Positions 1-64,000 of a DNA stretch of 64,000 bases are shown one piece after another. Numbering within the stretch: position 1 is the first letter of the stretch; the number at the start of each line of letters is the position of its first letter. The notes below the pieces were generated by a model. It had not been told where the DNA came from. It did not search any database and saw only the letters and a list, made by a program, of their open reading frames with translations. The stretch spans positions 12,749 through 76,748 of the forward strand of contig JBDRLN010000012.1 in assembly GCA_043812955.1 (NCBI GenBank), written 5' to 3'. The translations under genes and the position numbers were made by a program. The DNA is from Candidatus Omnitrophota bacterium. Its GTDB lineage: Bacteria > Omnitrophota > Gorgyraeia > Gygaellales > Profunditerraquicolaceae.

Positions 1-946
1 TTATGGATTTATTCTTATCCGGTATAATTAAGTCCGGGTCAAATTCCAGTTTTATTCCCAAGCCATTGCAAGAAGGACAGGCGCCGAATGGAGAATTAAA
101 TGAAAACAAACGAGGCTCAACCTCCGGTATATCAATACCGCATTTTGCGCAGGAATACTGTTCGCTGAAAATATAGTCCATAGTCGACAGTTTAGGGTTT
201 GTAGGTCTTCCCCGGATATTGGCTGCCGTCTTTGGGCCATTGACTATAACTACACCTTTGCCGGTTTTAAGTGCGGTCTCCACTGAATCAGTAAGCCGTT
301 TTTTTACCTCCGGTTTAATAATAAGCCTATCCACTACTACTTCTATATTATGTATATTATATTTCTCTAGTTTTATCTTTTGAGAGAGTTCATATAAATG
401 TCCGTCAACCCGGCAGCGCGCAAATCCGGATTTCTGGATCTGGATTAAGATATCTTTATACTCGCCCTTTCTTCCTTTAACTACAGGGGCTAATATCTGT
501 ATAGCCTCACCGGAAAAGTAAGACAAAATTCTTTCCACTATCTCCTGGGAGCTCTGCCTTTCAATTGGCTGTTGGCATTTATAACAATTAACCCGTCCGA
601 TCCTGGCAAATAAAAGCCTGAGGTAATCATAAATCTCAGTTTGAGTGCCTACGGTAGAACGGGGGTTGCCTCCGGCGCTTCTTTGTTCGATAGAAATAGC
701 CGGAGATAAACCTTCAATATACTCCACATCCGGTTTTTGCAGTTGCTCTAAAAACTGACGGGCGTAACTAGAGAGGCTTTCCACGTATCTACGCTGGCCT
801 TCGGCATAAATAGTATCAAAGGCCAGGCTGGATTTTCCCGAACCGGACAACCCGGTAACCACGATCAATTTATTTCTAGGCAAAGCCAGGTCGATATTCT
901 TTAAATTATGCTCCTTGGCCCCTTTAATTATAATATATCCGTCCAT
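1..946 (-). CDS. uvrA: excinuclease ABC subunit A (UvrA), N-terminal part; gene continues beyond window start
   Basis: Minus-strand translation from ATG (944-946) gives [65 protein letters not shown]..., a typical UvrA N-terminus with Walker [10 protein letters not shown] and CxxC zinc-finger motifs. The frame stays open to position 1, which is why it is absent from the ORF track. Confidence 0.9.
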
Positions 947-963
947 TGCTTTATACTAATAAA

Positions 964-1016
964 AACCCCGCCCTTTTGGCGTGATTGAAAAAATAAATTA
1001 CCAAAAGGGCGGGGTT
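964..1016 (-). terminator. Perfect 16-bp-stem hairpin (AACCCCGCCCTTTTGG / CCAAAAGGGCGGGGTT) followed on the minus strand by TTTTATT; putative intrinsic terminator of the 1023..1265 gene
   Basis: Inverted repeat read directly from the sequence; GC-rich stem base followed by a U-run on the coding (minus) strand. Confidence 0.5.
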
Positions 1017-1022
1017 AACTCT

Positions 1023-1265
1023 TTACTTCTTTTTCTTCTTTTTGCCGCCTCTTACCATTTTAGCGCAAGAGATATCACCCTGTTTGTCCACAAAATAGAG
1101 ATAACCCGCTTCTCTTTTGATGCCGCATTTTGCGACTTTCTTGGGCTTTCCTCCCTTATCTTTGCCCCTCGCCATCTTAGCGCAAGAGACATCACCCTGT
1201 TTGTCTACATAGTAGAGTAAGCCTTTCTGTCTCTTTATACCTACTTTGACTAATTTTTTGGCCAT
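1023..1265 (-). CDS. small lysine-rich protein built from two internal ~38-aa repeats; unknown function, possibly nucleic-acid binding
   Basis: ORF MAKKLVKVGIKRQKGLLYYVDKQGDVSCAKMARGKDKGGKPKK + VAKCGIKREAGYLYFVDKQGDISCAKMVRGGKKKKKK: two clear tandem repeats and a poly-Lys tail. No family recognised. Confidence 0.5.
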   Translation of the reverse strand: MAKKLVKVGIKRQKGLLYYVDKQGDVSCAKMARGKDKGGKPKKVAKCGIKREAGYLYFVDKQGDISCAKMVRGGKKKKKK

Positions 1266-1292
1266 TTTTTTAATTCACCTCCTTTCCTTTAG

Positions 1293-1652
1293 TTAACTTT
1301 TGTTTAAAACTCCCCTTATTGTTTCCAGTATTTTTTCTTTGGTAAATGGTTTAACTACAAAATCTATGGCCCCGATTTCGAAGGCCTCTTTTTTTAACCC
1401 TGCCAATGCCGATACGATAATTATTTTAACGCTGGGATTAATATCTAACATTTCTTCCAAAACCCTAAGGCCATTCCTCCCGGGCATAGATATATCCAAT
1501 AAAACCAAATCCGGCATTAACCCATTAAATTTTTCCAATGCCTCATCCGCATTACTAGCTGTCCCTATAACCGTAAATTCGGTTGAGATAGAATCAGTTA
1601 ATACCCGCTGCATAAAAACACTGTCTTCCACTATTAAAACCCTATGTTCCAT
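1293..1652 (-). CDS. single-domain CheY-like response regulator receiver
   Basis: VLIVEDSVFMQRVL...DLVLLDISMPGRNG...VKPF contains the D-D-K receiver signature; 119 aa with no output domain. Confidence 0.8.
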   Translation of the reverse strand: MEHRVLIVEDSVFMQRVLTDSISTEFTVIGTASNADEALEKFNGLMPDLVLLDISMPGRNGLRVLEEMLDINPSVKIIIVSALAGLKKEAFEIGAIDFVVKPFTKEKILETIRGVLNKS

Positions 1653-1663
1653 ATCTCACCTCC

Positions 1664-2485
1664 CTAGGTTCCAATTCTAACTGGTTCAAAAATTTGACCC
1701 AGAACCGCCACGGCTGATAAAAAAGCCAGATAGCTGGTTTTGGGGTTATCCGGATGCAATACATTCTCAGTCCGGCAGGAAATTTTGCCTCCATTTGAAT
1801 CAACGGTTATCTGATGTATATTCCTTTTAGTCCCGGGCGAGGCGATTATATTAACTCTTGTGTTAACCTCTCCTATGCCGGCTAGGCTTAATATGGCGGC
1901 AACATTAATATTCTGAGGAAAAAACTTTACCGCTTCTTTAGCGCTGCCTGAGAAAATAAGAGTATCTTTTTTGATCTTGCTTAAATTTATCTTTTTATCT
2001 TCAATATATTTGACTCCTTTAAAAGAAACCGGATTTTTAATCGTAGTCAGGGTAACCCTGTTTATTCCGGAGATACCGGCTGCCTTTAACGCGTCTATTC
2101 CCGAGATAGCTCCACTGGGGATATAAACTTTGGCTTTATTTGTTTTAGCCAGAGCGGATAATTCTTTAAAATTGTTAATTATTCCTCCCACGCTCATAAC
2201 CAACACATCTTTCCTGCTCTTTAAAGCCTCCCTGGAAATTTCCCAGGAGGATTTAGCTGAGGCTGATTCAATGACCAATTTTGAGCGAATGATTAACTGC
2301 TTTAAGGTTTTGGTAATTAAACCATTATCCCTTAGGGCCTGGGCTAACTTTTGGGATTTTTGCGAGTCGATATCAAAAAGGGCGGATAAAACAGCCTGGC
2401 CAGTAAAATTTTTCTTGATCTCTTTGGCTAAAGATGCGCCTATCGCCCCGCACCCCACTATTCCAATCTTCAATTTTGTGCCCAT
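1664..2485 (-). CDS. nadX: L-aspartate dehydrogenase (NadX-like, DUF108 fold)
   Basis: N-terminal Rossmann motif KIGIVGCGAIG; C-terminal FPQNINVAAIL...NPKTSYLA matches NadX signatures (FPRNINVA, NPKTS). 273 aa. Confidence 0.7.
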   Translation of the reverse strand: MGTKLKIGIVGCGAIGASLAKEIKKNFTGQAVLSALFDIDSQKSQKLAQALRDNGLITKTLKQLIIRSKLVIESASAKSSWEISREALKSRKDVLVMSVGGIINNFKELSALAKTNKAKVYIPSGAISGIDALKAAGISGINRVTLTTIKNPVSFKGVKYIEDKKINLSKIKKDTLIFSGSAKEAVKFFPQNINVAAILSLAGIGEVNTRVNIIASPGTKRNIHQITVDSNGGKISCRTENVLHPDNPKTSYLAFLSAVAVLGQIFEPVRIGT

Positions 2486-2504
2486 TTTCTTTCTCTACCT
2501 ATCG

Positions 2505-2565
2505 AAATGGGGTCAGAATTATTTTTTATTTATTTTACTAGTAAAAAATAATTCTGACCCCATTT
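2505..2565. repeat. Perfect 24-bp-stem palindrome (AAATGGGGTCAGAATTATTTTTTA ...13-nt loop... TAAAAAATAATTCTGACCCCATTT) between panC and nadX
   Basis: Read directly from the sequence. Intergenic, no U-run; possible attenuator or bidirectional terminator. Confidence 0.5.
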
Positions 2566-2595
2566 ATCTATTCCTTTACCTTCTATTATTGTAGG

Positions 2596-3444
2596 TTATC
2601 CAATCTTTACTATAATGTTATCAATCAACCTAGTTTTTCCTACAAATGCAGCCAAAGCTATCAATACCTTCCCCTTTAATGCTTTTATTGGTTTTAAATC
2701 TTTTAAATCTACAATAGAAATATACTGCGGACAGATAGTTTTGCTTTGTTTCAATAATTTACGGATTTTATTTATCGCTAAGGCGGAATTACGCTCTCCC
2801 TGCTTAATTAAACACCGGGCTAATTTTAACCCTTGATATAACAAAACTGCCTCTTTTCTCTCCTGTGGGTTTAGATAGATATTGCGCGAACTCATAGCCA
2901 GGCCATCCCGCTCCCGCTTGGTCGGCATAACCTTAACCCTAACCGGGATATTTAAATCTCTCACCATCTTATTTATGGCCAAGGCCTGCTGGCAGTCTTT
3001 TTGGCCAAAATAAGCGCTATCCGGGTGGATTAAATTGAATAACTTGTTTACAACCGTAGCTACTCCCTTAAAATGTCCTGGCCTGAATACCCCGCAAAGT
3101 GAATCAGTTAAACCCAGTACATTAACAAAAGTATTAAAACCATCAGGGTACATATTCTTTAATGACGGAAGGAAAATAAAATCAACCCCCTCTTTTTTGC
3201 ATATTGCTATATCTTTACCAATTGGCCGCGGGTATTGGTTTAAATCTTCCCTAGGCCCGAACTGAATAGGATTGACAAAAATACTGACTATAACTTCCGA
3301 ATTATCTTTACCGGCCTTACGGATCAAGCTAAGATGCCCAGCATGCATTGCCCCCATTGTGGGGACAAAACCAATGGTCCTGCCGCTTTTTTTTAGCTTA
3401 CTGGTTATTTTTTGAATTTCCCGGCTGCTACGGATAATTTTCAT
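2596..3444 (-). CDS. panC: pantoate--beta-alanine ligase
   Basis: GFVPTMGAMHAGHLSLI (HIGH-type motif) and the overall PanC pattern; 282 aa. Confidence 0.9.
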   Translation of the reverse strand: MKIIRSSREIQKITSKLKKSGRTIGFVPTMGAMHAGHLSLIRKAGKDNSEVIVSIFVNPIQFGPREDLNQYPRPIGKDIAICKKEGVDFIFLPSLKNMYPDGFNTFVNVLGLTDSLCGVFRPGHFKGVATVVNKLFNLIHPDSAYFGQKDCQQALAINKMVRDLNIPVRVKVMPTKRERDGLAMSSRNIYLNPQERKEAVLLYQGLKLARCLIKQGERNSALAINKIRKLLKQSKTICPQYISIVDLKDLKPIKALKGKVLIALAAFVGKTRLIDNIIVKIG

Positions 3445-3974
3445 TTATTCCGGCGTTTCATTTTTTTAATTTTTTCTCTACCCCTACCGCTACCTTTACC
3501 TTTACCAATACCTATACCTTTTCTTCCTTTTTTAATATCATTTTTACTTTTGGCAATCAATTTCTTAACAACCCCGGGAGCAATTTCTTTAAACGGCTCT
3601 AAAACAAAATTACGCTCGCAGATCCTTGGATGCGGCAGGCACAGCCCTTCCTCTTTAATACAAATATCCGAATAGGTCAAAATATCCAGATCAATGGTCC
3701 GCGGGGCATTAGGAATAGTGCGCACCCGGCCTAATAAAGATTCTATTTTTTGCAATTCTTGCAACAATTGATAAGGCAGAAGCTCGGTCTCAATCTCAAC
3801 CACTGCATTCAAATATTTCCCTTGCGGCGGACCGCCTTGAGGCTTAGTTTCAATTACCGACGAAATTTTAACTACCCGGGTAGAGGACAAAACCTTGATT
3901 TTTTTTATAGCGATATTGATATAGAATTGTCTTTCGCCCAGATTAGATCCGATAGCGATAAAACTAGTTACCAT
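3441..3974 (-). CDS. folK: 2-amino-4-hydroxy-6-hydroxymethyldihydropteridine pyrophosphokinase (HPPK) with Gly/Lys-rich C-terminal tail
   Basis: AIGSNLG...RTIDLDIL...LPHPR motifs of HPPK. The C-terminal KGRKGIGIGKGKGSGRGREK tail is encoded by a GGTAAA/GGTATA hexamer-repeat tract. Confidence 0.85.
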   Translation of the reverse strand: MVTSFIAIGSNLGERQFYINIAIKKIKVLSSTRVVKISSVIETKPQGGPPQGKYLNAVVEIETELLPYQLLQELQKIESLLGRVRTIPNAPRTIDLDILTYSDICIKEEGLCLPHPRICERNFVLEPFKEIAPGVVKKLIAKSKNDIKKGRKGIGIGKGKGSGRGREKIKKMKRRNK

Positions 3975-5140
3975 ATTTTCTTAAGCCTAATAAGCGCCTC
4001 TGCTATTCTTTCTTTAGGAACAGTAAGTGCAAACCTGATGTAGCCTTCGCCGTATTTACCAAAACCAACTCCGGGCGTAGCTACTATATCAGCCTTGGCC
4101 AGCAATTCCCGGCTAAAATCAATCGAACATATTTTCTTAGGTATCCTGGACCAGACATAAAAGGTTGCTTTGGGCTTTTTAATATCCCAACCTAAAGAAT
4201 TCAATCCCTCTACCAGGCTGTCGCGTCTATTTTGGTAAATTTCCGACATTTTCTTAATCTGTCCGACTGATCCTTCCAGGGCCGCAACTGCGGCAACTTG
4301 AAGAGCGGAAAATATCCCAGAATCAATATTAGACTTAACCTTAGCTAAAGCAGCAACTAAATCCTTGTTCCCGCAGGCCCAGCCCACCCGCCAGCCAGTC
4401 ATATTGCAGGTCTTGGATAATGAATGAAATTCAATGCCTACTTCCTTTGCCCCGTCAACCTCCAGAAAACTTGGAGGCTTAAATCCATCATATGACATTT
4501 CAGAATAAGCCAAATCAGAAACCACGATAAGCTTGTTCTTCCGGGCGAATTTAACGATACTCTTATAAAAATTAATATCGCAGACCGCGCCGGTAGGATT
4601 ATTAGGGTAATTAATATAGATCACTCTGGCTTTTTTAAGCACGCCTGCCGGAATTGCTTTGAGGTCAATCAAAAAATCATTCTTTTCTAATAAAGGCATT
4701 AAGTGGACCTTGCCCCCGGCAAAAATAGTTCCCCCTTTATAAGGAGGGTAACACGGATCAGGCACCAGAGTATAATCTCCCGGATTTATAATCCCTAAGG
4801 GAAAATGAGCAATACCTTCTTTTGAGCCGATTAAAGGAAGTATCTCAGTATTGATATCCAGCGTGACATTAAACCGGGAATTATACCATTGGGAAATTGC
4901 CTGGCGGAACACCGGCAGGCCCTGATCCAAGGCATAACGATGATTAGCTGGCTCAAGTGCTGCCCTATCTAAAGCCTGAATAATATAATCCGGCGTAGGT
5001 AAATCCGGGTCTCCGATGCCTAAGTCTATGATATCCCTTCCTTCAGAGCGGGCCAGGCGCTTAGCCTTATCTAACTCCAGGAATAAATAAGGCGGCAATG
5101 CCTGCAACCTTTTGGACAAAACAAAGGTGTTCTCTTTCAT
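3968..5140 (-). CDS. dapL: class I aminotransferase, most likely LL-diaminopimelate aminotransferase (DapL)
   Basis: PLP class-I aminotransferase (IIDLGIGDPDLPTP, SLSKT Lys region). The N-terminal LPPYLFLELDKAK resembles the DapL YLF motif. The gene is embedded in dapB-dapA-dapF-lysA with no dapD/dapE present. Confidence 0.65.
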   Translation of the reverse strand: MKENTFVLSKRLQALPPYLFLELDKAKRLARSEGRDIIDLGIGDPDLPTPDYIIQALDRAALEPANHRYALDQGLPVFRQAISQWYNSRFNVTLDINTEILPLIGSKEGIAHFPLGIINPGDYTLVPDPCYPPYKGGTIFAGGKVHLMPLLEKNDFLIDLKAIPAGVLKKARVIYINYPNNPTGAVCDINFYKSIVKFARKNKLIVVSDLAYSEMSYDGFKPPSFLEVDGAKEVGIEFHSLSKTCNMTGWRVGWACGNKDLVAALAKVKSNIDSGIFSALQVAAVAALEGSVGQIKKMSEIYQNRRDSLVEGLNSLGWDIKKPKATFYVWSRIPKKICSIDFSRELLAKADIVATPGVGFGKYGEGYIRFALTVPKERIAEALIRLKKIW

Positions 5141-5158
5141 TGATATTTTCCCTCTAAT

Positions 5159-5234
5159 CCCTGCCTGTCTGGCAGGCAGGCGGCAGCAAACCTACCTACT
5201 ACCTAACCCCTATCTGCTATATGCTACCTGCTAC
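5159..5234. repeat. GC-rich palindrome CCTGCCTGTCTGGCAGGCAGG plus CCTACCTAC-type short repeats (REP-like element) in the dapL upstream region
   Basis: Palindrome read directly; family members at 17745-17764, 25486-25505, 43467-43486 and a related one at 42970-42995. Confidence 0.6.
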
Positions 5235-5948
5235 CTACTGCCTTAATACATCCTGCATTGAATAAATCCCTGCGGGCTTATCAATAACCCATCTAGCTGC
5301 TTTCAACGCCCCTAAGGCAAAAAGATCGCGGGAATGAGCCTGATGCTTAATTTCTATGCGCTCAGAATTTCCGCAGAAAATAATTGTATGGTCGCCGACT
5401 ATATCACCTAATCTAACCGAATGAACCGGTATTTCTTTCCCGGTAGATTCAACTAATACCTGATGGAACTTTTTAGCTGTTCCTGAAGGCGCGTCTTTTT
5501 TAGCCTTATGGTGAGCCTCCACTATTTCAATGGCGTACTCCGGACCCAGCCTTTTAGCAATCTCAGGAAGCAGGCTGAATAAAACATTTACCCCCACCGC
5601 CATATTCGGCGAAAATACTACCGGAACAATCTTAGAGATCTCCTGAATTTTATTGATCTCCTGGTCATTAAAACCAGTAGTGCCCAGGACTAAGGCCTTT
5701 TTATAACGGGCTACGTAATCCAGATTAACAACGCTTGCCTCAGGCATGGTAAAATCCACAAATACATCCACTAAAAATAACCCGTCGGGTGAGGATGATA
5801 TTTTAATCTTACCCAGTTCCTTTCCGATTTCCGGTATACCCTTGCGCTCCAGGGCCAAGGTTATTTCAAAATCCTTGTTATTTCTCGCCAGGCTAAAAAT
5901 ACGTTTTCCCATTTTTCCGCACACACCGGCAATTCCTAATTTAATCAT
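5235..5948 (-). CDS. dapB: 4-hydroxy-tetrahydrodipicolinate reductase
   Basis: MIKLGIAGVCGKMGK Rossmann N-terminus and DapB-type C-terminal domain; 237 aa. Confidence 0.85.
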   Translation of the reverse strand: MIKLGIAGVCGKMGKRIFSLARNNKDFEITLALERKGIPEIGKELGKIKISSSPDGLFLVDVFVDFTMPEASVVNLDYVARYKKALVLGTTGFNDQEINKIQEISKIVPVVFSPNMAVGVNVLFSLLPEIAKRLGPEYAIEIVEAHHKAKKDAPSGTAKKFHQVLVESTGKEIPVHSVRLGDIVGDHTIIFCGNSERIEIKHQAHSRDLFALGALKAARWVIDKPAGIYSMQDVLRQ

Positions 5949-6066
5949 TTATTTCTCCCGAATTGATAAACAATAATATTATGTTTATATTACTAGGTAC
6001 AGGTATAGGAAAAGGTAAAGAAAAACTTTTCATTCTATACCTATACCTTTACCTCTACCTTCTCTA

Positions 6067-6981
6067 TTAATTTTTCAGTAGCCCGTAATCCTTTAAGGCC
6101 TGAGTTAATTTCTCTAAATTTTCCGGCAACATTTTACTCATCGGAAGCCTTAAATCAGGCTCGCACATACCCAATAACCCCATAGCGGTTTTAACCGGTA
6201 TCGGATTAGTCTCGATAAACATAGCCTTGATCAAAGGCAATAACCTATAATGGATCTCTTGGGCTTTTTTAATACTGCCTTTTTCAAATTCACTAACCAT
6301 CTGGGCTACATCTTTGGGGACAATATTGGCCACAACCGAAATAACCCCCGTTCCCCCTATTGCTAAAATAGGCAGGGTTAAACTGTCGTCTCCGGAAATC
6401 AAATCAAAATCTTTCCCACAGAGCGACTTAATCCTAGACATCTGGTCCAGGCTCCCGGAGGCTTCTTTCACTGCTTTTATATTCTGGCAATCTTTAGCCA
6501 ATCTGGCTATAGTCTCAGGCTCAATATTAACTCCTGTACGAGAAGCAATATTATAAAGAATTATCGGTATATCTACTGATTCGGCAATGGCTTTAAAATG
6601 TTCATAGAGCCCTTTTTGCGTAGGCCGGTTGTAATATGGCGATACCTGCAAAGAAGCGTCTGCCCCAGAAAGGGCAGCATGTTTAGTCAACATTATAGCC
6701 TCGGCAGTTGAATTTGAGCCGGTACCGGCAATAACCGGGACTCTTTTATTCGCCTGTTCAATAGCAATTTTAATAACCTGCTCATGCTCATCGAAAGTAA
6801 GGGTAGCCGATTCTCCGGTTGTGCCGCAGGGGACAATCCCGGAAACACCATTTTTGATCTGGAATTCAATAAGGTCCCTGAATTTTTTTTCATCAACCAC
6901 AAGTTTTCCGCCGGAGGCGGATCCGCCGCGATTTGTGGCGGAAAAAGGCGTTACTATTGCGGTAATCGAGCCTTTAAACAT
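6067..6981 (-). CDS. dapA: 4-hydroxy-tetrahydrodipicolinate synthase
   Basis: ITAIVTPF...GIVPCGTTGESATLT DapA/DHDPS signature; 304 aa. Confidence 0.9.
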   Translation of the reverse strand: MFKGSITAIVTPFSATNRGGSASGGKLVVDEKKFRDLIEFQIKNGVSGIVPCGTTGESATLTFDEHEQVIKIAIEQANKRVPVIAGTGSNSTAEAIMLTKHAALSGADASLQVSPYYNRPTQKGLYEHFKAIAESVDIPIILYNIASRTGVNIEPETIARLAKDCQNIKAVKEASGSLDQMSRIKSLCGKDFDLISGDDSLTLPILAIGGTGVISVVANIVPKDVAQMVSEFEKGSIKKAQEIHYRLLPLIKAMFIETNPIPVKTAMGLLGMCEPDLRLPMSKMLPENLEKLTQALKDYGLLKN

Positions 6982-7705
6982 AGTATACCCCCTTATAAAC
7001 TATACTGGCCTTTCCCTCCAGCCAGACATCCTTAAAATTGTCCCCTTCTTTCATATAATAAACCTTTAAGACTTCACCGCCTTTAGTATGTACATTGATC
7101 TTGCGATAACCGCTAACCCCTAACCGATAACCGGTAATTAAGGCGGAGGCTGCCGAGCCGGTGCCACAGGCCAAAGTCTCATCCTCAACGCCTCTTTCAT
7201 AAGTCCTGATCTTTAGGGAATTATCATTTACTATCTCTACAAAATTAACATTGGTCCCGGCAGGTGAAAATTGCAAATCATTTCGGATAAGCCTTCCTAA
7301 ATTAAATACGTCAATTTTATCCAAGCCTTCCACAAAAATAACAGCCTGGGGCACACCGGTATTTATAAAATTAATTTTAAGCTTCCTGCTATTTACCTTG
7401 ATAGGAATATCCAATCTAAAATCCTTAGGCTCAGTTAATTTTATTCTCACGCTATCTTTATTTACTACCGACTCGATTATCCCGGCTTTAGTTTGAATTA
7501 TTATCTTTTGCCGTGGGCTATGCCTGCCTGCCGCCTGCCGGCTAAAATACAATGCTGCGCAGCGAGCGCCATTTCCGCACATTTCAGCTTCCGAACCATC
7601 AGCATTAAAAATCCTCATTCTTACATCCCGGCCTTTTGATTTTTCCAAAATCAACAGACCGTCAGCCCCGATACCATATTTCCTGTCGCAGACTTCTCTG
7701 GCCAA
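6974..7705 (-). CDS. dapF: diaminopimelate epimerase, main C-terminal body; the true N-terminus (7737-7798, MKEKLEFTKIVASGNDFVVIE) lies in a different frame across a 7-bp tandem repeat
   Basis: FNADGSEAEMCGNGARC and ACGTGSAA catalytic Cys motifs. The upstream ATG at 7796-7798 encodes the canonical DapF N-terminus (GNDFVV) but is out of frame by the (TTTTGAC)x3 repeat at 7713-7736. Confidence 0.8.
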   Translation of the reverse strand: MAREVCDRKYGIGADGLLILEKSKGRDVRMRIFNADGSEAEMCGNGARCAALYFSRQAAGRHSPRQKIIIQTKAGIIESVVNKDSVRIKLTEPKDFRLDIPIKVNSRKLKINFINTGVPQAVIFVEGLDKIDVFNLGRLIRNDLQFSPAGTNVNFVEIVNDNSLKIRTYERGVEDETLACGTGSAASALITGYRLGVSGYRKINVHTKGGEVLKVYYMKEGDNFKDVWLEGKASIVYKGVYYV

Positions 7706-7712
7706 AGCTTTG

Positions 7713-7736
7713 AAATTTTTGACTTTTGACTTTTGA
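7713..7736. repeat. heptanucleotide tandem repeat (TTTTGAC)x3 inside the dapF N-terminal coding region causing an apparent frameshift
   Basis: atttttgac ttttgac ttttgac read directly. With 1 or 4 copies the DapF frame would be continuous: GNDFVVIEVKNFKALAREVCDRKYGIGADG. Confidence 0.8.
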
Positions 7737-7796
7737 CTTCGATAACGACAAAGTCGTTACCGGATGCCACTATTTTAGTAAATTCTAATTTTTCCT

Positions 7797-9047
7797 TCAT
7801 ATAATTTCCTTCATTATCAGATCCTGATAAGTATCTCTTCTTCTTATAACCCTAGATTTGTTTTTCCTGACCATTACTTCCGCAGCCTTCCGGCGGGAAT
7901 TATAGTTACTGGACATGCTAAAACCGTAAGCCCCGGCGCTCATTACCGCCAAGTAATCCCCGGCTTTTACACAAGGCAAAAGCCTGTCTTTGGCCAAGAA
8001 ATCACCGCTTTCACATATCGGCCCTACCACATCAACTTTTTCAACTTTACCTATACCTTTACCTATACCTTCCACTGGTAATATATTATGGTAGGCCTCA
8101 TATAGCGCTGGACGAATTAAATCATTCATCCCGGCATCAACTATGATAAATTTTTTTACCGGGGTGCCTTTAATATATAAAACTTTAGTAACTAGTATCC
8201 CGGCATTTCCAACAATAAACCTGCCCGGCTCAAAAATTATCTTCAGATTAATTTTCTTTAAAATGGGCAAAACCTTTGCGGCGAATTCCTGGGCCGTCTG
8301 AGGGGTCTCTTGATCATAAATAATCCCTAATCCTCCGCCCATATTCAAGAATTCTAACTTTACCCCGTTTCTTTGCAGGGCACTAATAAATGAAATAACC
8401 TTTTTTAAGGCTTGGACAAAAGGAGCTCCTTTAGTTATCTGCGAACCTATGTGCATATGTAAACCGCAGATATTTATATTTAAAAGTTTGCGCCTAAGCG
8501 ATAAAATCTTAGTGGCGTTATTTAAATCAATACCGAATTTATTGGTTATCTTGCCGGTGGTGATAAAATGATGCGTATTGGCCTCAACATCAGGATTAAT
8601 CCTAATCGCGACCTTGGTAATTTTATTTAATTTTTTAGCCACCCGGTTAATATTCTCCAGTTCAGGCAAAGATTCAACATTAAAAAGTAAAATTCCTTTT
8701 TTTATCGCTTCTTCAATTTCTCTGTCGGTTTTGCCTACCGAGGCGTATACTATTCTCTCCGGCGGGCATTTGGCCTTAAGCGCCCGGAACAGCTCTCCGC
8801 CGGAAACAATATCCAACCCGGCCCCTTTATCTACTAAGGCTTTTAATATAGCTAAATTTGAATTTGCTTTTACCGAATAGCAGATAATAGGCTTAATTTC
8901 CCGAAAAGCAGTTTTTAATTTTAAGAAATGGTCGATAAGAGTTTTATAGCTATAAACATAAAGCGGGGTGCCAAACTTTTCAGCCAAGTCCTTAACGTTT
9001 ACATTCTCGCAAAACAGTTTATTTTCTTGGTATTTAAATTCGTGCAT
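7797..9047 (-). CDS. lysA: diaminopimelate decarboxylase
   Basis: PLP fold-III decarboxylase: YSVKAN, HMHIGSQ, EPGRF, CESGD motifs; 416 aa. Confidence 0.9.
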   Translation of the reverse strand: MHEFKYQENKLFCENVNVKDLAEKFGTPLYVYSYKTLIDHFLKLKTAFREIKPIICYSVKANSNLAILKALVDKGAGLDIVSGGELFRALKAKCPPERIVYASVGKTDREIEEAIKKGILLFNVESLPELENINRVAKKLNKITKVAIRINPDVEANTHHFITTGKITNKFGIDLNNATKILSLRRKLLNINICGLHMHIGSQITKGAPFVQALKKVISFISALQRNGVKLEFLNMGGGLGIIYDQETPQTAQEFAAKVLPILKKINLKIIFEPGRFIVGNAGILVTKVLYIKGTPVKKFIIVDAGMNDLIRPALYEAYHNILPVEGIGKGIGKVEKVDVVGPICESGDFLAKDRLLPCVKAGDYLAVMSAGAYGFSMSSNYNSRRKAAEVMVRKNKSRVIRRRDTYQDLIMKEII

Positions 9048-9048
9048 A

Positions 9049-10407
9049 TTATTTGCTTCTTTTTACTGATTTCTTGGATTTTACCGAAACCAACGGATCA
9101 AAGAGTTCAATTATTTCGTCTTTTACAAATTTGACGCAGAATTCTTTCAGTAAACTATCCGGCATAGCCTTGATCTCAATAGCATTATCCAGCGAATATT
9201 TAACCAGCCTTCCTACAACGGTATGGGCTTCTTTAAAAGCCACTTTTCTATCTACCAGATAATATACCAGATCAGTGGCATACAAGGATTCGTCCTTCAG
9301 ATGTTCTTTTATTTTAGCTTCATTGAACTTAATAGTCCTGATCAATCCTGGTAAAACCTTTAATTCGCCTGAGACTATTTCCAAGGAATTAAATAAAGGC
9401 TCCTTATCCAGCTGCATATCCCGGTTATAGGTCAGGGGCAACCCTTTCATCAGAGTAAGTATACTGACTAAATTGCCGTATACCCGGGAAGAATAACCCC
9501 TGACCAGTTCCAGGACATCGGGATTTTTCTTCTGGGGCATTAATGAACTACCGGTGCAAAAAGACTCATCTATTTCAATAAAATCAAACTCTTTGCTCGA
9601 CCAGATTATGAGATCCTCGGATAGCCGGGATAAGTGCATGGCAATTATGGATAAGCAAGAGATAATTTCAATGATAAAATCCCGGTCGCTAACCGTATCC
9701 AGTGAATTAGAGGTTGCCTGGATATTAAGCATATTGCCGATCTTTAAACCTTTAAAGCAATCCAAGGCCTTAATATTATATTCCCGGCAATTTATGGGAG
9801 TCCCGGCTAATGCCCCCGAACCAAGCGTTACCTTCATATTTAGAGATATATAATCCAACCTCTCCAAATCCCGGCTTAGCATTTCAATATAGGCGCCAAG
9901 ATAATCTTTAAGATAAACCGGCTGGGCATGCTGCAGATGAGTAAAACCGGGTATTATAATATCTATGTTCTTGGCCATCAATTCATTAGTAGATTTAATG
10001 AATTTTACCACATCTGCCTTTAAACCGGCTATAGCCACTTTACAATACGCCTTAGTGGCAAATACCACCTGGTCATTTCTGGATCTGGCAGTATGTAGTT
10101 TTAAAGCCAGGCTGCCGACTTTTTTATACAGAATATTCTGGATATTAGTATGAATATCCTCAGACTTTTCATCCGGCCTAAAATTCCCCTTTACAACCTG
10201 GTTGTAAATAGAACGAATGGCCTTAGAGAGCTTCCTAGACTCAATTAGAGTCAAATATCCGACATTTTTCAAAACCTGGACATGGATCATCGAGCCGATA
10301 AGGTCATATTCAGCGATCTTGTAATCGTAATGAATAGACTTGGTAAATTCCTCGGCTATAGGATCTGTCTTCTTGCTGAATCTTCCGCCCCACAATTTCT
10401 CCGCCAT
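9049..10407 (-). CDS. argH: argininosuccinate lyase
   Basis: MAEKLWGGRFSKK N-terminus and fumarate-lyase signature GSSLMPQKKNPD; 452 aa. Confidence 0.9.
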   Translation of the reverse strand: MAEKLWGGRFSKKTDPIAEEFTKSIHYDYKIAEYDLIGSMIHVQVLKNVGYLTLIESRKLSKAIRSIYNQVVKGNFRPDEKSEDIHTNIQNILYKKVGSLALKLHTARSRNDQVVFATKAYCKVAIAGLKADVVKFIKSTNELMAKNIDIIIPGFTHLQHAQPVYLKDYLGAYIEMLSRDLERLDYISLNMKVTLGSGALAGTPINCREYNIKALDCFKGLKIGNMLNIQATSNSLDTVSDRDFIIEIISCLSIIAMHLSRLSEDLIIWSSKEFDFIEIDESFCTGSSLMPQKKNPDVLELVRGYSSRVYGNLVSILTLMKGLPLTYNRDMQLDKEPLFNSLEIVSGELKVLPGLIRTIKFNEAKIKEHLKDESLYATDLVYYLVDRKVAFKEAHTVVGRLVKYSLDNAIEIKAMPDSLLKEFCVKFVKDEIIELFDPLVSVKSKKSVKRSK

Positions 10408-10426
10408 CTCTTCTCCTAAAGTTTTT

Positions 10427-10456
10427 CTTTACCTTTACCTTTACCTTTACCTTTAC
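10427..10456. repeat. hexanucleotide tandem repeat (CTTTAC)x5 immediately upstream of the argH ribosome-binding site
   Basis: ctttacctttacctttacctttacctttac read directly, between the argG stop and argH start. Confidence 0.8.
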
Positions 10457-11638
10457 CTATCTTTGATATGGCATGCCCCAGATCTTAATAAAGCCTTCCG
10501 CTAATCTCTGGTCAAACTTATCTTCTTTTCCGTAAGTGCTCAATTCTTTTTTATAAAGCGAGTGCGCTGATTTTCGGGAAACCGGCGCGCAAACCCCTTT
10601 GGTCAATTTCAGCTTTATAGAACCGCTCACATATTTCTGAGTAGAATCAATAAAATCATCTAAAGCCTGCTTTAATGGAGAATACCATAATCCATAATAA
10701 ACCAATTCCGAATATTTTAAGCCGATAATTTCCTTAAAATGAGCTGTCTCCCGGTCCAAGACCAGACTCTCTAATTCCCGGTGAGCAATATGTAGTATAG
10801 TAGCAGCAGGCGCTTCATAGATCTCCCGGGATTTAATACCGACCAGCCTATTTTCAACCAAATCCTGTCTGCCCACTCCATACGTTCCGCCAACGACATT
10901 TAAATGACTTATTAAGTCTTTTAGCTTGTAAATCTTTCCGTCTATTTTCTTAGGTTTACCTTTTTCAAAATAAACCTCAATATATTTAGGATAGGTTGTG
11001 CCTCCTGCGGGGCTTTTAGTAATCAAATATGCGTCTTCAGGAGGTTCCTGCTCTAAATTCTCCAATATTCCGGCCTCAATGCTTACTCCCCAGATGTTCC
11101 GATCAATGCTATAAGGTTTTTTCTTAGTTACATCAATAGGTATATTTTTGGCTTTAGCATACTCTATTTCTTCTTCCCGAGACTTGAATTCCCATTCCCT
11201 GACCGGAGCCAAGATCTTCAGTTTCGAATCCAATATTCCGGCAGTAACTTCAAGCCTGACCTGATCATTTCCTTTTCCAGTACATCCATGCGCGATGCTA
11301 TCTGCCTTCTCCTTATGGGCTATCTCAACCAGATATTTAGCAATTAAAGGCCGGCCTAAAGCTGTAGCCAAAAGGTATTTGCCTTCATAAATAGCATTGG
11401 CTTTTAAAGCTGGCATGATAAAATCCTCAACAAATTCATCCTGTAGATCCTTGATATAAACCTTAGAAGCTCCGGCTGCCAAAGCCCTCTCCTCGATCGC
11501 CTCAAAACTCTCGCCTTGGCCCAGGCCCTGCCCTAAATCCGCAACAAAACAGATAACATCATAGCCTTTATCCTTTAACCATCTGACTATACAAGAAGTA
11601 TCTAAACCGCCGGAGTAAGCCAATACTACTTTATTCAT
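10457..11638 (-). CDS. argG: argininosuccinate synthase
   Basis: VVLAYSGGLDTS PP-loop and the ArgG pattern; 393 aa. Confidence 0.9.
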   Translation of the reverse strand: MNKVVLAYSGGLDTSCIVRWLKDKGYDVICFVADLGQGLGQGESFEAIEERALAAGASKVYIKDLQDEFVEDFIMPALKANAIYEGKYLLATALGRPLIAKYLVEIAHKEKADSIAHGCTGKGNDQVRLEVTAGILDSKLKILAPVREWEFKSREEEIEYAKAKNIPIDVTKKKPYSIDRNIWGVSIEAGILENLEQEPPEDAYLITKSPAGGTTYPKYIEVYFEKGKPKKIDGKIYKLKDLISHLNVVGGTYGVGRQDLVENRLVGIKSREIYEAPAATILHIAHRELESLVLDRETAHFKEIIGLKYSELVYYGLWYSPLKQALDDFIDSTQKYVSGSIKLKLTKGVCAPVSRKSAHSLYKKELSTYGKEDKFDQRLAEGFIKIWGMPYQR

Positions 11639-11660
11639 CTCCTCACCTCAACTATTGTAT

Positions 11661-11850
11661 TGGTATTGGGGACAGGTCCCTATGTGTATTGGGGACAGGT
11701 CCCTATGCTATAACACTATATAAAACAATAACTTCCAATTAGTCACTTTGCACTTTTATAGAATATAATTTATAATAAAAAGTGAAATGTGCCTTAATCT
11801 AACTAACATATATCCCAATAAGTTAGACCAAGGGGACCAGTCCCCCCCCT
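11661..11850. promoter_or_regulatory. argG upstream region with two 21-bp direct repeats (TATTGGGGACAGGTCCCTATG) each containing the palindrome GGGACAGGTCCC, plus a third palindrome GGGGACCAGTCCCC; candidate operator sites
   Basis: Repeats read directly at 11663-11710 and 11824-11842. Confidence 0.4.
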
Positions 11851-11855
11851 GCTTT

Positions 11856-12257
11856 TTACGGACAAGTCATTGCCGCACTTGGTTCTGCGTCACTACTATT
11901 AGTAAGATTAAAATACCTCTGGTCGCTGCTAAATCGCCTTGCCTGCACGCAACCGGAACTATAAACTGTATAGTTCCAATTTCGATTAGTATTATTGCTT
12001 AAGGAAACCGAAAGATTGTTATTGATTGCCATGATATCTGATACATTATTAATAGTAGAGTTAGGATAATACCTACCCATCTCCACAAAATATCCCTTTT
12101 GCGCTGACTGAAGTATTTTGAGGCTAGAAATAGCCTCTCTATCAGCTACCCTTTCAGTACTACCGGCAAAGTTCATCACGCTCAGGGTTGCCAGAATACT
12201 GATAATAACAAGAACAATATATAATTCTAAAAGAGTAAATCCTTTAGTATTCACCAT
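11856..12257 (-). CDS. prepilin-type N-terminal cleavage/methylation domain protein (type IV pilin / pseudopilin-like)
   Basis: KGFTLLELYIVLVIISILA is the class-III signal/N-methylation motif followed by a hydrophobic helix. Confidence 0.7.
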   Translation of the reverse strand: MVNTKGFTLLELYIVLVIISILATLSVMNFAGSTERVADREAISSLKILQSAQKGYFVEMGRYYPNSTINNVSDIMAINNNLSVSLSNNTNRNWNYTVYSSGCVQARRFSSDQRYFNLTNSSDAEPSAAMTCP

Positions 12258-13182
12258 TCCTCCATTTTAGTTTTAGTAATTTAATCAGTACTGCCTTTTG
12301 AATATGCATCCTGTTTTCCGCCTGATCAAATACTATAGAATTAGGACTATCCATGATCTCACTGGTAATTTCCAGGCCCCGGTGCGCTGGCAGACAATGC
12401 ATAATCAATGTCTTTTTTTTAGCTAACCTGACTAATTTACTATTCAGCTGAAATTCCTGGAAAATTTTCTGCCTTTTCTTAGTTTCTGACTCCTGGCCCA
12501 TACTTGCCCACACATCAGTATATATAACATCGGATCCCTTAACTGCTTCCCGCGGATTTAAAAAAAGCTTTATCTTAGATCCGGTCCTAGCGCCGGCATT
12601 TTTTGCCTCCCTAACAATAGCTGGATCAGGGGCATATCCTTTAGGCGTAGCGATATTCAAATTTAAACCTACCTTAGAAGCAGCATGCAGCAAAGAATGA
12701 CAAACGTTGTTTCCATCTCCTATATAAACTAAGGTTATACCTTTAAATTTAGAAAACTTCTCTTTAATAGTATAAATATCAGCTAACCCCTGACAAGGAT
12801 GGATAAGGTCAGACAGCCCATTAATTACCGGAACACTTGCATACCTAGCCATATCCAATAAACTCTTCTGGGCAAATGTCCTAAGGACTATCGCATCAAC
12901 ATACCGGCTTAGAGTCCTGGCCACATCCGGTATACTCTCCCTTACCCCTAATTTAATATGTTCAGGCCCGAGATATATCGAATTCCCTCCTAATTCATAC
13001 ATTCCTACCTGAAAAGAAACATAAGTTCTATTAGACGGCTTTTCAAATATCAAAGCCAGGGTTTTACCCTTAAGCGAATCATTAAATTTAGCTGGATCTT
13101 TTTTAAGCTCTGTGGTTAGTTCCAATATTTCATTAACCTCTTTGGTACTTAAATCGCTAATACAAATCAGGTCTTTTTTCAC
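12244..13182 (-). CDS. argF: ornithine carbamoyltransferase (GTG start)
   Basis: Carbamoyltransferase fold with the HCLPAHRGLE motif; the carbamoyl-phosphate motif appears as SNRTY. GTG start overlaps the TGA of the upstream mini-ORF. Confidence 0.85.
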   Translation of the reverse strand: MKKDLICISDLSTKEVNEILELTTELKKDPAKFNDSLKGKTLALIFEKPSNRTYVSFQVGMYELGGNSIYLGPEHIKLGVRESIPDVARTLSRYVDAIVLRTFAQKSLLDMARYASVPVINGLSDLIHPCQGLADIYTIKEKFSKFKGITLVYIGDGNNVCHSLLHAASKVGLNLNIATPKGYAPDPAIVREAKNAGARTGSKIKLFLNPREAVKGSDVIYTDVWASMGQESETKKRQKIFQEFQLNSKLVRLAKKKTLIMHCLPAHRGLEITSEIMDSPNSIVFDQAENRMHIQKAVLIKLLKLKWRNGEY

Positions 13183-14438
13183 CCCGCACCTTCTTTCCTA
13201 TTCATTATTCTAAAACCTGTCGCCTTTAAGTCATTTAATTTTTTGGAAGGTGCGGGGTCCGCGCCCCTTAAAACATTATCCAATATCTTAATCGCCTTAT
13301 TAATTTCTGTTTTACCTATATTTAAAGCCGGCATTAACCTTAATACCGTATCGTGGGTACAATTAATCAATAATCCCTGTTTTAGGCATTGCTCGACTAT
13401 TTCTCTTCCCTCCTGTTTTAATTCCAATCCCCACATTAAACCCATTCCCCTTATCTCCTTAATCAGAGGATATTTATCCTTAAGCTCCAGTAGTTTAGCC
13501 TGGAGATACTCACTCATCTTTAAAGTATTACGCAAGATCTTTTCCTTTTGTATTGACCTTAAAACCGCTACCGCTGCCTTGGCTACCAATGGCCCTCCGC
13601 CGAAAGTAGAAGCGTGAGTGCCCGGGCTAAGGCAATCGGAAATCTCTTTTTTTACCATCATAGCGCCAATAGGTAAACCCCCGCCTAAGGCCTTAGCCAT
13701 AGTAAAGATATCCGGGACAATCCCGTAATTCTGCCAGGCAAACATTTTACCGGTGCGCCCGATGCCAGTCTGAACCTCGTCAATTATCAAAAGAATATTT
13801 TCATCATCGCAAAGCTGCCGCAAATTCAGGATAAAACCCCGGGTAGCGATATTAATCCCGCCTTCACCCTGCACCAATTCCAGCATTATAGCCGCAGTCT
13901 TAGGGGTAAGCGCGCATTTTAGCGCTGAGAAATCATTAAATTTAACTGTCTTAAAACCCTCGGGCAGGGGCGCGAAGCCCTGCTGATATTTAGCCTGGCC
14001 TGTAGCTGCCAAAGCAGCCAGAGTCCTTCCATGAAAAGAATTTTCAAAAGTAATAACCTCATACTTGCCTTTGCCGAATTTACGGCTGAATTTTATTGCC
14101 GCCTCATTTGCCTCAGCCCCGGAATTGCAAAAAAAAGCCTTAAACGGATACTTGGTCCAATGATTTAATTCCCGGGCTAATTTTGCCTGGGGTAAATTAT
14201 AATAATTATTGGGCACAAAGATCAGTTTAGTAACCTGGTCTTTCACAGCTGACATCACCTTGGGATGGCAATGACCTAAATTACAGACCCCCCATCCGGG
14301 AAAAAAATCCAAATATTTATTTCCCTGGATATCCCAAAGAAAGCTGCCTTTTCCTTTAACAAATACTAGAGGCTGCTTGGTATAGGTGGGCATTACATAA
14401 TCTTTATAGATATTAAACACATCCTGGAGCTTGGTCAT
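13179..14438 (-). CDS. argD: acetylornithine aminotransferase
   Basis: Class-III PLP aminotransferase (FCNSGAEANEAAIK, DEVQTGIGRTG); 419 aa including a ~30-aa C-terminal extension encoded by the repeated intergenic element. Confidence 0.85.
   Translation of the reverse strand: MTKLQDVFNIYKDYVMPTYTKQPLVFVKGKGSFLWDIQGNKYLDFFPGWGVCNLGHCHPKVMSAVKDQVTKLIFVPNNYYNLPQAKLARELNHWTKYPFKAFFCNSGAEANEAAIKFSRKFGKGKYEVITFENSFHGRTLAALAATGQAKYQQGFAPLPEGFKTVKFNDFSALKCALTPKTAAIMLELVQGEGGINIATRGFILNLRQLCDDENILLIIDEVQTGIGRTGKMFAWQNYGIVPDIFTMAKALGGGLPIGAMMVKKEISDCLSPGTHASTFGGGPLVAKAAVAVLRSIQKEKILRNTLKMSEYLQAKLLELKDKYPLIKEIRGMGLMWGLELKQEGREIVEQCLKQGLLINCTHDTVLRLMPALNIGKTEINKAIKILDNVLRGADPAPSKKLNDLKATGFRIMNRKEGAG
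13183..13270 (-). promoter_or_regulatory. Conserved ~85-nt structured intergenic element, copy 1 (upstream of argF): 5' CCCCGCACCTTC pairs with 3' GAAGGTGCGGGG (the argF SD); contains mini-ORF MNRKEGAG whose TGA overlaps the argF GTG
   Basis: Near-identical copies at 16442-16517 and 56700-56769. The argD ORF reads through this element to its stop at 13179. Confidence 0.6.
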
Positions 14439-15289
14439 TTTATTATCTCCGTGCCGATACCCTTATCGGTAAATATCTCCAGAAGCAAGGCATGAGAGAT
14501 GCAGGCATCAATAATATGGGTCTTTTTTACGCCTTTATCCAGGGCCTCAATACAAGCCTTAACCTTGGGGATCATCCCCTGTTGAATAACCTTACTTTTA
14601 ATCAACCCCCGGGCGTCTTCTTCGTTTAAAGTCGAGATAAAAGAATGCTGATCCTCTGGGTTACGCATAATACCTTTTACATTAGTCAATAAAACTAGCT
14701 TTTCCGCCTTTAAAGAAGCTGCGACATTAGCAGCCGCCTCATCGGCATTGACATTATAAGCAAACTTATCCAATCCTACGCCCATCGGTAAAATAGCTAC
14801 TAAGGCGTTACTCCTTAATTCATCAAGGATAACCTGGCCATTTACCCCAATGATATTTCCGACCCGGCCTAAATCTATTTTGGCTTTTTTCTTCTCAGCC
14901 TGGATCAAACCTTTATGTTTGCCGTTTAACCCTACTGCCTTTACGCCCATCCCTAAAATCTCTTTAACTATTATATCGTTTAATTTTTGTAATTCTTCTT
15001 CAACCACTACCAGGGTCTCTTCATCAGTTACCCGCATGCCATCGACAAAATCAGTTTTCTTCCCTGAGGCCCGCATCCGGTCGCTGATATTCGGGCCGCC
15101 GCCATGGACTAATACCGGCTTTAAACCGATAAAACTCAAAAACACAATATCTTCTAATACGCCTTTACGTATTTTATCCTCGCCCAATATACTGCCTCCG
15201 TATTTGATCACAATAATTTTATTGTGAAATTTTCGGATATAAGGCAAGGCCTCGATCAAAACATCCGCTTTCTTAATAGCTTCTTCCAT
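14435..15289 (-). CDS. argB: acetylglutamate kinase
   Basis: Amino-acid kinase family: VIKYGGS, VLVHGGGP; 284 aa. Confidence 0.9.
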   Translation of the reverse strand: MEEAIKKADVLIEALPYIRKFHNKIIVIKYGGSILGEDKIRKGVLEDIVFLSFIGLKPVLVHGGGPNISDRMRASGKKTDFVDGMRVTDEETLVVVEEELQKLNDIIVKEILGMGVKAVGLNGKHKGLIQAEKKKAKIDLGRVGNIIGVNGQVILDELRSNALVAILPMGVGLDKFAYNVNADEAAANVAASLKAEKLVLLTNVKGIMRNPEDQHSFISTLNEEDARGLIKSKVIQQGMIPKVKACIEALDKGVKKTHIIDACISHALLLEIFTDKGIGTEIIK

Positions 15290-15304
15290 AGTTTTTTACC
15301 TCAT

Positions 15305-16441
15305 CTAGTTATAGGCTGCGTTGATCTTAATATACTCGGGGGTAAGGTCGCAGGTATAAACCGTCGAACCACAATTACCCGCAAAGAGATTAACCTTAAC
15401 CTCGATATCTTGCTTATCTAAAGGGCTTAAAAAAACTTTTAATCTATCTTCATTAAAACTTACTCCGGCCGCCCCAATGCCTGCCGCCACTCTGCCGAAA
15501 TTAGGATTTTCCCCGAAAATCGCGGTCTTAAATAAATTAGAATTTGCAATTGCCAAACCCGCCTGTTTGGCTTCCTTTTTGCTCCTGGCTCCAGTCACAT
15601 TAATCTTAATAAATTTAGTAGCCCCCTCGCCATCCCGGATTATCATCTTCGCTAATTCCAGGCAAACTAAGCTTAAAGCCTTAAGAAATAACTGGTAGCC
15701 AATCCCATCATTAATAAGTTTATTTTCAGCAGCCCCGTTAGCCAGAATGATCACGGTATCATTTGTACTCATACACCCGTCAACTGTAATGCAATTAAAA
15801 GAATCATCTACTGCCATCCTCAAGGCCTTATCCAGGCCGGGCTGGGTAATTAAAGCATCCGTAAATATAAACCCGAGCATTGTCGCCATATTCGGGGCGA
15901 TCATACCTGAACCTTTGGCAATACCGCAGATTTTTATCCGCTGGCGGCCGTAGCTAAACTCTAGAGTAACTTCTTTGGTAATGATATCCGTAGTCAGAAT
16001 CGCTAATTTAGCTTTTTCTATCCCCTTAGGCGTTAATCCGGCAATCAATTCCGGAATAAACTTTTTTATTTTATCCATAGGCAGCCTTTTACCGATAATT
16101 CCGGTAGAGGCCACCAATACACCCTCTTTTTTTAAACCCATTTCCCGGGATAATATCCGGGCAGTCTCCTGAGCATCCCTCAATCCTTGCGCACCGGTAA
16201 AACAATTGGCATTACCGCTGTTAACTATTATCGCCTGAAAAACCTTTTCTTGCTTAAGATGTCTTTGGTTTAATTTCAAGGGAGCAGCCTTAATTTTATT
16301 AGCGGTAACTACACAACTAGCCTTGGCCGGCACTAAAGAATAGAATAAGGCTAAATCCGGTTTCCCGGATCTTTTAATCCCCGCGCATAAACCATTAGCT
16401 TTAAAACCAATAGGTAAAATAGCTTTTTTAAAGATCTTCAC
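15305..16441 (-). CDS. argJ: bifunctional glutamate N-acetyltransferase / amino-acid acetyltransferase (GTG start)
   Basis: ArgJ autoproteolytic-site motif ATMLGFIFTDA; 378 aa. Confidence 0.9.
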   Translation of the reverse strand: MKIFKKAILPIGFKANGLCAGIKRSGKPDLALFYSLVPAKASCVVTANKIKAAPLKLNQRHLKQEKVFQAIIVNSGNANCFTGAQGLRDAQETARILSREMGLKKEGVLVASTGIIGKRLPMDKIKKFIPELIAGLTPKGIEKAKLAILTTDIITKEVTLEFSYGRQRIKICGIAKGSGMIAPNMATMLGFIFTDALITQPGLDKALRMAVDDSFNCITVDGCMSTNDTVIILANGAAENKLINDGIGYQLFLKALSLVCLELAKMIIRDGEGATKFIKINVTGARSKKEAKQAGLAIANSNLFKTAIFGENPNFGRVAAGIGAAGVSFNEDRLKVFLSPLDKQDIEVKVNLFAGNCGSTVYTCDLTPEYIKINAAYN

Positions 16442-16517
16442 CCTGCACCTTCTTTTATATTCATAATCTTAAAAACTTTCACCTCTAAATCATTTAATTT
16501 TTTAGAAGGTGCGGGGT
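16442..16517 (-). promoter_or_regulatory. Conserved ~85-nt structured intergenic element, copy 2 (argC stop to argJ start); mini-ORF MNIKEGAG with TGA overlapping the argJ GTG
   Basis: TGAACCCCGCACCTTCTAAAAAATTAAATGATTTAGAGGTGAAAGTTTTTAAGATTATGAATATAAAAGAAGGTGCAGGGTGAAG on the minus strand. Confidence 0.6.
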
Positions 16518-17543
16518 TCATTTTAACCCAGTCGTTTCGGACAAGCCATACATAATATTCATATTCTGGAGCGCCTGGCCGGAAGCCCCTTTGAGAAGAT
16601 TGTCAATTACCGCGATAATTATTATCTTATCGCCATCGTCTTTAACCGCGATATCGCAGAAATTCGTCCCTACCACATCTTTGAGCTTAGGAAAAACCCC
16701 TGCTTCTTTAATTCTTACGAAAGGTTCGTTTTTATAGAATTTCCTATATAGCTCTATTAAACTTTGCGCTTTGAGCTTTACGCTTTGAGCTTTATTAATA
16801 TATATAGTTTCCAAGATCCCTCTATTTAAAGGCAGAAGATGCGGCACAAAAGTAACCTCGATTTTCTTACCCGAAATCCGGGATAATTCCTGGTTGATTT
16901 CGGGTTTATGCTGATGGTTATTAATCTTGTAGGCTTTAAAATCCTCATTAATCTCCGAAAAAAGGAAATCCTCAGCGATTTTTCTGCCTGCGCCAGTTAC
17001 CCCGGATTTAGCGTCGATGATTATTGAGCCGCCTTCAATTAAATTCACGGCTAGAACAGGAGCTAAGGCTAAAATTGCCGCGGTCGGATAACACCCGGGG
17101 TTGGCGATTAATTTTGCTTTTTTAATCTTTATCCGGTAAATTTCAGGCAAGCCATAAACCGCTTCTTTTAGATATGTTTTATCTTTATGCTTAGTCTTAT
17201 AAAATTCTTCATAAACTGAAGTGCTTTTTAGCCTGTAATCAGCGCTTAAATCAATGACTTTCTTTCCGGCGGATAATAATCTCGGGACAACCTCCATAGA
17301 AACTGTATGCGGTAATGCCAAAAAAACCAGGTCGCATTTATCAGCAATTTCTTTTATATCAATCTCCTTGCAGACCAGGTCAAGTTTTTGTTTAAATTTA
17401 GGAAATATATCCGATATTATCCTGGGTTTATCTATTTTGGCATAGAGCCCGGATATCCTGACGTTAGGATGTTTTAAAAGCATCTCGATCAAGATTTCGC
17501 CGGCATAACCGGTTGCACCCACAATTCCCGCGTTTATCAACAT
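16518..17543 (-). CDS. argC: N-acetyl-gamma-glutamyl-phosphate reductase
   Basis: GIVGATGYAGE N-terminus and active-site Cys motif ANPGCYPTA; 341 aa. Confidence 0.9.
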   Translation of the reverse strand: MLINAGIVGATGYAGEILIEMLLKHPNVRISGLYAKIDKPRIISDIFPKFKQKLDLVCKEIDIKEIADKCDLVFLALPHTVSMEVVPRLLSAGKKVIDLSADYRLKSTSVYEEFYKTKHKDKTYLKEAVYGLPEIYRIKIKKAKLIANPGCYPTAAILALAPVLAVNLIEGGSIIIDAKSGVTGAGRKIAEDFLFSEINEDFKAYKINNHQHKPEINQELSRISGKKIEVTFVPHLLPLNRGILETIYINKAQSVKLKAQSLIELYRKFYKNEPFVRIKEAGVFPKLKDVVGTNFCDIAVKDDGDKIIIIAVIDNLLKGASGQALQNMNIMYGLSETTGLK

Positions 17544-17661
17544 ATTAGTGCTCCTTAAATACTCCGCTTAAAAAACCTAAAAGATTTTACCCCAAAATGA
17601 GCTGGCTCTACCGGATGCCTATATTATACATTTAACAAATTTTAAATCAAGTATTTTTCTC

Positions 17662-17702
17662 GTCGGTGTATAAAATAAAAAATCCCGCTCACTTTTTGCG
17701 GG
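17662..17702 (-). terminator. intrinsic terminator downstream of rpsI (stem CCCGC/GCGGG followed by a U-run on the minus strand)
   Basis: Minus strand reads CCCGCAAAAAGTGAGCGGGATTTTTTATTTTAT. Confidence 0.6.
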
Positions 17703-17710
17703 ACCTTTAT

Positions 17711-17764
17711 AAATCTACCTGCAACCTATCCTACCTACTATCTACCTGCCTACCGGCAGGCAGG
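17711..17764. repeat. REP-like element: CTACCT short repeats plus palindrome CCTGCCTACCGGCAGGCAGG
   Basis: Read directly; same family as 5159-5234, 25486-25505, 43467-43486 and 58901-59037. Confidence 0.6.
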
Positions 17765-17785
17765 CTACCTACTACATACTGTCTT

Positions 17786-18181
17786 TTACCTCTTGGTCCA
17801 CTGGAAGCGTTTACGGGCGCCCTTCTGCCCGGACTTCTTACGCTCTTTCATCCTAGGATCACGGGTAAGAAAACCGTTTTTACGTAAAGTCTCTTTGAGC
17901 TGTGGCTCTGCCGACATTAAAGCCCTGGCTATTCCTAAACGGATCGCCCCGGCCTGACCGGCTAACCCGCCGCCCTGAATATTAGCCGCTACGTCATATT
18001 TTCCGGCGGTATTAGTTAATTCTAACGGCTGACGGACGATGATCCTGTCTGTCTCGCGGATAAAATACTCTTCAAAAACCCGGTGATTAACCGTAATCTT
18101 TCCCTTACCAGGAATAAGATATATCCTAACCTTGGCTTCCTTACGCCTACCTATTGCCGCATATTTTATAATATCGCTCAT
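17786..18181 (-). CDS. rpsI: 30S ribosomal protein S9
   Basis: GGGLAGQAGAIRLGIARAL and C-terminal KRFQWTKR; 131 aa. Confidence 0.9.
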   Translation of the reverse strand: MSDIIKYAAIGRRKEAKVRIYLIPGKGKITVNHRVFEEYFIRETDRIIVRQPLELTNTAGKYDVAANIQGGGLAGQAGAIRLGIARALMSAEPQLKETLRKNGFLTRDPRMKERKKSGQKGARKRFQWTKR

Positions 18182-18185
18182 ATTA

Positions 18186-18617
18186 TTATAATTTAATTAA
18201 CTCCGGTTTTTGGGCCGCATGTTTATGCTTGTCATCGGCATAAACATGTAATTTAGAAAACATAGCCTCGGCTAAAGCCCCCTTAGGCAGCATTCTTCTT
18301 ACTGCCAATTGGATCACAGTAGCCGGTTTTTTAGCCAACATCTGATCTAATACCACTTCCCGCAAGCCACCCTGGTATCCGGAATACCTGCGGTAGACCT
18401 TCTGCTTCAGTTTTCTTCCGGTCACCTTGATTTTTGCGGCATTAATTACGATCACCGCATCTCCCGTATCAATATGCGGGCTGTAAATAGCCTTATGCTT
18501 ACCCTTCAGTATACTGGCAACTTTACTAGCCAGCCTTCCTAATACCTTACCTTCGGCATCTATCAGGAACCATTTACAGATTATATCTTCTTTCTTGGGA
18601 ATATACGTCTTTTGCAT
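18186..18617 (-). CDS. rplM: 50S ribosomal protein L13
   Basis: KWFLIDAEGKVLGRLAS...KVYRRYSGYQGG; 143 aa. Confidence 0.9.
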   Translation of the reverse strand: MQKTYIPKKEDIICKWFLIDAEGKVLGRLASKVASILKGKHKAIYSPHIDTGDAVIVINAAKIKVTGRKLKQKVYRRYSGYQGGLREVVLDQMLAKKPATVIQLAVRRMLPKGALAEAMFSKLHVYADDKHKHAAQKPELIKL

Positions 18618-18624
18618 AGTTTAT

Positions 18625-18652
18625 AAAATATAGCACAATTCCAGATTATGTC
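18625..18652 (-). promoter_or_regulatory. near-consensus sigma70-type promoter for rplM-rpsI (TTGACA, 16-nt spacer, TATATT)
   Basis: Minus strand: TTGACATAATCTGGAATTGTGCTATATTTTATAAACTATG. Confidence 0.55.
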
Positions 18653-18673
18653 AAATATTTTTTTAAAATAATA

Positions 18674-18727
18674 GGGGACGTTTCTATTTTTCTGTTTATC
18701 TAAATATTGAAAAATAGAAACGTCCCC
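18674..18727. repeat. 54-bp perfect hairpin (GGGGACGTTTCTATTTTTC / 16-nt loop / GAAAAATAGAAACGTCCCC), copy A, 3' of the transporter gene; terminator-like on the minus strand
   Basis: Identical to copy B at 19904-19957; the two copies bracket the 18746..19894 gene. Confidence 0.8.
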
Positions 18728-18745
18728 TATTCGTCCCCTGTTAAC

Positions 18746-19894
18746 CTAGTTTATCTTATTGATCAGGAACAGGCACAAAAAACTAGTCACCGCGGAAAAT
18801 ACAATAAGCCATTGTAATCCTACGATGGGCAAAAGAAAAGCCCCGGAGAGATTGCTGGCGATCATAGCCAGATTGCTTATGCTGCACAAAAATGCAAATG
18901 AGGTTGCCTCTAATCCGGAAATTGTGTTTCTAGCCATAAAATCCATAACCATCAAAAATATAAACATCCCGATAAAATTATAGATAATATCATAAATAAC
19001 CGCGCTAACCGGCACATAATAAAGATAACTTAAAGTAGTAAACGCGCCCAGAAAAACGGAAAAATAAAGCCATTTGCGCATATTTATCTTCTGACTGAAT
19101 TTATAATACAATAATGACCCGATAATCCCGAAAACTGTACCTATAGTGCCTAACGTGCCGATCCAGACCTTATTCCACTTAAAAATATCTCTCTGGATAA
19201 AAAAAAGCGGAGTGCCGAAAGACGGCGAGAATTTGTAAAGAAAGATAAATAGGCCTACGATCATCAATTGTTTATGGCTGAATAATTTCTTTAAATCAGA
19301 AGAAAGCGTATTTTTAGAAGACGCCAGAACTGCGCGGTCCTCTCGGTAAAAAAAATTGATGATCCCGGCTAAAGCGTAAAATGGCAGTAAACAGAAGAAG
19401 GCTCTACGATAATCCCATCTCTGGGCAATATAACCGCCGCCTATGCCGGTGATTAGACCGGCTATTAATATAGAAACCCACTGGATGCTCTGGATCTTTC
19501 CGGTAATGCTTAATTTTTTTCCTTCCACGCACATTATCCCGTCAACAGATACATCCCTGAAAGCGGAATTCGTGGAACTTAAGACTAATAAAATAACTAA
19601 AGGAAGAATTGGCAAGGCAATAAGCCCTATGACCATAACCACAATTATATCCAAGCTCAATGAGATGAAAATCCAAACCTTTTTATTGAAAAACCTATCT
19701 ATTATATAACCTATTAATGGCTTAATCAGCCAGGCAGAAATCGTAACGCTGCTTAAGACCATTATTTTCTGGGGAGAAAAACCCAAGGTTTCTTTTAAAT
19801 AATAGAATATGCCCTGGGAAGGAAGGCCTTCAAATCCCTGGATAAAATAAACAATGCTGCTTAGGGCGTAGATAGAGAATATTTTTTTATTCAT
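18746..19894 (-). CDS. folate-biopterin transporter (FBT/BT1) family MFS permease
   Basis: N-terminal VYFIQGFEGLPSQGIFYYLKETLGFSP matches the FBT-family signature; ~12 predicted TM helices; 382 aa. Confidence 0.65.
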   Translation of the reverse strand: MNKKIFSIYALSSIVYFIQGFEGLPSQGIFYYLKETLGFSPQKIMVLSSVTISAWLIKPLIGYIIDRFFNKKVWIFISLSLDIIVVMVIGLIALPILPLVILLVLSSTNSAFRDVSVDGIMCVEGKKLSITGKIQSIQWVSILIAGLITGIGGGYIAQRWDYRRAFFCLLPFYALAGIINFFYREDRAVLASSKNTLSSDLKKLFSHKQLMIVGLFIFLYKFSPSFGTPLFFIQRDIFKWNKVWIGTLGTIGTVFGIIGSLLYYKFSQKINMRKWLYFSVFLGAFTTLSYLYYVPVSAVIYDIIYNFIGMFIFLMVMDFMARNTISGLEATSFAFLCSISNLAMIASNLSGAFLLPIVGLQWLIVFSAVTSFLCLFLINKIN

Positions 19895-19903
19895 AAATAA
19901 ATG

Positions 19904-19957
19904 GGGGACGTTTCTATTTTTCTGTTTATCTAAATATTGAAAAATAGAAACGTCCCC
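19904..19957. repeat. 54-bp perfect hairpin, copy B, between the secG stop and the transporter start (9 nt upstream of its ATG)
   Basis: Sequence identical to 18674-18727. Confidence 0.8.
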
Positions 19958-19962
19958 TAGTT

Positions 19963-20295
19963 TTACGGCTTTATTGGAGCTGCTCCGGTTTGGTTGGAAA
20001 CAACTGCCGCAGCAGTTACGTTTTCAACTGCTGCCGGCTTTTCCGCCTTGACATCCCGCATTAAAGAGCGGCTCTGCCTTAAAGATAAAAACGCCAGGCT
20101 CAGACAGGTAATAAAAAACAGGACTGAAAGAACCGTAGTTGTCTTGGTAAGAAAAGCGTTAGTTTTAGTCCCCAGCATTGATTCAATACCGGAGAAATTC
20201 TCCACCAGCCCGCCACCCCTGCCGGACTGAATCAGAATAATAGTAATTAAAAGCGCGCAGATAATAATATGAATAACTATAACTAACCCCATCAT
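19963..20295 (-). CDS. secG: preprotein translocase subunit SecG
   Basis: Two TM helices with the SecG motif LIQSGRGGGL...LTKTTTVLSVLFF; 110 aa. Confidence 0.75.
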   Translation of the reverse strand: MMGLVIVIHIIICALLITIILIQSGRGGGLVENFSGIESMLGTKTNAFLTKTTTVLSVLFFITCLSLAFLSLRQSRSLMRDVKAEKPAAVENVTAAAVVSNQTGAAPIKP

Positions 20296-21068
20296 TTTTT
20301 CCTCACTTGGTTTGCTTTTTTGACTAAATCGCTAAAAGAATCAACCTTAAGGCTGGCCCCTCCTACCAAGGCGCCGTCAATATCCGGCTGATTCATTAAT
20401 TCTATGATATTATCCGGTTTTACGCTACCACCATACTGGATCCGCAACCCAGCGGCAGTATCCTGACTATACATCTTAGCCAGTAACTTACGTATATACC
20501 CATGCACCTCCTGGGCCTGGACAGGAGACGCGGTTTTTCCTGTTCCAATCGCCCAAACTGGCTCATAGGCAATAATCACATTTAAAACATCTTCGGCATT
20601 AATATCTTTTAGCCCATTTAAGACATGGTCATCTATTACCATAAAAGTCTCATTCTTTTCCCTCTGGGCTAAAGTCTCGCCAACGCACATGATTGGCTTA
20701 AGCCCGGAATTTATTGCTGCCTTAACCTTCTTATTCACCGTTTCATTGCTCTCCGAGAAATATTGCCTGCGTTCAGAATGCCCGATAATCACGAAATCGC
20801 AACCTATATCTTTCAACATCTTAGGCGATACTTCTCCGGTAAATGCCCCTTCTTCCTGCCAATATAAATCCTGACCGCCTAATTGAATATTGGATTCAGA
20901 GATAATTTCAGCTACCTCGCTTAAAGCGGTATAAGGCGGACACAATACAATCTCAATGGCCTCTTTATCCAAATTAAACAACTCCCTTTTTAAACCATTT
21001 GATAATTCAATGGCCTCAGGGATAGTTTTATACATCTTCCAGTTTCCAGCTATAATTGTTTTACGCAT
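20292..21068 (-). CDS. tpiA: triosephosphate isomerase
   Basis: IIAGNWKM, IIGHSERR, AYEPVWAIGTG motifs; 258 aa. Confidence 0.95.
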   Translation of the reverse strand: MRKTIIAGNWKMYKTIPEAIELSNGLKRELFNLDKEAIEIVLCPPYTALSEVAEIISESNIQLGGQDLYWQEEGAFTGEVSPKMLKDIGCDFVIIGHSERRQYFSESNETVNKKVKAAINSGLKPIMCVGETLAQREKNETFMVIDDHVLNGLKDINAEDVLNVIIAYEPVWAIGTGKTASPVQAQEVHGYIRKLLAKMYSQDTAAGLRIQYGGSVKPDNIIELMNQPDIDGALVGGASLKVDSFSDLVKKANQVRKK

Positions 21069-21069
21069 C

Positions 21070-22251
21070 TTATTTATCAGTTAAGGCAGCAATACCGGGA
21101 AGAATCTTCCCCTCTAAAAACTCCAGGCTCGCGCCGCCTCCGGTTGATATATGGGTCATTTTATCCTGCAGCTTAAATTTAGCTACAGCCGCAGCCGTAT
21201 CTCCTCCGCCGATTATAGTAGTTGCTTTGAGCGTGCTTAGGAATTTTGCCAGCTCAAAAGTCCCCTGGCTAAACGGCTCCATCTCAAATATGCCCAGCGG
21301 GCCATTCCAAACAACTGTCTTGGCCAATTTTAATTTCTTTTCAAACAACAAGATCGACTTTGGGCCGATATCCACAGCTATTTTACCATCGGGAATATTC
21401 TCTCCCACAATCTCGGTTTTAGCATTTAGGTCAATAGTATCCACAACCAGATGATCTATAGGCAAAATAATTTCCTTATTTAAAGCTTTAGCTTTATCCA
21501 AGATACTCTTAGCTAAATCTATTTTATCTTTTTCTAATTTAGAATTACCGATTGATTTTCCCAAAGCCTTGAGAAAAGTATAGCTCATGCCTCCGCCGAT
21601 TATAATAGCAGCACATTTGGGAAGCAGGTTTTCAATCACGCCTATTTTATCCGAAACCTTAGCCCCGCCTAAAATTACCACAAATGGTTTTTCAGGGTTA
21701 GAAACTACGCCGCCTAAATAGCGGATCTCTTTTTCCAGAAGAAAACCGGCAGCGGACTTTAAATACTTAGTTACTCCTTCGGTTGAGGCGTGGGCCCGGT
21801 GGGCAGTGCCAAAAGCGTCATTCACAAAAACCTCAGCTAAAGAAGCCAGCTGGATAGCAAACGCAGGATCATCAGCCTCTTCTTCTGGATGATACCTTAA
21901 ATTCTCTAAAAGTATTACTCTTTCCGGACAAGAAGCAATCTCTGCCTTGACCTTATCCCCAACACAATCATCCAAGAATTTCACCGGCTCTGCCAATAGC
22001 TCTTTTAACCTTAAAGCTACAGGCTGAAGGCTATACTTATCCACCCTTTTTCCATCCGGCCGGCCTAAATGGCTGATTAAGATAAGCTTCTTAACCGAGG
22101 CCTGTAAAATATATTTTATTGTAGCCAGGGTCTCCCTTATCCTAGTATCATCGGTAATATTAAGCAAATCATCCAGGGGCACATTAAAATCCGCCCGCAT
22201 TAAAACTGTTTTATCTTTAAAGTCAATATCTTTTACGGTTAATTTATCCAT
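21070..22251 (-). CDS. pgk: phosphoglycerate kinase
   Basis: RADFNVP, SHLGRP and Pgk hinge/ATP motifs; 393 aa. Confidence 0.95.
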   Translation of the reverse strand: MDKLTVKDIDFKDKTVLMRADFNVPLDDLLNITDDTRIRETLATIKYILQASVKKLILISHLGRPDGKRVDKYSLQPVALRLKELLAEPVKFLDDCVGDKVKAEIASCPERVILLENLRYHPEEEADDPAFAIQLASLAEVFVNDAFGTAHRAHASTEGVTKYLKSAAGFLLEKEIRYLGGVVSNPEKPFVVILGGAKVSDKIGVIENLLPKCAAIIIGGGMSYTFLKALGKSIGNSKLEKDKIDLAKSILDKAKALNKEIILPIDHLVVDTIDLNAKTEIVGENIPDGKIAVDIGPKSILLFEKKLKLAKTVVWNGPLGIFEMEPFSQGTFELAKFLSTLKATTIIGGGDTAAAVAKFKLQDKMTHISTGGGASLEFLEGKILPGIAALTDK

Positions 22252-22275
22252 GATCCATGTCTGCGCATACCCGTT

Positions 22276-22382
22276 TCCACCCTACCCATTCCACCCCGTA
22301 GGTGGGCTCCACCCCGTAGGTGGGCTCCACCTACGGGGTGGACATGAAGGTTTAATATAGCCTAATTTAGCTTATTTGTCAA
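22276..22382 (-). promoter_or_regulatory. pgk promoter region: consensus promoter (TTGACA-17-TATATT) followed by three tandem 15-bp sites CCACCCCGTAGGTGG separated by GCT (third copy inverted); putative repressor operator array
   Basis: Sites at 22291-22305, 22309-22323 and 22327-22341 with a degenerate fourth upstream. The same motif occurs at 55600-55632 (gap) and 63695-63727 (DegT unit). Confidence 0.6.
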
Positions 22383-24662
22383 AGAAATTTTCTTAAAAGA
22401 AATAAGTAAAACTAGACTGCTCAGCTTCAATATTACTACTATCATACAAGTATTGAATAGCCCTAATATAGGTAAGAATATTACCCCGGTTAATATACCT
22501 GCCAGCCAACTTCCGGCTAGATCGGCAAAATATAGCGCCCCTGTCGCCTTACCTATATTACCATCTCCTTTAAGGTACAACTTAGCAGCCAAAGGAAATT
22601 CCATACCACAAAGCAGGCCGGATAATAAAAATAAGGATAAATAAATCCAATAATTATAGCGGGAATCCCGGATTATTTCCTGAGCCATAAACCAGGCTAA
22701 AAATAAGGAAAACAGGATAATTGCGGCTTCCAAACCCCAAAATGGCTTAAAACTATCCTTGATCTTTTTTAGCCCAGCAGTAATCAGCAGGCTTCCCGCG
22801 GCAATACCAGCCATAAACACACTGATAAGCAACCCTAGGGCATGATATACAAACCCATAATTAATCTGAAAACTAAAAATTAAAACTAAACTTATAAGCA
22901 TACTGGAGAATCCGGTCGTAGCTATACTATAGACAACAGCTGATTTCAAACAACCATCCCCTCTGGCTTTTAATAAATAAAATAGGATTATAGATATTAA
23001 TATAATTAATAATAACAAATGCTCTATTCTTAAACCATCAAAAAGGCCTAAAACGTATGCCCCCCGGGAAGAAAACTGTTTATTCCAAAAGATCAGCATC
23101 TCAAATACGGCAATAGGGGCTAAATCGCGGTTAATCCTAAAAGTCGCGCCAACAGAAGAATCTTTAAACCACTTAACCCAAACAGGATCAAGCCTATAAT
23201 CCAGATATCGCGGCAAAAGGAGATTAGTGAAGATATTTTGCTGGCTTAACTTATTAGAAATAACCTGGGAATCAACTTTTAAGATATCCGCTGAATCCGA
23301 GGCTAAATATATATTATAATCGCCAGGGATTATCCTGACATAGGAATAAGACTTATTAGCCGCGTTTAATATCGAATAATTGAGGTCCCTTAATTCCCGG
23401 CTCAAATAAGTTAAAGAACCGGGAAGGCTAAATCCCAGAATGCCCCCGGAATTAAGATGTTTCCGGCAAAGCTTAAAGAATTCATAGCTCAGATGTCGAT
23501 TTATGGATAAATCCAAAGGTTGGGAAAATCCGATTAAAATAACATCATACTTATTTTTACTATTCTTAAGAAAGAACGAGCTATCCTGATTAATAACCTC
23601 AACCCGGCTATCACCCAGTTCTTTCCGGGTTAAATCTGACGGGTATTTATTCAACATATCTATTAGCACTGGATCAAGCTCAACATAATCAATTTTCCTC
23701 ACCCCATGCTTTAGGATCTCATTGATCACTCCTCCCGCTCCGCCGCCTATAACCAGGATATCTTTAGGGCTCTTATTAAATAATAAAGGCAGATTAGCGA
23801 ATTCTTCGCTAAAGGCTATATCCGCAAAAGGAGTGGTAATTATAGGGATGCCGTTATAAAAAAAGGTAATTTGTCCCTGCCGCTCCAGGACTACGATATT
23901 ACCATATACTGAATTACGATAATCCAAAACCTTGCCTATACTCCATTGTTTCTTTAAAGAATTATTCTGCAGATAACTCGGGGATATAAAAAAGAATAAA
24001 GACGCGCCAATCAACAATATGAAAACCAGTAAATATCTTAATCTGGTATTGCTCAAGCTCCTAACTAAGACTATACAGACAAAAATATTTATGATTGAAA
24101 CCAGTAAAACCGCCTGGAATGAATTTAAATATGGTATTAATAAATAGGTCAGGATTATACCTCCGCTAACTGTACCGATAGTCTCCCAGGCATAAACTTT
24201 ACCTAAAATAACCGATGAATCTCTTTTGGTATAGGCGGAGATGATCTTGGGGCTTAAGCCGAATAATCCACCGTGGATAAAAGCCAGCGGAAAGATTACT
24301 AATAATGAAGACCAAAATACTATTGCTAAACTTATTGTCTCACCGAAAGGTAAACCAAAATAGAACTTAAATGTACGGGATAAATAGATGGACGCCGGCA
24401 GGAATAAAGAAAATAAAAGGTTTAAGATTATAAATACGGCTTGGGGATTCCGGAATTTATAAACTATCCTGCCGATAAGAAAAACGCCCAGGCCTTCAGC
24501 TAAAAGCCAGTTGCCTAAGATTATTCCTAAGATAAGCTCGTTTCCATAAAAACTAACCAACAACTCCCTTAAAATAAATACCTGGGCAATTATGCCGCTT
24601 AATCCTACCAACCCAATTGTGAAAAATAAAAAAATAGTCATTTTAATAAAAAAACCCGCCAA
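22362..24662 (-). CDS. spermidine/spermine synthase-family (aminopropyltransferase) domain flanked by N- and C-terminal multi-pass membrane domains
   Basis: Central VIGGGAGGVINEILKHGVRKIDYVELDP...SGGILGF matches the PABS-type methyltransferase fold; >14 hydrophobic helices on both sides; 766 aa. Confidence 0.6.
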   Translation of the reverse strand: MAGFFIKMTIFLFFTIGLVGLSGIIAQVFILRELLVSFYGNELILGIILGNWLLAEGLGVFLIGRIVYKFRNPQAVFIILNLLFSLFLPASIYLSRTFKFYFGLPFGETISLAIVFWSSLLVIFPLAFIHGGLFGLSPKIISAYTKRDSSVILGKVYAWETIGTVSGGIILTYLLIPYLNSFQAVLLVSIINIFVCIVLVRSLSNTRLRYLLVFILLIGASLFFFISPSYLQNNSLKKQWSIGKVLDYRNSVYGNIVVLERQGQITFFYNGIPIITTPFADIAFSEEFANLPLLFNKSPKDILVIGGGAGGVINEILKHGVRKIDYVELDPVLIDMLNKYPSDLTRKELGDSRVEVINQDSSFFLKNSKNKYDVILIGFSQPLDLSINRHLSYEFFKLCRKHLNSGGILGFSLPGSLTYLSRELRDLNYSILNAANKSYSYVRIIPGDYNIYLASDSADILKVDSQVISNKLSQQNIFTNLLLPRYLDYRLDPVWVKWFKDSSVGATFRINRDLAPIAVFEMLIFWNKQFSSRGAYVLGLFDGLRIEHLLLLIILISIILFYLLKARGDGCLKSAVVYSIATTGFSSMLISLVLIFSFQINYGFVYHALGLLISVFMAGIAAGSLLITAGLKKIKDSFKPFWGLEAAIILFSLFLAWFMAQEIIRDSRYNYWIYLSLFLLSGLLCGMEFPLAAKLYLKGDGNIGKATGALYFADLAGSWLAGILTGVIFLPILGLFNTCMIVVILKLSSLVLLISFKKISLTNKLN

Positions 24663-24699
24663 TGTTTGATGGCGGGCCTTTTATCATATGTTGTTATAT

Positions 24700-24834
<135 letters not shown>

Positions 24835-24904
24835 TTACCGTCCAGTTATGGTTATTTAACCATTTTTGGCCTTATACCGATTTGGTACACGTTCAGATAT
24901 GTAT

Positions 24905-24932
24905 ATTATATGATTATCATCCCCTCTGTCAA
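24905..24932 (-). promoter_or_regulatory. near-consensus sigma70-type promoter (TTGACA, 16-nt spacer, TATAAT) directed towards the 22362..24662 gene
   Basis: Minus strand: TTGACAGAGGGGATGATAATCATATAATATAC. Confidence 0.45.
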
Positions 24933-25110
24933 CAACAGAAATAGAAATTGCTTTATGCTTTCTTCGTAAAAGCTATAATAGTTGGCTCTACATTCAATCT
25001 ATCTGACAGCCAATGCTCAATAACAGCTAAAGGGATTTCGTTAATGGTGTCGGCACTGGTTATTTTCTTAATTCTTTTCCGATAAACCCTGTGTTTTTGT
25101 TTCTGGGGAA

Positions 25111-25482
25111 TTACTTCGCACTGTTATCCGCGCCTATCTTAACATCTGTTTCTCTTTTTATCTTTTCGCAATAATAGACGTCTTCGGAAACGTCAATATT
25201 ATTATTGTGCCCCTGTTCTTTTAACTTAAAAATGGCATCTGAAAGATAAGATTCTGCGGTGGCATAAGATTCTTTCGCTTGGAATGGCGTTGAAGAACAT
25301 TCTGCCTTGTCTAGCCAATCTATGGCTTTTCTATAGCTCACATTCGCCTCTGCCAGCTTGGGATTATGAGATAGTTCTCTGCGGTATGGTGTCCCACACG
25401 TAGCACAAGAGCTAAGTGCAATAACGACAATTCCTAAAACCAAGATACTAAATCCTCTGATATATTTCTTCATCACATTCAC
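25111..25482 (-). CDS. hypothetical lipoprotein (signal peptide + lipobox LSSC)
   Basis: MKKYIRGFSILVLGIVVIALSSCAT... N-terminus; no domain recognised. Confidence 0.55.
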   Translation of the reverse strand: MNVMKKYIRGFSILVLGIVVIALSSCATCGTPYRRELSHNPKLAEANVSYRKAIDWLDKAECSSTPFQAKESYATAESYLSDAIFKLKEQGHNNNIDVSEDVYYCEKIKRETDVKIGADNSAK

Positions 25483-25485
25483 CTC

Positions 25486-25505
25486 CCTGCCTGCCGGCAG
25501 GCAGG
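25486..25505. repeat. perfect 20-bp palindrome CCTGCCTGCCGGCAGGCAGG immediately upstream of the lipoprotein SD
   Basis: Minus strand reads CCTGCCTGCCGGCAGGCAGGGAGGTGAATGTGATG. Confidence 0.7.
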
Positions 25506-25519
25506 CTTTACACCGTTTT

Positions 25520-25605
25520 GGGGCTGGTCATCAACAACTAAAATTACTGATTTGTCTTTGATCCTCTACCTCTTTTGAGTTTGACTTTTCAACATATTAG
25601 GGGTG
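25520..25605 (-). pseudogene. ~85-bp duplicated segment: 5' UTR + first 18 codons of the receiver gene at 31703-31790 (ATG mutated to ATC); forms the C-terminal tail of the glgP fusion ORF
   Basis: ggctggtcatcaacaactaaaattactgatttgtctttgatcctctacctcttttgagtttgacttttcaacatattag against 31703-31788: only two mismatches over 82 nt. Confidence 0.7.
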
Positions 25606-28481
25606 GCGCCTAGGGGAACGTCCCCGGAATACGCGCATGGAACATTCCAAATATCTTTTGCATATTCCCTTATTGTCCTATCACTTGAGAATCTACCTGA
25701 TTTAGCTACATTAATAATTGATTTTCTGGTCCACTCTTTCTTATCTGCATAAAGCTGGGAGGCTTTCTCCTGCTTTGCGCAATAATCATCAAAATCCGCG
25801 CAGACAAAGTAGCGGTCGCCGCAAAACAGGCTATTTAAAAGCGGGGAAAAAAGATTGGGTTGGTCCAGAGAAAAGAAATTATTCTGGATAAGCCCAATTA
25901 TCTCCTTAAGCACCATAGAGCGATTAATATAGTCCTGAGAATTATATCCGGATGCCAATATCTTCTCGATCTCTTCAAGCCTTAAGCCAAAAATAATAAT
26001 GTTGTCTTCGCCCACAGCTTCGGCTATTTCAATATTTGCCCCATCATAGGTTCCGATAGTCAGAGCGCCATTCATCATAAACTTCATACAGCCCGTTCCT
26101 GAAGCTTCGGTGCCTGCGGTTGAAATCTGCTCGGATAGGTCACTCGCAGGAATTATACGTTCCGCTAAAGTTACACGATAATTCTCCAAGAATATTACCT
26201 TTAATTTATCGCCAATCGCTTTATCGCTGTTCACTACATCCGCGATGCTGTTAATAAATTTAATTACAAGCTTGGCCATGAAATATCCAGGGGCAGCCTT
26301 ACCAGCAACAATAAAAGTCCTTGGGACAAGGCTTGCGCGCGGATTATTTTTAACCCTTAGGTACTGCGAAGCGATATAAAGCCCAAACAAAAATTGCCTT
26401 TTATATTCATGAAATCTTTTAACCTGTACATCAAACATAGAATCCGGGTTTACACGAATACCGGTACTTTCATAAATATATTCGGTGAGGTGTTTTTTGT
26501 TTGCTTTCTTTACCCCCTGCCAACTTTTGCAAAAATCACTATCATCTTTTAAGGTAGTAAGCTTTTCCAATTCGTAGAGATCAGTAACCCATTTATTACC
26601 GATTGCCGAAGTTATTAACTCAGAAAGGTGAGTATTGGATTTCTGCAGCCACCTTCTTTGGGTAATACCATTAGTCTTGTTATTGAATCTTTCCGGGAAG
26701 AACTCATAGAAATCCTTAAAGAGCTGTTCCTTAATAAGCTTTGTGTGTAATTCAGATACGCCGTTTATTGAGTGTGAACCGATTATAGCCAAATTGGCCA
26801 TACGGACTTTATTAGGATATCCCTCTTCAATAATAGACATCCTTCTTAGACGATCTGCATCTTGAGGATATCTTTTGGCCACATCTTTTAAAAAACGCAT
26901 GTTGATTTCATAAATGAGCTGCATATGCCTAGGCAGAAGACGCTCGAAACTCGGAACAGGCCAACACTCAAGGGCTTCTGACATTACCGTGTGATTTGTA
27001 TAACCAAATGTCCTCACAGCTATATCCCAAACAGTATCCCAATCTAGATTTTCTTCGTCAATTAAGATACGCATCAGCTCAACTATTGCCAAAGATGGAT
27101 GAGTATCGTTAAGTTGAATTGCTACTTTATCAGGGAAAAATTTAAAATCGGAATTGCCTTCTTTAAAACGACGGATAATATCCGCGATTGAGGCAGCGGT
27201 AAAGAAGTATTCCTGTTTTAAGCGCAGTTCCTTACCCTGGCTGCTGCTATCTCTGGGATAGAGGACCTTGGAAATATTTTCTGAAGATACCTTACTATAA
27301 ACTGCATGCTCATAATCACCTTCATTAAAATAGTTTAAATCAAAGTCAGCGCTGCTGCGCGCAGACCAAAGTTGCAATGTATTTACAATGTCAGTTTTAT
27401 ACCCTACAACTGGGATATGATAAGGTACCGCCAGAACATCTTCAGTATCAACCCATTTAACCCGCAACTTTCCCAATTCATCGTTAAACATGGAAGTGCG
27501 GCCGCCAAAACTTACCCTCACCGTACACTCAATCCTAGGAAATTCCCAGGGATTACCTTTATTAAGCCAAGCGTCAGGATATTCCGCCTGGTAACCATTT
27601 ATTATTTTTTGATTAAAAATCCCATATTCATATCGTATGCCATAGCCATGGGCCGGAATACCAAGGGTAGCCATCGAATCAAGAAAACATGCTGCCAATC
27701 TTCCTAAACCGCCATTCCCAAGACCCGCATCCTGCTCGCAGTCATACACTTCTTCAAGGTCAAGCCCCAATTCCTTAACAGCAAGTTTTGTCTCATTCCA
27801 TAGGCCTAAGTTAAGCATATTAGACCCAAGGAGGCGGCCAATTAAAAACTCCAAGGATAAATAATAAACTCTCTTTACGTTTTCTTTGTGGTATCCTTGT
27901 TGCGTATTAATCCAGCGCTCAATAAGCCTGTCTCTGATAGCGATGGCCAAAGCCATAAAATTATCATTAGGGGTTACGCTATACTGATCTTTGGCAAGCG
28001 AGTATTCGCGGGTAGCAAGAAATGAATGCTTGATACCATCCTTAGACATATCTTTGCCGATATTAAACCAAGAATTGACGTCTATTTTACTCTGCGGCAA
28101 GAATTTTATCCTAAGAAGAGATTTTATCCTGACAGAAAGCTCAGTCTTATCAAATGGCTTAGAAATAAAATCATCGCAACCTGCCTCTACCCCTTTAATC
28201 CTCTCTTCTTCTCCCGTTAAAGAAGTGATCATAACCACAGGCAAGGCTTGAGTCTCCTTTGTGGATTTTATCTTCTTGCATACTTCATATCCGTCAAGCT
28301 TAGGCATCATAACGTCTAATAGAATAAGATCCGGAGGATCTAAGGCCACCTTAGCCAGCGCTTCGCTTCCATTTACCGCCATTATGACATTGTAGCCGCG
28401 CGGGACGAGCAGCGCCTCGAGAAGTTCAAGATTCTTCGGTTCGTCGTCAACACAGAGAATCGTCAGCTTTTTATCGGTCAT
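25566..28481 (-). CDS. glgP: CheY-like receiver domain fused to glycogen/alpha-glucan phosphorylase
   Basis: The N-terminal ~130 aa (KKLTILCVDDEP...LILLDVMMPKLDGYEV...SKPF) is a receiver paralogous to that of 30777..31748. The remaining ~830 aa is a GT35 phosphorylase (AIRDRLIERW, EASGTGCMKFMMNGALTIGTYDGANIE, Lys-PLP region). ATG at 28481 has SD AAGGAGG. Confidence 0.85.
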   Translation of the reverse strand: MTDKKLTILCVDDEPKNLELLEALLVPRGYNVIMAVNGSEALAKVALDPPDLILLDVMMPKLDGYEVCKKIKSTKETQALPVVMITSLTGEEERIKGVEAGCDDFISKPFDKTELSVRIKSLLRIKFLPQSKIDVNSWFNIGKDMSKDGIKHSFLATREYSLAKDQYSVTPNDNFMALAIAIRDRLIERWINTQQGYHKENVKRVYYLSLEFLIGRLLGSNMLNLGLWNETKLAVKELGLDLEEVYDCEQDAGLGNGGLGRLAACFLDSMATLGIPAHGYGIRYEYGIFNQKIINGYQAEYPDAWLNKGNPWEFPRIECTVRVSFGGRTSMFNDELGKLRVKWVDTEDVLAVPYHIPVVGYKTDIVNTLQLWSARSSADFDLNYFNEGDYEHAVYSKVSSENISKVLYPRDSSSQGKELRLKQEYFFTAASIADIIRRFKEGNSDFKFFPDKVAIQLNDTHPSLAIVELMRILIDEENLDWDTVWDIAVRTFGYTNHTVMSEALECWPVPSFERLLPRHMQLIYEINMRFLKDVAKRYPQDADRLRRMSIIEEGYPNKVRMANLAIIGSHSINGVSELHTKLIKEQLFKDFYEFFPERFNNKTNGITQRRWLQKSNTHLSELITSAIGNKWVTDLYELEKLTTLKDDSDFCKSWQGVKKANKKHLTEYIYESTGIRVNPDSMFDVQVKRFHEYKRQFLFGLYIASQYLRVKNNPRASLVPRTFIVAGKAAPGYFMAKLVIKFINSIADVVNSDKAIGDKLKVIFLENYRVTLAERIIPASDLSEQISTAGTEASGTGCMKFMMNGALTIGTYDGANIEIAEAVGEDNIIIFGLRLEEIEKILASGYNSQDYINRSMVLKEIIGLIQNNFFSLDQPNLFSPLLNSLFCGDRYFVCADFDDYCAKQEKASQLYADKKEWTRKSIINVAKSGRFSSDRTIREYAKDIWNVPCAYSGDVPLGATPNMLKSQTQKR

Positions 28482-28597
28482 AATGCCTCCTTGAGCATCG
28501 ACCACAGTTTATGGTCGACTCACCAGACGCCGGTGTTTTTTAACTGGAAATGGCGTAACTCTTTGAAAGATAATGTAATTACGTGTATATGTAAAAA

Positions 28598-29980
28598 TTA
28601 TTCTAAATAAATATCTTTATCGCCCCTGATGCTCCCTCCTTTAATCTTACTGTGCAATTCTTCTTTAGACAACGCAAAAAGAGGGCTGATCTCTACTCTT
28701 ACCTGTGGCTCTACTTTAATTCCTGCATCATTGAGCCAATTTTTATACATGTTACTCAATATCTTTCTAACGGTTTCCGGGGAATCATCGCCCTGTTTAT
28801 TCTTCAGCGGAGCAAATTCTTCTTCGCGGGATATTTCCATACAGCAGGTGTTTTTCGCTAAAGGTATGGCGTCGAAAATAAAGGTTTCAAATTTCCATCC
28901 TTTGATTTCTGTGATTTCATCTTGCGCTCCAAATGAATCTAACATTTTAATAGCATGATGATACGGCAAAGCAAATCCGGACTCATTTAAACGCTGGATG
29001 AAAACTAGAGAAACCATATGTATTGCAGTATTACCCGCCCAATCGCGGATTTGCCCGTTATTATCTAAGATGCAGCGGTTATCCGAGTCTAACTCGCTGT
29101 ACTCAATAACTTTTGCCTTGCCATTTTCAGCGGCAAAGATCCCGACCTTTTCCTCACAGCTTCTGCGGCGCACTATTTTAGTAGACATTTCTGAATCTTC
29201 CATCTTATGATACCCGATGAAAACCGGATCCATTATCTTTACCAAGAGATTGTCGATCTGACAATAGAACAAATCGGAATATCCATCTTCAATTAGTTGT
29301 TTTAACAAACCGGAGTCACGCAACGCCTTGATACAACCACCGTGACCGTTTGGATTAACGAATAGATGAGTTTTGTCCTTTAAAATTAATTTACCATCTA
29401 CAGTTAAAGTAGGAAGCATCTCCTGCTCAAAGAAATGCACCGTTTGCGGATCGAGGGTAAAAAAATTATGGGTTTTAAAAAAGTCTTTTACTTCCGGCAG
29501 CATTTCCGTATCCGTCATTATCAGCAACGGAATAACAACTTTGTAGCGCAAAGATAAAGCCCTGACCGACTCGGCAAAAAGCTGGAATAAAGATTTGTTT
29601 TTTACGGGAGAAATCGGAAACATTCCTTTAGGGCCATTAAAACCTAAACGAGAGCCATGTCCTCCGGCTACGATCAAAACAGCTATCTTGTTCTTGGAGA
29701 TTATTGACTCACCCAATATGCGCGCCTCGTCCCTTTGCACTTGCTCATCAGAATCTTTAGGAATACTAAATATCGGTGATGGATAGATGTCTATGCGATG
29801 TTTGACGGGTAATTTTTGAACGGACGCCTTTTTATAAAGTGAGAAGACGAGCTCAAAATCAAGATTCCCGATTTCACCGATAAACTTTTCTTTCTCCAAA
29901 AGGCTTAACGACTGGTAATGCCTAAGAATATGGGTTTGGTTATATACTTTAAGCAGATTTAAAAAATATTCTTCTTTCAT
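28598..29980 (-). CDS. UDP-sugar pyrophosphorylase of the UDPGP family (UAP1/USP-like, eukaryote-type)
   Basis: VLIVAGGHGSRLGFNGPKGMFPIS matches the UDPGP nucleotide-binding loop (L-x-GG-x-G-T/S-R-L-G); 460 aa. Confidence 0.6.
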   Translation of the reverse strand: MKEEYFLNLLKVYNQTHILRHYQSLSLLEKEKFIGEIGNLDFELVFSLYKKASVQKLPVKHRIDIYPSPIFSIPKDSDEQVQRDEARILGESIISKNKIAVLIVAGGHGSRLGFNGPKGMFPISPVKNKSLFQLFAESVRALSLRYKVVIPLLIMTDTEMLPEVKDFFKTHNFFTLDPQTVHFFEQEMLPTLTVDGKLILKDKTHLFVNPNGHGGCIKALRDSGLLKQLIEDGYSDLFYCQIDNLLVKIMDPVFIGYHKMEDSEMSTKIVRRRSCEEKVGIFAAENGKAKVIEYSELDSDNRCILDNNGQIRDWAGNTAIHMVSLVFIQRLNESGFALPYHHAIKMLDSFGAQDEITEIKGWKFETFIFDAIPLAKNTCCMEISREEEFAPLKNKQGDDSPETVRKILSNMYKNWLNDAGIKVEPQVRVEISPLFALSKEELHSKIKGGSIRGDKDIYLE

Positions 29981-30033
29981 GGTTTACCTATCCGTATCGT
30001 CTAAAACCTTTAATCGCAGCATATTTTTTAAGT

Positions 30034-30738
30034 TTAATTATTATGAAGACTGTATGTTTTCATTAATAAAGCGTATTTAAAGGCGCCCTTACCCTGTATT
30101 TTAATCGGGACCCGCGGAGTCTCCTTGTTAACCCAGATCTCAAACTCATCGGGGATACTTTTAAAATGGTAAGCCTGGTATTTACCGGCAGGGACCGTTA
30201 TTTCATCTATTGAAACTAATTCTAATCTAAATTCAGCGGGGACTCTTATAGTAAAACTCCAGCCTATTTCAATATCAGGATGCCTGCGTATATAAAAAGG
30301 GATCAGGATTGTGTTCTGGATCGGGCTGCCTGCTTTGGTTATCTGCTCCTTTATTAATTTCACGCCTTTAAACTTCCTTGTTACAACTGTAAATTTCTGC
30401 TGGTCATATTCTTCTGTTATATATTCCTTACTCAAGAACCCGGAGATGGCGCGTTCTATCCTGTACGGCAATAAGCTTTCCGGGTCGCTATAAATTTTCT
30501 CCGTGTCCTCAAAAAAAAATACCTTAGTCTTAAACGTTACTAAATTAACCTTTACCCCGTTTAAATCAACCACCCCAAGGTCGTTATATTCTGATCTTCC
30601 AAAAGGGCTTATAAGATACGTTATGCTTTCTCCTGTATAATCATGACTGCCGGTTTCCCCCTTCAATAAATCATTGCCTGCAAAAACCATTAAAACTATC
30701 GCCGATACAATAAGTATTTTATTGATTTTCATATTCAT
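30034..30738 (-). CDS. secreted protein of unknown function (paralog of 33509..34222)
   Basis: Signal peptide; ~45% identity to the 33509..34222 product along the full length (DYTGE..YLI.P.G.SEY.D.G.VDLNGV...YDPES.LPY..ER...). Confidence 0.6.
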   Translation of the reverse strand: MNMKINKILIVSAIVLMVFAGNDLLKGETGSHDYTGESITYLISPFGRSEYNDLGVVDLNGVKVNLVTFKTKVFFFEDTEKIYSDPESLLPYRIERAISGFLSKEYITEEYDQQKFTVVTRKFKGVKLIKEQITKAGSPIQNTILIPFYIRRHPDIEIGWSFTIRVPAEFRLELVSIDEITVPAGKYQAYHFKSIPDEFEIWVNKETPRVPIKIQGKGAFKYALLMKTYSLHNN

Positions 30739-30776
30739 TTACCTTGGCAAATCTTGAGACTACATGCTTACATCTG

Positions 30777-31748
30777 TCATAAGGAGTGACCACCTGCTAT
30801 GGTAAGCCCAAGCAGTTCCTCCACTATTGAAACAAGCAAAGCGGATTGCTTAGAGACGCTATCAATTACTTTTTTTTGTTCCTCATTAAGAGCTCCGTAT
30901 GATCCATCCTGAAGTAATGATAGGTTTCCGTTAATCACTCCCAACGGTGTACGCAGTTTATGCGAAATAAGAGTTAAGGTATCCTGTTTTTGAAATTCTT
31001 CCGTGCGCGATAAGGTAACATCGCGTAAAACAAAAACAGTGCTTAATAGCTCTCCGGCTGAATTCTTTATCACATTCAAATTTACCTCTAAATATAATGC
31101 CTCTGTCGAATCGCTCTTTTGGCGCACTATATCAAATGTTTTATGCGTAATCGCTAAATCCATAAGAGCTTCTTTTTTTATAGAAACAGAATAATTCGTG
31201 AATAACTTTTCGACCAAATTAACATTCGCCGGATCGGTAATATTTAAATACTTTAAAATCTCCGCATTGCAATCTTTAATTAGATAATCCGGGGCGCAGA
31301 TTGCAATGCCATCGCTTACTTTATCAACCACTGCCTTAAATTTCTCCTTTTCCTCTAACTGCCGGCGGTAATAACTTATCTTGAGTATAGACTTAACTCT
31401 TGCTAATAGTTCAACCTTATCAACGGGCTTGGAGATAAAATCATCGCATCCTGCCTCAAGGGCTTTTACCTTGTCTTCGGTCTCCTTAAGTACGGTTACC
31501 ATTACCACCGGGATTTCCTTAGTCTTTTCGTCGGCACGCAAATTCTTGAGCACTTCTATGCCGGACATCTTGGGCATCATTACGTCCAGCAGAATCAGAT
31601 CGATTTGGTTATGGATAAGTTTTTCCAACGCTTCTTCACCGCTTGCCGCCTTGACAATTTCATAACCCTGCGGAACAAGATATGCTTCGAGAAGTTCAAT
31701 GTTTTGAGGCTGGTCATCAACAACTAAAATTACTGATTTGTCTTTCAT
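30777..31748 (-). CDS. receiver domain + PAS-like region + HisKA dimerisation/phosphoacceptor domain, no HATPase_c domain (Spo0B-like phosphotransfer protein or truncated hybrid kinase)
   Basis: Receiver KSVILVVDDQPQN...LILLDVMMPKMSGIEV...SKPV; H-box LISHKLRTPLGVINGN. The protein ends about 60 aa after the H-box and the next gene starts 39 nt later. Confidence 0.75.
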   Translation of the reverse strand: MKDKSVILVVDDQPQNIELLEAYLVPQGYEIVKAASGEEALEKLIHNQIDLILLDVMMPKMSGIEVLKNLRADEKTKEIPVVMVTVLKETEDKVKALEAGCDDFISKPVDKVELLARVKSILKISYYRRQLEEKEKFKAVVDKVSDGIAICAPDYLIKDCNAEILKYLNITDPANVNLVEKLFTNYSVSIKKEALMDLAITHKTFDIVRQKSDSTEALYLEVNLNVIKNSAGELLSTVFVLRDVTLSRTEEFQKQDTLTLISHKLRTPLGVINGNLSLLQDGSYGALNEEQKKVIDSVSKQSALLVSIVEELLGLTIAGGHSL

Positions 31749-31790
31749 CCTCTACCTCTTTTGAGTTTGACTTTTCAACATATTAGAAAC

Positions 31791-32156
31791 TCACTTAATA
31801 AACTGACTGACTTCTTTCGCAAAGGTGCGCGTATTTATCGGCTTGCCAATAAATCCGGAATTAGGTATGTCTTCTATCTCTTTTTTTCCTTCCGCCATAA
31901 CCGAAGCAGTCACAAAAACAATTGGGATACCGATTGTCTCTTTGTCTTCGCGCAATATTCTAGCAGCTTCGCTACCACGCATATCCGGAAGCCGCACATC
32001 CATAATTATGATATCCGGTTTTTCTCTCTTGGTAATGGCAATTCCATCGGTAGCATTTTCAGCTTCAAATACTTCAAAGCCAGCGACCTCCAAAAGGTCT
32101 TTTTCCAGCATCAGATTATTTCTATTATCATCGACAATTACAACTTTCTTCTTCAT
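31791..32156 (-). CDS. stand-alone CheY-like receiver (Spo0F-like)
   Basis: KKKVVIVDDNRNN...DIIIMDVRLPDMRGSEA...GKPI; ATG at 32156 preceded by AAAGGAGG. Confidence 0.8.
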   Translation of the reverse strand: MKKKVVIVDDNRNNLMLEKDLLEVAGFEVFEAENATDGIAITKREKPDIIIMDVRLPDMRGSEAARILREDKETIGIPIVFVTASVMAEGKKEIEDIPNSGFIGKPINTRTFAKEVSQFIK

Positions 32157-32157
32157 C

Positions 32158-33453
32158 TCAAACCTCCTTTCTTGAAGCAATGGGCAGAGTAAACTTTACT
32201 CCGGTCCCTTTATTTAGCCCTCCCGATTCTACAGAAAAATTCCCGCCGTGCAGCTCAACCAGTTTTTTCGAGAGCGGCAATCCCAGCCCTGTCCCTTCAG
32301 TTACCCGGGAATACGGAGTATCGACCCGAAAAAACCCTTCAAAGACTTTCCCTATGTTCTCCGGAGCGATACCGACTCCCGTATCCCAAACCTCTACTTC
32401 TATCTTAGAATCAACTTTCTTCGCCCGCATGCCGATTTTACCACCATCAGGGGTAAACTTGACCGCGTTGGAAAGGAGGTTGTAAATTATCTCTTTTATC
32501 TTGAGCTCATCCCCCTCAATATCTGGAAGGTCTTCGGCTATTTCAAGCAATATTTGAAGCTTCTTTTTACTGACCATATCCGCTACCAGCAGTGAAATCT
32601 CATTTAACAGGCTTTTCATAGGTAAGCTGGATAATGCCAGCTTCATCTTTCCGGATTCAACTTTTGCCATATCAAGTATCTGATTTATCAGTAAGAGGAG
32701 GTGTTTTCCGCTAGTTAAAATATTATTAATGTATTTTTTCTGCTTCTCGTTAAGCGGCCCGAAAGTCTCATCCCATAATATCTCAGAGAAACCGTTAATG
32801 GAGTTAAGCGGAGTCCTGAGCTCATGCGACATGTTGGCCAGGAACTCGGATTTTGCCCGGGTGGTACGTTTTAACTCGACGGCCAACTCCTGTAACTCTT
32901 TATGGGTCTTTTCCAGGCCTTTTTCTATCTCCCTGCGCTCGGTGATATCCTCGATAGCCAGAAGGATAACCCGCTCTTTACCCAGCACTTGTTTAATCTG
33001 CCGGGCATTCAGAAGCATTGTGCGCCTGCCAATGGTAGTAAAATCGTGTTCCACCTCATAGTTATCAAAGGTTGCTTTTTGGGGAAGGATGGTTTCCAGC
33101 AGTTCCCGCAGCTTGGGGATATTCCACTGTTTATTGCCCAGGTCATAAATAAGCTGCCCCACGGTCTCTTCAGGCTTTACCTTAAAGAATTCGTAGAAAG
33201 AACGGCTGACGGAGACCACCCTTAAGTCTTGATCCAGAGAAATCAAGGGTTCACGCACAGTGTTGATGATGCTCTCGGCGAATTCGAGGGCACCCTGAGC
33301 TACTCGCTCTGTTTTTTTACTTCCTTTAATTTCTTGGTGAAGCTGCTTGATAGTCTTTCTTCCTGGCACGGTGCGGATTTCTGCCCGATCCTGGATTTTT
33401 TTGGAGAATTTAATATTTTTCTTTTTATCTTTCATGGTTTCACCTCTATTCAT
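32158..33453 (-). CDS. cytoplasmic PAS-domain sensor histidine kinase
   Basis: PAS region (EPLISLDQDLRVVSVSRSFYEFF), H-box MSHELRTPLNSI, N/G1/G2 boxes (NLLSNAVKFT, DTGVGI, GTGLGL); 431 aa. Confidence 0.85.
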   Translation of the reverse strand: MNRGETMKDKKKNIKFSKKIQDRAEIRTVPGRKTIKQLHQEIKGSKKTERVAQGALEFAESIINTVREPLISLDQDLRVVSVSRSFYEFFKVKPEETVGQLIYDLGNKQWNIPKLRELLETILPQKATFDNYEVEHDFTTIGRRTMLLNARQIKQVLGKERVILLAIEDITERREIEKGLEKTHKELQELAVELKRTTRAKSEFLANMSHELRTPLNSINGFSEILWDETFGPLNEKQKKYINNILTSGKHLLLLINQILDMAKVESGKMKLALSSLPMKSLLNEISLLVADMVSKKKLQILLEIAEDLPDIEGDELKIKEIIYNLLSNAVKFTPDGGKIGMRAKKVDSKIEVEVWDTGVGIAPENIGKVFEGFFRVDTPYSRVTEGTGLGLPLSKKLVELHGGNFSVESGGLNKGTGVKFTLPIASRKEV

Positions 33454-33508
33454 GAGAAAGGTTATTATTTAGCCCTCTCGCTAGATTGATATATTTAGAA
33501 AACTTTTC

Positions 33509-34222
33509 TTAATTATTGCGGAGACTGTATCCTTTCATTAATAAAGAACAATTAACAATACCTTTAATTTTTATTTTAAGCGGAATTCGCGGGCTGCTTT
33601 TATCGATCCAGATTTCAAACGTATCAGGCACGCTTTTAAAATGGTAAGCTTGGAATTTTCCGCCCGGAACTATTATTTCATCTATTGAAATTAATTCTAA
33701 ATTAAATTTCACAAGTTTAAGTTCATTGAGGACCTTCGCGCTAAATTGCCAGCCTATTTTAAAGTCCGGTTGCTTACGCAGATAAAAAAGAAGCGTGTTC
33801 ATATTTTGAATCGGGCCGTCTGATTTGATTAGCCGCTCCTTTACTAACTTTTTGCCTTTGAACTTTTTTATTACAACTGTAAATTTCTTCTGATCGTATT
33901 CTTCTGTTCTATATTCTTTAATCCAAAGGCCTGAATTAGTGCGCTCTGTTTTATATGGCAACGAGCTTTCCGGATCGTAAAAAATCTTTTCCATAACTTC
34001 GACAAATAATATTTTACTCTTAAGCGTTACCAAATTCGCCGTCACTCCATTTAAATCAACCGTTCCACAATCTGTATATTCCGATTTTCCGATAGGTTCT
34101 ATAAGATATTGGATTCTTTCGCCGGTATAATCATAAATACCAGCTTCTCCCCTTAATAAATTATTATCACAAAGAATAATTAAAATTATTACCGATACAA
34201 TAATTATTATTTTAATTTTCAT
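33509..34222 (-). CDS. secreted protein of unknown function (paralog of 30034..30738)
   Basis: Signal peptide; paralogous as described for 30034..30738. The 3' flanks of both genes also share ttaattatt-gactgtat-tttcattaataaag. Confidence 0.6.
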   Translation of the reverse strand: MKIKIIIIVSVIILIILCDNNLLRGEAGIYDYTGERIQYLIEPIGKSEYTDCGTVDLNGVTANLVTLKSKILFVEVMEKIFYDPESSLPYKTERTNSGLWIKEYRTEEYDQKKFTVVIKKFKGKKLVKERLIKSDGPIQNMNTLLFYLRKQPDFKIGWQFSAKVLNELKLVKFNLELISIDEIIVPGGKFQAYHFKSVPDTFEIWIDKSSPRIPLKIKIKGIVNCSLLMKGYSLRNN

Positions 34223-35538
34223 ATTTTTGGGGTAGTCGTATCTTTAATCTTTAGGGGTTCTGTTTTCTGAAAACCGCCTTCGAGCACTGATGTAACTATG
34301 GATTTAATATAATTGCTGCAAATATCCCACTCCGCTTTCATGCGCCATTGAATGAGATACCGCGAACTATTTTTTTTGCCCAGAGAAACAGCTCTTCTTG
34401 ATCTAATTTTATCGTAAATCTCTAACGTATGTTTGGCGGCAGACATAATCGGGTATTTCTGTACCGTCATTCTTATGATCTGTTTTATGGTTTGTAACTC
34501 TTCAGGGGTTCGAGATAAAGTCCAGATAAGGGCATCAACAAAACTTTGCTGATCCATCTCATTGAGCAATCGCCCGTTGTGATAATCAACTACTACTTCC
34601 CGCGCTCCCGGAGCATTCAGCGCCACCACCGGAACTCCCGCTGCCATGGCTTCAATAAGAACTATTCCTTGTGTTTCGCTTAATGAAGCAAATGCGAAAA
34701 CATCCATGGCAAAATAAGCATCAACCAAATCCTGATAACGTAAAACCCCGGTTAAATGTAATCTTTTTTCAAGGCCAGCCTGTTCAAAGGTATCCTTGAT
34801 CAAATTTTGCGATGGGCCAAGGCCCACGATTAGAGCATGTACCTTTGGATCTTTTTTTAATAATTCAACCAGACAATTTGTCAGGAATACCAAATTCTTT
34901 TCCGGAGCCAGCCGACCGGCATGGCCAACCACTAAGGCATCGGGAGGGATCTGATGCTGCTCTCGAAAAGCAATTCCATCGCCTTTTGAAAAACGTTGTG
35001 CATCTATCCCTGTCGGAATAACCTCCATGGGAGTCTTAACGCCTCTTTTAAGTAAAATATCCTGTACGCTTTCGCTAGGCACGATTACCTGATCTACCAA
35101 ATTTGAATATCCGGCAGCAAGCTTGACCATAAATCTTTTCACTCCCTCATTTTGAACCGGCCAATCATGCACGTACTGCTCAAACATGCAGTGATAAGTA
35201 AATACAAGCGGTATGGCGTGCTGTCGACTAAGGCGTAGAGCAAAATCTCCCATGAAAAACGGGCCGTGGCTATGCACCATATCCGGCACAAATTCTTTCA
35301 TGTATCGCTTTAAGAGCCCAGAAATCGGAAAGTTAACGGAAAAAACAGTCCCGCCAAATTTTTGGAAAGCCGGAATCCGAATTACGCCTTGCTCCTCTTG
35401 CGGCGCGCCCCCAAAGGCCGGAGTAACAATCAAAACCTCATGCCCCAAACTTCTAAATGCCTCGCTAAAAGAATAAACCGATTGCTCTAATCCTCCTACC
35501 ATTGGAAAATAGGTATTCGTCATCATGAGAATATTCAT
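34219..35538 (-). CDS. family 4 glycosyltransferase (GT-B, diacylglycerol/sugar transferase-like)
   Basis: N-terminal MTNTYFPMVGGLEQSV and C-terminal E-x7-E region (ETQGIVLIEAMAAGVPVV) typical of GT4; 439 aa. Confidence 0.75.
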   Translation of the reverse strand: MNILMMTNTYFPMVGGLEQSVYSFSEAFRSLGHEVLIVTPAFGGAPQEEQGVIRIPAFQKFGGTVFSVNFPISGLLKRYMKEFVPDMVHSHGPFFMGDFALRLSRQHAIPLVFTYHCMFEQYVHDWPVQNEGVKRFMVKLAAGYSNLVDQVIVPSESVQDILLKRGVKTPMEVIPTGIDAQRFSKGDGIAFREQHQIPPDALVVGHAGRLAPEKNLVFLTNCLVELLKKDPKVHALIVGLGPSQNLIKDTFEQAGLEKRLHLTGVLRYQDLVDAYFAMDVFAFASLSETQGIVLIEAMAAGVPVVALNAPGAREVVVDYHNGRLLNEMDQQSFVDALIWTLSRTPEELQTIKQIIRMTVQKYPIMSAAKHTLEIYDKIRSRRAVSLGKKNSSRYLIQWRMKAEWDICSNYIKSIVTSVLEGGFQKTEPLKIKDTTTPKI

Positions 35539-37016
35539 TATTTATCTCCGCCTACCGTTGGACCGGCTTTTAGCTCTATAAGCGCTTTTCTCGCTGCCAC
35601 GCATATTGCTTCGTAAGAATTTTGCGCACCCATGGCCAACCCTTCCTTTTCTAGATCCTCAGTGAGAAGCGGCTTGCCGAATCTGACTCTAATCGGGTGG
35701 AGTTTGGGATACTTTGCCATACTGGGCCAGGCCTCATAAGCCCCTTCTATAGCTACAGGCACAAGCAACGCCCCTGTCTCCTTGGCTAAGATACCGAACC
35801 CTTTTTTAAATTTTCCGATTTTGCCGGTAGTACTACGCAACCCTTCCGGGAAAAAACACAAACCTTTACCGCGTTTTAATACTAAATAAGCGCTACGTAG
35901 CGCCTCCAGAAAATGCGTTGAATAATCAAAGGGAATAAGTCTCATCATCTTTACAAGATTCCTTAATAGGCGAGATTTTATAAACGGCCTAAAAAAATAC
36001 GGTATGAATAAGAAGTAAAAAAGCTGAAACACTGGCCTACGCGGCAGACTTGCGTTAATGGCCGGCCCATCAAGATCACTCGCGTGATTGGGATATAGAA
36101 TATAAGCTCCGACTTTTGGCACATTCTCTGCTCCTTCTGCCTTAATTCTGAAAAACAATCTACAAATCAAATAATCTATAGCTGTTACGCTAAATCGTAA
36201 CAGCCAGGCGGAAAAACCGGTACTGAATTCCAGCGCCCCCAAATGTTCTTCTTTCGGCAGGACTCGTAAATGTTTTTTCCAGTAGCCTGGTTCTAAAGGT
36301 AAACTTTTATCCTCCTCAGGGCGGATGCCTTTAGCTCCTTTCAACGCATCTGTTATTCCCAGGATAAGATCCTTTACAATAAAGGCTCTCGAGATTGCCT
36401 CGTCTTTTATATCAGCGTTAAAAGCTAACTCAAGGCACGAAGCCAGCTCTACCCTGCCTAATGAATCAATCCCTAAATCCAGCTCTAAAGAATCCTCGAG
36501 TATTATCGGTCTTCTAATACCAGACATCTTCTTTAAACATTCCGAAATTTTTATGCCGGTCTCGGATTCTATCAATAGATGGTCCGCAGCCGAAAGCTCT
36601 TCTAATACCGGGAGAGCGCCTTCTATTCCTGCTCTCACCCTAGGTTCATATATTTCTTTAACCGCATGTCTATCTAACTTGCCAAACAGATCATGCGGTA
36701 GCTCCTCAAGCGTAACAGTAAAACCTTTAAGCCTTTTATGAATAGGAAGCGATGGTGAGGCATTATCAAATCTCTCCTTAATGGCTAAATGCAGATTCAC
36801 TGAGGCGAATTTCCTGAATTCATCAAGATCCGGCTGAATGACAGCCCAAAGAACTTTCGATTTCCCTGCGCCTCCCATTCCGGAGACTGTAAAAACGCAC
36901 ATCTCCTTGACGGGTCCAGCCTTACTATAGAACTCCTCAATCTCTTCCGGGTAAATTTTCTTCTCCAAATTAACTATGATAAAATCTTTTAACCTAATCC
37001 TAAGGTCTTTTATCAT
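35538..37016 (-). CDS. acyl-carrier-protein-like domain fused to lysophospholipid acyltransferase (PlsC family), preceded by a vestigial AMP-binding C-terminal subdomain; N-truncated paralog of 50567..53311
   Basis: Phosphopantetheine site LDLGIDSLGRVEL; PlsC H-x4-D motif YPNHASDLDGP and FPEGLRS; N-terminus aligns to the last ~100 aa of the AMP-ligase domain of the 914-aa paralog. Confidence 0.7.
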   Translation of the reverse strand: MIKDLRIRLKDFIIVNLEKKIYPEEIEEFYSKAGPVKEMCVFTVSGMGGAGKSKVLWAVIQPDLDEFRKFASVNLHLAIKERFDNASPSLPIHKRLKGFTVTLEELPHDLFGKLDRHAVKEIYEPRVRAGIEGALPVLEELSAADHLLIESETGIKISECLKKMSGIRRPIILEDSLELDLGIDSLGRVELASCLELAFNADIKDEAISRAFIVKDLILGITDALKGAKGIRPEEDKSLPLEPGYWKKHLRVLPKEEHLGALEFSTGFSAWLLRFSVTAIDYLICRLFFRIKAEGAENVPKVGAYILYPNHASDLDGPAINASLPRRPVFQLFYFLFIPYFFRPFIKSRLLRNLVKMMRLIPFDYSTHFLEALRSAYLVLKRGKGLCFFPEGLRSTTGKIGKFKKGFGILAKETGALLVPVAIEGAYEAWPSMAKYPKLHPIRVRFGKPLLTEDLEKEGLAMGAQNSYEAICVAARKALIELKAGPTVGGDK

Positions 37017-39760
37017 TTATCCGCCTCATATTTCAATTCCAGAGAATTTGTTGCAGGTGGAATTCTTACGCTCTTTAAACCAGGCAATTGAATATCAATC
37101 GGGGGTTCTTTTGCAAACCAAAGTCCGTGCCATTCGACCAGGATATTTTGCCCCTGGGGTTTTAGGGAAATTTGAATATCTCCAAAACTTGTCGGCGCAG
37201 GCCCAAACGCAATCGTTTGATTTTTCGTAAGCCAGACCAGCGGTATTCCCGAACATAAAATTAATCGGTTGCCTTCTTCGCGCACAAAACAATTTCTTAT
37301 CATCATTACCCATTCTGCTGCGGCCCAGACTTGCTGCCCGTCTCCCATACATCCTCCGCCCGTACGCGGATGTATTGACTCAGGCCATTGTCCCGTGGGT
37401 GAAGCCAATTTTGCCACCGCTGTCATCAAACCAAAATACCTGGGATCCCCCGCACGCAAAAGCACTTGAGCCAAATGCAATGTAAGGTAAGTATTTATCC
37501 CTGAATGGGTCATGTCATGGAAAAATCCTCCGTGAACCAAACAATTTTTCATTAAAAAATCAGCTGTGTCTAAAATCCTTGGATCGTTCTCTTTAAAAAC
37601 ACGGAGCGGATAACTGGCAGCCAAAGAGCCGATCGCTCCTGAATCCAAACGCCGATAAGGAGAAGCTGGCATCGCAGGCCTTTTTAAACGAACATCTACT
37701 TGCTTTAAACTTTGATTAATACTCTCCAGTAGCGCGTTTGACTCCTTTTCAAACAAATTAGCCTCATCATTATCCTTGTAAGCAGCACACATTAAGGCCG
37801 CTGCTTTTAATCCCTCAACACCCCAAAAATCATCCCAATAATAAAAATCATTCGGCCCCAAATGCTCGGCGCTAAATCCCGAAGGTAATAAGCCTGCATG
37901 GGGAGATTGTAAATTACTAGGCAAACGCTTTTTATAAATCCACTTACCCGCCTTAGTAATTGATTCTTTCCACTCTCTTGGCGGAATATTTCCTGACATC
38001 TGGCAATACTGACGCATAATCCATAAGGCCTCGCCGTTAGAATCCCATTCCCCTTCCTGAGAGAGGAAATAACCTTGGGCTGTCTGACGGGCGCGGAAAC
38101 AATCCAAGGAGCGTCGAACACGCTCCTTGAACCCGACACATAACAAGGCATTTAATATGAAAGCGGCATCGCGAAACCAAAACTGCCGGTAAATATAAGG
38201 CCCAGGATAAACTTCCTTGGGAGAATGCAAAACCATGGTGTAGATAGCGGCTTCGTAAAGAAACTTAAAAAATTCATCAGGAATCTGCAAAGAACATACG
38301 CCTTGAAGACTTTTCTTCCATGCTAGTTTCGCAGTTTCTTGATAGCTCAAAAGGGATTTTTTTTCATATTTGTTTTTCGTTAAAGGTACGGACATAGTAA
38401 TTTCTTCTGATTTATTCGCCTCCAATATATAAACGGCTGCTGCGCTGGCCATACCCACTTTACATGAAATTTCTTTTTCATACATTCGCCCGCCGCAAGA
38501 ACCAACAGCGGGCTCAGTATTCCGCCCAAGGGACTCCTGACTTAATCCCTGATGGGCTCCATTTTCCTTGCAAGACAATCGGCTATAAACATCGCCTCGA
38601 TGATAATCCGAAAATACCCACTGATCCGGAGGCTTATCAAAATAGACAAAATTTTCTCGATTTACTTGCCAGCCTAACGAATCTTCAAAGAGTGTAATAC
38701 TATTTATAAAGCTCACCCCTTCGGGGTTATAAGGCCTGAGAGAAACAATTAACCGCGCCTTGACGCCAGCAGTTCCTGTGATTTTAACCTGGCAAAGAGG
38801 CGCTTGAATCGAACCTATAACTTGCGCTTCCAACCGGAGTTTTAATTGATCCAGACTTGATTCTGTAATCACACAAAGATTGTTATTCATAATCATCTTT
38901 TGTGATACACTTGGGCTACGCGACGGGATTAATGGCTCTCCCTCTTCTGGGATAATCCAAACATCAATAGACCAGCTATCGTAATAGGGAGTAACCAGGC
39001 CATGAGGGTCTACAAGAGAAAATTCGGCACTGTCGGGAACACCCAAAGCTGTCCAATTTCTATGGGTGAGATTAATTTGGGTCATAGAAAAAGAACGGGG
39101 GATAAACGCAACGTTACGAGGGTTATATTGACATTCGACCCAATACGGCCAGATCCAATCCAGGTTATGCTGGATGGCTAAACTATTTATCAAACCACGA
39201 GCGTGCAAGACAGCACCTAAACGCAACAGCTCCATCGGGACTGCCACCTCTGAGGGTTGGGCAAAATTCTGTAATTGAGAAAGAAGCTTAGTAGGATCTA
39301 AAAAACCGTGCTTACGCGCAGCATCTCTTACTAAAAATCTCCACGGGAACCATTTCCACCACACAAAATAACCTCCCTCTTTCTTTAAGGTTCTAAAAAC
39401 CCACCATTTAAAGCAACTATAGGTAAACAAGCCCGTTAATATCGTGGCAATGATTAAAGCTAATAAAACAGCACCGTGCCAAATTCTAAGAATAGTTTGA
39501 TTTGTTAAAACATTAATGCCTAAGGCTAAAGAATTAATCAGTGCATAGCGGCCGACTTCAGCAAACGATAACGGCTTGTTATATTTAAACGTCCAAAATT
39601 TAATAAGAAAAAACCCGGCAATACCCGCGCACGTAAACGAGATGCCTTTGGATAAGCTAAAGGGAAGAAAATGAAATAAAATATAATAAATACTAAAGTC
39701 TGTTGCATTGATAATAGCCCCCGCAATTAAAAACCGGATTATCTCTTTTTTAGTATTCAT
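37013..39760 (-). CDS. GtrA-like membrane anchor fused to a GH15-like (alpha/alpha)6 glycoside hydrolase domain
   Basis: N-terminal RFLIAGAIINATDFSIYYIL is a GtrA-family motif with 4 TM helices; the GH15-type signature YIYRQFWFRDAAF is in the C-terminal half; 915 aa. Confidence 0.55.
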   Translation of the reverse strand: MNTKKEIIRFLIAGAIINATDFSIYYILFHFLPFSLSKGISFTCAGIAGFFLIKFWTFKYNKPLSFAEVGRYALINSLALGINVLTNQTILRIWHGAVLLALIIATILTGLFTYSCFKWWVFRTLKKEGGYFVWWKWFPWRFLVRDAARKHGFLDPTKLLSQLQNFAQPSEVAVPMELLRLGAVLHARGLINSLAIQHNLDWIWPYWVECQYNPRNVAFIPRSFSMTQINLTHRNWTALGVPDSAEFSLVDPHGLVTPYYDSWSIDVWIIPEEGEPLIPSRSPSVSQKMIMNNNLCVITESSLDQLKLRLEAQVIGSIQAPLCQVKITGTAGVKARLIVSLRPYNPEGVSFINSITLFEDSLGWQVNRENFVYFDKPPDQWVFSDYHRGDVYSRLSCKENGAHQGLSQESLGRNTEPAVGSCGGRMYEKEISCKVGMASAAAVYILEANKSEEITMSVPLTKNKYEKKSLLSYQETAKLAWKKSLQGVCSLQIPDEFFKFLYEAAIYTMVLHSPKEVYPGPYIYRQFWFRDAAFILNALLCVGFKERVRRSLDCFRARQTAQGYFLSQEGEWDSNGEALWIMRQYCQMSGNIPPREWKESITKAGKWIYKKRLPSNLQSPHAGLLPSGFSAEHLGPNDFYYWDDFWGVEGLKAAALMCAAYKDNDEANLFEKESNALLESINQSLKQVDVRLKRPAMPASPYRRLDSGAIGSLAASYPLRVFKENDPRILDTADFLMKNCLVHGGFFHDMTHSGINTYLTLHLAQVLLRAGDPRYFGLMTAVAKLASPTGQWPESIHPRTGGGCMGDGQQVWAAAEWVMMIRNCFVREEGNRLILCSGIPLVWLTKNQTIAFGPAPTSFGDIQISLKPQGQNILVEWHGLWFAKEPPIDIQLPGLKSVRIPPATNSLELKYEADK

Positions 39761-39781
39761 ACTTATGTAAAATTTATCTTC

Positions 39782-41077
39782 CTAAGACGATGGGGCCTGC
39801 AACAACCCATGCTTGTCAGAGTTTAGCCTTATCCATTGCTTAATAATAAAATAACCCATGAAGCGAAAGATAGCATTTCTTAAGCGAAGCTTAAAGAGCA
39901 GTGAAATTGACCTGCGAAGAGAATAGAATTTAGTATATGCCTTAAGCACGCAAAGTTGTAATTCTTGGGCAGATAATAATTTTGGCTTAAAAACAATATG
40001 TTGGCCGTCATAAAAGCTCCAATCTTTGCTGAAAATCCTTTTTTGAGCTTCCAGTTCCTGATAAACTTTAGTCCCGGGAAAAGGAGTGAGGACTGCCATT
40101 TGAATGGTATCTATTTTATGCTTTATAGCAAACCTCAAGGTTTCCCAAACCGTATTTTTGTTATCATCTTCTCCTCCCAAAACAAACATGCCGTGGATTT
40201 TTATTCTTTTTTGATGAAAAGAGCGAATAGCATTAACAATTTCTTCGATGGTTTGGTTCTTTTGATAAGCCTTAAGAGTCCTGGGATTAATAGATTCAAA
40301 GCCTATACAGACAAGTTTACATCCTGCCCGAGCCATAAGATTTAACAGCCCATTATCTTTGGCAACGTCACAACGCACCTGGCAGCTCCAATTACTTATT
40401 TTATGTTTTAACAAAAGTTCCAATAAGCGCTTTGTACGTTTAGTATGCGCGGTAAAATTATCATCGCAGAAAAAGAAGGATTTTGTATTCCTGGATTTCA
40501 TTTCATTGACAATATTTTCAGCGCTGCGGAAACGGTATTTGCGGCCGAACATCTTTGTGACTGAACAAAAACTGCAATCAAAAGGACAGCCCCTGGAGGT
40601 AGAAATAGGGTGCAATGGAGAAGGCAGCTTAAATCCTTTAATCAATGAAAAATCCGGGATTGGCAGGATATCCAGGTCCGCAACCGGCTTACCAAAAACA
40701 ATCGGCTCTGTCCTTCTACCCTCAACCACATCAATGATAACCTCCTCAGCCTCTCCTACCACAACTTGTCTGGCAAACTCCAGCGCCTCATCAGGCATAA
40801 GACTTGCATGGACTCCGCCTATGATCACTTTTTCTTTAAGGAATCTTTTGGCTATTTCATAACCGCGCTTGGCTGTTGGAGTCAATATAGAAATACCGAT
40901 AAGATCCGCCTTTAAACTCGCATAATCAGGCGCAAGGATATTTTCGTTATATACCTCGACCTCATGACCCCTATTTTTTAAAATAGTCCCCAGATAAACA
41001 GGGCCCAATAAGGGCATGGGTATTTTACTATAGACATTTGCCTCGCACGCGCGAGGCTCAATAAGCACGATTTTCAT
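39782..41077 (-). CDS. B12-binding domain radical SAM enzyme (class B)
   Basis: N-terminal cobalamin-binding Rossmann-like domain, then CPFDCSFCS (CxxxCxxC) and a TIM-barrel region; 431 aa. Confidence 0.8.
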   Translation of the reverse strand: MKIVLIEPRACEANVYSKIPMPLLGPVYLGTILKNRGHEVEVYNENILAPDYASLKADLIGISILTPTAKRGYEIAKRFLKEKVIIGGVHASLMPDEALEFARQVVVGEAEEVIIDVVEGRRTEPIVFGKPVADLDILPIPDFSLIKGFKLPSPLHPISTSRGCPFDCSFCSVTKMFGRKYRFRSAENIVNEMKSRNTKSFFFCDDNFTAHTKRTKRLLELLLKHKISNWSCQVRCDVAKDNGLLNLMARAGCKLVCIGFESINPRTLKAYQKNQTIEEIVNAIRSFHQKRIKIHGMFVLGGEDDNKNTVWETLRFAIKHKIDTIQMAVLTPFPGTKVYQELEAQKRIFSKDWSFYDGQHIVFKPKLLSAQELQLCVLKAYTKFYSLRRSISLLFKLRLRNAIFRFMGYFIIKQWIRLNSDKHGLLQAPSS

Positions 41078-41165
41078 TTTTATAGTTTATTAGAGTGACC
41101 GTCTCTATATCAACTAACGCCCCCGCAAATCATTGGTGGGGGGCGCTAGCAAGAATATAATCCTC

Positions 41166-41285
41166 TTAAGACTTCATGATGTTTCGGCCTGCTCGACGAT
41201 TTTTAACCATTCCCTTACCGCCAGGACTCTTCTTAGCACGCCTCTTGGCTGCAGTCATTCTGCCTCCCCTGCTTTTCTTTGCCAT
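41166..41285 (-). CDS. 39-aa highly basic small protein (not in ORF track)
   Basis: MAKKSRGGRMTAAKRRAKKSPGGKGMVKNRRAGRNIMKS preceded by a strong SD (GGAGGTGATTGAAAAATG) and sited just downstream of a terminator-like hairpin. Confidence 0.4.
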   Translation of the reverse strand: MAKKSRGGRMTAAKRRAKKSPGGKGMVKNRRAGRNIMKS

Positions 41286-41316
41286 TTTTCAATCACCTCC
41301 TTCCGCAAAAAGCGTA

Positions 41317-41345
41317 ACACCGGACGATCCGATACGGCCGGGTGT
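41317..41345 (-). terminator. hairpin (ACACCGG...CCGGGTGT) followed by a T-run on the minus strand; putative terminator of the patatin gene
   Basis: Minus strand: ACACCCGGCCGTATCGGATCGTCCGGTGTTACGCTTTTTGCGG. Confidence 0.35.
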
Positions 41346-41348
41346 ATT

Positions 41349-42560
41349 TTATTTACCCTCTGCCACAAGTCCGGGCGGAGCCTTGTGCCACTTATACCCA
41401 ACTGCTGCGTCGTCATATCCGCGCTTAAAAAGCCTCTTCATTTCCTGCTTATCAAACATCTCTTTTTGATTAGGCTTAAAATCATCTGGAATATACGCTA
41501 AATTATAATCCCATCCTCTTTCCTTCGCGAATGCGTAAATCCTGTAAGTGTCCCCGGCCATTTTTGACGCTCCATTGGTTTCAATCAAACGCGAAGTTAT
41601 CGCCGGCAGATTTACTTCTATCTGTTTGGAGTGCGGCGACATATAACAACAATTTAGGATATAAACCCGAGTCCTGAATCCTTCCTGATTGATCTCGGAT
41701 GATTGAACCGTAGATCCCCCCCCTTCCATTAGCTGATGAATATAAAAAAGCCCGCCAATAACCCCGCCGTCAGCATGCATCTCGTCATAACGCCTACCGC
41801 CGGCTTCAACTTGAAAATAGACCGGAGGAAGCATAGCTGAAAACGAGCAGGAGGCCAAAATTATTTTGCGGAACATTTTCATTGAATCGAGGCTTCCTCG
41901 GGATGCCAGCGCTCCCATGTCCCATATAACAAACCCCTGGGCGTCAAGATCCGAGGTTCCTACATATAGCCTGCGCCCTTTCCTATGCTCTTCGGCGATC
42001 CGCGCCATTAAATCCTCATCCACAATATCATCGATTTTTTTAGCGAACAGGGCTGAGCTATACACAGAATCTCCGAACAGAATGCCAAAAATACTCTTTG
42101 GTCTCACAACATCTTTGGTCGATATTGAGGTAAACAGGTCCGCAAGCCGGTCTTCATAGTCTTTTCCTGAAAACGCGGCAAGAGCGATGATCGATCCACT
42201 GGAATAGCCTGTAACTATCTTAAATACCGGCCGAGAGCCTTCCTTTGACCACCCGTGCAATAGCCCTATACCGTAAGCGCTGTTGGATACACCGCCTCCG
42301 ATTATAAGCACAGGGTACGTCTTGATACCGTCAACTAAATAGTCTGATTTGCCTTCTTCTTTAAAGGAATCTACCAGGCTCTGCCGCATCAAATAGAAAG
42401 AATCGGGCTTACCTTCATAGTAGCGTATATCCGGCATACCGACAACGACGGCCTTGCCAACAAGATTTTCCGGTACAGCATGTCGCACATGGGCACACCC
42501 TGATGCTGCGAAAACACAGGTTATTATTATAAATAAATGATATAATTTCTTTTGTCTCAT
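41349..42560 (-). CDS. secreted/lipoprotein patatin-like phospholipase (paralog of 46827..48104)
   Basis: Signal peptide + Cys; GGGVSNSAYGIG oxyanion motif and GYSSGS (G-x-S-x-G) nucleophile motif. The C-terminus LFKRGYDDAAVGYKWHKAPPG is shared with the paralog. Confidence 0.75.
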   Translation of the reverse strand: MRQKKLYHLFIIITCVFAASGCAHVRHAVPENLVGKAVVVGMPDIRYYEGKPDSFYLMRQSLVDSFKEEGKSDYLVDGIKTYPVLIIGGGVSNSAYGIGLLHGWSKEGSRPVFKIVTGYSSGSIIALAAFSGKDYEDRLADLFTSISTKDVVRPKSIFGILFGDSVYSSALFAKKIDDIVDEDLMARIAEEHRKGRRLYVGTSDLDAQGFVIWDMGALASRGSLDSMKMFRKIILASCSFSAMLPPVYFQVEAGGRRYDEMHADGGVIGGLFYIHQLMEGGGSTVQSSEINQEGFRTRVYILNCCYMSPHSKQIEVNLPAITSRLIETNGASKMAGDTYRIYAFAKERGWDYNLAYIPDDFKPNQKEMFDKQEMKRLFKRGYDDAAVGYKWHKAPPGLVAEGK

Positions 42561-42618
42561 ATTGTGTATCCTTAGTGTTGGGGAACGCCTATTAAAGAAA
42601 CTCTCCTAACCTCTCGAG

Positions 42619-42786
42619 CTATGTCTTCTTGCCAATTAAAAAATAAAGCGCCATACCGACAACAGGCAGGATAAGTATCAGCATAATCCACAATGCCTTT
42701 TTACCAGTGTCCATTGAACTTTTTAGAGCATCAACAATGGCGATAATGTCTAGAACTAAAACCAGTAACCCTAATATTCCTCCCAT
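42619..42786 (-). CDS. small membrane protein with PLD/cardiolipin-synthase N-terminal-like domain (55 aa; not in ORF track)
   Basis: MGGILGLLVLVLDIIAIVDALKSSMDTGKKALWIMLILILPVVGMALYFLIGKKT; SD GGAAGG. Confidence 0.55.
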   Translation of the reverse strand: MGGILGLLVLVLDIIAIVDALKSSMDTGKKALWIMLILILPVVGMALYFLIGKKT

Positions 42787-42804
42787 AGACCTTCCTTCGA
42801 AGAA

Positions 42805-42969
42805 TTATACGGACCGTGTCCTTCCAAAAATAAAGATGATAACCGCCAAAACTAAGAAAATAAAGAACAAAATTTTAGCGATATCCATAGCCGAACCTGC
42901 AATCCGCGTAAATCCAAACAACGCCGCAACAATTGCGATAACCAAGAATGTAGCTGCCCATCGTAACAT
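42805..42969 (-). CDS. UPF0391/DUF1328 family small membrane protein (54 aa; not in ORF track)
   Basis: [54 protein letters not shown] matches the DUF1328 pattern (MLRWA...LFGFGGIAG...[11 protein letters not shown]); SD GGGGAGGG. Confidence 0.6.
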
Positions 42970-43024
42970 AGTACCCTCCCCGCCTGCCGATGAAGCAGGT
43001 CTTATTCTTATTTTATTTTACAAT

Positions 43025-43156
43025 TTATTTACCGATATTTTCAATATGCTTTCCCGTATTCTCTATATCTTTTCCTGCGCCTCTCATTGCGTTACAGCCT
43101 AAGAGTGAAGTCATTAAAATCAGGGCTAGCAAGCTCAATAAAGTAAGTTTTTTCAT
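43025..43156 (-). CDS. entericidin A/B family small lipoprotein (43 aa; not in ORF track)
   Basis: MKKLTLLSLLALILMTSLLGCNAMRGAGKDIENTGKHIENIGK: lipobox LLGC followed by the NxMRGAGxDIxNxGKxIE entericidin pattern; SD GGGAGAA. Confidence 0.6.
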   Translation of the reverse strand: MKKLTLLSLLALILMTSLLGCNAMRGAGKDIENTGKHIENIGK

Positions 43157-43190
43157 ATTGTTCTCCCTTGTGTACAAACACAACATGCAC

Positions 43191-43454
43191 CTATACGTTC
43201 CTTACGACCAAGCGTGTCAGGCCCACTAAAATCACTGCGCCAGCAAGGGCCACTAAGAATGCGCCTACCGAACTACTGGTATATATTCCCATCCCTCTGG
43301 CAATCCATCCGCCAAGCATAGCTCCCACAATCCCGACCACGATATCTGCGATAAGCCCAAACCCCCGGCCTCTGACGATCAGCCCCGCCAACCACCCGAT
43401 CACCGCACCGATAAGGAGAAACCACGCCCAATATCCTGTAGTATTATATTCCAT
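43191..43454 (-). CDS. GlsB/YeaQ/YmgE family (transglycosylase-associated) stress membrane protein
   Basis: WFLLIGAVIGWLAGLIVRGRGFGLIADIVVGIVGAMLGGWI is the family signature; 87 aa. Confidence 0.75.
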   Translation of the reverse strand: MEYNTTGYWAWFLLIGAVIGWLAGLIVRGRGFGLIADIVVGIVGAMLGGWIARGMGIYTSSSVGAFLVALAGAVILVGLTRLVVRNV

Positions 43455-43466
43455 GTTCGTTTCCTC

Positions 43467-43486
43467 CCTGCCTGCCGACAGGCAGG
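43467..43486. repeat. 20-bp palindrome CCTGCCTGCCGACAGGCAGG immediately upstream of the SD of the YeaQ-family gene
   Basis: Minus strand: CCTGCCTGTCGGCAGGCAGGGAGGAAACGAACATG. Confidence 0.7.
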
Positions 43487-43517
43487 CTTTTTGTTGTTAC
43501 CTGTTACCGTTTTTTAT

Positions 43518-43913
43518 TTATATCTCTCCTTTCTTTTTAAACGCACTATTAATAAGATCAACCAGCGCCTGGTCATTAAACGGTTTTTGTAAAAAACCTA
43601 CGGCCCCTGCATTTATAGCCTTCTTATTAAGCCTATAATTTTTATCCGCCGACATCATAATAATCGGGCGGCTAGAACCTGATTTAATAAGTTGCTGCTG
43701 CGTTTCCCATCCGTCTAATCCCGGCATATGGATATCCAGGAGTAAACAACCGGGAACGCTATTGGGCACAGCGCAAAAAAATTCTCCTGCGGAAGTAAAG
43801 GTATCCACAGTAAACCCGTACGTAGCCAGCAGGATGCTGAGCGCGCGGCATACTGAGATATCGTCATCCACAATAAAAATTTGTTTATTCCCCGGTGACA
43901 TTTTCTTTTCCAT
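43518..43913 (-). CDS. stand-alone receiver domain protein (paralog of the receiver of 44517..45137)
   Basis: IFIVDDDISVCRALSILLATYGF...LLLDIHMPGLDG...LQKPF; 131 aa. Confidence 0.8.
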   Translation of the reverse strand: MEKKMSPGNKQIFIVDDDISVCRALSILLATYGFTVDTFTSAGEFFCAVPNSVPGCLLLDIHMPGLDGWETQQQLIKSGSSRPIIMMSADKNYRLNKKAINAGAVGFLQKPFNDQALVDLINSAFKKKGEI

Positions 43914-43956
43914 CCTTACGTTACACCTTATCTTACTTGTAATGCTATTATTTGTA

Positions 43957-44355
43957 CTATTTAAGATTATTTTCTTGTTCAGTAATTTTAGCAGCCTTAA
44001 CTCCGCCTCCGGGATTGACAGTCTCTAGAAATTCATATGATGGTTGAGCATAGACCCTATTTTTATCCCGCTGGACTAACTTACCGTCAAGAAAAAATAC
44101 TTCTGAATATATAATGCCCAGCGCGTTCATTTTCTCTATTTTTGACCTATTATTATTCGGATATTCCCAAACCTCATATTTTTTATTGTCTACTACCAGC
44201 GTACTTATTTTTTGCGGCTCCCCGATCTTGCGGATCACCTCTTCTTTGGACATTCCATACGTTAAGTCCATGTGTTCGGCTTGGTCAAAATTTTGAAAGA
44301 TAAAACCGCATCCCGATAACACCATCAATAAGAAAAAAACTATTAAGTTTCTCAT
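43957..44355 (-). CDS. hypothetical lipoprotein
   Basis: MRNLIVFFLLMVLSGCGF lipobox; no domain recognised. Confidence 0.5.
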   Translation of the reverse strand: MRNLIVFFLLMVLSGCGFIFQNFDQAEHMDLTYGMSKEEVIRKIGEPQKISTLVVDNKKYEVWEYPNNNRSKIEKMNALGIIYSEVFFLDGKLVQRDKNRVYAQPSYEFLETVNPGGGVKAAKITEQENNLK

Positions 44356-44433
44356 ATCTAACCCCCCTAAAATAAGACATCGAATTAGAAATAGCTTATG
44401 ATGGCATTATAGAAATATATCAGAATAAAATCA

Positions 44434-44453
44434 ATTGTACCTGGGTATAATCG
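44434..44453. promoter_or_regulatory. 20-bp near-palindrome AATTGTACCTGGGTATAATC (copy 1 of 3) upstream of the 43957..44355 lipoprotein gene and downstream of the FixJ-type regulator
   Basis: Related copies at 48147-48166 (perfect AATTATACC-TG-GGTATAATT) and 54241-54260. Confidence 0.5.
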
Positions 44454-44516
44454 AAAGGTTTTACGGTGCTAGTAGAGAAGATTGTATCGTTGAAGTGATT
44501 GATAAGAAATTAACGC

Positions 44517-45137
44517 TCAGGAGGAAGTAATGCCGCACTTTTCGGCGAAACGGATGAGCTCAGTCACGGTTTTAGCCTGCATCTTCTGCATGACCCGGCT
44601 GCGGTGAACTTTGATCGTCTGGAGGGCTGTTCCCCGCTTTCGGGCAATCTGCTTGCTCAGCATCCCCTTGGCTACGAGTCGAAAAACCTCTAGTTCTCGC
44701 GGAGACAAGGTTTTAATGCGGCGCTTAATCTTTGATATTACGGCTTGTTCTTTATCTTGAGCTTTGCTTTTTAAGATGGCTTGCGTAATGGCACTAAGTA
44801 GCTTCTTCTTAGTAAAGGGTTTGGGAAGAAAATCAATAGCCCCTGCCTTCATGCCTTTGACGCTCATCGGAATATCACCATGTCCCGTAATAAAGACAAT
44901 AGGGATGGTGAGTTTCCGTGCTGCCATGGCATCCTGAAGCGCAAATCCATTGATATCCGGTAGCTGGATATCCAAAACCAAGCACGACGGAAATTTAAGG
45001 TGCTTAAATGCCAGGAAGTCTGCTGCACGCATAAACGTCTCGACCTCAAACCCGTGTGATTTTAACAATAAGGATAGGGCCCTGCACACGGAAACATCGT
45101 CATCAACGATATAGATAATAGGCCTGCGGTTGTTCAC
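44517..45137 (-). CDS. FixJ/NarL-family response regulator (receiver + LuxR-type HTH); GTG start coupled to the kinase stop
   Basis: Receiver IYIVDDDVSVCRAL...VLDIQLPDINGF...LPKPF; C-terminal HTH LSPRELEVFRLVAKGMLSKQIARKRGTALQTIKVHRSRVMQKM. Confidence 0.9.
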   Translation of the reverse strand: MNNRRPIIYIVDDDVSVCRALSLLLKSHGFEVETFMRAADFLAFKHLKFPSCLVLDIQLPDINGFALQDAMAARKLTIPIVFITGHGDIPMSVKGMKAGAIDFLPKPFTKKKLLSAITQAILKSKAQDKEQAVISKIKRRIKTLSPRELEVFRLVAKGMLSKQIARKRGTALQTIKVHRSRVMQKMQAKTVTELIRFAEKCGITSS

Positions 45138-46081
45138 TAAACATCCTTCTTATTAACAGGAAGGGTAAAATAAAAAGTTGCCCCGCGATCAGGATTATTT
45201 TTTACATCCAATCGCCCGCCATGCCCCTCAATAATAGAACGGCTGATAGACAACCCCATACCCAAACCATCTGGCTTGCTGGTAAAAAATCGGGTGAATA
45301 GCTTAGGCATATTGTGTATAGGTATTCCACATCCGGAATCCTTCACCTCCACGATAATCGTGTCGGTATCTAAAAGCTTTGTGCGAATCAATATGTTACG
45401 GGCACCTTTACTACTCTCCAAGGCATCGAAACTATTGCTAATAAGATTCAGGAAAACCTGCTGCAGCTGTATTCGGTCGCCACAGACAAGCGGGATATTA
45501 GTATCCAACTCAGTTTTAATGATACTGTTCCTCACGGTGGCATCAGTGGCAATAAGCACGATAGTTTCGTTAATAAGAGCATTAATATCTATGGGCTTCC
45601 TTTCAGGCTTATTCTTCTTTAACAGTGAGCGTAATCGCTGGATGACATCAGTCGCCCGCTGGCCATCATTAATGATGTACTGAAGAATCTCCTGGAGTTT
45701 AGGCTCCCTGCCTACGAGCATGCGTTTGGCAGCCTGAGCGTAGGAAAGAATGGCCGTAAGAGGCTGGCTAATCTCATGAGCCAAAGACGAAACAAATTCC
45801 GCAAGTTTTCCCACCCTCGTGACGTGCAAAAGCTCCTGGCGCTGTTCATCAATCTCTTTCATACGAATCTGGATCTGCGCTTCTGAGCATATCTGTTTCT
45901 CGGCCCCAATCCTCAATTGCCCATTTCTTACCTTCAGCTCATCGGTTTGCTGCCGGATTTTATCTTTCAAATCGCTACGGTTTTTACGTAAACTAGCGAC
46001 TACCTCCTCAAGACGCACGCTCTCCCTGTTTCGGATTTTATTTCTCAATACGGGCTTTTTCGTTTTCTTTTTAATTTTCAT
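45137..46081 (-). CDS. cytoplasmic sensor histidine kinase (coiled-coil N-terminus, HisKA + HATPase_c, no recognisable sensor domain)
   Basis: H-box LAHEISQPLTAI; N box LISNSFDAL; G boxes DSGCGI, GLGMGLSISRSI; 314 aa. Confidence 0.85.
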   Translation of the reverse strand: MKIKKKTKKPVLRNKIRNRESVRLEEVVASLRKNRSDLKDKIRQQTDELKVRNGQLRIGAEKQICSEAQIQIRMKEIDEQRQELLHVTRVGKLAEFVSSLAHEISQPLTAILSYAQAAKRMLVGREPKLQEILQYIINDGQRATDVIQRLRSLLKKNKPERKPIDINALINETIVLIATDATVRNSIIKTELDTNIPLVCGDRIQLQQVFLNLISNSFDALESSKGARNILIRTKLLDTDTIIVEVKDSGCGIPIHNMPKLFTRFFTSKPDGLGMGLSISRSIIEGHGGRLDVKNNPDRGATFYFTLPVNKKDV

Positions 46082-46232
46082 TTATTGTTGTTTGCCGATC
46101 TTTTTGCCCAATAAGAAGAATACCCTATGGCTACATAACCCTTAGGATATATTTTACTACTAAAAAAAAACTCTTCAATAAATTTTATACATAAGCTCGG
46201 GTGCTGCCGGTGCATTGCCTTCTGCAATCAAA

Positions 46233-46262
46233 AGGCTATTGATCGTATTTGATCAATAGCCT
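46233..46262 (-). terminator. perfect 12-bp-stem hairpin AGGCTATTGATC/GATCAATAGCCT followed by TTTTGATTG on the minus strand; terminator of the 46308..46763 gene
   Basis: Read directly from the sequence. Confidence 0.5.
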
Positions 46263-46307
46263 ATAAACTCTCCCAATTTTTCTACACCTTAGGTGCGGGG
46301 TTATTCC

Positions 46308-46763
46308 TTACTCAACTTCACGCAGTCTTTTTGCGGCTTCTTCGAGCGCTTTGCGCGCCTGGTCTCTTACATTAATCCAATTACCCTGATTAGCGGCACT
46401 TACCATCACTAATTGCTCGGAAAGACCTTGCTTTATATGCTCGAGCGTATTTATATCAGCCTTAACTTTTTCTGTCTGCCCTTGGCGTTGTCGTTGCGTT
46501 ATATTAGCATCTACAAGCTCGATTTTTCTTTGCAATACTTTTGTAAACTTATCCTTTTGCTTATAGGGATAGTTTTTTAGAATCTCAAACACAAGCTGAT
46601 TGGGGTCCTCTTTGTTGCCTGACGTATTTTCTTTTATACTGCATTTGCTAGAATTGGCAAGGTTATAATAATCCCGCGGTTCACAAAGTTCGATTGCATA
46701 CACTTGGCATAAAAATTGTGACCCTAAAAATAACGCTGCACCTGCCACATAGAGTATCTTCAT
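46308..46763 (-). CDS. secreted hypothetical protein
   Basis: Signal peptide MKILYVAGAALFLGSQFLCQVYA; charged/coiled C-terminal half; no domain recognised. Confidence 0.5.
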   Translation of the reverse strand: MKILYVAGAALFLGSQFLCQVYAIELCEPRDYYNLANSSKCSIKENTSGNKEDPNQLVFEILKNYPYKQKDKFTKVLQRKIELVDANITQRQRQGQTEKVKADINTLEHIKQGLSEQLVMVSAANQGNWINVRDQARKALEEAAKRLREVE

Positions 46764-46826
46764 CCTTATCTCCTTTACTTTATTGCCATATTAAAAATAT
46801 CTTTTTCATTCGGTTTTTTCTGAAAC

Positions 46827-48104
46827 TTAATCCTCCGCCGCATATCCGGGTGGTGTTTTATGCCACTCATATCCATTGAACGCATCATCATATCCGCGCT
46901 TAAAGAGCCTCTGCATTTCTTTTGTATCAAAAAACTCTTTTGGATTAGACTTAAAATCGGCCGGAATATACGCTAAATTGAAATCCAGGCCCTTTCTCTT
47001 CACAAAAGCATAGATCCTGTAGATATCCCCGCCAAACGCCGCTGCCTGCAATGTCTCAAGAGAACGCAGGCCTATACCTAGCAGACTGTCTTTTACCCGT
47101 TGCCTAATCGGCGACATGTAACTAGTACTTAAAACATAAATCTGCGTCCGGTATTTTGAGGGATCGATACCAGAAACATTAGCCGCTCCTTCCATATTTT
47201 TTGTTAATCGGTCGATATAAAATATCTGCCTCATCGACCCGCCATCGACATGCATCTCATCATAAAGCTCTCCGGTTGCAGAAGAAACTTTGAAATACAC
47301 CGGAGGAAACATCATGGGCATGGCGCTTGAGGCCAGAAGTATTTTCTGGAACATTCTCACCGAATCGGCCCCGCCCTTACACGCAAGCGCCCCCATATCC
47401 CAAACAACAAACTCCTGCGCGTCAAGATTTACGGTCCCTATAAAGAGCCTGCGGCCGCGCCTATGTTCTTTGGCAACCTTTTCTATTAATTTCACATCCA
47501 CAATGGCCGAAACCTTTTTAACCAGCGGAGCGGGGCTCATAAAGGAGTTTCCGAATAAAATGCTGAATAAATTATTTTGTTTCATTATATCTTTGGTTGA
47601 AATCGTGGTAAAAAATTTCTCAAGCTGGCCGTCATAGTCTTTTCCTAAAAAAGCATAGCACGCTATGATCGCTCCGCTGCTGACGCCTGTAATTATCTTA
47701 AAAAGCGGCCGCGAGCCTTTCCTAGACCACCCCACTAAGAACCCTGCGCCATAGGCGCCCTTAGGCCCGCCGGCTGAGACGGCTAGCACAGGATAGGTCT
47801 TTCTACCAAGCAGATCGGTGGGATAATCAAAATTAGCTTCTTCTTTAAATGAATCCGCTAAGCTCTTCTGCATAGCGATCGGATCGGGATCATCAATATC
47901 AACACGGATATCCGGCATGCCGCTCATAGTAACTTTTCCGGCAGAATCTGGCGGCACGGCGTTGCGTGGCCGCATGCTCACACACCCCTGGATTGCTAGC
48001 ACGCTCATCAATAAAATAAATATAAAAAAACTGACATTAATTTTGTTCTTGTGGCTCTCGCGCATTAACCCCCACTCTCCTTTTATCGCTTCCGCTCTCG
48101 GCAT
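46827..48104 (-). CDS. secreted patatin-like phospholipase (paralog of 41349..42560)
   Basis: SAGGPKGAYGAGFLVGW oxyanion motif and GVSSGA nucleophile motif. The DGG catalytic Asp region (MHVDGGSM) and the LFKRGYDDAFNGYEWHKTPPG C-terminus are conserved. Confidence 0.75.
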   Translation of the reverse strand: MPRAEAIKGEWGLMRESHKNKINVSFFIFILLMSVLAIQGCVSMRPRNAVPPDSAGKVTMSGMPDIRVDIDDPDPIAMQKSLADSFKEEANFDYPTDLLGRKTYPVLAVSAGGPKGAYGAGFLVGWSRKGSRPLFKIITGVSSGAIIACYAFLGKDYDGQLEKFFTTISTKDIMKQNNLFSILFGNSFMSPAPLVKKVSAIVDVKLIEKVAKEHRRGRRLFIGTVNLDAQEFVVWDMGALACKGGADSVRMFQKILLASSAMPMMFPPVYFKVSSATGELYDEMHVDGGSMRQIFYIDRLTKNMEGAANVSGIDPSKYRTQIYVLSTSYMSPIRQRVKDSLLGIGLRSLETLQAAAFGGDIYRIYAFVKRKGLDFNLAYIPADFKSNPKEFFDTKEMQRLFKRGYDDAFNGYEWHKTPPGYAAED

Positions 48105-48146
48105 CTATAGTTCCGACTCTATTATAGAGAGCGACAGAATTAAATC

Positions 48147-48166
48147 AATTATACCTGGGTATAATT
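48147..48166. promoter_or_regulatory. perfect inverted repeat AATTATACC-TG-GGTATAATT in the divergent promoter region between the patatin gene (minus) and fabF (plus)
   Basis: Read directly. Overlaps a TATAAT -10-like box; a plausible fabF promoter TTGTAA-16-TGATATAAT lies at ~48220-48250. Confidence 0.55.
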
Positions 48167-48293
48167 GACACAATATTGGAATTAAATTAGCATATAAAAT
48201 AATACAAAGGACGATGATAATTTCTTGTAAATAATGATGGCAGTGATATAATTTATTTAATAAATTCCATTACTGAAATAAAAGGATCTAAAA

Positions 48294-49532
48294 ATGCCGA
48301 AGCGCCGCGTAGTGATTACCGGTTTGGGCATAGTAGCGCCCAATACTGTGGGAAAAGATAATTTTTGGTCTGCATTAACCGAAGGTAAATCCGGAATCAG
48401 AAGGATTACCCGCTTTGACCCTACCCCTTTTCCTTCCCAAATTGCCGGAGAAGTGGATTTGGATATCTTTCAATTTATTGAGCCAAAAAAGGCCCGGAGA
48501 ATGGACCGCACCACGCATCTGGCCATTGCGGCAGCCAAGCTTGCTTCTGCAGATTCCCATTTAGACCTTGCCGCTTCTAACCCGGAAAAAATCGGCGTGA
48601 TTCTGGCAACCACTATGGCCGGCAAAGGTTTTACCTTGGAACAATATGAAAATAATTACCGCGCAAAAGGCCCGATGAAAATTAGCGCCTTTACTGCCAT
48701 TGCTTCTTTTCCAGATGCTGCGGCAAGCTGTATTTCCCTTGAATTCGGATTACAGGGGCCAAGTTTATCTTTGGCAACCGCATGTTCATCTTCTTCGGAT
48801 GCGATTAGTTTTTCCCGCAGCCTGATCCAAAATGATACTGCGGATATTATGTTCGTCGGCGGAAGCGACGCACCGCTTTTTGCGCCGGTTTTTGGCTCTT
48901 TTTGTGTGTTAAGAGCTTTATCCGAAAGAAATGACGCGCCGGAAACCGCATCACGCCCCTTTGACCTATTAAGGGACGGTTTTGTTTTAAGCGAAGGTGC
49001 CGGGGTGTTGGTCTTAGAAGAATTGGAACACGCGAAAAAGAGAAATGCTCCGATCTACGCAGAAATCTTAGGCGTAAGCTCTACCTGCGATGCATACCAT
49101 ATCACCAGCCCTGACCCAAAAGGGCAACAGGCAGAACGGGCTTTAAGGTTAGCGATTCAAGAGGCTCAAATTCAACCGCAAGACGTTGATTATATTAATG
49201 CCCACGGCACTTCAACACTCTATAATGACAGAATAGAGACAATGATAATCAAAAGAATATTTGGCAATAGAGCCAAAGAAATTCCGATTTCTTCCACAAA
49301 ATCAATGATTGGGCATACCATTGCTGCCGCAGGAGCAATAGAAACTTGCGCTGCTATCTTAGCGCTGGAAAAAGGTATTATCCATCCGACAATCAACCAA
49401 GAGGTTCCTGACCCTGAATGTGACTTAAACTATGTTCCCAATAAAGCCATTAGAGCTAACCCCAAGATAATCCTAAAAAACTCTTTTGGTTTTGGCGGCA
49501 AAAATGCGGCATTAGTAATCGGTAAAATATAA
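48294..49532 (+). CDS. fabF: 3-oxoacyl-[acyl-carrier-protein] synthase II
   Basis: Active-site Cys ATACSSSSDAI; His/His motifs (NAHGTST, GHTIAAAGA); C-terminal NSFGFGG; 412 aa. Confidence 0.9.
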   Translation: MPKRRVVITGLGIVAPNTVGKDNFWSALTEGKSGIRRITRFDPTPFPSQIAGEVDLDIFQFIEPKKARRMDRTTHLAIAAAKLASADSHLDLAASNPEKIGVILATTMAGKGFTLEQYENNYRAKGPMKISAFTAIASFPDAAASCISLEFGLQGPSLSLATACSSSSDAISFSRSLIQNDTADIMFVGGSDAPLFAPVFGSFCVLRALSERNDAPETASRPFDLLRDGFVLSEGAGVLVLEELEHAKKRNAPIYAEILGVSSTCDAYHITSPDPKGQQAERALRLAIQEAQIQPQDVDYINAHGTSTLYNDRIETMIIKRIFGNRAKEIPISSTKSMIGHTIAAAGAIETCAAILALEKGIIHPTINQEVPDPECDLNYVPNKAIRANPKIILKNSFGFGGKNAALVIGKI

Positions 49533-49599
49533 AAATAAGATTTTACCGGTAAATCTAAGAGTAAGTCGCCAAACAACATGAAATCCACCGATTCTTCCG

Positions 49600-49810
49600 C
49601 CAATTTGGAACGCCCTTGATCTTGACTGGCATAATCGTCTGCGCCTTGATCCGCGCGATCTAGAAATCCTCGAAAACTTCCCGAAAGATTCCGGCTTGAT
49701 ATTGACAGCTAACCATTCTGACGAAACGGACCCCAGAGTCTGTGTCGAGCTTTCTCGCCGTTCACATCGTCGATTCATCTACATGGTTAATGCCGATTTC
49801 TTACCTAGAT
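49600..49810 (+). pseudogene. remnant of a PlsC-family acyltransferase N-terminal region
   Basis: Frame encodes ...LILTANHSDETDPRVCVELSRRSHRRFIYMVNADFL with the H-x4-D acyltransferase motif. It has no start codon and runs into the plsC start region; similar to the PlsC domain of 35538..37016 (ILYPNHASDLDGP). Confidence 0.4.
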
Positions 49811-49852
49811 TTAGCATTGACAATCTGCTCATTAAAACTTATGATATGATAT

Positions 49853-50566
49853 ATGAAAAAAATATTTTTATCGATACTCATCTGGACAGTGGGATCCCTG
49901 CTTACCATTGCCTTGTACTTCGCAATGCTATTATGCTCTGCCCTTTTTTATCCGTTTGACAAAAAACGCGCCCTTGCGCATAGGCAGTGCTTCTGGTGGT
50001 CAGATGCAGTGATCGCGCTCAACCCTTATTGGAATATTAAAATAAGCGGCTTAAACAATATCGATAAAAACCGCACCTATATAATAATAGCCAACCACCA
50101 GAGCCTAGGCGATATCGTACTTGCCTATCAGTTAAAAATGCAGTTCAAATGGGTGGCTAAAGAAAGTTTATTCAAGATACCTTTTCTTGGATGGTCAATG
50201 GCGCTGGCCAAACACATCAAGCTCCAAAGAGACAATCTGGGCAGCATAAAGAAAGTTTACCGGGAAGCACATCATTGGTTACGTAGCGGGGTATCAATAC
50301 TTTTCTTTCCGGAGGGGACACGAAGTAAAACAACCGAGATGGGCGATTTCCGTAACGGCGCGTTTAAGCTGGCGATAAAAGAGCGGGTACCGATACTACC
50401 AATGTTGTTTGAAGGGACCGGCACAGCCATACCCAGAGGTAGCTGGATATTTACCACCAAAACTTCCGCGAAGGTAAAGATCTTCCCTCCCATAGAAACA
50501 ACTGATTATCAGCCAAAAGACTATGTTAAACTCAAGGATTTAGCGCGCTCTGTTTTAGAAAAATGA
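49853..50566 (+). CDS. plsC: 1-acyl-sn-glycerol-3-phosphate acyltransferase
   Basis: N-terminal TM helix; IIIANHQSLGDIV (H-x4-D) and FPEGTRS motifs; 237 aa. Confidence 0.85.
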   Translation: MKKIFLSILIWTVGSLLTIALYFAMLLCSALFYPFDKKRALAHRQCFWWSDAVIALNPYWNIKISGLNNIDKNRTYIIIANHQSLGDIVLAYQLKMQFKWVAKESLFKIPFLGWSMALAKHIKLQRDNLGSIKKVYREAHHWLRSGVSILFFPEGTRSKTTEMGDFRNGAFKLAIKERVPILPMLFEGTGTAIPRGSWIFTTKTSAKVKIFPPIETTDYQPKDYVKLKDLARSVLEK

Positions 50567-53311
50567 TCATGATACCAGACCTGCTACCTGCTTTTTAAGC
50601 TTTATAACCTCTTGCCTTATACCTAAGGCTATTGCTTCATATTCATCTTTGGCCCCCAATTTTAGCCCCTCTACTTTAAGTTCGTCAAAATTAAAAGGCC
50701 TTCCAAAAGTTATTTTGATCGGATAAGGCCTCGGGAGCGACTTTGTCCTAGGCCAAGATTCGTATGAACCTGTTATTAATACCGGAATTAGCGGGATATT
50801 CAGCTCTTTTGCCAATATCCCGACCCCTTTTTTGAATTCTTTAACATTCCCGTCGATAGTTCTTTGACCCTCAGGAAAGATACAGACCATCTTGTCATTC
50901 TTTAGAACATAAGAAGCTGCCTGCATAGCTTCCACGAAATGCATACCCGGATCAATGGGAATAACCCTGATATATTTTATGATATCCTTAATAAAGAACT
51001 GTTCGAAATAGGCTCTAAAACCGACAAAGAAAAGGCCCTTTCGTAAACTCGCAGGCATAGCAGCCTCAACAATAAACGCATCCAGGTAACTGCCGTGGTT
51101 AACGCACAAGATGCACTTTCCCGTTCTCGGAATATTCTCTGTTCCTAAAACCTTAAGTCCCCAGATCACCCTAGACACAAGGCGTAAAATTTCAGCGAAT
51201 AGCCACATCCCTAAAATTGTCATCCGGCTTGGAGCTAAATTTAACTTTTTTATTATATCTTTAGCTGGCTTTTCGTTTAAGATCTCATTCCATAAAGTTT
51301 GGCTCTTGAGCTCTGGAATGGGCGCGCTTTGCAGTCCTTCGCCTGGAACCAGTCTTTCTATATCGAGAATAAGCTCTTTAACAGTAAAAATCTTAGCCAT
51401 TAACTCATTCGGGATGCGGATATTAAGCGCCTGCTCTAACGCGATTATTAGTTCTACGCGGCCCAACGAATCAATACCGAGATCCAATTCGATATGATCG
51501 CTGGGGGAAATCTCTCTTTCTAACTTTGCGCTTTTTTTCAGGGCCTCGATTATCTTCCTGCCAACACCGAAAGTGAGCAGCCTGAGATCCTCATCTGTAG
51601 CGGGGATTTCCTCCATCACGCCTTTTAACTTTATACCATTAAGCTCATTTAGATATTTGTTCTTAATTTCATACCTTTTTATCTTGCCCAGCCGCGTGCG
51701 CGGCAAGTCTTCCTTTACAATAATATAGCCCTTGATGCGTTTGTAGGGAGCAAGCCCCTCAGATGAATTTTCCAACTCCCATCTGATCACACTATTAAGA
51801 TCGACCTGCCCAACCTTGCGGCAATAGTCAGCGTCGGGCACTACCACGGCGGTCAACCTCTCCTCCTGCGCCCCGCCGACACCAAGAACGCATATTTCTT
51901 TAATGTAAGGGCTCTTAGTATAATGGGATTCTACCTCTTCGGGATAGATATTTTTTCCGGAGCTTAAAACAATTATCTCTTTTTTCCTTCCTGTAATATA
52001 AAGATAACCGTCCTTATCTATAAGGCCCAGGTCGCCGGAGTAAAACCATCCGTCCTTTAAAACACTCAAGGTCTCGTCCGCTCTGTTATAGTAGCCTTTC
52101 GTGACATTAGGGCCTTTGATCACCACCTCACCCATGCCGCTAACGTCAGGATTATCGATTTTCAATTCTACATCCGGGATCACTCTGCCGACAGAACCGA
52201 TCTTCTGCTTCTTTAATGGATTAAATGTTACCACCGGAGATGTTTCGGTAAGTCCGTATCCTTCAAGTATAGTAAAACCGATCTTCATAAGAAATCTCGC
52301 CGCTTCTTCATTTAACTTAGCGCCGCCACAGGCAAAAAATCTTAAAGTTTGCCCGAATGGCCGGTGTATTTTCGGCAGGGCCAGCTTGCTTAAATTTATT
52401 CCGCTAAACCTTCTTATCTGCCACAATATCTCTATCAGCCCAAAAAGAGGCGCCTTAAGTAAAAACGGCATCTTTTTCATCTTCTCTAATATATTCGTAA
52501 AAAAGAGAGAAAAAAGTTGCGGTACCCCTACCAGTATCGTTACCCCGGACTCTCTCATCAAATTCAGCAATTCATCGCTCCTAAGGCTTGAGGTATAAAT
52601 GACCCGTGCGCGGCAAAAAAGAGGCGTGATCAACGTAATCATAAAAGGGTAGGAATGATGCAGCGGTAATATCGATATGAAAGTATCCTTATCCGAGAAG
52701 AGTTTCAGCTTGTCGATACTTTGAAAATTAGAGCAAAAATTTTTATGCGTGAGCATTACTCCTTTTGGCGAGCCTGTGGTGCCTGATGTATAGATAAGCG
52801 AAGCGATATCTTCAGGAATAACTTCGGGCCATACGAGCCCTTCGCGCAAGGTAGATTTGACCTGCGCCAGACCCAAAAGGCGCTCTTTTTCAATATCCAG
52901 GTCTAATATAACGATTTTGTTCAGCCCGGCTTTTATCTTATTAATATTCTTTGTCTGAAAAACGGCGTTGGAGACAAATATGATTTTTGCGGCGCAGTCA
53001 TTGATGAGATTCTCTATTTCTTGTTCGGTCAACTGTGGATCTAGGGGGACACAGGCCAGTCCCGCAGCCATTATGCCTAAATAGATTATTGCCCATTCCG
53101 GCCGATTCTCTAAACATAAGCCAGCGAAGTCCCCCTTTTTAAAACCCTCATTTATTAGAAATGCGCCTATCCTTAGAGAGAGATCTTGAGTTTCCCCATA
53201 TGTCCATCCCTCCCAGGTAGAGCCTTTTTTTATTTGAAGGCATATCCTATCTGAAAATTGAGAAGAAATTTGAGCAAATATCTTATGGATAACTAAATCT
53301 TCCTTCTTCAT
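50567..53311 (-). CDS. tri-domain fatty-acid--AMP ligase / acyl-carrier domain / lysophospholipid acyltransferase (Aas-like but in reversed domain order)
   Basis: AMP-binding motifs YTSGTTGSPKGV and GYGLTE; phosphopantetheine site LDLGIDSLGRVEL; PlsC motif CVNHGSYLDAF and FPEGQRT; 914 aa. Confidence 0.8.
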   Translation of the reverse strand: MKKEDLVIHKIFAQISSQFSDRICLQIKKGSTWEGWTYGETQDLSLRIGAFLINEGFKKGDFAGLCLENRPEWAIIYLGIMAAGLACVPLDPQLTEQEIENLINDCAAKIIFVSNAVFQTKNINKIKAGLNKIVILDLDIEKERLLGLAQVKSTLREGLVWPEVIPEDIASLIYTSGTTGSPKGVMLTHKNFCSNFQSIDKLKLFSDKDTFISILPLHHSYPFMITLITPLFCRARVIYTSSLRSDELLNLMRESGVTILVGVPQLFSLFFTNILEKMKKMPFLLKAPLFGLIEILWQIRRFSGINLSKLALPKIHRPFGQTLRFFACGGAKLNEEAARFLMKIGFTILEGYGLTETSPVVTFNPLKKQKIGSVGRVIPDVELKIDNPDVSGMGEVVIKGPNVTKGYYNRADETLSVLKDGWFYSGDLGLIDKDGYLYITGRKKEIIVLSSGKNIYPEEVESHYTKSPYIKEICVLGVGGAQEERLTAVVVPDADYCRKVGQVDLNSVIRWELENSSEGLAPYKRIKGYIIVKEDLPRTRLGKIKRYEIKNKYLNELNGIKLKGVMEEIPATDEDLRLLTFGVGRKIIEALKKSAKLEREISPSDHIELDLGIDSLGRVELIIALEQALNIRIPNELMAKIFTVKELILDIERLVPGEGLQSAPIPELKSQTLWNEILNEKPAKDIIKKLNLAPSRMTILGMWLFAEILRLVSRVIWGLKVLGTENIPRTGKCILCVNHGSYLDAFIVEAAMPASLRKGLFFVGFRAYFEQFFIKDIIKYIRVIPIDPGMHFVEAMQAASYVLKNDKMVCIFPEGQRTIDGNVKEFKKGVGILAKELNIPLIPVLITGSYESWPRTKSLPRPYPIKITFGRPFNFDELKVEGLKLGAKDEYEAIALGIRQEVIKLKKQVAGLVS

Positions 53312-54084
53312 AGCGTATCAAGGAACCAATTTTTTACTTCCGCGACGAATTGCCTGGGATAATCCCGCATTAAGAACTCTGCGTGCGGACCGTTTTTAAT
53401 AGAAATTATTTTCTTCATCCCGCCTGCCTTTTGGAATAGGGCCTGGGAATGCCACGGCCTAATTACCCAATCCCGGCTGCCGTGTATAAACATAATCGGA
53501 ATGGTAATTTTAGCGACGTTATCAATTGGCCTTTCCTTAGGCAACCAAAATGGCCCCGGCCGCACTCCTTTGCCGATCCATCCCCTAGGATTAAATAACA
53601 TGTATACCACGTCTCCTTTCCAGTCAAAGGCCCATACCCGGTAATCAATTCTCGACATCTCCGAAGGAGCGCTGACGCAGATAAAGCTATCCACACGTTT
53701 ATCATTGGCGAGGACATTAATGCTAATACTTGCTCCTACAGAAAAGGCGATCAATCCAATCTTTGGGTAAAGCGGCGCAATAAAATCTAATACCGCACGC
53801 AAATCATTCCCTTCCCGGCTCGTCCAGGTAAATACCCCGCTGCTTTTGCCATGCCCACGAAAATCAAACATAAAAATATCGTATTCTCCCCCAAGCGCCT
53901 GAGTCAACTGCTGCAAAACCATGCACTGTTTGCTATTATAATAACCGTGCGCAATAATGATAACGGCGAGGCCGCCATTCTTAAAATGCTGGAATGATAT
54001 TTTCTGATGGTCAACAGTGGTAAGCGTACCGCTTTCTACCGCAGGAATCGCTGATTCAGGGCCCGGCGTATTCATCGCAACCAT
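53308..54084 (-). CDS. alpha/beta-hydrolase fold esterase/lipase
   Basis: HGYYNS...FRGHGKSSG oxyanion region and IAFSVGASI nucleophile elbow; 258 aa. Confidence 0.7.
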   Translation of the reverse strand: MVAMNTPGPESAIPAVESGTLTTVDHQKISFQHFKNGGLAVIIIAHGYYNSKQCMVLQQLTQALGGEYDIFMFDFRGHGKSSGVFTWTSREGNDLRAVLDFIAPLYPKIGLIAFSVGASISINVLANDKRVDSFICVSAPSEMSRIDYRVWAFDWKGDVVYMLFNPRGWIGKGVRPGPFWLPKERPIDNVAKITIPIMFIHGSRDWVIRPWHSQALFQKAGGMKKIISIKNGPHAEFLMRDYPRQFVAEVKNWFLDTL

Positions 54085-54240
54085 CCCATCTCAATTTTAG
54101 CTAAAATATTTATTTTGCAACTCTATCTTACGCGCTTTTTCGATCCCGGCCGTTAAACTCTCCCGCATCCTAAAAAGATGCTCTTTCCCTAACTTCATGT
54201 TAGTATTATAGAATATTATAGAAGTATTCGAAATGGAATC

Positions 54241-54260
54241 AATTGTACCTAGGTATTATA
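54241..54260. promoter_or_regulatory. 20-bp near-palindrome AATTGTACCTAGGTATTATA (copy 3) in the upstream region of the hydrolase / acyl-ligase-ACP-PlsC unit
   Basis: Flanking ~170 bp is homologous to 44431-44600. Confidence 0.45.
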
Positions 54261-54299
54261 GTCCTAGGATTTTACTGTTTCTTTCGGGAAAATTTTGTC

Positions 54300-54400
54300 T
54301 TTGAAGTGATTACGAAGAAATTAGTACCGGAAGGAAGTAATGCCTATTTTTTGGGCGAAGCGGATGAGTTTAGTCGCGGCATTAGCCTGCAGCTTCCGCC
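54300..54400 (-). pseudogene. remnant of the C-terminus of a FixJ/LuxR-type response regulator gene
   Basis: Minus strand encodes ...NAATKLIRFAQKIGITSFRY* against the C-terminus of 44517..45137 (KTVTELIRFAEKCGITSS*). Downstream non-coding sequence is also conserved. Confidence 0.5.
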
Positions 54401-54524
54401 TTTTTATGCATATTTTGAGAAAGATACTTTCTTATATTTATGAAATATCTTAACCAAAAAATGTGAAGTGTTTGATGTTTTTATGCCTATTTTCGAAAAC
54501 CCTCAAAAAAGGCTTTTGTCGTAA

Positions 54525-55577
54525 CTATATGCCACACTTGAAGATATATTCGCACAAATCAACTACCCGGTTAGAATAACCCCATTCATTGTCATACCAA
54601 GCGAGGACTTTCACAAAATCATCCTGGATAACCTTGGTATTCGCGGCATCTAAGATAGAACTTAACGGATAATGGTTAAAATCAATTGAAACCAAAGGCT
54701 CTGTGCAAACCTCTAGGATTCCCTTCATCTTTCCGGCTGCGGCTTCTTTCATTGCCGCATTGATCTCTTCAGCGCTAACCTTTTTGCCTAAAAGACAGGT
54801 CAAGTCAACTACCGAAACATTTGGCGTAGGAACCCGGATAGCAAAACCATCTAGCTTACCTTTAAGTTCAGGTATAACTAACGATATCGCCTTAGCCGCT
54901 CCGGTAGAAGTCGGGATCATTGAAATGGCTGCAGCCCGGGCCCGACGGGGATCAGAATGGGCCATATCGTGTATTCTCTGGTCATTAGTATAAGAGTGGA
55001 TCGTAGTCATTAATCCCTTTTGGATGCCCCATTTATCCTGCAGCACCTTGGCTATTGGAGCCAGGCAATTAGTAGTACAAGAGGCATTAGATAAAACAAA
55101 ATGATTCTTGGGATCATATTTATCTTCATTAACTCCCATAACAATAGTGATATCTTCGCCTTCAGCCGGAGCCGAGATAACTACTTTTTTCGCCCCGCCT
55201 TTGGTTATATGATTTTCCGCCCCTTTTACCGTCTTGCCTTTTTTATTCACTCCGTCTTTCTTCACCGTAAATAACCCGGTTGACTCTATCACTATCTCAA
55301 CCCCCAGGTCCTTCCAGGGCAGCTCTGACGGATCAGTTTTGCTTAAAACCTTAATTATCTGACCATTTACCGAAATCTCATCAACGCCGGTAGCCTTAAC
55401 ATCGGCGTTAAGCCTGCCGTGCACGGAATCATATTTAAATAAATGGGCGTTGGTTTTAGCATCACAGAGATCATTAATCGCGACCAGCTCCAAATTTTTA
55501 GAATTTTTCTCAAGTATTGCCCGGGCTACCAGCCTGCCAATCCTTCCAAAACCATTAATACCTACTTTTACCGCCAT
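54525..55577 (-). CDS. gap: type I glyceraldehyde-3-phosphate dehydrogenase
   Basis: [12 protein letters not shown]; active site [10 protein letters not shown]; C-terminal WYDNEWGYS; 350 aa. Confidence 0.95.
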
Positions 55578-55599
55578 TCTACTCCTCCTTAACCTATCT

Positions 55600-55632
55600 C
55601 CACCCCGTAGGTGGGCTCCACCTACGGGGTGG
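55600..55632 (-). promoter_or_regulatory. two 15-bp sites CCACCCCGTAGGTGG-GCT-CCACCTACGGGGTGG (perfect hairpin) 10 nt upstream of the gap Shine-Dalgarno sequence; putative operator
   Basis: Read directly; the same motif is found upstream of pgk (22291-22341) and of the DegT gene (63695-63727). Confidence 0.6.
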
Positions 55633-55648
55633 AATTATGGTTGATATA

Positions 55649-56653
55649 TTAACTAACTTTTTCCTCTCTTATGAATTTTGCCGCTAATTCCGGCGGAGTA
55701 GGCACCAGATAAAAACCAGTACCCCATTCAAATCCCGCAACTTTAGTTAACTTCGGCATAAACTCCAGATGCCAGTGATAACCTTCCATTTCGCCATCGC
55801 CGTTAATAGGCGCGCTGTGAATAATAAAATTATAAGCTATATTTCCGAAAATCTTTTTCACCCTGGAGATCAACTCCTTGACGATCTCTGCTAACGCCGG
55901 AATTTCCTCCATAGACATATGGCAGAAATATTTATTATGTGCCTTGGGGATAACCCAGACCTCAAAAGGAAAACGCGAAACAAAAGGGCAAAAAGCCAGA
56001 AAATATTTATTTTCTATGACTATCCTCTCCTTCTCCTGAACTTCCTGGCGGATAACATCGCAGAATATGCACCTATCCCGGTATTCAAAATATTTACGCG
56101 CCCCCATAATCTCTTCCTTGACATTCTTGGGCACCATTGGTAAAGCAATTAATTGAGTATGTGGATGCTCCAACGAAGCCCCGGCAGCCGGGCCGTAATT
56201 CTTAAACACCATCACATATTTAAAACGGCTGTCCCGAATCAGGTCCAAGGCCCGGACGCAGCACAACGAAAAGATATTCTCGACTTCATTATTTAATAAA
56301 TCCGGTATATCCTTATGGTGGTAGGGAGAATCGATGATAACTTCATGAGCGCCTACGCCATTAGACATATCGTAAATACCCAAGCCTCTTCGGTCCAAAT
56401 CTCCCTCGATCTGAAGCGCAGGATATTTATTCGAAACCACCCTGGTAAGCCATCCGGGGGTATCAGGGGAAGTTCCGGATTCGCGGATCGCGATTATTTC
56501 CGGAGGGGTCTGGGATTCATTGCCGTAGCAAAAAGGGCAAACCCCATCTCTCCAGGCCGGAGATTCAATATCATAATCTTTAGGCAGATTAGGATGGTCA
56601 GTATCCACTATTACCCACCTGCCGGCGATCGGATCTCTTCTTAATTCTGACAT
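55649..56653 (-). CDS. galactose-1-phosphate uridylyltransferase (GalT/HIT branch III) family nucleotidyltransferase with intact H-P-H motif
   Basis: Zn site CPFCYGNE; catalytic GASLEHPHTQLIALP; 334 aa. Confidence 0.7.
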   Translation of the reverse strand: MSELRRDPIAGRWVIVDTDHPNLPKDYDIESPAWRDGVCPFCYGNESQTPPEIIAIRESGTSPDTPGWLTRVVSNKYPALQIEGDLDRRGLGIYDMSNGVGAHEVIIDSPYHHKDIPDLLNNEVENIFSLCCVRALDLIRDSRFKYVMVFKNYGPAAGASLEHPHTQLIALPMVPKNVKEEIMGARKYFEYRDRCIFCDVIRQEVQEKERIVIENKYFLAFCPFVSRFPFEVWVIPKAHNKYFCHMSMEEIPALAEIVKELISRVKKIFGNIAYNFIIHSAPINGDGEMEGYHWHLEFMPKLTKVAGFEWGTGFYLVPTPPELAAKFIREEKVS

Positions 56654-56699
56654 TAACGAGCGCCTCTATTCATTATGTTACGAGTTAACCCAACACCTT

Positions 56700-56769
56700 C
56701 TTTATTATTCATAATTCTAAAACCATTCGTCTTAAAGCCATTTAATCTTCCAGAAGGTGCTGAGTAGAT
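56700..56769 (-). promoter_or_regulatory. Conserved ~85-nt structured intergenic element, copy 3 (between the two GalT-like genes); mini-ORF MNNKEGVGLTRNIMNRGAR whose TAA overlaps the downstream ATG
   Basis: GCACCTTCTGGAAGATTAAATGGCTTTAAGACGAATGGTTTTAGAATTATGAATAATAAAGAAGGTGTTGGG on the minus strand; compare copies 1 and 2. Confidence 0.55.
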
Positions 56770-57810
56770 CTATCCTCCCTTGGAGGATATCTCTACTTCT
56801 CTTAAAAATTTAGCCGAACTCTCCGGTGGCACCGGACAGATATAAAAACCCGTTCCCCATTCAAACCCGGCTACCCGGGTCAGGCGGGGAGTAATCTCTA
56901 TATGCCAATGATAATCTTCTTCAATACTCTTCCAGTATCCCATCTTTTTCCTACGGAACGGCGCTGTATGCACAATGTAATTATAGGGCGGGTCATTTAA
57001 ACCTGTTTTTATCTTCAATAAAACTTGTTTTAATATCCGGGCTAAATTTTTCCTCTCTTGATCATCTAACCGGACAAAATCGCAGCTATGTTTCTTGGGC
57101 AGAATCCAGACTTCAAAAGGAAACCGAGAAGCAAAAGGAACTACGGCAATAAAACCGTCGATCTCCAGGATCAACCGGTCTTTTGACTCTAATTCCTGCT
57201 TGACTAAATCACAGAAAACGCACCTTTCATGATGGTCATAATATTCTTTTGCGCCCACTAATTCTTCTTTTACCCGTTTGGGATTAATCGGGGTAGCAAT
57301 TAACTGGGTCCGGGAATGCCTGACCTTTCCTCCGCCGGCAGACCAGCCATAGTTCTTAAATACTAAAACATACTTAAAGCGTTCGTCTTTTTCCAGGTCA
57401 ACGATCCGGTCGATATAACAGGCAATAACCCGTTTGATCTGTTCTTCAGGCAGATCGCAGATATTAGCCATATGTTGGTTGGTTTCAACGACTATCTCAT
57501 GGGCGCCGACACCGTTCATCAAGTCGTATAAACCCTTGCCGGTCCGGTCAAGTTCTCCCTCAATCCTCAAAAATGGGGTAAGACTAGGCACAACCCGCAA
57601 TTCCCATCCCGGGGTATTAGAAGGAGTATGGGTTGGCCTTATCGAATATATTTCATTGGGAGTTTCCAATTCCTTGCCCGGACAAAAAGGGCAGGGTTTT
57701 TCAACAGGCCCTTCCTGGGCAAAGTTAGTTAACTGATCCGGCCTTTTAGCCCGTTCAGTAGCAATAATTACCCAGCGTCCGATAATAGGATCTTTTCTTA
57801 ATTCCGGCAT
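56770..57810 (-). CDS. GalT-family paralog with the catalytic H-P-H replaced by H-S-R (probably non-catalytic or altered function)
   Basis: Zn site CPFCPGKE conserved, but the active-site region reads GGGKVRHSRTQLIATP; 346 aa. ~40% identity to the upstream paralog. Confidence 0.65.
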   Translation of the reverse strand: MPELRKDPIIGRWVIIATERAKRPDQLTNFAQEGPVEKPCPFCPGKELETPNEIYSIRPTHTPSNTPGWELRVVPSLTPFLRIEGELDRTGKGLYDLMNGVGAHEIVVETNQHMANICDLPEEQIKRVIACYIDRIVDLEKDERFKYVLVFKNYGWSAGGGKVRHSRTQLIATPINPKRVKEELVGAKEYYDHHERCVFCDLVKQELESKDRLILEIDGFIAVVPFASRFPFEVWILPKKHSCDFVRLDDQERKNLARILKQVLLKIKTGLNDPPYNYIVHTAPFRRKKMGYWKSIEEDYHWHIEITPRLTRVAGFEWGTGFYICPVPPESSAKFLREVEISSKGG

Positions 57811-57951
57811 CTATCTCTTTCAATTCGGGGACGGTTCTGAAATCAAAGCTAAAGTGTCCCTTTTTCGGGGACAGTTTAAGATCAGTTTCAGAACCGTCCC
57901 TGCTTTTATAATTTAACTTTAAGATTATAACACAAGTTCAAACCCGCGCAA

Positions 57952-58887
57952 CTATTTTTTACCTAGAATATCACCTATAGAGGGTTTATATCCGATAAGG
58001 AATTCTTGGGCACTCATCCTGCGCTTACCTTCTATTTGCAATTCCTTAACTAATAAAATACCTTTGCCGGTGCCTAGGCTTAAACCTTTACTAGAAACAT
58101 TAACCAACTCTCCGGGCGTATGTTTATTTAATGTCCTTATAACCTGGGCCTGAAAAACTTTCAGTATTTTACCTTTATAATAAGTAAACGCCCCGGGCCA
58201 TTCCAGGCAGCCCCGGATTAAATTATAAATATCCTGGGCCGGCTTCCCCCAATCAATCAATCCATCGCTTTTTTTTAAACGCGGGGCAAAAGTGACTTTA
58301 GATTCATTTTGGGCTAACAAATTATATATCCCGCTGGCAATAGCATCTATTGAAATTAATAAAAGAGCGACTCCCATATGAGATAACCTCTCCTCCAAAG
58401 AAATCACTGTTTCGTTATCAGCTATCTTGGTCTCTTCCTGAAAGAGTATCGGTCCGGCATCCATCTTCTTAACCATTTTAATAATACTGTTACCGGTTTT
58501 TTTCTCTGCGTTAATAATAGCCCAATTAATCGGAGCTGCCCCTCTATATTTAGGCAATATAGAGGCATGGAGATTAATCGGCAAAATCCTGGGTATATTT
58601 AAAATCTCCTCCGCAAGAAACTGGCCATAGGCAATAACTACAAATAAATCCGGATTGAGGTTTTTAAGCAGTTTGATTGTTTCAGGAGTGTTGATCTCAG
58701 ACGGCTGATAAATTTTGAGTTTTGAACTGATAGCAATTTTTTTAATCGGAGTAGGGGCCAGCCGCATTCCCCGGCCCTGCTTTTTATCCGGCTGGGTTAT
58801 AACGCAGGAGATTTCATGCCCGGCTCTTAATAAAGCCTCAAGCGCTGGCACTGCAAATTGTGAGCTTCCAAAAAATACTATTCTCAT
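57952..58887 (-). CDS. fmt: methionyl-tRNA formyltransferase
   Basis: MRIVFFGSSQFAVP, HASILPKYRGAAPINWAI (formyltransferase SLLP-type motif) and Fmt C-terminal domain; 311 aa. Confidence 0.9.
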   Translation of the reverse strand: MRIVFFGSSQFAVPALEALLRAGHEISCVITQPDKKQGRGMRLAPTPIKKIAISSKLKIYQPSEINTPETIKLLKNLNPDLFVVIAYGQFLAEEILNIPRILPINLHASILPKYRGAAPINWAIINAEKKTGNSIIKMVKKMDAGPILFQEETKIADNETVISLEERLSHMGVALLLISIDAIASGIYNLLAQNESKVTFAPRLKKSDGLIDWGKPAQDIYNLIRGCLEWPGAFTYYKGKILKVFQAQVIRTLNKHTPGELVNVSSKGLSLGTGKGILLVKELQIEGKRRMSAQEFLIGYKPSIGDILGKK

Positions 58888-58900
58888 AATTCAGTATATA

Positions 58901-59037
58901 GTAGGTAGTAGATAGTAGTTAGTATATAGGGTTTCCCCTATTACCTACCTACTCCATACTACCTACTGATTTAGTAAATAATAGTTATTATATAGGGTTT
59001 TCCCTGATACCTACCTGCTATCTACTACCTGCTGTAT
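58901..59037. repeat. intergenic block of GGTAGTAG / CCTACCTAC short repeats with a ~30-bp direct repeat (TATATAGGGTTTCCCCTATTACCTACCT x2)
   Basis: Read directly; same CCTACCT-type motif family as 5190-5234 and 17711-17745. Confidence 0.6.
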
Positions 59038-60888
59038 TTAAACTGGATCTATATCTACCGTAACTATTATACCCGAATGTTTAAAACCTTTTAAGTTTAT
59101 TTTTAAAAACTTAACTATTCCCTTAGGGTCATCCGAACTTAAAAGCACCTGCCAATAATAATTCCCTCTGAGTTTAGGATGGACTCCGGGACTGACCGAT
59201 ATTACCTTGGTCCCCTTTTTATTTTTAATTCTATTTAATTTATCGAATAAAATATGGGCGGATTCTTTTACCTTATTTTCTTTTTTACCTCTCAGCCTTA
59301 CCGCCCCCAGATGTTTGTAGGGCGCAAGCCCGAGAGGCTTTCTTTGTTTTAACTCTTCAGCATAAAAAATATCCGGATTACCGGTTTCAATAGCTTTGAA
59401 AACATGATGGGTTGGGTACCCGGTTTGGATTATTATCAATTTATCGGTTAATTCGCTTAAACCCGCCAGAATAGAAAATGTCTTTTCTGAGCTCCGGAAA
59501 TCAAAATGATTCAGGGAATTATCTATAGCTAATACCCCGACTAGATCAAACTTAAAAGCAGTATGCCTGATGATATCCTGGGTGGAGATAAAAATATCTG
59601 CTGATTGAATATCAATATCATTGCCGGCCTCCACTAACTTTATCCTGGCCTGGGGGAATATCCGGGAGAGCTCGCTTTCTATTTTCTCTGTCCCGATACC
59701 ACAGTAACGTATATAGCCGGAATTGCACTCCGGACAGATCTTAGGAGGCGATTCCAGCTTAAAATTACAGTAGTTGCAACTTAATAGGTTTTCTTTAAAA
59801 TGGAATACCAGACTAATATTGCAACGCGGGCATTTTAAAGCCTTACCGCAATGACGGCAGGCGACAAAAGTAGCAAAACCTTTACGGTTTAAAAATATCA
59901 AAACTTTCCCCTGCCTAGCCAAGACTTCAAGTATAGAATCCTGCAAATAACGGGTTAATAGGATATCTCCCTTTTTACTAACCGCGGGAAAATCTTTAAT
60001 ATTCATTATTTTTACTTCCGGCATTCCGCCCCTACGGATAATAGGTTCATACTTTAATCTGCCCTGTCTGGAAAAATATATACTCTCTAACGAAGGAGTC
60101 GAACTACCCAAAACAACATCTGCTTTTTCAATTGCGCCGCGCATAAAAGCTACTTCCCGGGCATTATAATGGGGCGCCTGATCCTGTTTATATGCATAAT
60201 CCTGCTCTTTATCAATGATTATCAAGCCTAAATCCGGCGTGGGCGCGAAAACTGCTGACCGGGTACCCGTAATAACAGTCATCCCGCCTTTTTTTAGCTT
60301 AATCCATTCCCCCAGTTCATCCGGCTGTTTGCGATACATGACACCAACCGGCATATTTAATCTTGAACTGATAAGGTCCCTGGTTTTTAATACAGTTTCG
60401 ATATCCGGCAATATTACGATCACCGACTTATTTATTGCTAAAACATCCTTTATCCGCTCAATATATCTATCCCAACGCGCGCTATTATCCAGACCAAGGA
60501 TCAGGGTATTGCTAGGCTTACAATCAGCACTGGGATTTTTTCTATCAATAGATCCTGCTATAAGGGCTTTTTTCCCTTTGCGCAAACCATCAGGAATAGC
60601 AGTCTCAATCGCCTCTCCCCAGGAACAGGAATAATATTCGGACAATTCCTTGGAAAGCCTAAGCAAATTTTCATCCAGGACAGGATAATCGTCGATAATT
60701 TCCAGGATGGGTTTAATATTGCGGATATTGCTTTTTAAATTAACCCCCACTACATATCCGATCATCCGTTTAGGGCCGAAAGAAACCTTAACCCTTTTTC
60801 CGATCTTTATTTGCCCGGTTAATCCTTGGGGAACCAGATAATCAAACGGGCCATCCAGAGGCAGCCCAAATACTACTTTAGCATACAT
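59038..60888 (-). CDS. priA: primosomal protein N' (PriA) homolog with degenerate Walker A and B motifs
   Basis: N-terminal 3'-DNA-binding domain (VVFGLPLDGPFDYLVP...IGYVVGV) and Cys-rich zinc-binding region (CRHCGKALKCPRCN...CNYCNF...CPECNS) are present. The helicase motif I position reads ILGLDNSARW and motif II reads IIIDKEQDY instead of GxGKT and DEEH. Confidence 0.8.
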   Translation of the reverse strand: MYAKVVFGLPLDGPFDYLVPQGLTGQIKIGKRVKVSFGPKRMIGYVVGVNLKSNIRNIKPILEIIDDYPVLDENLLRLSKELSEYYSCSWGEAIETAIPDGLRKGKKALIAGSIDRKNPSADCKPSNTLILGLDNSARWDRYIERIKDVLAINKSVIVILPDIETVLKTRDLISSRLNMPVGVMYRKQPDELGEWIKLKKGGMTVITGTRSAVFAPTPDLGLIIIDKEQDYAYKQDQAPHYNAREVAFMRGAIEKADVVLGSSTPSLESIYFSRQGRLKYEPIIRRGGMPEVKIMNIKDFPAVSKKGDILLTRYLQDSILEVLARQGKVLIFLNRKGFATFVACRHCGKALKCPRCNISLVFHFKENLLSCNYCNFKLESPPKICPECNSGYIRYCGIGTEKIESELSRIFPQARIKLVEAGNDIDIQSADIFISTQDIIRHTAFKFDLVGVLAIDNSLNHFDFRSSEKTFSILAGLSELTDKLIIIQTGYPTHHVFKAIETGNPDIFYAEELKQRKPLGLAPYKHLGAVRLRGKKENKVKESAHILFDKLNRIKNKKGTKVISVSPGVHPKLRGNYYWQVLLSSDDPKGIVKFLKINLKGFKHSGIIVTVDIDPV

Positions 60889-61982
60889 AATTTACAAATC
60901 TCCTGCGCTGCATCAGGCTTCCTGATCTTTTGAATATTACCGCGCAAAAGATCAACCCTCTGGCGGTTATTTTTCAAATCCATAACTATATCCCGGATAT
61001 CCTCGAGTCTCCTGGCCTGCCAGGCGCATCCGCTCCTTACCAATACTTCGGAATTCCCGCTCTCCTGCCCGGGTATACCGTCAATAAATATCAAAGGAAT
61101 CTGCATTACCAGGCTTTCGGAAATACTTAAACCCCCGGGCTTAGTAATCAAAAGGCTGGCTTTAGACATCAACTCCGGCATCTGGTCAGTAAAACCCAGC
61201 AAAGTTACATTAGAATAGTTTTTCTTTTTTAACCGCTTAAACAAAAATTTATTTCTACCGCAGACTATAGTCATTTTAACTTCATTATGCAGCATATCCG
61301 CTATATCTTCCATCAGCATAAAGCCCAATGAGCCGGTAGCCAGCAGAACCCTGAATTCCCCTTCTGCCGCGCTATTTTCTTTACCCATATCTCTACCTAT
61401 ACCTATACCTATACCTCTACCTTTACCTAGATCGACAAATTGCTTATCTACCGGTATGCCTAAAACCTTGATCTTGGCCTCATCCACTCCCCGGCGCAAT
61501 AAATCCCGGACAGTATAATCACAGGCTACAACATAATTATCGCATTTAGAAGTTATCCAAATAGGATGGGCCCGGAAATCGGTAATTACAGTTACTAACC
61601 GCGACGAGATCTTATTCTTAAGTTTAAGGCACGAGGCTATAAAGGGGGGCAGAAAATGAGTGGATAAGATAACGTCCGGATTTTCCCGGATAAGATAATT
61701 TACAAACCTCTGGCTGTGTACCAGAGAAATAAATTGAAAAATACCGCGGACAAAAGTATAAGAGCTTAAATAATAAAGGGCCATCCAGATAAATTTCAGA
61801 TAGATGGCCAGGATACTATAACCCACGCTATAGAAATAAGTAAAGACCGGATTATTAAATTGTAATATATCCAAAACTTCAACTTTAACATCCGGATATT
61901 TATCCTTAAAGCCGGCTGACAAAGCAATGGCTGCGGCGCGATGGCCTCCGCCTGCCGAAGCATGGACGATTAGTATTTTCAT
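60873..61982 (-). CDS. MGDG-synthase-like / UgtP-type diacylglycerol glycosyltransferase (GT28) with an internal hexamer-repeat-encoded Gly/Ile linker
   Basis: N-terminal ILIVHASAGGGHRAAAIAL (MGDG_synth motif) and C-terminal GT28 domain (LITKPGGLSISESL). An internal GKGRGIGIGIGRDMGK segment is encoded by (GGTATA)n at 61385-61430. Confidence 0.75.
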   Translation of the reverse strand: MKILIVHASAGGGHRAAAIALSAGFKDKYPDVKVEVLDILQFNNPVFTYFYSVGYSILAIYLKFIWMALYYLSSYTFVRGIFQFISLVHSQRFVNYLIRENPDVILSTHFLPPFIASCLKLKNKISSRLVTVITDFRAHPIWITSKCDNYVVACDYTVRDLLRRGVDEAKIKVLGIPVDKQFVDLGKGRGIGIGIGRDMGKENSAAEGEFRVLLATGSLGFMLMEDIADMLHNEVKMTIVCGRNKFLFKRLKKKNYSNVTLLGFTDQMPELMSKASLLITKPGGLSISESLVMQIPLIFIDGIPGQESGNSEVLVRSGCAWQARRLEDIRDIVMDLKNNRQRVDLLRGNIQKIRKPDAAQEICKLCMLK

Positions 61983-62536
61983 TATTTTTTTAAAATTATA
62001 TCCGCGGCTTGAGATAGATCTTGCGCTGTAAAGTCAGGCTGGATATCCCAATTTTTTTGATTAGCTGACTTTTCTTTTCCGGAAAAAACCATGATCGTGC
62101 GGCAGCCGGAAATCTTGCCGGCCTGGATATCTCTTTGGGTATCACCGATAAAAAAAGAATGTTTAAGCGAACTCCTCGGGATCTTATGTTCTAAAAGGGC
62201 TTTTTCAATTAATCCGGTCTTGGGCTTGCGGCAGGCGCAATTATCTTCTTCGCGGTGGATACAATAATAAACTCCCTGGATCCCGGTTTTTTCTTTGGCT
62301 AATTTATTGAGCATATTCCGGGTTATTTCATCCAGGGTTTTTTTTGAATATATCCCCTTACTCACTCCGGCCTGATTGGATATTACAAACAGCTTATAAC
62401 CGGCCTGCCTTAGGCGGCGCAGGGCTAATTTAGCTCCCCTGATAAACCGGAAACCCTTTACAGAGGTAACATAATTCCTGTCTCCGGGATATTTATTAAT
62501 TACCCCATCTCGGTCCAGAAATATCACTCTCTTCAT
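61982..62536 (-). CDS. gmhB: HAD-IIIA phosphatase, D,D-heptose 1,7-bisphosphate phosphatase (GmhB)-like
   Basis: VIFLDRDGVIN (DxDGT/V motif), ISNQAG, CxC zinc-loop REEDNCACRKP, GDTQRD; 184 aa. Confidence 0.75.
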   Translation of the reverse strand: MKRVIFLDRDGVINKYPGDRNYVTSVKGFRFIRGAKLALRRLRQAGYKLFVISNQAGVSKGIYSKKTLDEITRNMLNKLAKEKTGIQGVYYCIHREEDNCACRKPKTGLIEKALLEHKIPRSSLKHSFFIGDTQRDIQAGKISGCRTIMVFSGKEKSANQKNWDIQPDFTAQDLSQAADIILKK

Positions 62537-63672
62537 CTTCCAAAAAACTCCTTTACCGAGCCCACTATATAATCCAGCTGCCCTTGAGTTAAATCCGGAT
62601 AAACCGGTATAGACAAAACTTCTTCTGCGGCTTTCTCCGACTCCGGAAAATCGCCTATGCGGTATCCTAAATACTTAAAACACTCCTGTAGATGCAAGGG
62701 GACCGGATAATAAACCCGGGCATCAATATCCTTACTGTTTAGATGATTCATAAGCTCAGCGCTGGAAACGTCTAAACGCAGGGTATACTGATGGTAGATA
62801 TGAGTATTTCTCTCAGGCACAAAGGGAATTTTAACCATCAATGATTTAAAGTAGTGGTTGTAATAATCTGCGTTGGCCCGCCTTCTCTTATTCCAATCGT
62901 CCAGATATTTTAATTTTACCTTTAATATTGCCGCCTGGATTGTGTCTAAACGGTTATTGAAGCCTAAAACTAAATGATGATACTTATCCTTGTTGCCCTG
63001 GTTTCTTAAAATCTTCAATTTCGACTCTATATCCGGGTTATCGGTTAAAACCATGCCGGCATCGCCGAAACCGCCTAAATTTTTACCCGGAAAAAAACTT
63101 ACTGTCCCGCAATCGCCTATGGTTCCGGATTTTTTACCAAAGCCTGTCTGTCTGGCAGGCGTGTATTCCGCTCCGAATGCCTGAGCATTATCCTCAATCA
63201 CTTTTAAATTATTTTTTTTAGCGATATCTAAAACCCCATCCATATCCGCACACTGGCCGTAAAGATGCACCGGAATAATGGCTTTTATTTTTACTTTCGG
63301 ATTTTTTAGCGCATTTATAATACCCCCTAAAGAAATATTGTAAGTCATTGGATCAATATCCGCGAAAACCGGAACTGCCCCTATTGCGGCAATTGCTCCG
63401 GCAGTGGCAAAATAAGTAAAAGTCGGGCAGATCACCCCGTCTCCGGGCTTGATCCCCAGAGCTACCAGGGCTAATTTTATGGCGTCAGTGCCGTTGGAAA
63501 CGCCGACCGCGCACCTAACTTTGCAATACATTTTAACATCATTCTCGAATTCATCTACTTCCTTGCCTAAAACAAAACTGGTATTATCAATTACATTTTT
63601 GATCGCAGCGTCAATCTCCTGCCTAATGGGAGCAATCTGTTTTTTAAGGTCCAACACTGGTATCTTTTCCAC
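62533..63672 (-). CDS. DegT/DnrJ/EryC1/StrS-family sugar aminotransferase (GTG start)
   Basis: Fold-I PLP enzyme with the family's characteristic spacing: conserved Lys region FSFFPGKNLG and N-terminal VLDLKKQ; 379 aa. Confidence 0.85.
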   Translation of the reverse strand: MEKIPVLDLKKQIAPIRQEIDAAIKNVIDNTSFVLGKEVDEFENDVKMYCKVRCAVGVSNGTDAIKLALVALGIKPGDGVICPTFTYFATAGAIAAIGAVPVFADIDPMTYNISLGGIINALKNPKVKIKAIIPVHLYGQCADMDGVLDIAKKNNLKVIEDNAQAFGAEYTPARQTGFGKKSGTIGDCGTVSFFPGKNLGGFGDAGMVLTDNPDIESKLKILRNQGNKDKYHHLVLGFNNRLDTIQAAILKVKLKYLDDWNKRRRANADYYNHYFKSLMVKIPFVPERNTHIYHQYTLRLDVSSAELMNHLNSKDIDARVYYPVPLHLQECFKYLGYRIGDFPESEKAAEEVLSIPVYPDLTQGQLDYIVGSVKEFFGR

Positions 63673-63694
63673 TCTTAATCCTTTCTACCTTCCT

Positions 63695-63727
63695 CCACCT
63701 ACGGGGTGGAGCCCACCTACGGGGTGG
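63695..63727 (-). promoter_or_regulatory. two direct 15-bp sites CCACCTACGGGGTGG-AGC-CCACCTACGGGGTGG immediately upstream of the SD of the DegT aminotransferase gene
   Basis: Minus strand: CCACCCCGTAGGTGGGCTCCACCCCGTAGGTGGAGGAAGGTAGAAAGGATTAAGAGTG. Confidence 0.55.
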
Positions 63728-64000
63728 AACGGGTTTGGTGCATCTCGCGGTATTTTAAATAACTGATAAATTGATATAAAGCGGCATTAAAACCGACTAT
63801 AAAACCGATAAAGCCGTCTTTGTAACCTTTTTTTACTATATATACCCGCACAAACCGATCAATAGTCCGATAAAGAAATCTTCCTAAGCGCATAGGCTTG
63901 CCCATCCTGTTCCATTTTTGCGCCTCCCAGGTTGTCTGTTTATTCAGCTTAGCCCAAAAATCTTCCAAATCCTTGTAAGAATAATGCAACATATCCGCGC
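63717..64000 (-). CDS. C-terminal part of a family 2 glycosyltransferase (WaaE/KdtX-like); N-terminus lies beyond the window end
   Basis: C-terminal amphipathic/TM segment YKDGFIGFIVGFNAALYQFISYLKY resembles the GT2 LPS-core transferase tail. The ORF is open to the window edge; the M at 63992 is probably internal. Confidence 0.45.
   Translation of the reverse strand, partial: ADMLHYSYKDLEDFWAKLNKQTTWEAQKWNRMGKPMRLGRFLYRTIDRFVRVYIVKKGYKDGFIGFIVGFNAALYQFISYLKYREMHQTRSTP

Follow-up and report, generated by a model that had tools for sequence, protein, structure and literature searches.

A tandem heptanucleotide array, one unit short, and a broken reading frame in the dapF gene of an Omnitrophota bacterium

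Introduction

What is one to make of a biosynthetic gene that stands among intact neighbours of the same pathway, but whose own reading frame is split exactly at a short tandem repeat? The gene is dapF, which lies in a contig of the metagenome-assembled genome of a Candidatus Omnitrophota bacterium; the window referred to throughout is the whole stretch of this contig that was analysed, 64,000 nucleotides in length. The repeat might be an intruder in the gene or a native part of it, and the break might be a feature of the organism or one of its assembly. Here we consider the reading frames, the protein that they would encode, the corresponding genes of related bacteria and, finally, the different ways in which such an allele could have come about.

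The gene order is lysA-dapF-dapA-dapB-dapL, within an arginine-lysine biosynthesis cluster. On the minus strand, lysA (diaminopimelate decarboxylase, 7797..9047), dapA (6067..6981, its start overlapping the end of dapF by 8 nt), dapB (5235..5948) and dapL (LL-diaminopimelate aminotransferase, 3968..5140) are all intact, and argC, argH, lysA, dapA, dapB and DapL give full-length family matches. LL-DAP, the product of DapL, is the substrate of DapF, which converts it to the meso-DAP needed by the lysA product. The window encodes the DapL route to lysine, with DapF required for the step from LL-DAP to meso-DAP, and because the adjoining DapL pathway needs DapF, dapF should be essential. The 12 neighbouring arginine and lysine genes are intact and have the same lengths as in relatives; the window also holds long intact ORFs of 979, 915, 914 and 766 aa, and among its approximately 60 genes no other frameshift is visible.

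Reading frames of dapF

The gene is on the minus strand and its ATG (7800-7798) overlaps the lysA stop codon in an ATGA. It begins ATG AAG GAA ... GGT AAC GAC TTT GTC GTT ATC GAA, continues with three copies of GTCAAAA and goes on with A TTTC. The first 21 codons (MKEKLEFTKIVASGNDFVVIE; 7738..7800, minus strand) encode the GNDF motif and beta-strands 1 and 2. The frame is split at the exact (GTCAAAA)x3 array at 7737-7717, which has partial units on both sides; Tandem Repeats Finder (TRF) reports it as a period-7 array at 7717-7739, with 3.3 copies and a 100% match. With three units the N-terminal frame reads MKEKLEFTKIVASGNDFVVIEVKSQKSK and then nonsense up to a stop at 7653-7651, giving an ORF of 49 aa (7651..7800, minus strand) that ends with the TGA at 7651..7653. 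The body of DapF, with both catalytic cysteines in its MCGNG and ACGTG motifs, is in another frame of the minus strand (6974..7716). That frame is open from 7756, but the sole start codon ahead of the body is a TTG at 7705, from which the ORF 6974..7705, of 243 aa, is listed; inspection of the minus-strand sequence revealed no Shine-Dalgarno sequence before this TTG. As sequenced, dapF has no single continuous ORF that includes the GNDF strand. A previous sequence-only reading of this DNA had already recognised the gene as dapF, the break at the heptamer array and the TTG at which the body ORF begins, and both the sequence and the profile scores given below agree with it on these points. It also took the repeat to be the junction, rightly, but at 7713-7736, which has to be replaced by the exact units given above, and its position for the ATG, 7796-7798, was in error.

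It is the number of 7-nt units that sets the frame, as it does at an SSR phase-variable locus: in conceptual translations 1, 4 or 7 units give one ORF of 270, 277 or 284 aa, whereas 0, 2, 3, 5 or 6 units leave dapF out of frame. The insertion of one base, equivalent to a -1 slip, likewise restores the frame. Tandem 7-nt units are also commoner than chance, as is typical of the heptanucleotide SSR class. The two-unit 14-mer is seen twice in the window against an expectation of 0.06, and at a TRF score of at least 36 the window has 21 arrays as opposed to 3.35 in shuffles. Two of these are of period 7 (0.0 in the shuffles), no period-7 array having appeared in any of 20 block-wise mononucleotide shuffles of the window (1-kb blocks, same TRF threshold). 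Many intergenic arrays are present in the window as well.

Identity of the gene and its protein

The gene is dapF, encoding diaminopimelate epimerase (TIGR00652 / PF01678); it is a family member by descent, but it is not intact. Against the DapF equivalog model TIGR00652, with a curated cut-off of 114.65 bits, a reconstruction with four units scores 243.6 bits, three units with one extra A score 242.4 bits and the DapF body alone scores 217.8 bits. The repaired protein matches the solved DapF structures (PDB 5ha4, E = 4.5e-40), and its AlphaFold2 model, with a pLDDT of 88.5 and a pTM of 0.87, is a confident one. Both catalytic cysteines, C77 (MCGNG) and C214 (ACGTG), are kept and are invariant in the DapF alignment; in the model they directly precede helices 78-90 and 215-229, with one cysteine per domain.

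Apart from the protein itself, the best-matching homologues share 60-75% identity with it and all come from Omnitrophota; of the homologues listed, almost all extend over the N-terminus. There are also truncated cluster members (P0129, P0132, P0139 and P0148). The dapF, lysA and dapA proteins are singleton clusters, the species being represented once in the protein collection. In the public databases the 243-aa body is the NCBI protein MFH1397039.1, on a contig of 83,992 bp, where it is annotated as an ordinary protein.

The site-1 array in related bacteria

The dapF DNA of about 20 close relatives, obtained by a metagenome scan and by per-protein look-ups, was compared with that of the window, and the proteins were placed in an alignment of 30 sequences (28 relatives together with the four-unit and one-unit reconstructions). 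What the sequence-only reading had described as a repeat interrupting dapF turns out to be a native part of the gene, common to the lineage and encoding a surface loop. The array at this place (site 1) comprises about 4.3 heptamer units in the close relatives, or 30-31 nt, which corresponds to a 10-codon surface loop; it is in frame in all of them, its in-frame length is constant between species and several of the arrays are 100% perfect. The unit itself is variable: GAAGTCA in 4.4 copies in relative L162, CAGAAGT in 5.0 copies in L165, GTCAAAG in 3.9 copies in L081, AAGCCAA in 3.4 copies in L163, CCGGACA in 4.3 copies in L161, AGAGACC in 4.4 copies in L166 and CCGTCAC in 4.4 copies in L168.

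In protein terms the relatives have EVRSQKSEVRNLKDLA, EVKGQRSKVKSLTDLA or EAKSQKPKVKNLSILA at the array position. The four-unit form of the window, EVKSQKSKVKNFKALA, aligns at the loop without gaps to most of the close relatives and has the same length as EVRSQKSEVRNLKDLA and EVKGQRSKVKSLTDLA. Moreover, given one more unit, the window agrees with L162 codon by codon (GAA GTC A[A/G]A AGT CA[A/G] AAG TCA [A/G]AA GTC A[A/G]A AAT TT.). The lesion thus consists in a single 7-nt unit having gone from an array that is native and has four, and the four-unit form is the functional state. The sequence-only reading had supposed that one copy or four would restore a well-aligned DapF, and had suggested that the one-copy translation be aligned to TIGR00652. 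The frame is indeed restored in both cases and the one-copy score, 236.1 bits, is above the cut-off; however, it falls below that of the four-unit form, and in the alignment the one-unit loop is 7 residues too short with respect to the relatives. We have consequently rejected the one-unit repair.

An out-of-frame array was found in none of roughly 25 relatives examined. One sequence, L087, was considered as a second frameshifted dapF, its match starting only at residue 33, but it was ruled out: it joins a FolC-like gene, a 44-nt repeat present twice and a dapF body, which indicates a chimera or rearrangement and not the slip of a unit. Another candidate that we did not retain was hypermutation between L169 and L170, whose flanks are near-identical while site 1 is wholly different. 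Divergence in this pair is raised over about 120 nt around the site, and a recombination mosaic is the simpler reading of their site-1 difference.

Arrays in dapF, lysA and argC across the clade

The clade's dapF has not one but three array sites, at fixed loops of the protein, with a period of 7 in most close relatives and of 8 or 14 in a few; in these close relatives the arrays at sites 1-3 are all in frame. Site 1 (residues 21-31; 7717..7739, minus strand) is the loop that links beta-strand 2 to helix 1. Site 2 (residues 87-99; 7521..7540, minus strand) has CGGCAGG / GGCA in the window, encoding the peptide SRQAAGRHS, and units of 7, 8 or 14 nt in the relatives, for example GCAAAGC x4.6 and GTCACAAG x4.0. 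At site 3 (residues 220-232; 7104..7137, minus strand) the window has about 4.4-4.9 imperfect heptamer units that encode TGYRLGVSGYR, and the relatives have, for instance, ATTACCG x5.1 (L081), ACTTACA x4.4 (L165) and TATATGC x4.3 (L166). Sites 2 and 3 correspond in the AlphaFold2 model to the far ends of the helices that start at C77 and C214, and they are predicted to be surface-exposed and remote from the active site. The periodicity is visible at the protein level too: in a set of 120 homologues, identical residues seven positions apart form 38 runs around residue 20 and 45 around residue 220, with 11 runs or fewer at those residues for lags of 5, 6, 8 and 9.

Nor are such arrays confined to dapF. 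In lysA the loop between YHNILPL and EKVDVVGPICES holds an in-frame array of the 12-nt unit GGTATAGGTAAA x2.2 (8045..8071, minus strand; peptide GIGKGIGK); L168 also has a 12-nt unit at this loop, and L162, L081, L164 and L167 have 7-nt units there. The argC gene of the window has a 7/14-nt array, CTCAAAG / CGTAAAG (16762..16794, minus strand; peptide KAQSVKLKAQS), and that of L168 has an array at the same position. The two further dapF arrays and those of lysA and argC had been overlooked in the sequence-only reading. More distant dapF genes (at most 60% identity, among the genome-collection matches listed) lack the arrays, and our search of the literature for such repeats in Omnitrophota found nothing.

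Within a genome the units of an array are near-identical; those of different genomes deviate from one another at one to several positions, and the unit family is specific to the site. At site 1, where the units of different genomes include GTCAAAA, GTCAAAG, GTCAGAA, GCCAAAA and ACCAGAG, the family is [GA][TC]CA[AG]A[AG]; the perfect site-3 arrays of several relatives (e.g., L081 and L165) conform to ACNNNTT. Since the units are uniform within a genome and different between genomes, repeated gain and loss of units is needed. Taken together, the sequences suggest that the arrays are orthologous and evolve in concert through such recurrent gain and loss, and the unit pattern points to ongoing slippage. 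That these are real, orthologous arrays evolving in concert is well supported, in that independent assemblies agree.

Origin of the three-unit allele

How, then, has the window come to have three units at site 1? To the reading that this is a real slippage allele, with the gene OFF, we would give an even chance. In outline, the site-1 loop is encoded by a heptanucleotide microsatellite that the clade keeps in place, with a working state of about 4.3 units, and strand slippage during the organism's own replication would have dropped one 7-nt unit; the same slippage would keep the units of each array identical within a genome. With one unit missing, the dapF frame is broken after codon 28. Ribosomes starting at the ATG would make only the 49-residue peptide, and the 243-codon body is left without a proper start, so that dapF is OFF as sequenced, through a change that would be recent and that the regaining of one unit could reverse. 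That cells carry the three-unit allele, that slippage produced it and that its product is absent is what we infer here. The part of the AlphaFold2 model that is missing from the truncated product comprises the strands 4-12 and 15-22 and the GNDF motif, and on this model the truncated product should be inactive. Because the neighbours are intact and dapF has no clear decay, the event would be recent, reversible or artefactual; the lack of a relaxed-selection signal in dapF (see below) fits an artefact as well as a recent event. Against a real allele, it can be objected that a lethal frameshift is unlikely a priori as the consensus of a natural population, given that the DapL pathway needs DapF, that the relatives have no out-of-frame array, and that the repeats of L087 show assembly trouble at site 1.

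The three readings offered at the outset by the sequence-only reading, an artefact, a slipped-strand switch or a recent pseudogene, remain live. An assembly or sequencing artefact is a serious possibility, although we incline somewhat against it. The real genome would then carry all four units, with dapF intact, and one of them would have been dropped in contig building or polishing, either by a de Bruijn cycle shortcut (small k, low coverage) or by the contraction of a short tandem repeat in long reads. Exactly one unit differs, as a graph shortcut would presumably give; the remainder of dapF and its 12 neighbours are intact; the conserved columns of dapF show no excess of substitutions; and the gene should be essential in view of the adjoining DapL pathway. 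Moreover, the site-1 repeats gave the chimeric contig of L087, and noisy assemblies do occur in this clade, split genes being abundant in at least one of those related to the window, L163. However, k would have to be <= 23 for a 30-nt period-7 array to cycle and for a de Bruijn graph to shortcut its 30 nt to 23 nt, and final contigs are normally made at larger k. The same contig retains a perfect 32-nt (CTTTAC)x5.3 array, longer than the minimal path at k = 21, as well as perfect arrays of 42 and 45 nt, the approximately 60 genes of the window contain no other visible frameshift, and none of roughly 40 arrays in the relatives' assemblies has collapsed out of frame. A switch in the strict sense, with the arrays acting as heritable and reversible ON/OFF devices (metabolic phase variation) and the three-unit dapF as a natural OFF state, is a more demanding proposition that we consider unlikely. 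As for decay, a lineage no longer in need of its own meso-DAP, perhaps through dependence on a host or prey, could have been losing dapF as a long-standing pseudogene. Host-dependent nanobacteria have been proposed among the Omnitrophota (PMC10066038), and the protein has H154Q in its GxPH motif, a position at which at least 97% of homologues agree. Nevertheless, there is one lesion only, and the catalytic cysteines and all invariant columns are retained. At the 107 columns conserved at >=90% in the 120 homologues, this dapF has 5 deviations against a median of 3, which is not significant as a test of relaxed selection, 25 of the 120 having as many or more; and lysA, dapA, dapB and dapL are each unbroken over their full length, which is unexpected for an abandoned pathway. 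A long-standing pseudogene therefore seems to us very improbable.

Two further readings would leave the cell with an active enzyme in spite of the three units. In one, programmed recoding would give full-length DapF by a -1 slip of the ribosome, for example with tRNA-Lys on TCA AAA A at 7722-7716, or else by slippage of transcription along the A-rich repeat. The shift needed is -1, equal to the insertion of one base, an A AAA A stretch lies inside the 105-nt overlap of both frames, and the product, EVKSQKSKNFKALA..., still scores 242.4 bits on TIGR00652. On the other hand, the zero-frame codons (GTC AAA AGT CAA AAG TCA AAA ATT TCA AAG) contain no X XXY YYZ heptamer, so that a single-tRNA A AAA A is the only option, and the RNA fold of 7745-7640 (-21.3 kcal/mol, z = -0.89) is no better than those of shuffles. 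There is no Rfam match anywhere in the window. The longest A run is 5, and transcriptional slippage needs runs far longer than this. In all of the relatives examined dapF is in one frame, that is, the frameshift is not conserved, and the loop of a recoded product would fall two residues below the family norm; recoding is accordingly given very little credence. In the other, the 243-residue protein starting at the TTG at 7705 would itself be a real and active enzyme, as the NCBI record implies by annotating MFH1397039.1 as a normal protein, and the 217.8 bits of the body alone do exceed the TIGR00652 cut-off of 114.65. But such a protein would lack profile positions 1-30; the invariant GNDF motif and two beta-strands of the N-terminal domain would be gone, and only half of helix 1 would be left. 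The TTG has no Shine-Dalgarno sequence ahead of it, the missing N-terminus is perfectly encoded just upstream in the other frame, with its ATG coupled to the lysA stop, and nearly all listed homologues include it. We find a short active enzyme scarcely credible.

Significance

The frameshift is, in itself, of modest interest; more unusual are the clade-wide coding heptamer arrays at fixed loops of enzymes. Non-triplet repeats, the most mutable type of sequence, are normally purged from coding regions (PMC3315296), whereas in this clade the same loops of essential enzymes have retained them in species whose proteins are only 60-75% identical. This makes the clade a natural system in which to follow the rate of array turnover and the maintenance of frame and, perhaps, the reversible loss of biosynthetic genes in uncultured and possibly host-dependent bacteria. 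If the reading as an ON/OFF switch were true, it would amount to a phase variation of metabolism that fits a life in dependence on a host or prey. On a more practical level, the organism's meso-DAP and lysine synthesis hinges on a single 7-nt unit, and the public 243-residue "diaminopimelate epimerase" MFH1397039.1 is the 3' part of a frameshifted gene.

Comparison with known repeat systems

The SSR contingency loci of Haemophilus and Neisseria include the tetranucleotide repeats of lic1 and mod, the CTCTT repeats of opa and the 7-bp repeats of hmw1A/hmw2A. Like them, dapF has a non-triplet repeat near the 5' end of the coding sequence, in which one unit switches the frame, reversibly in principle. 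SSRs are enriched near N-termini, an arrangement that Lin and Kussell have tied to phase variation (PMC3315296). Unlike the Haemophilus and Neisseria loci, dapF is the gene of a housekeeping enzyme and not a surface or restriction-modification gene, its site-1 array has only 3-4 units, and there are three arrays in the one gene. Furthermore, variation in copy number within a species, a feature of contingency loci, is not seen in dapF, which is known here from one assembly only, and the dapF arrays occupy orthologous positions across species with 60-75% protein identity. There is also some likeness to -1 frameshifting of the dnaX type, in that one frame leads into another that overlaps it through a -1 shift in an A-rich stretch, but dapF is without a canonical slippery heptamer, a stimulatory structure or a conserved frameshift.

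Another parallel is offered by the heptanucleotide SSRs, such as the tandem heptamers of cyanobacteria, GGGNATC in Xanthomonas and Nostoc, and TAACTGA in Beggiatoaceae. Bacteria have an excess of heptamer repeats, which lie mostly between genes (PMC4679880, PMC4692102); four is the preferred number of units in Xanthomonas and Nostoc (PMC4692102), and it has been proposed that such repeats arise by slippage of the polymerase (summarised in PMC4679880). The Omnitrophota arrays resemble these in their period of 7, their shortness, their strong over-representation and their four units. Their units are not G-rich, and a G-quadruplex cannot, consequently, explain the preference for four; here four units fill a 10-codon loop. 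While the other bacterial heptamer SSRs are mostly intergenic, rare in coding regions and built in each case from one genome-wide unit, the Omnitrophota arrays lie inside conserved enzymes, at fixed loops, with a separate unit family for each site.

The dapF product and its public record

In the repaired protein, that is, the dapF translation with a four-unit site-1 array restored, codon 154 (NTGVPQAV) specifies a glutamine in place of the histidine of the GxPH motif. This histidine is ≥97% conserved across 120 homologues, and the glutamine is the sole deviation of this DapF at that level of conservation; it could be either a harmless variant or the first sign of relaxed constraint. As for the public record, the 3' part of the frameshifted gene (6974-7705) is entered at NCBI as MFH1397039.1, a normal diaminopimelate epimerase of 243 aa that starts from a TTG, and this annotation has neither a pseudogene nor a frameshift flag.

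Repeats and palindromes elsewhere in the window

The motif GGCAGGCAGG, often a perfect palindrome, occurs 6 times against 0.08 expected (5171-5180, 7523-7532, 17755-17764, 25486-25505 and 43467-43476). At 25486-25505 it takes the perfectly palindromic form CCTGCCTGCCGGCAGGCAGG, with GGAGG and a start codon shortly downstream; the copy within dapF lies in frame in site 2, one of the fixed repeat-bearing loops of this gene. Among the related loci, the motif is found at 17613-17636 of L168 and, in the dapF of L082, as an insertion that divides the site-1 array. The neighboring dapA carries at codons 14-25 (~6908-6929) an in-frame insertion of 12 residues, SATNRGGSASGG, whose DNA is palindromic (GGCGGATCCGCC...); the insertion is absent from the relatives L162, L168, L165 and L161, and the dapA of another, L169, has a shorter one at the same position.

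Two intergenic tandem duplications, at 11663-11707 and 22290-22331, are perfect and have a palindrome as the basis of their unit: a 23 nt x2 duplication includes GGGACCTGTCCCC, and an 18 nt x2.3 duplication includes CCCACCTACGGGGTGG. Similar repeats, of the GGGGACAGTCCCC type, are present in the intergenic regions of L162 (4274-4305 and 12420-12458).

Several intergenic spacers are filled by hexamer arrays of the AGGTAA / AGGTAT type on the gene strand. Such arrays lie at 3493-3519, 6034-6060, 10426-10458 and 61396-61428, at 5995-6015 on the opposite strand and, within lysA, at 8044-8070; there are 19 occurrences of the pattern AGGTAWAGGTAWAGG, where 0.07 would be expected. Ahead of argH, for example, the sequence runs TAG, (GTAAAG)x5, AGGAG and then the argH ATG. 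The dapA-dapB spacer has arrays in both orientations, which could form a hairpin by mutual pairing.

Split genes and possible rearrangements at dapF loci of relatives

In the relative L163 (ENA ERZ25039473 contig_11412, 1860-6321), argH, lysA and dapA are each broken into several ORFs and dapF is intact; this looks like a noisy long-read assembly, unsuitable for counting natural frameshifts. In the metagenome contig L087 (1-420), a FolC-like ORF is broken mid-gene; a 44-nt repeat, CCGCCAAAATTTGGCGAGACCTCGCCAGCAAAACTGGCGGT, comes next in two copies, and after these stands dapF from just past site 1 onward. Either the junction is an assembly chimera formed via a dispersed repeat, or the DNA has truly been rearranged at the site-1 loop.

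Beyond the site-1 region, the dapF flanks of two MAGs, L169 (284-620) and L170 (146-420), are near-identical, yet at site 1 itself ~45 nt are entirely different. There, L170 has an array of the TGGCGGGT type. The dapF N-terminus of L169 additionally has an in-frame insertion of ~72 nt with ATTAAT at its borders. The elevated divergence between the two over ~120 nt surrounding site 1 is suggestive of a recombination mosaic.

Follow-up and report, generated by a model that had tools for sequence, protein, structure and literature searches.

The REP and BIME sequences of enterobacteria are palindromes that lie just after stop codons in operons, where they can affect mRNA stability and the translation of the upstream gene; REPs are 20–40 nt long, lie strictly outside genes, number hundreds of copies, and are associated with RAYT transposases. 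Translational coupling through a hairpin that sequesters the SD sequence is classical in phage MS2 and in ribosomal-protein operons. Small repeats may also lie within genes: intragenic ERIC copies with ORFs were reported by Delihas (2007), as cited in PMC10969869, and according to the same article the best-known in-frame translated palindromic repeats are those of Rickettsia, named Rickettsia palindromic elements (RPEs; described by Ogata et al. 2000, 2002).

The window, i.e., the whole 64 kb stretch of Omnitrophota DNA analyzed here, contains three copies of a 78-nt palindromic sequence. On balance, we take these to be copies of a non-autonomous, coding-compatible, MITE-like Omnitrophota insertion element that is in one respect RPE-like:

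13181..13258, minus strand: copy c1, 78 nt, forming the in-frame 3′ end of argD and abutting the argF start; covariance model score 97.5 bits.
16440..16517, minus strand: copy c2, 78 nt, inserted into the argC/argJ stop–start junction; covariance model score 94.7 bits.
56688..56765, minus strand: copy c3, 78 nt, between tandem GalT/HIT-like paralogues; covariance model score 93.5 bits.

A preliminary description of this DNA had placed three copies upstream of argF, argJ, and a GalT-like gene, which we confirm: each measures exactly 78 nt, and they align without gaps at pairwise identities of 76–85%. A covariance-model scan of the window returned only c1, c2, and c3 as long forms (93–97 bits). 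The 19-nt core pattern matches three times in the window, while at least three matches occurred in none of 100 dinucleotide shuffles; the 12-nt arm has five matches, with 0.19 expected. The element is built of 13–14 bp terminal inverted arms (ACCCCGCACCTTC...GAAGGTGCGGGGT) and an inner, G-U-rich stem. It has no transposase gene; its sole ORF is a 26-codon open frame, and each of its strands has one stop-free reading frame. Its 3′ arm carries an SD-like GAAGGTG, 5–6 nt ahead of a start codon, GTG, that shares bases with a TGA stop. The arms, described earlier as complementary in every copy, match exactly in c1, whereas c2 has one C·A mismatch (GAAGGTGCAGGG) and c3 has altered arms that still pair.

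At the argD/argF junction, the features are as follows:

13179..14438, minus strand: argD (acetylornithine aminotransferase), with the Pfam domain ending at residue 390.
13245..13258, minus strand: 5′ arm of c1, ACCCCGCACCTTCC, element columns 1–14.
13181..13194, minus strand: 3′ arm of c1, ..GAAGGTGCGGGGT, including the SD-like GAAGGTG as well as bases 1 and 2 of the argF start codon GTG.
13179..13205, minus strand: internal mini-ORF of c1, MNRKEGAG and stop, in the same frame as argD.
12244..13182, minus strand: argF (ornithine carbamoyltransferase), with a GTG start overlapping the TGA (GTGA).

Residues 393–419 of ArgD (ADPAPSKKLNDLKATGFRIMNRKEGAG) are encoded by c1. The argD frame had been regarded as artificially extended through this copy, which is not the case: the frame first meets a stop in the TGA at 13181–13179, and because none lies ahead of c1, the 27-residue tail is real and no ORF-calling artifact. 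The same 419-aa ArgD occurs in one relative at 90% identity. Among the best ArgD matches, the tail is common to P0001 only; the others are mostly 389–399 aa long, with five reaching 404–417 aa through unrelated tails. Substitutions in the tail are as in coding sequence. In relatives, argF has ATG at the codon where the window has GTG. A pilin-like gene follows argF in the window.

The second copy occupies the argC/argJ junction:

16518..17543, minus strand: argC, with its TGA stop immediately 5′ of c2.
16438..16521, minus strand: 27-codon ORF MNPAPSKKLNDLEVKVFKIMNIKEGAG and stop, its ATG overlapping the argC TGA (ATGA) and its TGA overlapping the argJ GTG (GTGA).
16438..16464, minus strand: internal mini-ORF of c2, MNIKEGAG and stop, 8 codons.
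15305..16441, minus strand: argJ, starting with GTG at the codon that is ATG in relatives.

GTG thus stands in place of ATG at exactly the same codon in both argJ and argF. The closest relative, L004, has orthologous copies at argD/argF (c1′) and at argC/argJ (c2′). The latter shows the same ORF architecture as c2, with its own ATG and stop; in c1′, the internal mini-ORF ATG has become ATA and the open frame is kept.

The third copy lies outside the arg genes:

56770..57810, minus strand: GalT/HIT-like paralogue upstream of c3, the tandem partner (repeat D12).
56653..56712, minus strand: c3 mini-ORF MNNKEGVGLTRNIMNRGAR and stop, 19 codons, its TAA overlapping the downstream ATG (TAATG).
55649..56653, minus strand: GalT/HIT-like gene downstream of c3, its ATG start overlapped by the TAA (TAATG).

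Copy c3 begins 4 nt past the TAG stop of the upstream gene. Its arms, CTCAGCACCTTC and GAAGGTGTTGGG, still pair, with one compensatory A-U pair and two G-U pairs, and because the outer stem is kept in this way, c3 folds on the sense strand only, with an MFE of −28.5 kcal/mol versus −9.35 kcal/mol for the antisense strand. The gene downstream of c3 has a GAGG of its own, so c3 is not obviously needed for coupling. The GTGA overlaps at argF and argJ and the TAATG at the GalT-like gene are as previously noted; the 8-codon mini-ORF holds for c1 and c2, but that of c3 has 19 codons. The 3′ flank of c3, TTAACTCGT, resembles the FTL codons of the L001 copy described below; we took this for chance (6/9; host gspJ sequence in L001).

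Comparison with relatives reveals filled and empty sites. Among the relatives compared, the element is present at argC/argJ only in the window and L004, and six relatives lack it: the two genes overlap directly by 4 nt (ATGA) in L005, L029, L030, and L033, and an 18–21 nt spacer separates them in L034 and L036. The argD/argF junction is a bare ATGA or TGATG in three relatives (L033, L034, and L036). It is filled in L030, whose ArgD is 83% identical to that of the empty L033, so the same junction has been hit more than once. Hairpins with the same arms and different interiors occur in L029, L030, and L034; that of L034 is terminator-like and followed by TTTT. In all, 14.7 kb of L004 and about 134 kb of arg loci from six more distant relatives yielded only the two L004 copies and three short variants.

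A further in-frame copy (96.5 bits) is found in another Omnitrophota genome (L001/L007), within the prepilin leader of a gspJ-like gene, between MLSAKLNNR and G/FTLIELL. The L006 orthologue, 67% identical, keeps the same upstream ATG and reads MLFIRQKNRGG/FTLVELL, without the 75 nt; the element is therefore the insertion in L001. The element peptide is present in 2 of 84 proteins recovered with the L001 gspJ-like query (P0121 and P0122, both from the L001 locus), and the element is the only DNA common to L001/L007 and the window. The genes and genomes that carry the element thus include unrelated ones. The L001 mini-ORF continues as MNRKEGAG/FTLIELL, a perfect prepilin cleavage motif, which together with the pilin-like gene behind argF could suggest that each copy is a remnant of the 5′ end of a prepilin gene (promoter-proximal UTR plus leader MNRKEGAG) left by pilin gene deletion or recombination. 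We rejected this reading, which is scarcely credible given that gspJ orthologues have ordinary leaders, that the L006 site is empty, and that all copies have identical 78-nt boundaries. As to the prepilin (class III signal peptide) signature, in which a leader with a final Gly precedes a hydrophobic mature N-terminus of the F/M-T-L-I-E type, the window mini-ORFs stop at or shortly after the Gly, and only L001 continues into FTLIELL.

Counting four long-form insertions as independent (c1, c2, c3, and L001), the element enters beside, or just inside, the ends of coding sequences: independent insertions lie at most about 4 nt downstream of the upstream coding sequence or just inside its end. All long forms are in the sense orientation, with no antisense insertion despite the open frame on the antisense strand. 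TGA(A) is found on both flanks at c2/c2′ and L030, on one flank at c1, and on neither at c3 or L001.

The insertion element resembles the RPEs as summarized in PMC10969869: both are short palindromic repeats that occur in frame within protein-coding genes of unrelated kinds, both extend the host protein by a conserved peptide that it tolerates, and both show insertion polymorphism between related genomes. RPEs measure about 100–150 nt and lie inside folded domains, whereas the Omnitrophota element has 78 nt and sits at extreme coding-sequence ends or stop/start junctions; the phyla differ, and the likeness is one of working only, with no sequence relationship claimed. Unlike the RPEs, the Omnitrophota element also provides an SD-like motif with its 3′ end and rebuilds the start codon.

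Length, arms, and open frame of the element are far better conserved than expected at the neutral rate. When the window is compared with L004, identity is 53% at 4-fold synonymous sites, 78–79% across the element, and about 90% in its arms. Indels are absent across the six copies; neighboring non-coding DNA does vary in length, as shown by the argJ–argB spacer, which has 15 nt in the window but 120 nt in L004. We rejected concerted evolution as an explanation for this conservation, since copies from one genome resemble each other no more closely than copies from different genomes. The mini-ORF frame is stop-free through the whole element in 6/6 copies, a feature absent from the preliminary description, with 1–4 stops in each of the other two frames. 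Judging by the substitution pattern, changes in the sense frame look coding-like: pooled pN/pS is 0.49 in the open frame versus 1.11 and 1.16 in the other two, orthologous pairs have a pS of 0.40 versus a pN of 0.16 (Fisher p = 0.007), and for the c1/c1′ interior the values are 0.79 and 0.18, respectively. The arms are near-invariant at synonymous and non-synonymous sites alike.

Both this frame-specific excess of synonymous change and a frame that is open in all copies, and that at argC/argJ is bounded by its own ATG and stop in the window and L004 alike, would be expected of a functional 25–27-residue peptide module (PAPSKKLNDLKxxGFRIMNxKEGAG) acting as an ArgD tag, a free micro-protein at argC/argJ, or part of a leader. 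Such a module nevertheless seems quite improbable to us. The three contexts, C-terminal tail, free peptide, and cleaved leader, are incompatible; the 5′ part in L001 and c3 is probably untranslated from a nearby start; and a pN/pS of about 0.5 amounts to weak constraint. A search with a concatenate of four element peptides found no relatives at E ≤ 10; such a search is underpowered, with 25 residues to be matched among 5.8 billion sequences.

Folding calculations of the kind proposed in the preliminary description bear out a strong hairpin for c1, c2, and c3, with MFEs of −24 to −29 kcal/mol, z-scores of −4.5 to −5.7, and 0/200 shuffles folding as well; for c1, the values are −27.9 kcal/mol and −5.7. 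The sense strand folds better than the antisense strand in 6/6 copies, and 95% of the cells of helix 1 are paired. Covariation, the other structural check proposed there, was non-significant (3 double changes; 79/500 shuffles did as well). Almost invariant arms at both site classes, sense-specific folding with G-U pairs, the position of every copy within a few nt of an upstream stop, and the same-arm hairpins with other interiors in L029, L030, and L034 would all suit a domesticated RNA element acting in the mRNA, be it a REP-like stabilizer, a site of processing, or a hairpin that pauses ribosomes where the upstream cistron ends, which would set the relative expression of the neighboring genes, with translation being incidental. 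However, the interior substitutions are coding-like rather than structure-like, as the c1/c1′ values illustrate, and this, with the non-significant covariation, makes such an element unlikely in our view.

Among mobile elements, the insertion element shares with MITEs such as Correia/NEMIS and ERIC its small size, terminal inverted repeats, and the want of a transposase; like them, it is co-transcribed with flanking genes, forms a long mRNA hairpin, and is in some cases fused to host ORFs. It differs from them in having, in the DNA examined, no consistent target-site duplication, no parent IS, and very few known copies, as well as in its strictly conserved length and coding-like substitutions. 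A small REP/BIME-like mobile element, which the preliminary description offered as its alternative, comes closest to the comparative data. The Omnitrophota element is likewise palindromic and located just past stop codons within operons; unlike REPs, it is 78 nt long and predicted to be translated in c1, c2, and L001, and no RAYT was seen in the 64 kb.

The favored interpretation of the preliminary description was an SD-sequestering hairpin opened by translation of a leader peptide. As a host-evolved cis-regulatory leader, with an MNxKEGAG peptide that includes a rare Arg or Ile codon, it would provide arginine-dependent attenuation or translational control within the arg operon. Two copies do precede arg genes, the hairpin covers the SD-like motif and the GTG start, and the mini-ORF stop overlaps the start codon. 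Yet codon 3 of the mini-ORF is unconserved, reading AGG, ATA, AAT, AGA, AAG, and AAG across the six copies, and no copy has more than one Arg codon; the argD/argF copy of L004 has lost the ATG but not the open frame. The hairpin is single and operon-internal, and no U-tract terminator follows it, whereas amino-acid leader attenuators have cognate regulatory codons and alternative terminator/antiterminator structures at the operon head, neither of which is present in the Omnitrophota element. Moreover, copies also occur at the GalT-like gene and in the gspJ-like prepilin leader, and the same operon does without the element at argC/argJ in six relatives and has a bare argD/argF junction in three. 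An arginine leader-peptide attenuator is thus already largely refuted, and we regard it as very improbable. What stands of the earlier proposal is the anatomy of the SD-sequestering hairpin, with coupling as a reasonable corollary.

The layout is the one expected for translational coupling: the upstream frame runs through a stem of −24 to −33 kcal/mol that holds the downstream GAAGGTG and GTG, and downstream translation would depend on upstream translation. As in the classical systems, there are stop/start overlaps (GTGA/ATGA) and a downstream SD and start within a stable stem for the upstream ribosome to open; in contrast to the MS2 and ribosomal-protein cases, the coupling device would have been brought by an inserted repeat and not evolved in place. 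Coupling is therefore a reasonable consequence to expect of the hairpin, SD-like motif, and stop/start overlap, and the element probably keeps the next gene translated. Orthologous sites have conserved the element, which speaks for a host-level role that would be superfluous for a purely selfish element.

For the MITE-like insertion element, we envisage that the surviving copies are those that spared host expression, with ribosomes reading through the element. At argD/argF, an in-frame fusion would give ArgD its 27-residue tail, and ribosomes would stop at the TGA that shares bases with the argF GTG. In the argC/argJ junction, the ATG that once started argJ (in ATGA) would open the 27-codon ORF, which passes through the element and ends in the GTGA at argJ; in L001, the element would lie within the prepilin leader, which is cleaved off. 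The terminal G of the element and the adjoining TGA would rebuild a start codon at the old position, and with the SD-like GAAGGTG locked in its hairpin, translation of the downstream gene would rely chiefly on coupling to the ribosomes that unwind this hairpin. It is possible, though we propose it only tentatively, that this is a selfish palindromic element adapted to the ATGA overlaps of packed operons: it would target the stop region, have a stop-free frame in either orientation, form GTG at the original codon from its last G and the TGA, and supply an SD from its 3′ arm. Insertion would then be near-neutral, and the element could even be retained as a portable coupling cassette, with the peptide under purifying selection.

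If this reading is correct, in-frame translated palindromic repeats would also exist in a candidate phylum that has compact genomes and is free-living or predatory, and a mobile element would have a route into a 4-nt gene overlap without polar damage, through a regenerated start and coupling across the hairpin. For annotation, the GTG starts of argF and argJ would be insertion products, and small ORFs at such junctions should not be taken for amino-acid attenuators. The junctions would also offer a natural, compact case for how far a stem of −25 to −33 kcal/mol enforces coupling.

Database searches suggest that the element family may be small. A strict DNA pattern search of 185,579 species genomes returned one extra long-form copy only, that of L001, and a scan of 241 million metagenome records gave no true copy, only two chance matches inside unrelated genes. 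A viral scan gave 20 chance hairpins, 0 of which fit the covariance model. Looking up the ArgF and GalT-like proteins of the window by exact match returned no record; the collections consulted there do not include the source genome. Rfam had no match at the gathering score over the whole window, and around c1 only chance-level matches, with E up to 10. Neither an IS with element-like ends (CCCCGCACCTTC) nor a transposase was seen in the DNA examined. A resemblance to integron attC sites was considered and rejected, as by eye the 3′ ends do not fit GTTRRRY. The window also contains several further palindromic repeat families at gene ends.

The repeated element is a palindromic insertion found at or near stop codons; it is translatable and conserved, and its long forms are all sense-oriented. 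The three copies in the window, which the preliminary description had correctly recognized as a repeat, align without gaps at 76–85% pairwise identity and measure exactly 78 nt each:

13181-13258, minus strand (= gene strand), element copy c1, at the argD/argF junction
16440-16517, minus strand (= gene strand), element copy c2, at the argC/argJ junction
56688-56765, minus strand (= gene strand), element copy c3, between two GalT/HIT-like genes

A 19-nt core gave three matches in the window, a count that no dinucleotide shuffle reached, and the 12-nt arm (the terminal inverted repeat) gave five, versus 0.19 expected. An Rfam search returned no family matching the element. Folding confirmed the proposed long hairpin in each window copy (−24 to −29 kcal/mol; z-scores of −4.5 to −5.7), with an outer stem of 13–14 bp and a weaker inner stem, rich in G-U pairs, in which part of the internal ATG is paired. 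The arms originally quoted are exact in c1, but c2 has a C·A mismatch, and in c3 the stem is kept by altered pairs, one compensatory A-U and two G-U.

The contig of the closest relative (L004, which encodes the ArgD homologue P0001) is syntenic with the window, with a copy at each of the two corresponding arg junctions (c1′ and c2′). A pattern scan over one genome per species yielded a single extra copy, in another Omnitrophota MAG (L001); this locus, also recovered from two Logan runs (L007 and L008), shares DNA similarity with the window in the element only. In all six copies, the sense strand outfolds the antisense strand (for c3, −28.5 versus −9.35 kcal/mol), while formal covariation among the six sequences is not significant. 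A search of ~225 kb of Omnitrophota DNA with a covariance model built from them gave no further long-form copy, and the small number of independent copies is the main weakness of the analysis. The element's arms (CCCGCACCTT / AAGGTGCGGG) also flank different, shorter interiors in hairpins at three further Omnitrophota loci, and the family they define may extend beyond the 78-nt form:

L029, 11177-11214, 38-nt same-arm hairpin at the argD/argF junction; argD reads into it
L030, 11180-11243, 64-nt same-arm hairpin
L034, 6671-6723, 53-nt same-arm hairpin between rpsI and argC, followed by TTTT, terminator-like

The frame of the mini-ORF is free of stops over the full element, with one to four stops per copy in the other two sense frames; on the antisense strand, exactly one frame is open in every copy. 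The mini-ORF had been described as 8 codons long, which fails for c3, where it has 19. In c1, the open frame is that of argD, whose first stop is the TGA at 13181-13179, overlapping the argF GTG; ArgD is therefore 419 aa long, with an aminotransferase domain up to residue 390, followed by a 27-residue tail. In c2, an ATG that overlaps the argC stop (ATGA) opens a 27-codon ORF, which runs through the element to the GTGA at argJ. The window has an Omnitrophota-like gene content. Its best ArgD matches are all from Omnitrophota, and the tail was found in only one relative, P0001 (90% identical; GCA_043800815.1). In three other Omnitrophota ArgD proteins (P0033, P0084 and P0087), the 3′ end enters a different repeat, giving tails with ..LPVGTCKGQSPFGD.. 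or ..LPVGTVPEGDCP... Judging from these sequences, the end of argD is repeatedly invaded by different elements.

Comparison of the arginine operons reveals both empty and filled junctions. At argC/argJ, the two genes overlap directly as ATGA in L005, L029, L030 and L033, an element-free spacer of 18–21 nt separates them in L034 and L036, and the window and L004 read ATGA + 78 nt + TGA. The argJ GTG start of the latter two consists of the element's last G plus TG, and relatives have ATG at exactly that codon. The argD/argF junction reads ATGAAAAAAGA in L033 and L034 and TGATGAAAAAAGA in L036; in L030 it holds a 123-nt block that starts ATGA|ACCCCGCACCTTTG and ends GAAGGTGAGGAG|TGAAAAAAGA. The ArgD proteins of filled L030 and empty L033 are 83% identical. 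Given the inserts in L030 and L029 versus the empty L033, this junction was entered independently more than once, at least twice and probably three times. TGA stands on both sides at the ATGA junctions of c2 and L030, which fits a 3-bp duplication or microhomology; the flanks of c3 and L001 contain no target duplication. Between argF and argG, the window also encodes a 133-aa prepilin-type protein (11856-12257, minus strand; PF07963 N_methyl; MVNTKG|FTLLELY), whose gene shares 14 nt with the 3′ end of argF. It is kept in the closest relative (L004 5650-6045) and missing from the arg operons of L005, L029, L030, L033, L034 and L036.

The L001 copy sits in frame within the prepilin leader of a gspJ-like gene (MLSAKLNNR-[25 aa]-FTLIELL). 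The L006 orthologue (67% identical) has the same start ATG and reads MLFIRQKNRGG|FTLVELL, and of the 84 proteins that the L001 gspJ-like query retrieved, 2 contain the element peptide, both from L001's own locus. MNRKEGAG thus resembled a prepilin leader because the L001 element had inserted into one; since this insertion is absent from L006, the window copies are not pilin relics. Many Omnitrophota GspJ-like orthologues carry unrelated in-frame leader insertions of 20–40 residues (P0126, P0139, P0142, P0167, P0181, P0186 and P0200), some with QTGNRQ or NPxTR low-complexity repeats. Insertions in general seem to find a safe harbour in this leader, which is cleaved off.

When the window is compared with L004, identity is only 53% at the 4-fold synonymous sites of eight flanking genes and 78–79% for the two orthologous element pairs (arms ~90%, interior 72%). 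No element copy has an indel; the adjacent argJ-argB spacer differs in length, at 15 nt in the window and 120 nt in L004. Orthologous copies are no closer than paralogous ones and within-genome pairs are not homogenized, so gene conversion does not explain the conservation. Pooled pN/pS is 0.49 in the open frame versus 1.11 and 1.16 in the others. The two orthologous pairs give a pS of 0.40 and a pN of 0.16 (Fisher p = 0.007), the c1/c1′ interior gives 0.79 and 0.18, respectively, and the arms are nearly unchanged at both kinds of site. We read this pattern as a translated frame with extra constraint on the arms.

The idea of an arginine attenuator finds no support. Codon 3 is variable (AGG, ATA, AAT, AGA, AAG and AAG), the L004 argD/argF copy has ATA in place of the internal ATG while keeping the full frame, and the stem is not followed by a U-tract; the element also occurs at non-arg genes, and the arg operon works in relatives without it. 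Instead, ribosomes would enter from argD for c1, from the captured ATG for c2, and from a host or internal ATG for L001 and c3, melt the stem, and terminate at the stop overlapping the next start. The SD-like GAAGGTG, a kind of motif used by other window genes, and the GTG would otherwise be locked in the stem, and the downstream gene would be translated by coupling. A REP-like action of the element on the mRNA is a live alternative. The element most resembles Rickettsia palindromic elements and intragenic ERIC-type MITEs (PMC10969869); repeats of this sort are not mentioned in a recent survey of complete Omnitrophota genomes.

Intergenic palindromes abound in the genome, and several other palindromic families lie at gene ends. 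Hexamer arrays of 4–8 units, (GTAAAG)n or (TAGGTA)n, occupy spacers just upstream of minus-strand genes, one of them between argG and argH:

22289-22342, 55598-55633 and 63693-63728, CTCCACCCCGTAGGTGGG units, palindromic, gene ends
18664-18729 and 19894-19959, GGGGACGTTTCTATTT...AAATAGAAACGTCCCC, palindromic, gene ends
17741-17768, 25482-25509 and 43463-43490, CCTGCCTGCCGGCAGGCAGG, palindromic, gene ends
58906-59040, 66-nt tandem pair, palindromic, gene end
3491-3521, 6038-6061, 8045-8071, 10427-10458 and 61382-61429, hexamer arrays, gene strand

The stretch from c3 to the GalT-like start (56654-56687, minus strand; ATAATGAATAGAGGCGCTCGTTAATG) looks like a degraded version of the element's 3′ half (ATAATGAATAGgaaagaAGGtGCgggGTGA), which hints at an older insertion at this site. 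An intergenic 51-nt hairpin at 965-1015 (AACCCCGCCCTTTTGG...CCAAAAGGGCGGGGTT) resembles a bidirectional terminator; it has only the ACCCCGC start in common with the element and scores 25.8 bits with the element's covariance model (R1).

Follow-up and report, generated by a model that had tools for sequence, protein, structure and literature searches.

Whether a sensor kinase can switch the breakdown of glycogen directly, through a receiver domain carried by the glycogen phosphorylase itself, is the question raised by a locus in the window, a 64,000-nucleotide stretch of a Candidatus Omnitrophota contig (Table 1). The initial annotation had described a full-length GT35 phosphorylase of about 970 aa with an N-terminal CheY-type receiver, and domain calls on the 979-codon open reading frame (ORF) at 25566..28505 (−) bear this out: Pfam places Response_reg at residues 16–127 (E = 9e-28) and Phosphorylase at residues 243–955, covering profile positions 1–713 of 713 with 1,102 bits, and the product scores 1,179 bits on TIGR02093 (cut-off 553). 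Alignment with P0001–P0003 fixed the start at M9 (28481), giving a protein of 971 aa, as in orthologues, here called REC-GlgP. Its active-site residues likewise identify the N terminus as a receiver, the acidic pair DD, the Thr and the Lys all being present and Asp56 (Asp64 of the ORF; codon 28314..28316) being the predicted phospho-acceptor; the PLP lysine of the enzyme lies within EASGTGCMKF (codon 26082..26084).

Table 1. Features of the REC-GlgP locus (window positions)
Feature	Position	Strand	Evidence
Predicted lipoprotein, 123 aa (p123), lipobox LSSC	25111..25482	−	
REC-GlgP, 971 aa, response-regulator-type glycogen phosphorylase	25566..28481	−	Pfam, NCBIfam, orthologue alignment
GT35 catalytic region	25641..27779	−	PF00343 profile 1–713/713, TIGR02093
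Fusion junction and flexible tail	28038..28112	−	Fused/unfused alignment, AF2
Receiver domain of REC-GlgP	28125..28460	−	Pfam E 9e-28, AF2 fold
PF01704 nucleotide-sugar pyrophosphorylase	28598..29980	−	Pfam, PDB search
DUF3108 protein, N-terminal hydrophobic segment	30034..30738	−	Pfam
RH, REC-PAS-HisKA, 323 aa, without ATPase domain	30777..31748	−	Pfam
CheY-like single-domain receiver, 121 aa	31791..32156	−	Pfam
Soluble PAS-HisKA-HATPase_c histidine kinase	32158..33453	−	Pfam
Upstream lipid/glycolipid cluster, conserved	33509..42560	−	Pfam and gene order in relatives

Comparison with unfused relatives that are 86–88% identical shows, at the level of sequence, that REC-GlgP arose by in-frame fusion of a receiver onto the enzyme's own N terminus in a narrow Omnitrophota lineage. 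Receiver helix α5 (...SLLRIKF) passes directly into the native GlgP N terminus (LPQSKIDVNSW in the fusion, MPQNKIEVNSW in the unfused proteins), with the junction codon at L136 of the ORF (28098..28100) and a flexible tail at about residues 124–146 of the 971-aa protein. In an AF2 model the receiver adopts a (βα)5 fold with pLDDT of about 80–89, and residues 125–142 have no secondary structure (pLDDT < 50); the model as a whole is mediocre (mean pLDDT 69, pTM 0.62) and, as a monomer, silent on contact between receiver and enzyme. Residue 27 of muscle phosphorylase aligns 23 residues past the end of the receiver.

The REC-GlgP gene forms the distal end of a module of kinase, CheY-like receiver and RH, a conserved trio that closes a conserved lipid/glycolipid gene cluster and that comparison of relatives shows to be an Omnitrophota-wide signalling module. 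In transcription order, the cluster encodes a patatin-like lipase, a B12 radical-SAM protein, a GtrA-TM protein (915 aa), a PP-binding/acyltransferase protein, a GT4 glycosyltransferase and a DUF3108 protein, and a similar order is found ahead of the trio in L002, L100, L101, L102, L104 and L105. The stand-alone CheY and complete cytoplasmic PAS histidine kinase noted earlier are as described: the kinase is canonical (PAS, HisKA and a full HATPase_c, His210 in SHELRTPL, codon 32824..32826) and has no hydrophobic segment, and the receiver, with its phospho-acceptor Asp at codon 31998..32000, has orthologues that are invariably placed with the kinase on one side and RH or GlgP on the other.

The fusion is rare, with six loci recovered besides the window, five of which tie the fused gene to the kinase/CheY/RH module. 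The order is RH–(DUF3108)–UDPGP–REC-GlgP–p123 in the window, L102 and L105, RH–REC-GlgP–p123 in L001 and RH–REC-GlgP in L097; the L102 protein is 93% identical to that of the window, and its gene order is equal save for a missing second DUF3108 gene. The P0001 contig carries PPase–UDPGP–REC-GlgP, with no kinase in its 0.7 kb of upstream sequence. In sister genomes, unfused GlgP copies (86–88% identical) lie between the CheY-like gene and RH (L002, L103), and in L098 one follows a CheY remnant; the fused GlgPs group in a single clade with the unfused ones linked to CheY, and glgP is associated with the module at two different insertion points. A transposase and a ParE toxin gene lie near the L105 locus.

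One could ask whether the fusion means anything for regulation, or is a recent neutral accident at a variable insertion site 3′ of RH. The genes past RH do differ by locus (p123, DUF3108, UDPGP or GlgP, with the transposase and toxin of L105 nearby), and the fusion occurs only within a shallow clade whose proteins diverge by 6–14%. Even so, all five receiver active-site residues (DD, Asp, Thr, Lys) are intact in each of the six fused proteins examined (those of the window, P0001–P0003, L102 and L105), dN/dS is 0.08–0.24 for the receiver versus 0.11–0.15 for the catalytic part (four copies, dS 0.2–0.4), and glgP has joined the module in two independent arrangements. The neutral account is already disfavoured, and we regard it as very improbable. 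By these ratios the receiver is under purifying selection; together with the retained quintet and the confident fold, this leads us to judge it functional, and REC-GlgP looks like a genuine phosphorylation-controlled enzyme.

Which protein phosphorylates this receiver is less easily read from its relatives. The REC-GlgP and RH receivers had been taken for close paralogues, and their identity is indeed 56% across the domain core (63/112) and 50% across 150 aa by BLASTP, compared with 30% between the REC-GlgP and stand-alone receivers; yet unrelated small receivers, the nearest relatives of the REC-GlgP receiver, reach 59–67%, so that the 56% is nothing special, and the GlgP receiver is sister to neither operon receiver. 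It falls in a PleD-like subfamily (NF007135, E = 1e-44), and a PDB search matched the neighbouring receiver best to PleD. Such ancestry would fit a receiver phosphorylated from elsewhere, by a kinase not encoded in the operon or by acetyl phosphate, or one acting in phosphorylation-free dimerisation or docking, with its position reflecting only co-expression with glycolipid and sugar-nucleotide genes. The P0001 contig, where the fusion stands beside PPase and UDPGP only, points the same way, as do the multi-PAS kinase (L001) and PAS-GGDEF-PilZ protein (L097) that flank the fused gene. We nevertheless consider this unlikely: the strictly kept quintet, under purifying selection, argues for real phosphorylation, glgP lies in or next to the kinase module in five of the six further loci with the fusion and in three sister loci without it, and no alternative kinase recurs near glgP across fused and unfused sister loci.

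The remaining component, RH, had been read as the phosphotransferase of a Spo0-like relay. Domain calls confirm a Response_reg, a weak PAS_9 (E = 0.003) and a HisKA (46 bits, cut-off 27) and no HATPase_c, the protein stopping 60 aa past His263 in LISHKLRTPL (codon 30960..30962); its receiver Asp55 is codon 31584..31586. With proteins of its length in at least 120 clusters (≥79% identity), RH represents a conserved family and no truncated hybrid kinase; a tblastn search using three ATPase domains as queries gave no match at 25–31 kb even at E ≤ 10, and the gap between the RH stop codon and the next gene is only 38 nt. Receiver residues D11, D12, D55, T85 and K107 are invariant in the 120 clusters. 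In 114 of them a Lys follows the His, where autokinase chemistry needs an acidic residue, and the Thr four residues past it occurs in only 106 (for the roles of these positions, see 10.64898/2026.02.27.708494). Lacking both an ATPase domain and that acidic residue, RH should be unable to autophosphorylate.

A four-step route would run from kinase His210 through the CheY-like Asp and RH His263 to Asp56 of REC-GlgP, with RH in the role of Spo0B, ChpT or PhyT. All four component types lie on one strand with gaps of 1–116 nt; His263 of RH, a protein incapable of autophosphorylation, is retained in 116 of the 120 clusters, as well as in four of the five fused loci with a visible RH, which makes such a relay conceivable in the window's organism; and relays from kinase through single-domain receiver and kinase-like phosphotransferase to a regulator are known (SdrG-PhyT, PMC5898713; MrrA-PhyK, PMC5964349). 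Like those and Spo0F-Spo0B and CckA-ChpT, the locus brings a kinase together with a single-domain receiver and a non-autophosphorylating DHp protein, but in Spo0B, ChpT and PhyT the His is essential and a CA-like domain is retained, whereas RH has no CA-like domain, adds its own receiver and PAS, and in 4 of its 120 clusters does without the His. These replacements, Ser in L102 and L104 and Arg in L103 and P0163, are each two-nucleotide changes, and L102, with Ser (TCT) at this position, retains an intact REC-GlgP in essentially the same operon. A pure phosphotransferase would not need the invariant receiver of RH, within the RH DHp conservation is lower at catalytic-motif positions than at structural ones, and the RH family, with at least 120 clusters, is so much more widespread than the fusion (three protein clusters, plus L102 and L105) that REC-GlgP cannot be its usual, or ancestral, target. 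A Spo0-like relay is therefore possible but not obligatory, and as the actual route we think it doubtful.

RH has the domain architecture of archaeal REC-PAS/GAF-HisKA regulators without HATPase, such as A. fulgidus AF_1472, for which a role in dimerisation and protein–protein interaction was predicted and of which none has been studied (Galperin et al. 2018, PMC5847659). Unlike these, RH is bacterial, extremely conserved in one phylum and fixed in a kinase–CheY–RH operon. DHp domains can also serve binding and not His phosphorylation, as in RetS-GacS heterodimers and the pseudokinase DivL, which binds DivK~P. Such a use by RH would fit its His-less variants, although RetS and DivL retain ATPase-like domains, absent from RH.

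Most likely, then, REC-GlgP acts as a response regulator with a complete glycogen phosphorylase for its output domain, and the operon kinase phosphorylates it directly; we hold this reading at about an even chance, and it would add a new enzymatic output for response regulators. The PAS kinase would autophosphorylate and pass phosphate straight to the operon-encoded receivers, including Asp56; altered receiver dimerisation or docking could then act through the flexible segment of about 20 residues ahead of helix α1 to alter how active the phosphorylase dimer is, or its oligomeric state. RH would lack kinase activity and serve, under the control of its receiver, in dimerisation or as an adaptor instead of as an obligatory His relay, and might also act as phosphatase or optional phosphotransferase. 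What survives of the earlier proposal is gating of the enzyme by its own receiver, which agrees with the intact quintet, purifying selection and module linkage; the four-step route is not required. Glycogen breakdown is thus probably switched directly by a sensor kinase in a small uncultured Omnitrophota group.

As the initial annotation anticipated, we found no paper describing a receiver–phosphorylase fusion. CheB methylesterase, the PleD/WspR diguanylate cyclases and RpfG HD-GYP share with REC-GlgP an N-terminal CheY-like receiver with full quintet and a C-terminal enzyme; their outputs, however, are signalling enzymes, not a large enzyme of central metabolism (GT35, about 820 aa), REC-GlgP uses the native, flexible N-terminal tail of the enzyme as connector in place of a dedicated helical linker, and the REC-GlgP fusion turned up in a single shallow Omnitrophota clade only. 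In animals, the glycogen phosphorylase a/b switch is phosphorylation of Ser14 on the N-terminal tail. REC-GlgP would likewise have a phosphorylation-dependent element at the extreme N terminus, about 20 residues ahead of helix α1, but the animal one is a Ser in a disordered tail served by phosphorylase kinase and that of REC-GlgP an Asp in a folded 120-aa receiver, on which a histidine kinase is predicted to act; the likeness would reflect convergence and not common descent. Escherichia coli GlgP is reportedly regulated by HPr of the PTS, likewise tying a bacterial glycogen phosphorylase to His/Asp-type phosphoryl transfer, although HPr is a separate, non-covalently bound protein without a receiver domain.

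The use made of glucose-1-phosphate (Glc-1-P) depends on the neighbouring pyrophosphorylase. A UDPGP-family gene does lie between the two receiver-bearing genes, as proposed (PF01704, E = 1e-40), together with a DUF3108 gene; in a PDB search, however, its product matches 8yp3 (2e-74) and AGX1 (7e-62), and UDP-glucose pyrophosphorylases at 1e-12 or worse, and it is by sequence far more similar to UDP-GlcNAc than to UDP-glucose pyrophosphorylases. This makes the suggested channelling of Glc-1-P to UDP-glucose uncertain and weakens the metabolic step of our scheme, its weakest, in which Glc-1-P would probably pass to this nucleotidyltransferase and so supply the GT4 glycolipid pathway encoded upstream with a sugar nucleotide. 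The gene adjoins fused glgP in three further contexts (L102, L105 and the P0001 contig, the last with an inorganic pyrophosphatase) and shares a cluster with unfused glgP in L103. The DUF3108 protein at 30034..30738 is a 60%-identical paralogue of 33509..34222, and its orthologue comes after the RH gene in L103. The lipoprotein p123 closes the module in most relatives, its homologues following RH, or REC-GlgP if present, in L001, L086, L087, L088, L092, L093, L100–L102 and L104.

The protein that we call REC-GlgP joins a receiver (REC) domain to a complete GT35 glycogen phosphorylase. Its N terminus, described as a receiver in the initial annotation, matches PF00072 at 97 bits (cut-off 30) and retains an intact active-site quintet, including the Asp and Lys, with the motifs CVDDEP, LLDVMMP, VMITS and FISKP recurring in the window, in the database clusters P0001–P0003 and in the loci L102 and L105 on other contigs (LLDVTMP in two copies); the DD pair, Asp, Thr and Lys are kept in all six fused receivers inspected. 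An AF2 model (mean pLDDT 69, consulted only on receiver fold and junction disorder) folds residues 7–123 into five strand/helix pairs, (beta-alpha)5, at a pLDDT of approximately 80–89, leaves residues 125–142 unstructured and places GlgP helix alpha1 at 147–161. The phosphorylase matches PF00343 over the entire profile (1–713 of 713, 1,102 bits) and TIGR02093 at 1,179 bits (cut-off 553), with the PLP lysine at Lys808 of the open reading frame, in EASGTGCMKF, a column whose conservation in alignment A2 is 90% or more. Unfused GlgPs begin MPQNKIEVNSW and the aligned fused junction reads ...KSLLRIKF-LPQSKIDVNSW; receiver helix alpha5 thus runs directly into the native GlgP N terminus with no added linker. 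Because residue 27 of muscle phosphorylase aligns 23 residues past the receiver end, the receiver sits where the eukaryotic enzyme has its Ser14 regulatory tail; in animal phosphorylase, Ser14 phosphorylation takes place at this N-terminal, dimer-interface end. At its C terminus (25566..25630, minus strand), the window's copy has an extension of 18–21 residues, ...GATPNMLKSQTQKR, common only to the unfused P0004 among the relatives compared, while other fused GlgPs stop approximately 18 residues before its end.

Response regulators with enzyme outputs are already known; what is new is a GT35 metabolic enzyme in that role, attached at the end that carries the eukaryotic phospho-switch. Full-text literature searches found no description of a receiver–phosphorylase fusion, in agreement with the initial statement that receiver control of a glycogen phosphorylase has no known precedent, and the NCBI product name is simply phosphorylase. 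Control of bacterial glycogen phosphorylases is thought to operate mainly through gene expression, metabolites or HPr binding, and covalent phospho-control of the enzyme is, to our knowledge, considered an invention of eukaryotes. With a receiver-fused GlgP, a two-component system would be seen to act post-translationally on a central carbon-storage enzyme, in a compact and testable system of one kinase and one enzyme. Omnitrophota MAGs have been reported to encode glycogen synthesis (PMC8542988).

From approximately 20 to 46 kb, every gene of the window lies on the minus strand, and Pfam and NCBIfam domain calls upheld the initial gene-by-gene description with some omissions and corrections. 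The genes from kinase to lipoprotein are spaced 1–116 nt apart; a promoter and terminator scan returned the same counts as shuffled sequence, so that operon structure gets no evidence from the scan. A perfect sigma-70 consensus (TTGACA, 16 nt, TATAAT) at 24905..24932 (minus), upstream of the gene for a 766-aa spermidine-synthase-like membrane protein (22362..24662), may show where the transcription unit that follows the module begins.

Genes of the signalling module and the cluster preceding it in the window, in transcription order
Product	Position	Strand	Basis
Patatin-like lipase	41349..42560	-	Pfam/NCBIfam
B12 radical-SAM protein	39782..41077	-	Pfam/NCBIfam
GtrA-TM protein, 915 aa	37013..39760	-	Pfam/NCBIfam
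PP-binding/acyltransferase	35538..37016	-	Pfam/NCBIfam
GT4 glycosyltransferase	34219..35538	-	Top NCBIfam match monoglucosyl-diacylglycerol synthase, score under its cut-off
DUF3108 (first copy)	33509..34222	-	Pfam/NCBIfam
PAS-HisKA-HATPase_c kinase, 431 aa, without hydrophobic segment	32158..33453	-	Pfam/NCBIfam
Single-domain receiver (CheY-like)	31791..32156	-	Pfam/NCBIfam
REC-PAS-HisKA protein (RH)	30777..31748	-	Pfam/NCBIfam
DUF3108 (second copy), 60% identical to first	30034..30738	-	Pfam/NCBIfam
PF01704 pyrophosphorylase	28598..29980	-	Pfam/NCBIfam
REC-phosphorylase (REC-GlgP)	25566..28481	-	Pfam/NCBIfam
Predicted lipoprotein p123, 123 aa, lipobox LSSC, no Pfam match	25111..25482	-	

The PAS histidine kinase, the CheY-like receiver and RH constitute a trio that defines an Omnitrophota-wide module, in a phylum for which we know of no cultured model. 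Their order is kept wherever upstream sequence is available (L001, L083, L085–L087, L090–L092, L100–L102, L104 and L105), with L002 a variant in which GlgP is inserted ahead of RH, and the p123 lipoprotein gene usually closes the trio. On long contigs the trio is always preceded by a similar cluster of patatin, GtrA-TM, acyltransferase and GT4 genes, usually with DUF3108, which resembles a locus for membrane glycolipids or lipid remodelling that has a signalling module of its own. This fixed place argues that the module is first of all part of an envelope lipid/glycolipid locus rather than of glycogen metabolism, and hints at its regulated target.

Around this constant core the loci vary. The preceding cluster (33509..42560 in the window; also L002, L100, L101, L102, L104 and L105) sometimes includes a B12 radical-SAM or DUF3185 gene, its GtrA-TM protein being approximately 900 aa long; p123, 70–87% conserved, closes the module in most relatives, right after RH or REC-GlgP. 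Both DUF3108 paralogues of the window, one after RH and one before the kinase, have an N-terminal hydrophobic segment; in L100 and L104 the DUF3108 gene follows RH in place of preceding the kinase, and in L103 a second-type DUF3108 follows RH. The module kinase has one PAS domain in the window and in L105 (422 aa), and is 534–746 aa long with two or three PAS domains, seen as repeated tblastn matches, in the others compared (L002, L100, L101 and L102). Just downstream of the module in L105 (16117..18451) lie genes for an rve_3 integrase-family transposase and a ParE toxin, consistent with a variable insertion zone after RH. In L002, RH is followed directly by an AMP-binding/PP-binding/acyltransferase gene and one for an alpha/beta-hydrolase. 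The window has this pair (the acyltransferase of 914 aa) at 50567..54084 (minus), approximately 17 kb away from the kinase and 20 kb away from RH; the lipid locus has thus undergone rearrangement.

RH was initially described as a receiver and HisKA protein devoid of HATPase_c, and domain calls agree: its HisKA matches PF00512 at 45.7 bits (cut-off 26.9; profile 2–60 of 66). The 120 best RH clusters are 79–100% identical and 320–338 aa long (exactly 323 aa in 75), REC and HisKA occurring in all 120 and HATPase_c in none; an NCBI protein encoded on an 84-kb contig, P0121, has exactly the RH sequence. A HATPase_c in a shifted frame was looked for, and no CA-like ATPase domain was found downstream of RH in any frame across 25–31 kb at E ≤ 10. 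Conserved length and the lack of an ATPase remnant identify RH as a conserved protein and reject its reading as a sequencing-truncated hybrid kinase. Complete kinases with a near-RH receiver do exist, namely a REC-PAS-HisKA-HATPase_c protein in L003 (3478..5010), with a receiver 85% identical to that of RH, and a REC-HisKA-HATPase_c gene with an RH-like receiver in L091 (1794..2906), between the CheY-like gene and RH; they suggest that the probable ancestor of RH was a receiver-controlled kinase whose ATPase domain has since been lost. The L003 contig, 5.5 kb long, carries the label Nitrospirota and could be mis-binned or a transfer. It was found in a genome-contig scan with full-length RH, where generic receivers dominated and no Omnitrophota locus was returned; a metagenome scan with the PAS-HisKA part gave 13 loci, mostly short. 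REC-PAS/GAF-HisKA proteins without HATPase are predicted to act in dimerization and protein–protein contacts, none having been studied (Galperin et al., PMC5847659); the RH data fit this view, and RH is a natural example of that class, a DHp protein that lacks an ATPase domain and is under receiver control.

The initial annotation envisaged a Spo0-like, four-step relay from the PAS kinase through the CheY-like receiver and His263 of RH, the predicted phosphotransfer residue, to REC-GlgP. Its components are co-encoded as proposed: a kinase with HisKA and HATPase_c adjoins a separate receiver, the pair is kept in every locus with upstream sequence, and His263 is retained in four of the five fused loci with RH visible. 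The part that failed is a conserved, indispensable phosphotransferase His. Across the 120 best RH clusters the receiver quintet (D11, D12, D55, T85 and K107) is invariant and the structural residues P268, L269, G270 and G274 near the His are present in every cluster, whereas His263 is found in 116 (Ser in two, Arg in two), the following residue is Lys in 114 and acidic in two, and Thr stands four positions past the His in 106. The DHp motif is less conserved than the receiver quintet. Kinase chemistry needs an acidic residue after the His, and phosphatase chemistry a Thr or Asn four residues past it (10.64898/2026.02.27.708494). Codon 263 is CAT in the window, TCT in L102 and L104 and CGC in L103, two nucleotide changes in each case, so the His-less proteins are real. 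L102 repeats the gene order of the window from patatin to p123, minus the second DUF3108 gene, and encodes a REC-GlgP that is 93% identical to ours and whose receiver is intact, but the RH of L102 carries Ser263; phosphate there, if any, bypasses the RH His. The relay may be possible in the window's organism but is not the conserved logic of the system, and we consider it an unlikely route to REC-GlgP.

We instead favour, at about an even chance, a model in which the operon PAS kinase phosphorylates REC-GlgP with no obligatory relay. The anatomy, the conservation and the gene linkage are established, as is the finding that His263 can be dispensed with, whereas the steps of the model are proposals: the kinase would phosphorylate the operon receivers directly, REC-GlgP included; the phosphorylated receiver would alter the phosphorylase dimer via the N-terminal tail; RH would be a kinase-dead DHp adaptor under the control of its receiver, and possibly a phosphatase or optional relay; and the Glc-1-P released would feed the synthesis of sugar nucleotides and glycolipids. 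More tentatively, phosphorylation of the receiver Asp could directly switch GlgP on or off at its Ser14-equivalent N-terminal, dimer-interface end. If true, a bacterial phosphorylase would have gained, by convergence, a covalent phospho-switch, and a cytoplasmic PAS kinase could free stored glucan on demand, supplying sugar nucleotides for envelope glycolipids.

The receiver of REC-GlgP is under purifying selection (dN/dS 0.08–0.24, versus 0.11–0.15 for the catalytic part, at dS 0.2–0.56), and we regard a fusion devoid of regulatory meaning as very improbable. The core identity of 56% between this receiver and that of RH accords with the figure first given for the pair, but unrelated receivers of other lineages reach 59–67%, and a receiver tree puts the GlgP receivers beside P0246 and P0281 and outside the RH clade; the two belong to the same PleD-like subfamily but are not sisters. 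Also rejected were a recent duplication of the RH receiver, given this identity and tree placement, and read-through of the upstream CheY gene, to which identity is 30% and which likewise lies elsewhere in the tree. The partner of the GlgP receiver cannot be inferred from receiver similarity; that phosphate comes from an outside donor, or that the receiver acts independently of phosphorylation, has in our estimate a low probability.

The closest matches of REC-GlgP and RH come from Candidatus Omnitrophota MAGs. Among the 120 best phosphorylase relatives a receiver occurs only in the three clusters P0001–P0003 (953–954 aa), the next relatives, P0004–P0006, being 86–88% identical and unfused; locus context added two further fused genes (L102 and L105). 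A search of a 50%-identity representative library with residues 1–320, in which multi-receiver proteins flooded the top 150, recovered only P0241, itself a fragment of this fusion, and so tests rarity weakly. The fusion appears rare within the neighbourhood of this protein. In a neighbour-joining tree, fused and CheY-linked unfused GlgPs form one clade; P0007, the next relative outward (81% identical), shows no linkage to the module. A cleanly monophyletic fused clade was rejected, inner nodes having 4–70% support. The two distinct insertion points of glgP in the same operon point to a functional tie of this GlgP lineage to the module.

Gene order around fused and unfused glgP
Locus	GlgP	Order
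Window	Fused	RH-DUF3108-UDPGP-REC.GlgP-p123
L102, L105	Fused	RH-UDPGP-REC.GlgP-p123
L001	Fused	RH-REC.GlgP-p123
L097	Fused	RH-REC.GlgP-PAS.GGDEF.PilZ
P0001 contig (and L096)	Fused	PPase-UDPGP-REC.GlgP
L002	Unfused	kinase-CheY-GlgP-RH
L103	Unfused	CheY-GlgP-RH-DUF3108-UDPGP
L098	Unfused	CheY remnant-GlgP

The CheY-like gene of L098 (5287..5625), just upstream of the unfused GlgP, is N-terminally truncated (residues 31–128, 79% identical), and a Na+/H+ exchanger gene stands where the kinase would be; the CheY-GlgP arrangement survives here as a decayed remnant.

The protein first called UDPGP does belong to the PF01704 superfamily, but is not closest to the UDP-glucose type: among solved structures it matches UDP-GlcNAc pyrophosphorylases best (2e-74 to 4e-39), against 3e-12 or worse for UDP-glucose pyrophosphorylases. 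The PF01704 gene adjoins fused glgP in L102, L105 and the P0001 contig, in the last also with an inorganic pyrophosphatase, and shares a cluster with unfused glgP in L103. That the two genes recur together speaks for a metabolic link, although the route from Glc-1-P to UDP-glucose is hypothetical. Elsewhere in the window, tandem GalT-like HIT-family genes (55649..56653 and 56770..57810, minus; GalP_UDP_transf, DUF4921 and DUF4931) beside the gene gap (54525..55577) are possible hexose-1-phosphate nucleotidyltransferases or phosphorylases that would bear on the organism's Glc-1-P handling. A second two-component set of ordinary type (43518..46081, minus), comprising a HisKA-HATPase_c kinase (314 aa), a REC-GerE regulator and a receiver-only protein, is flanked by two patatin genes.
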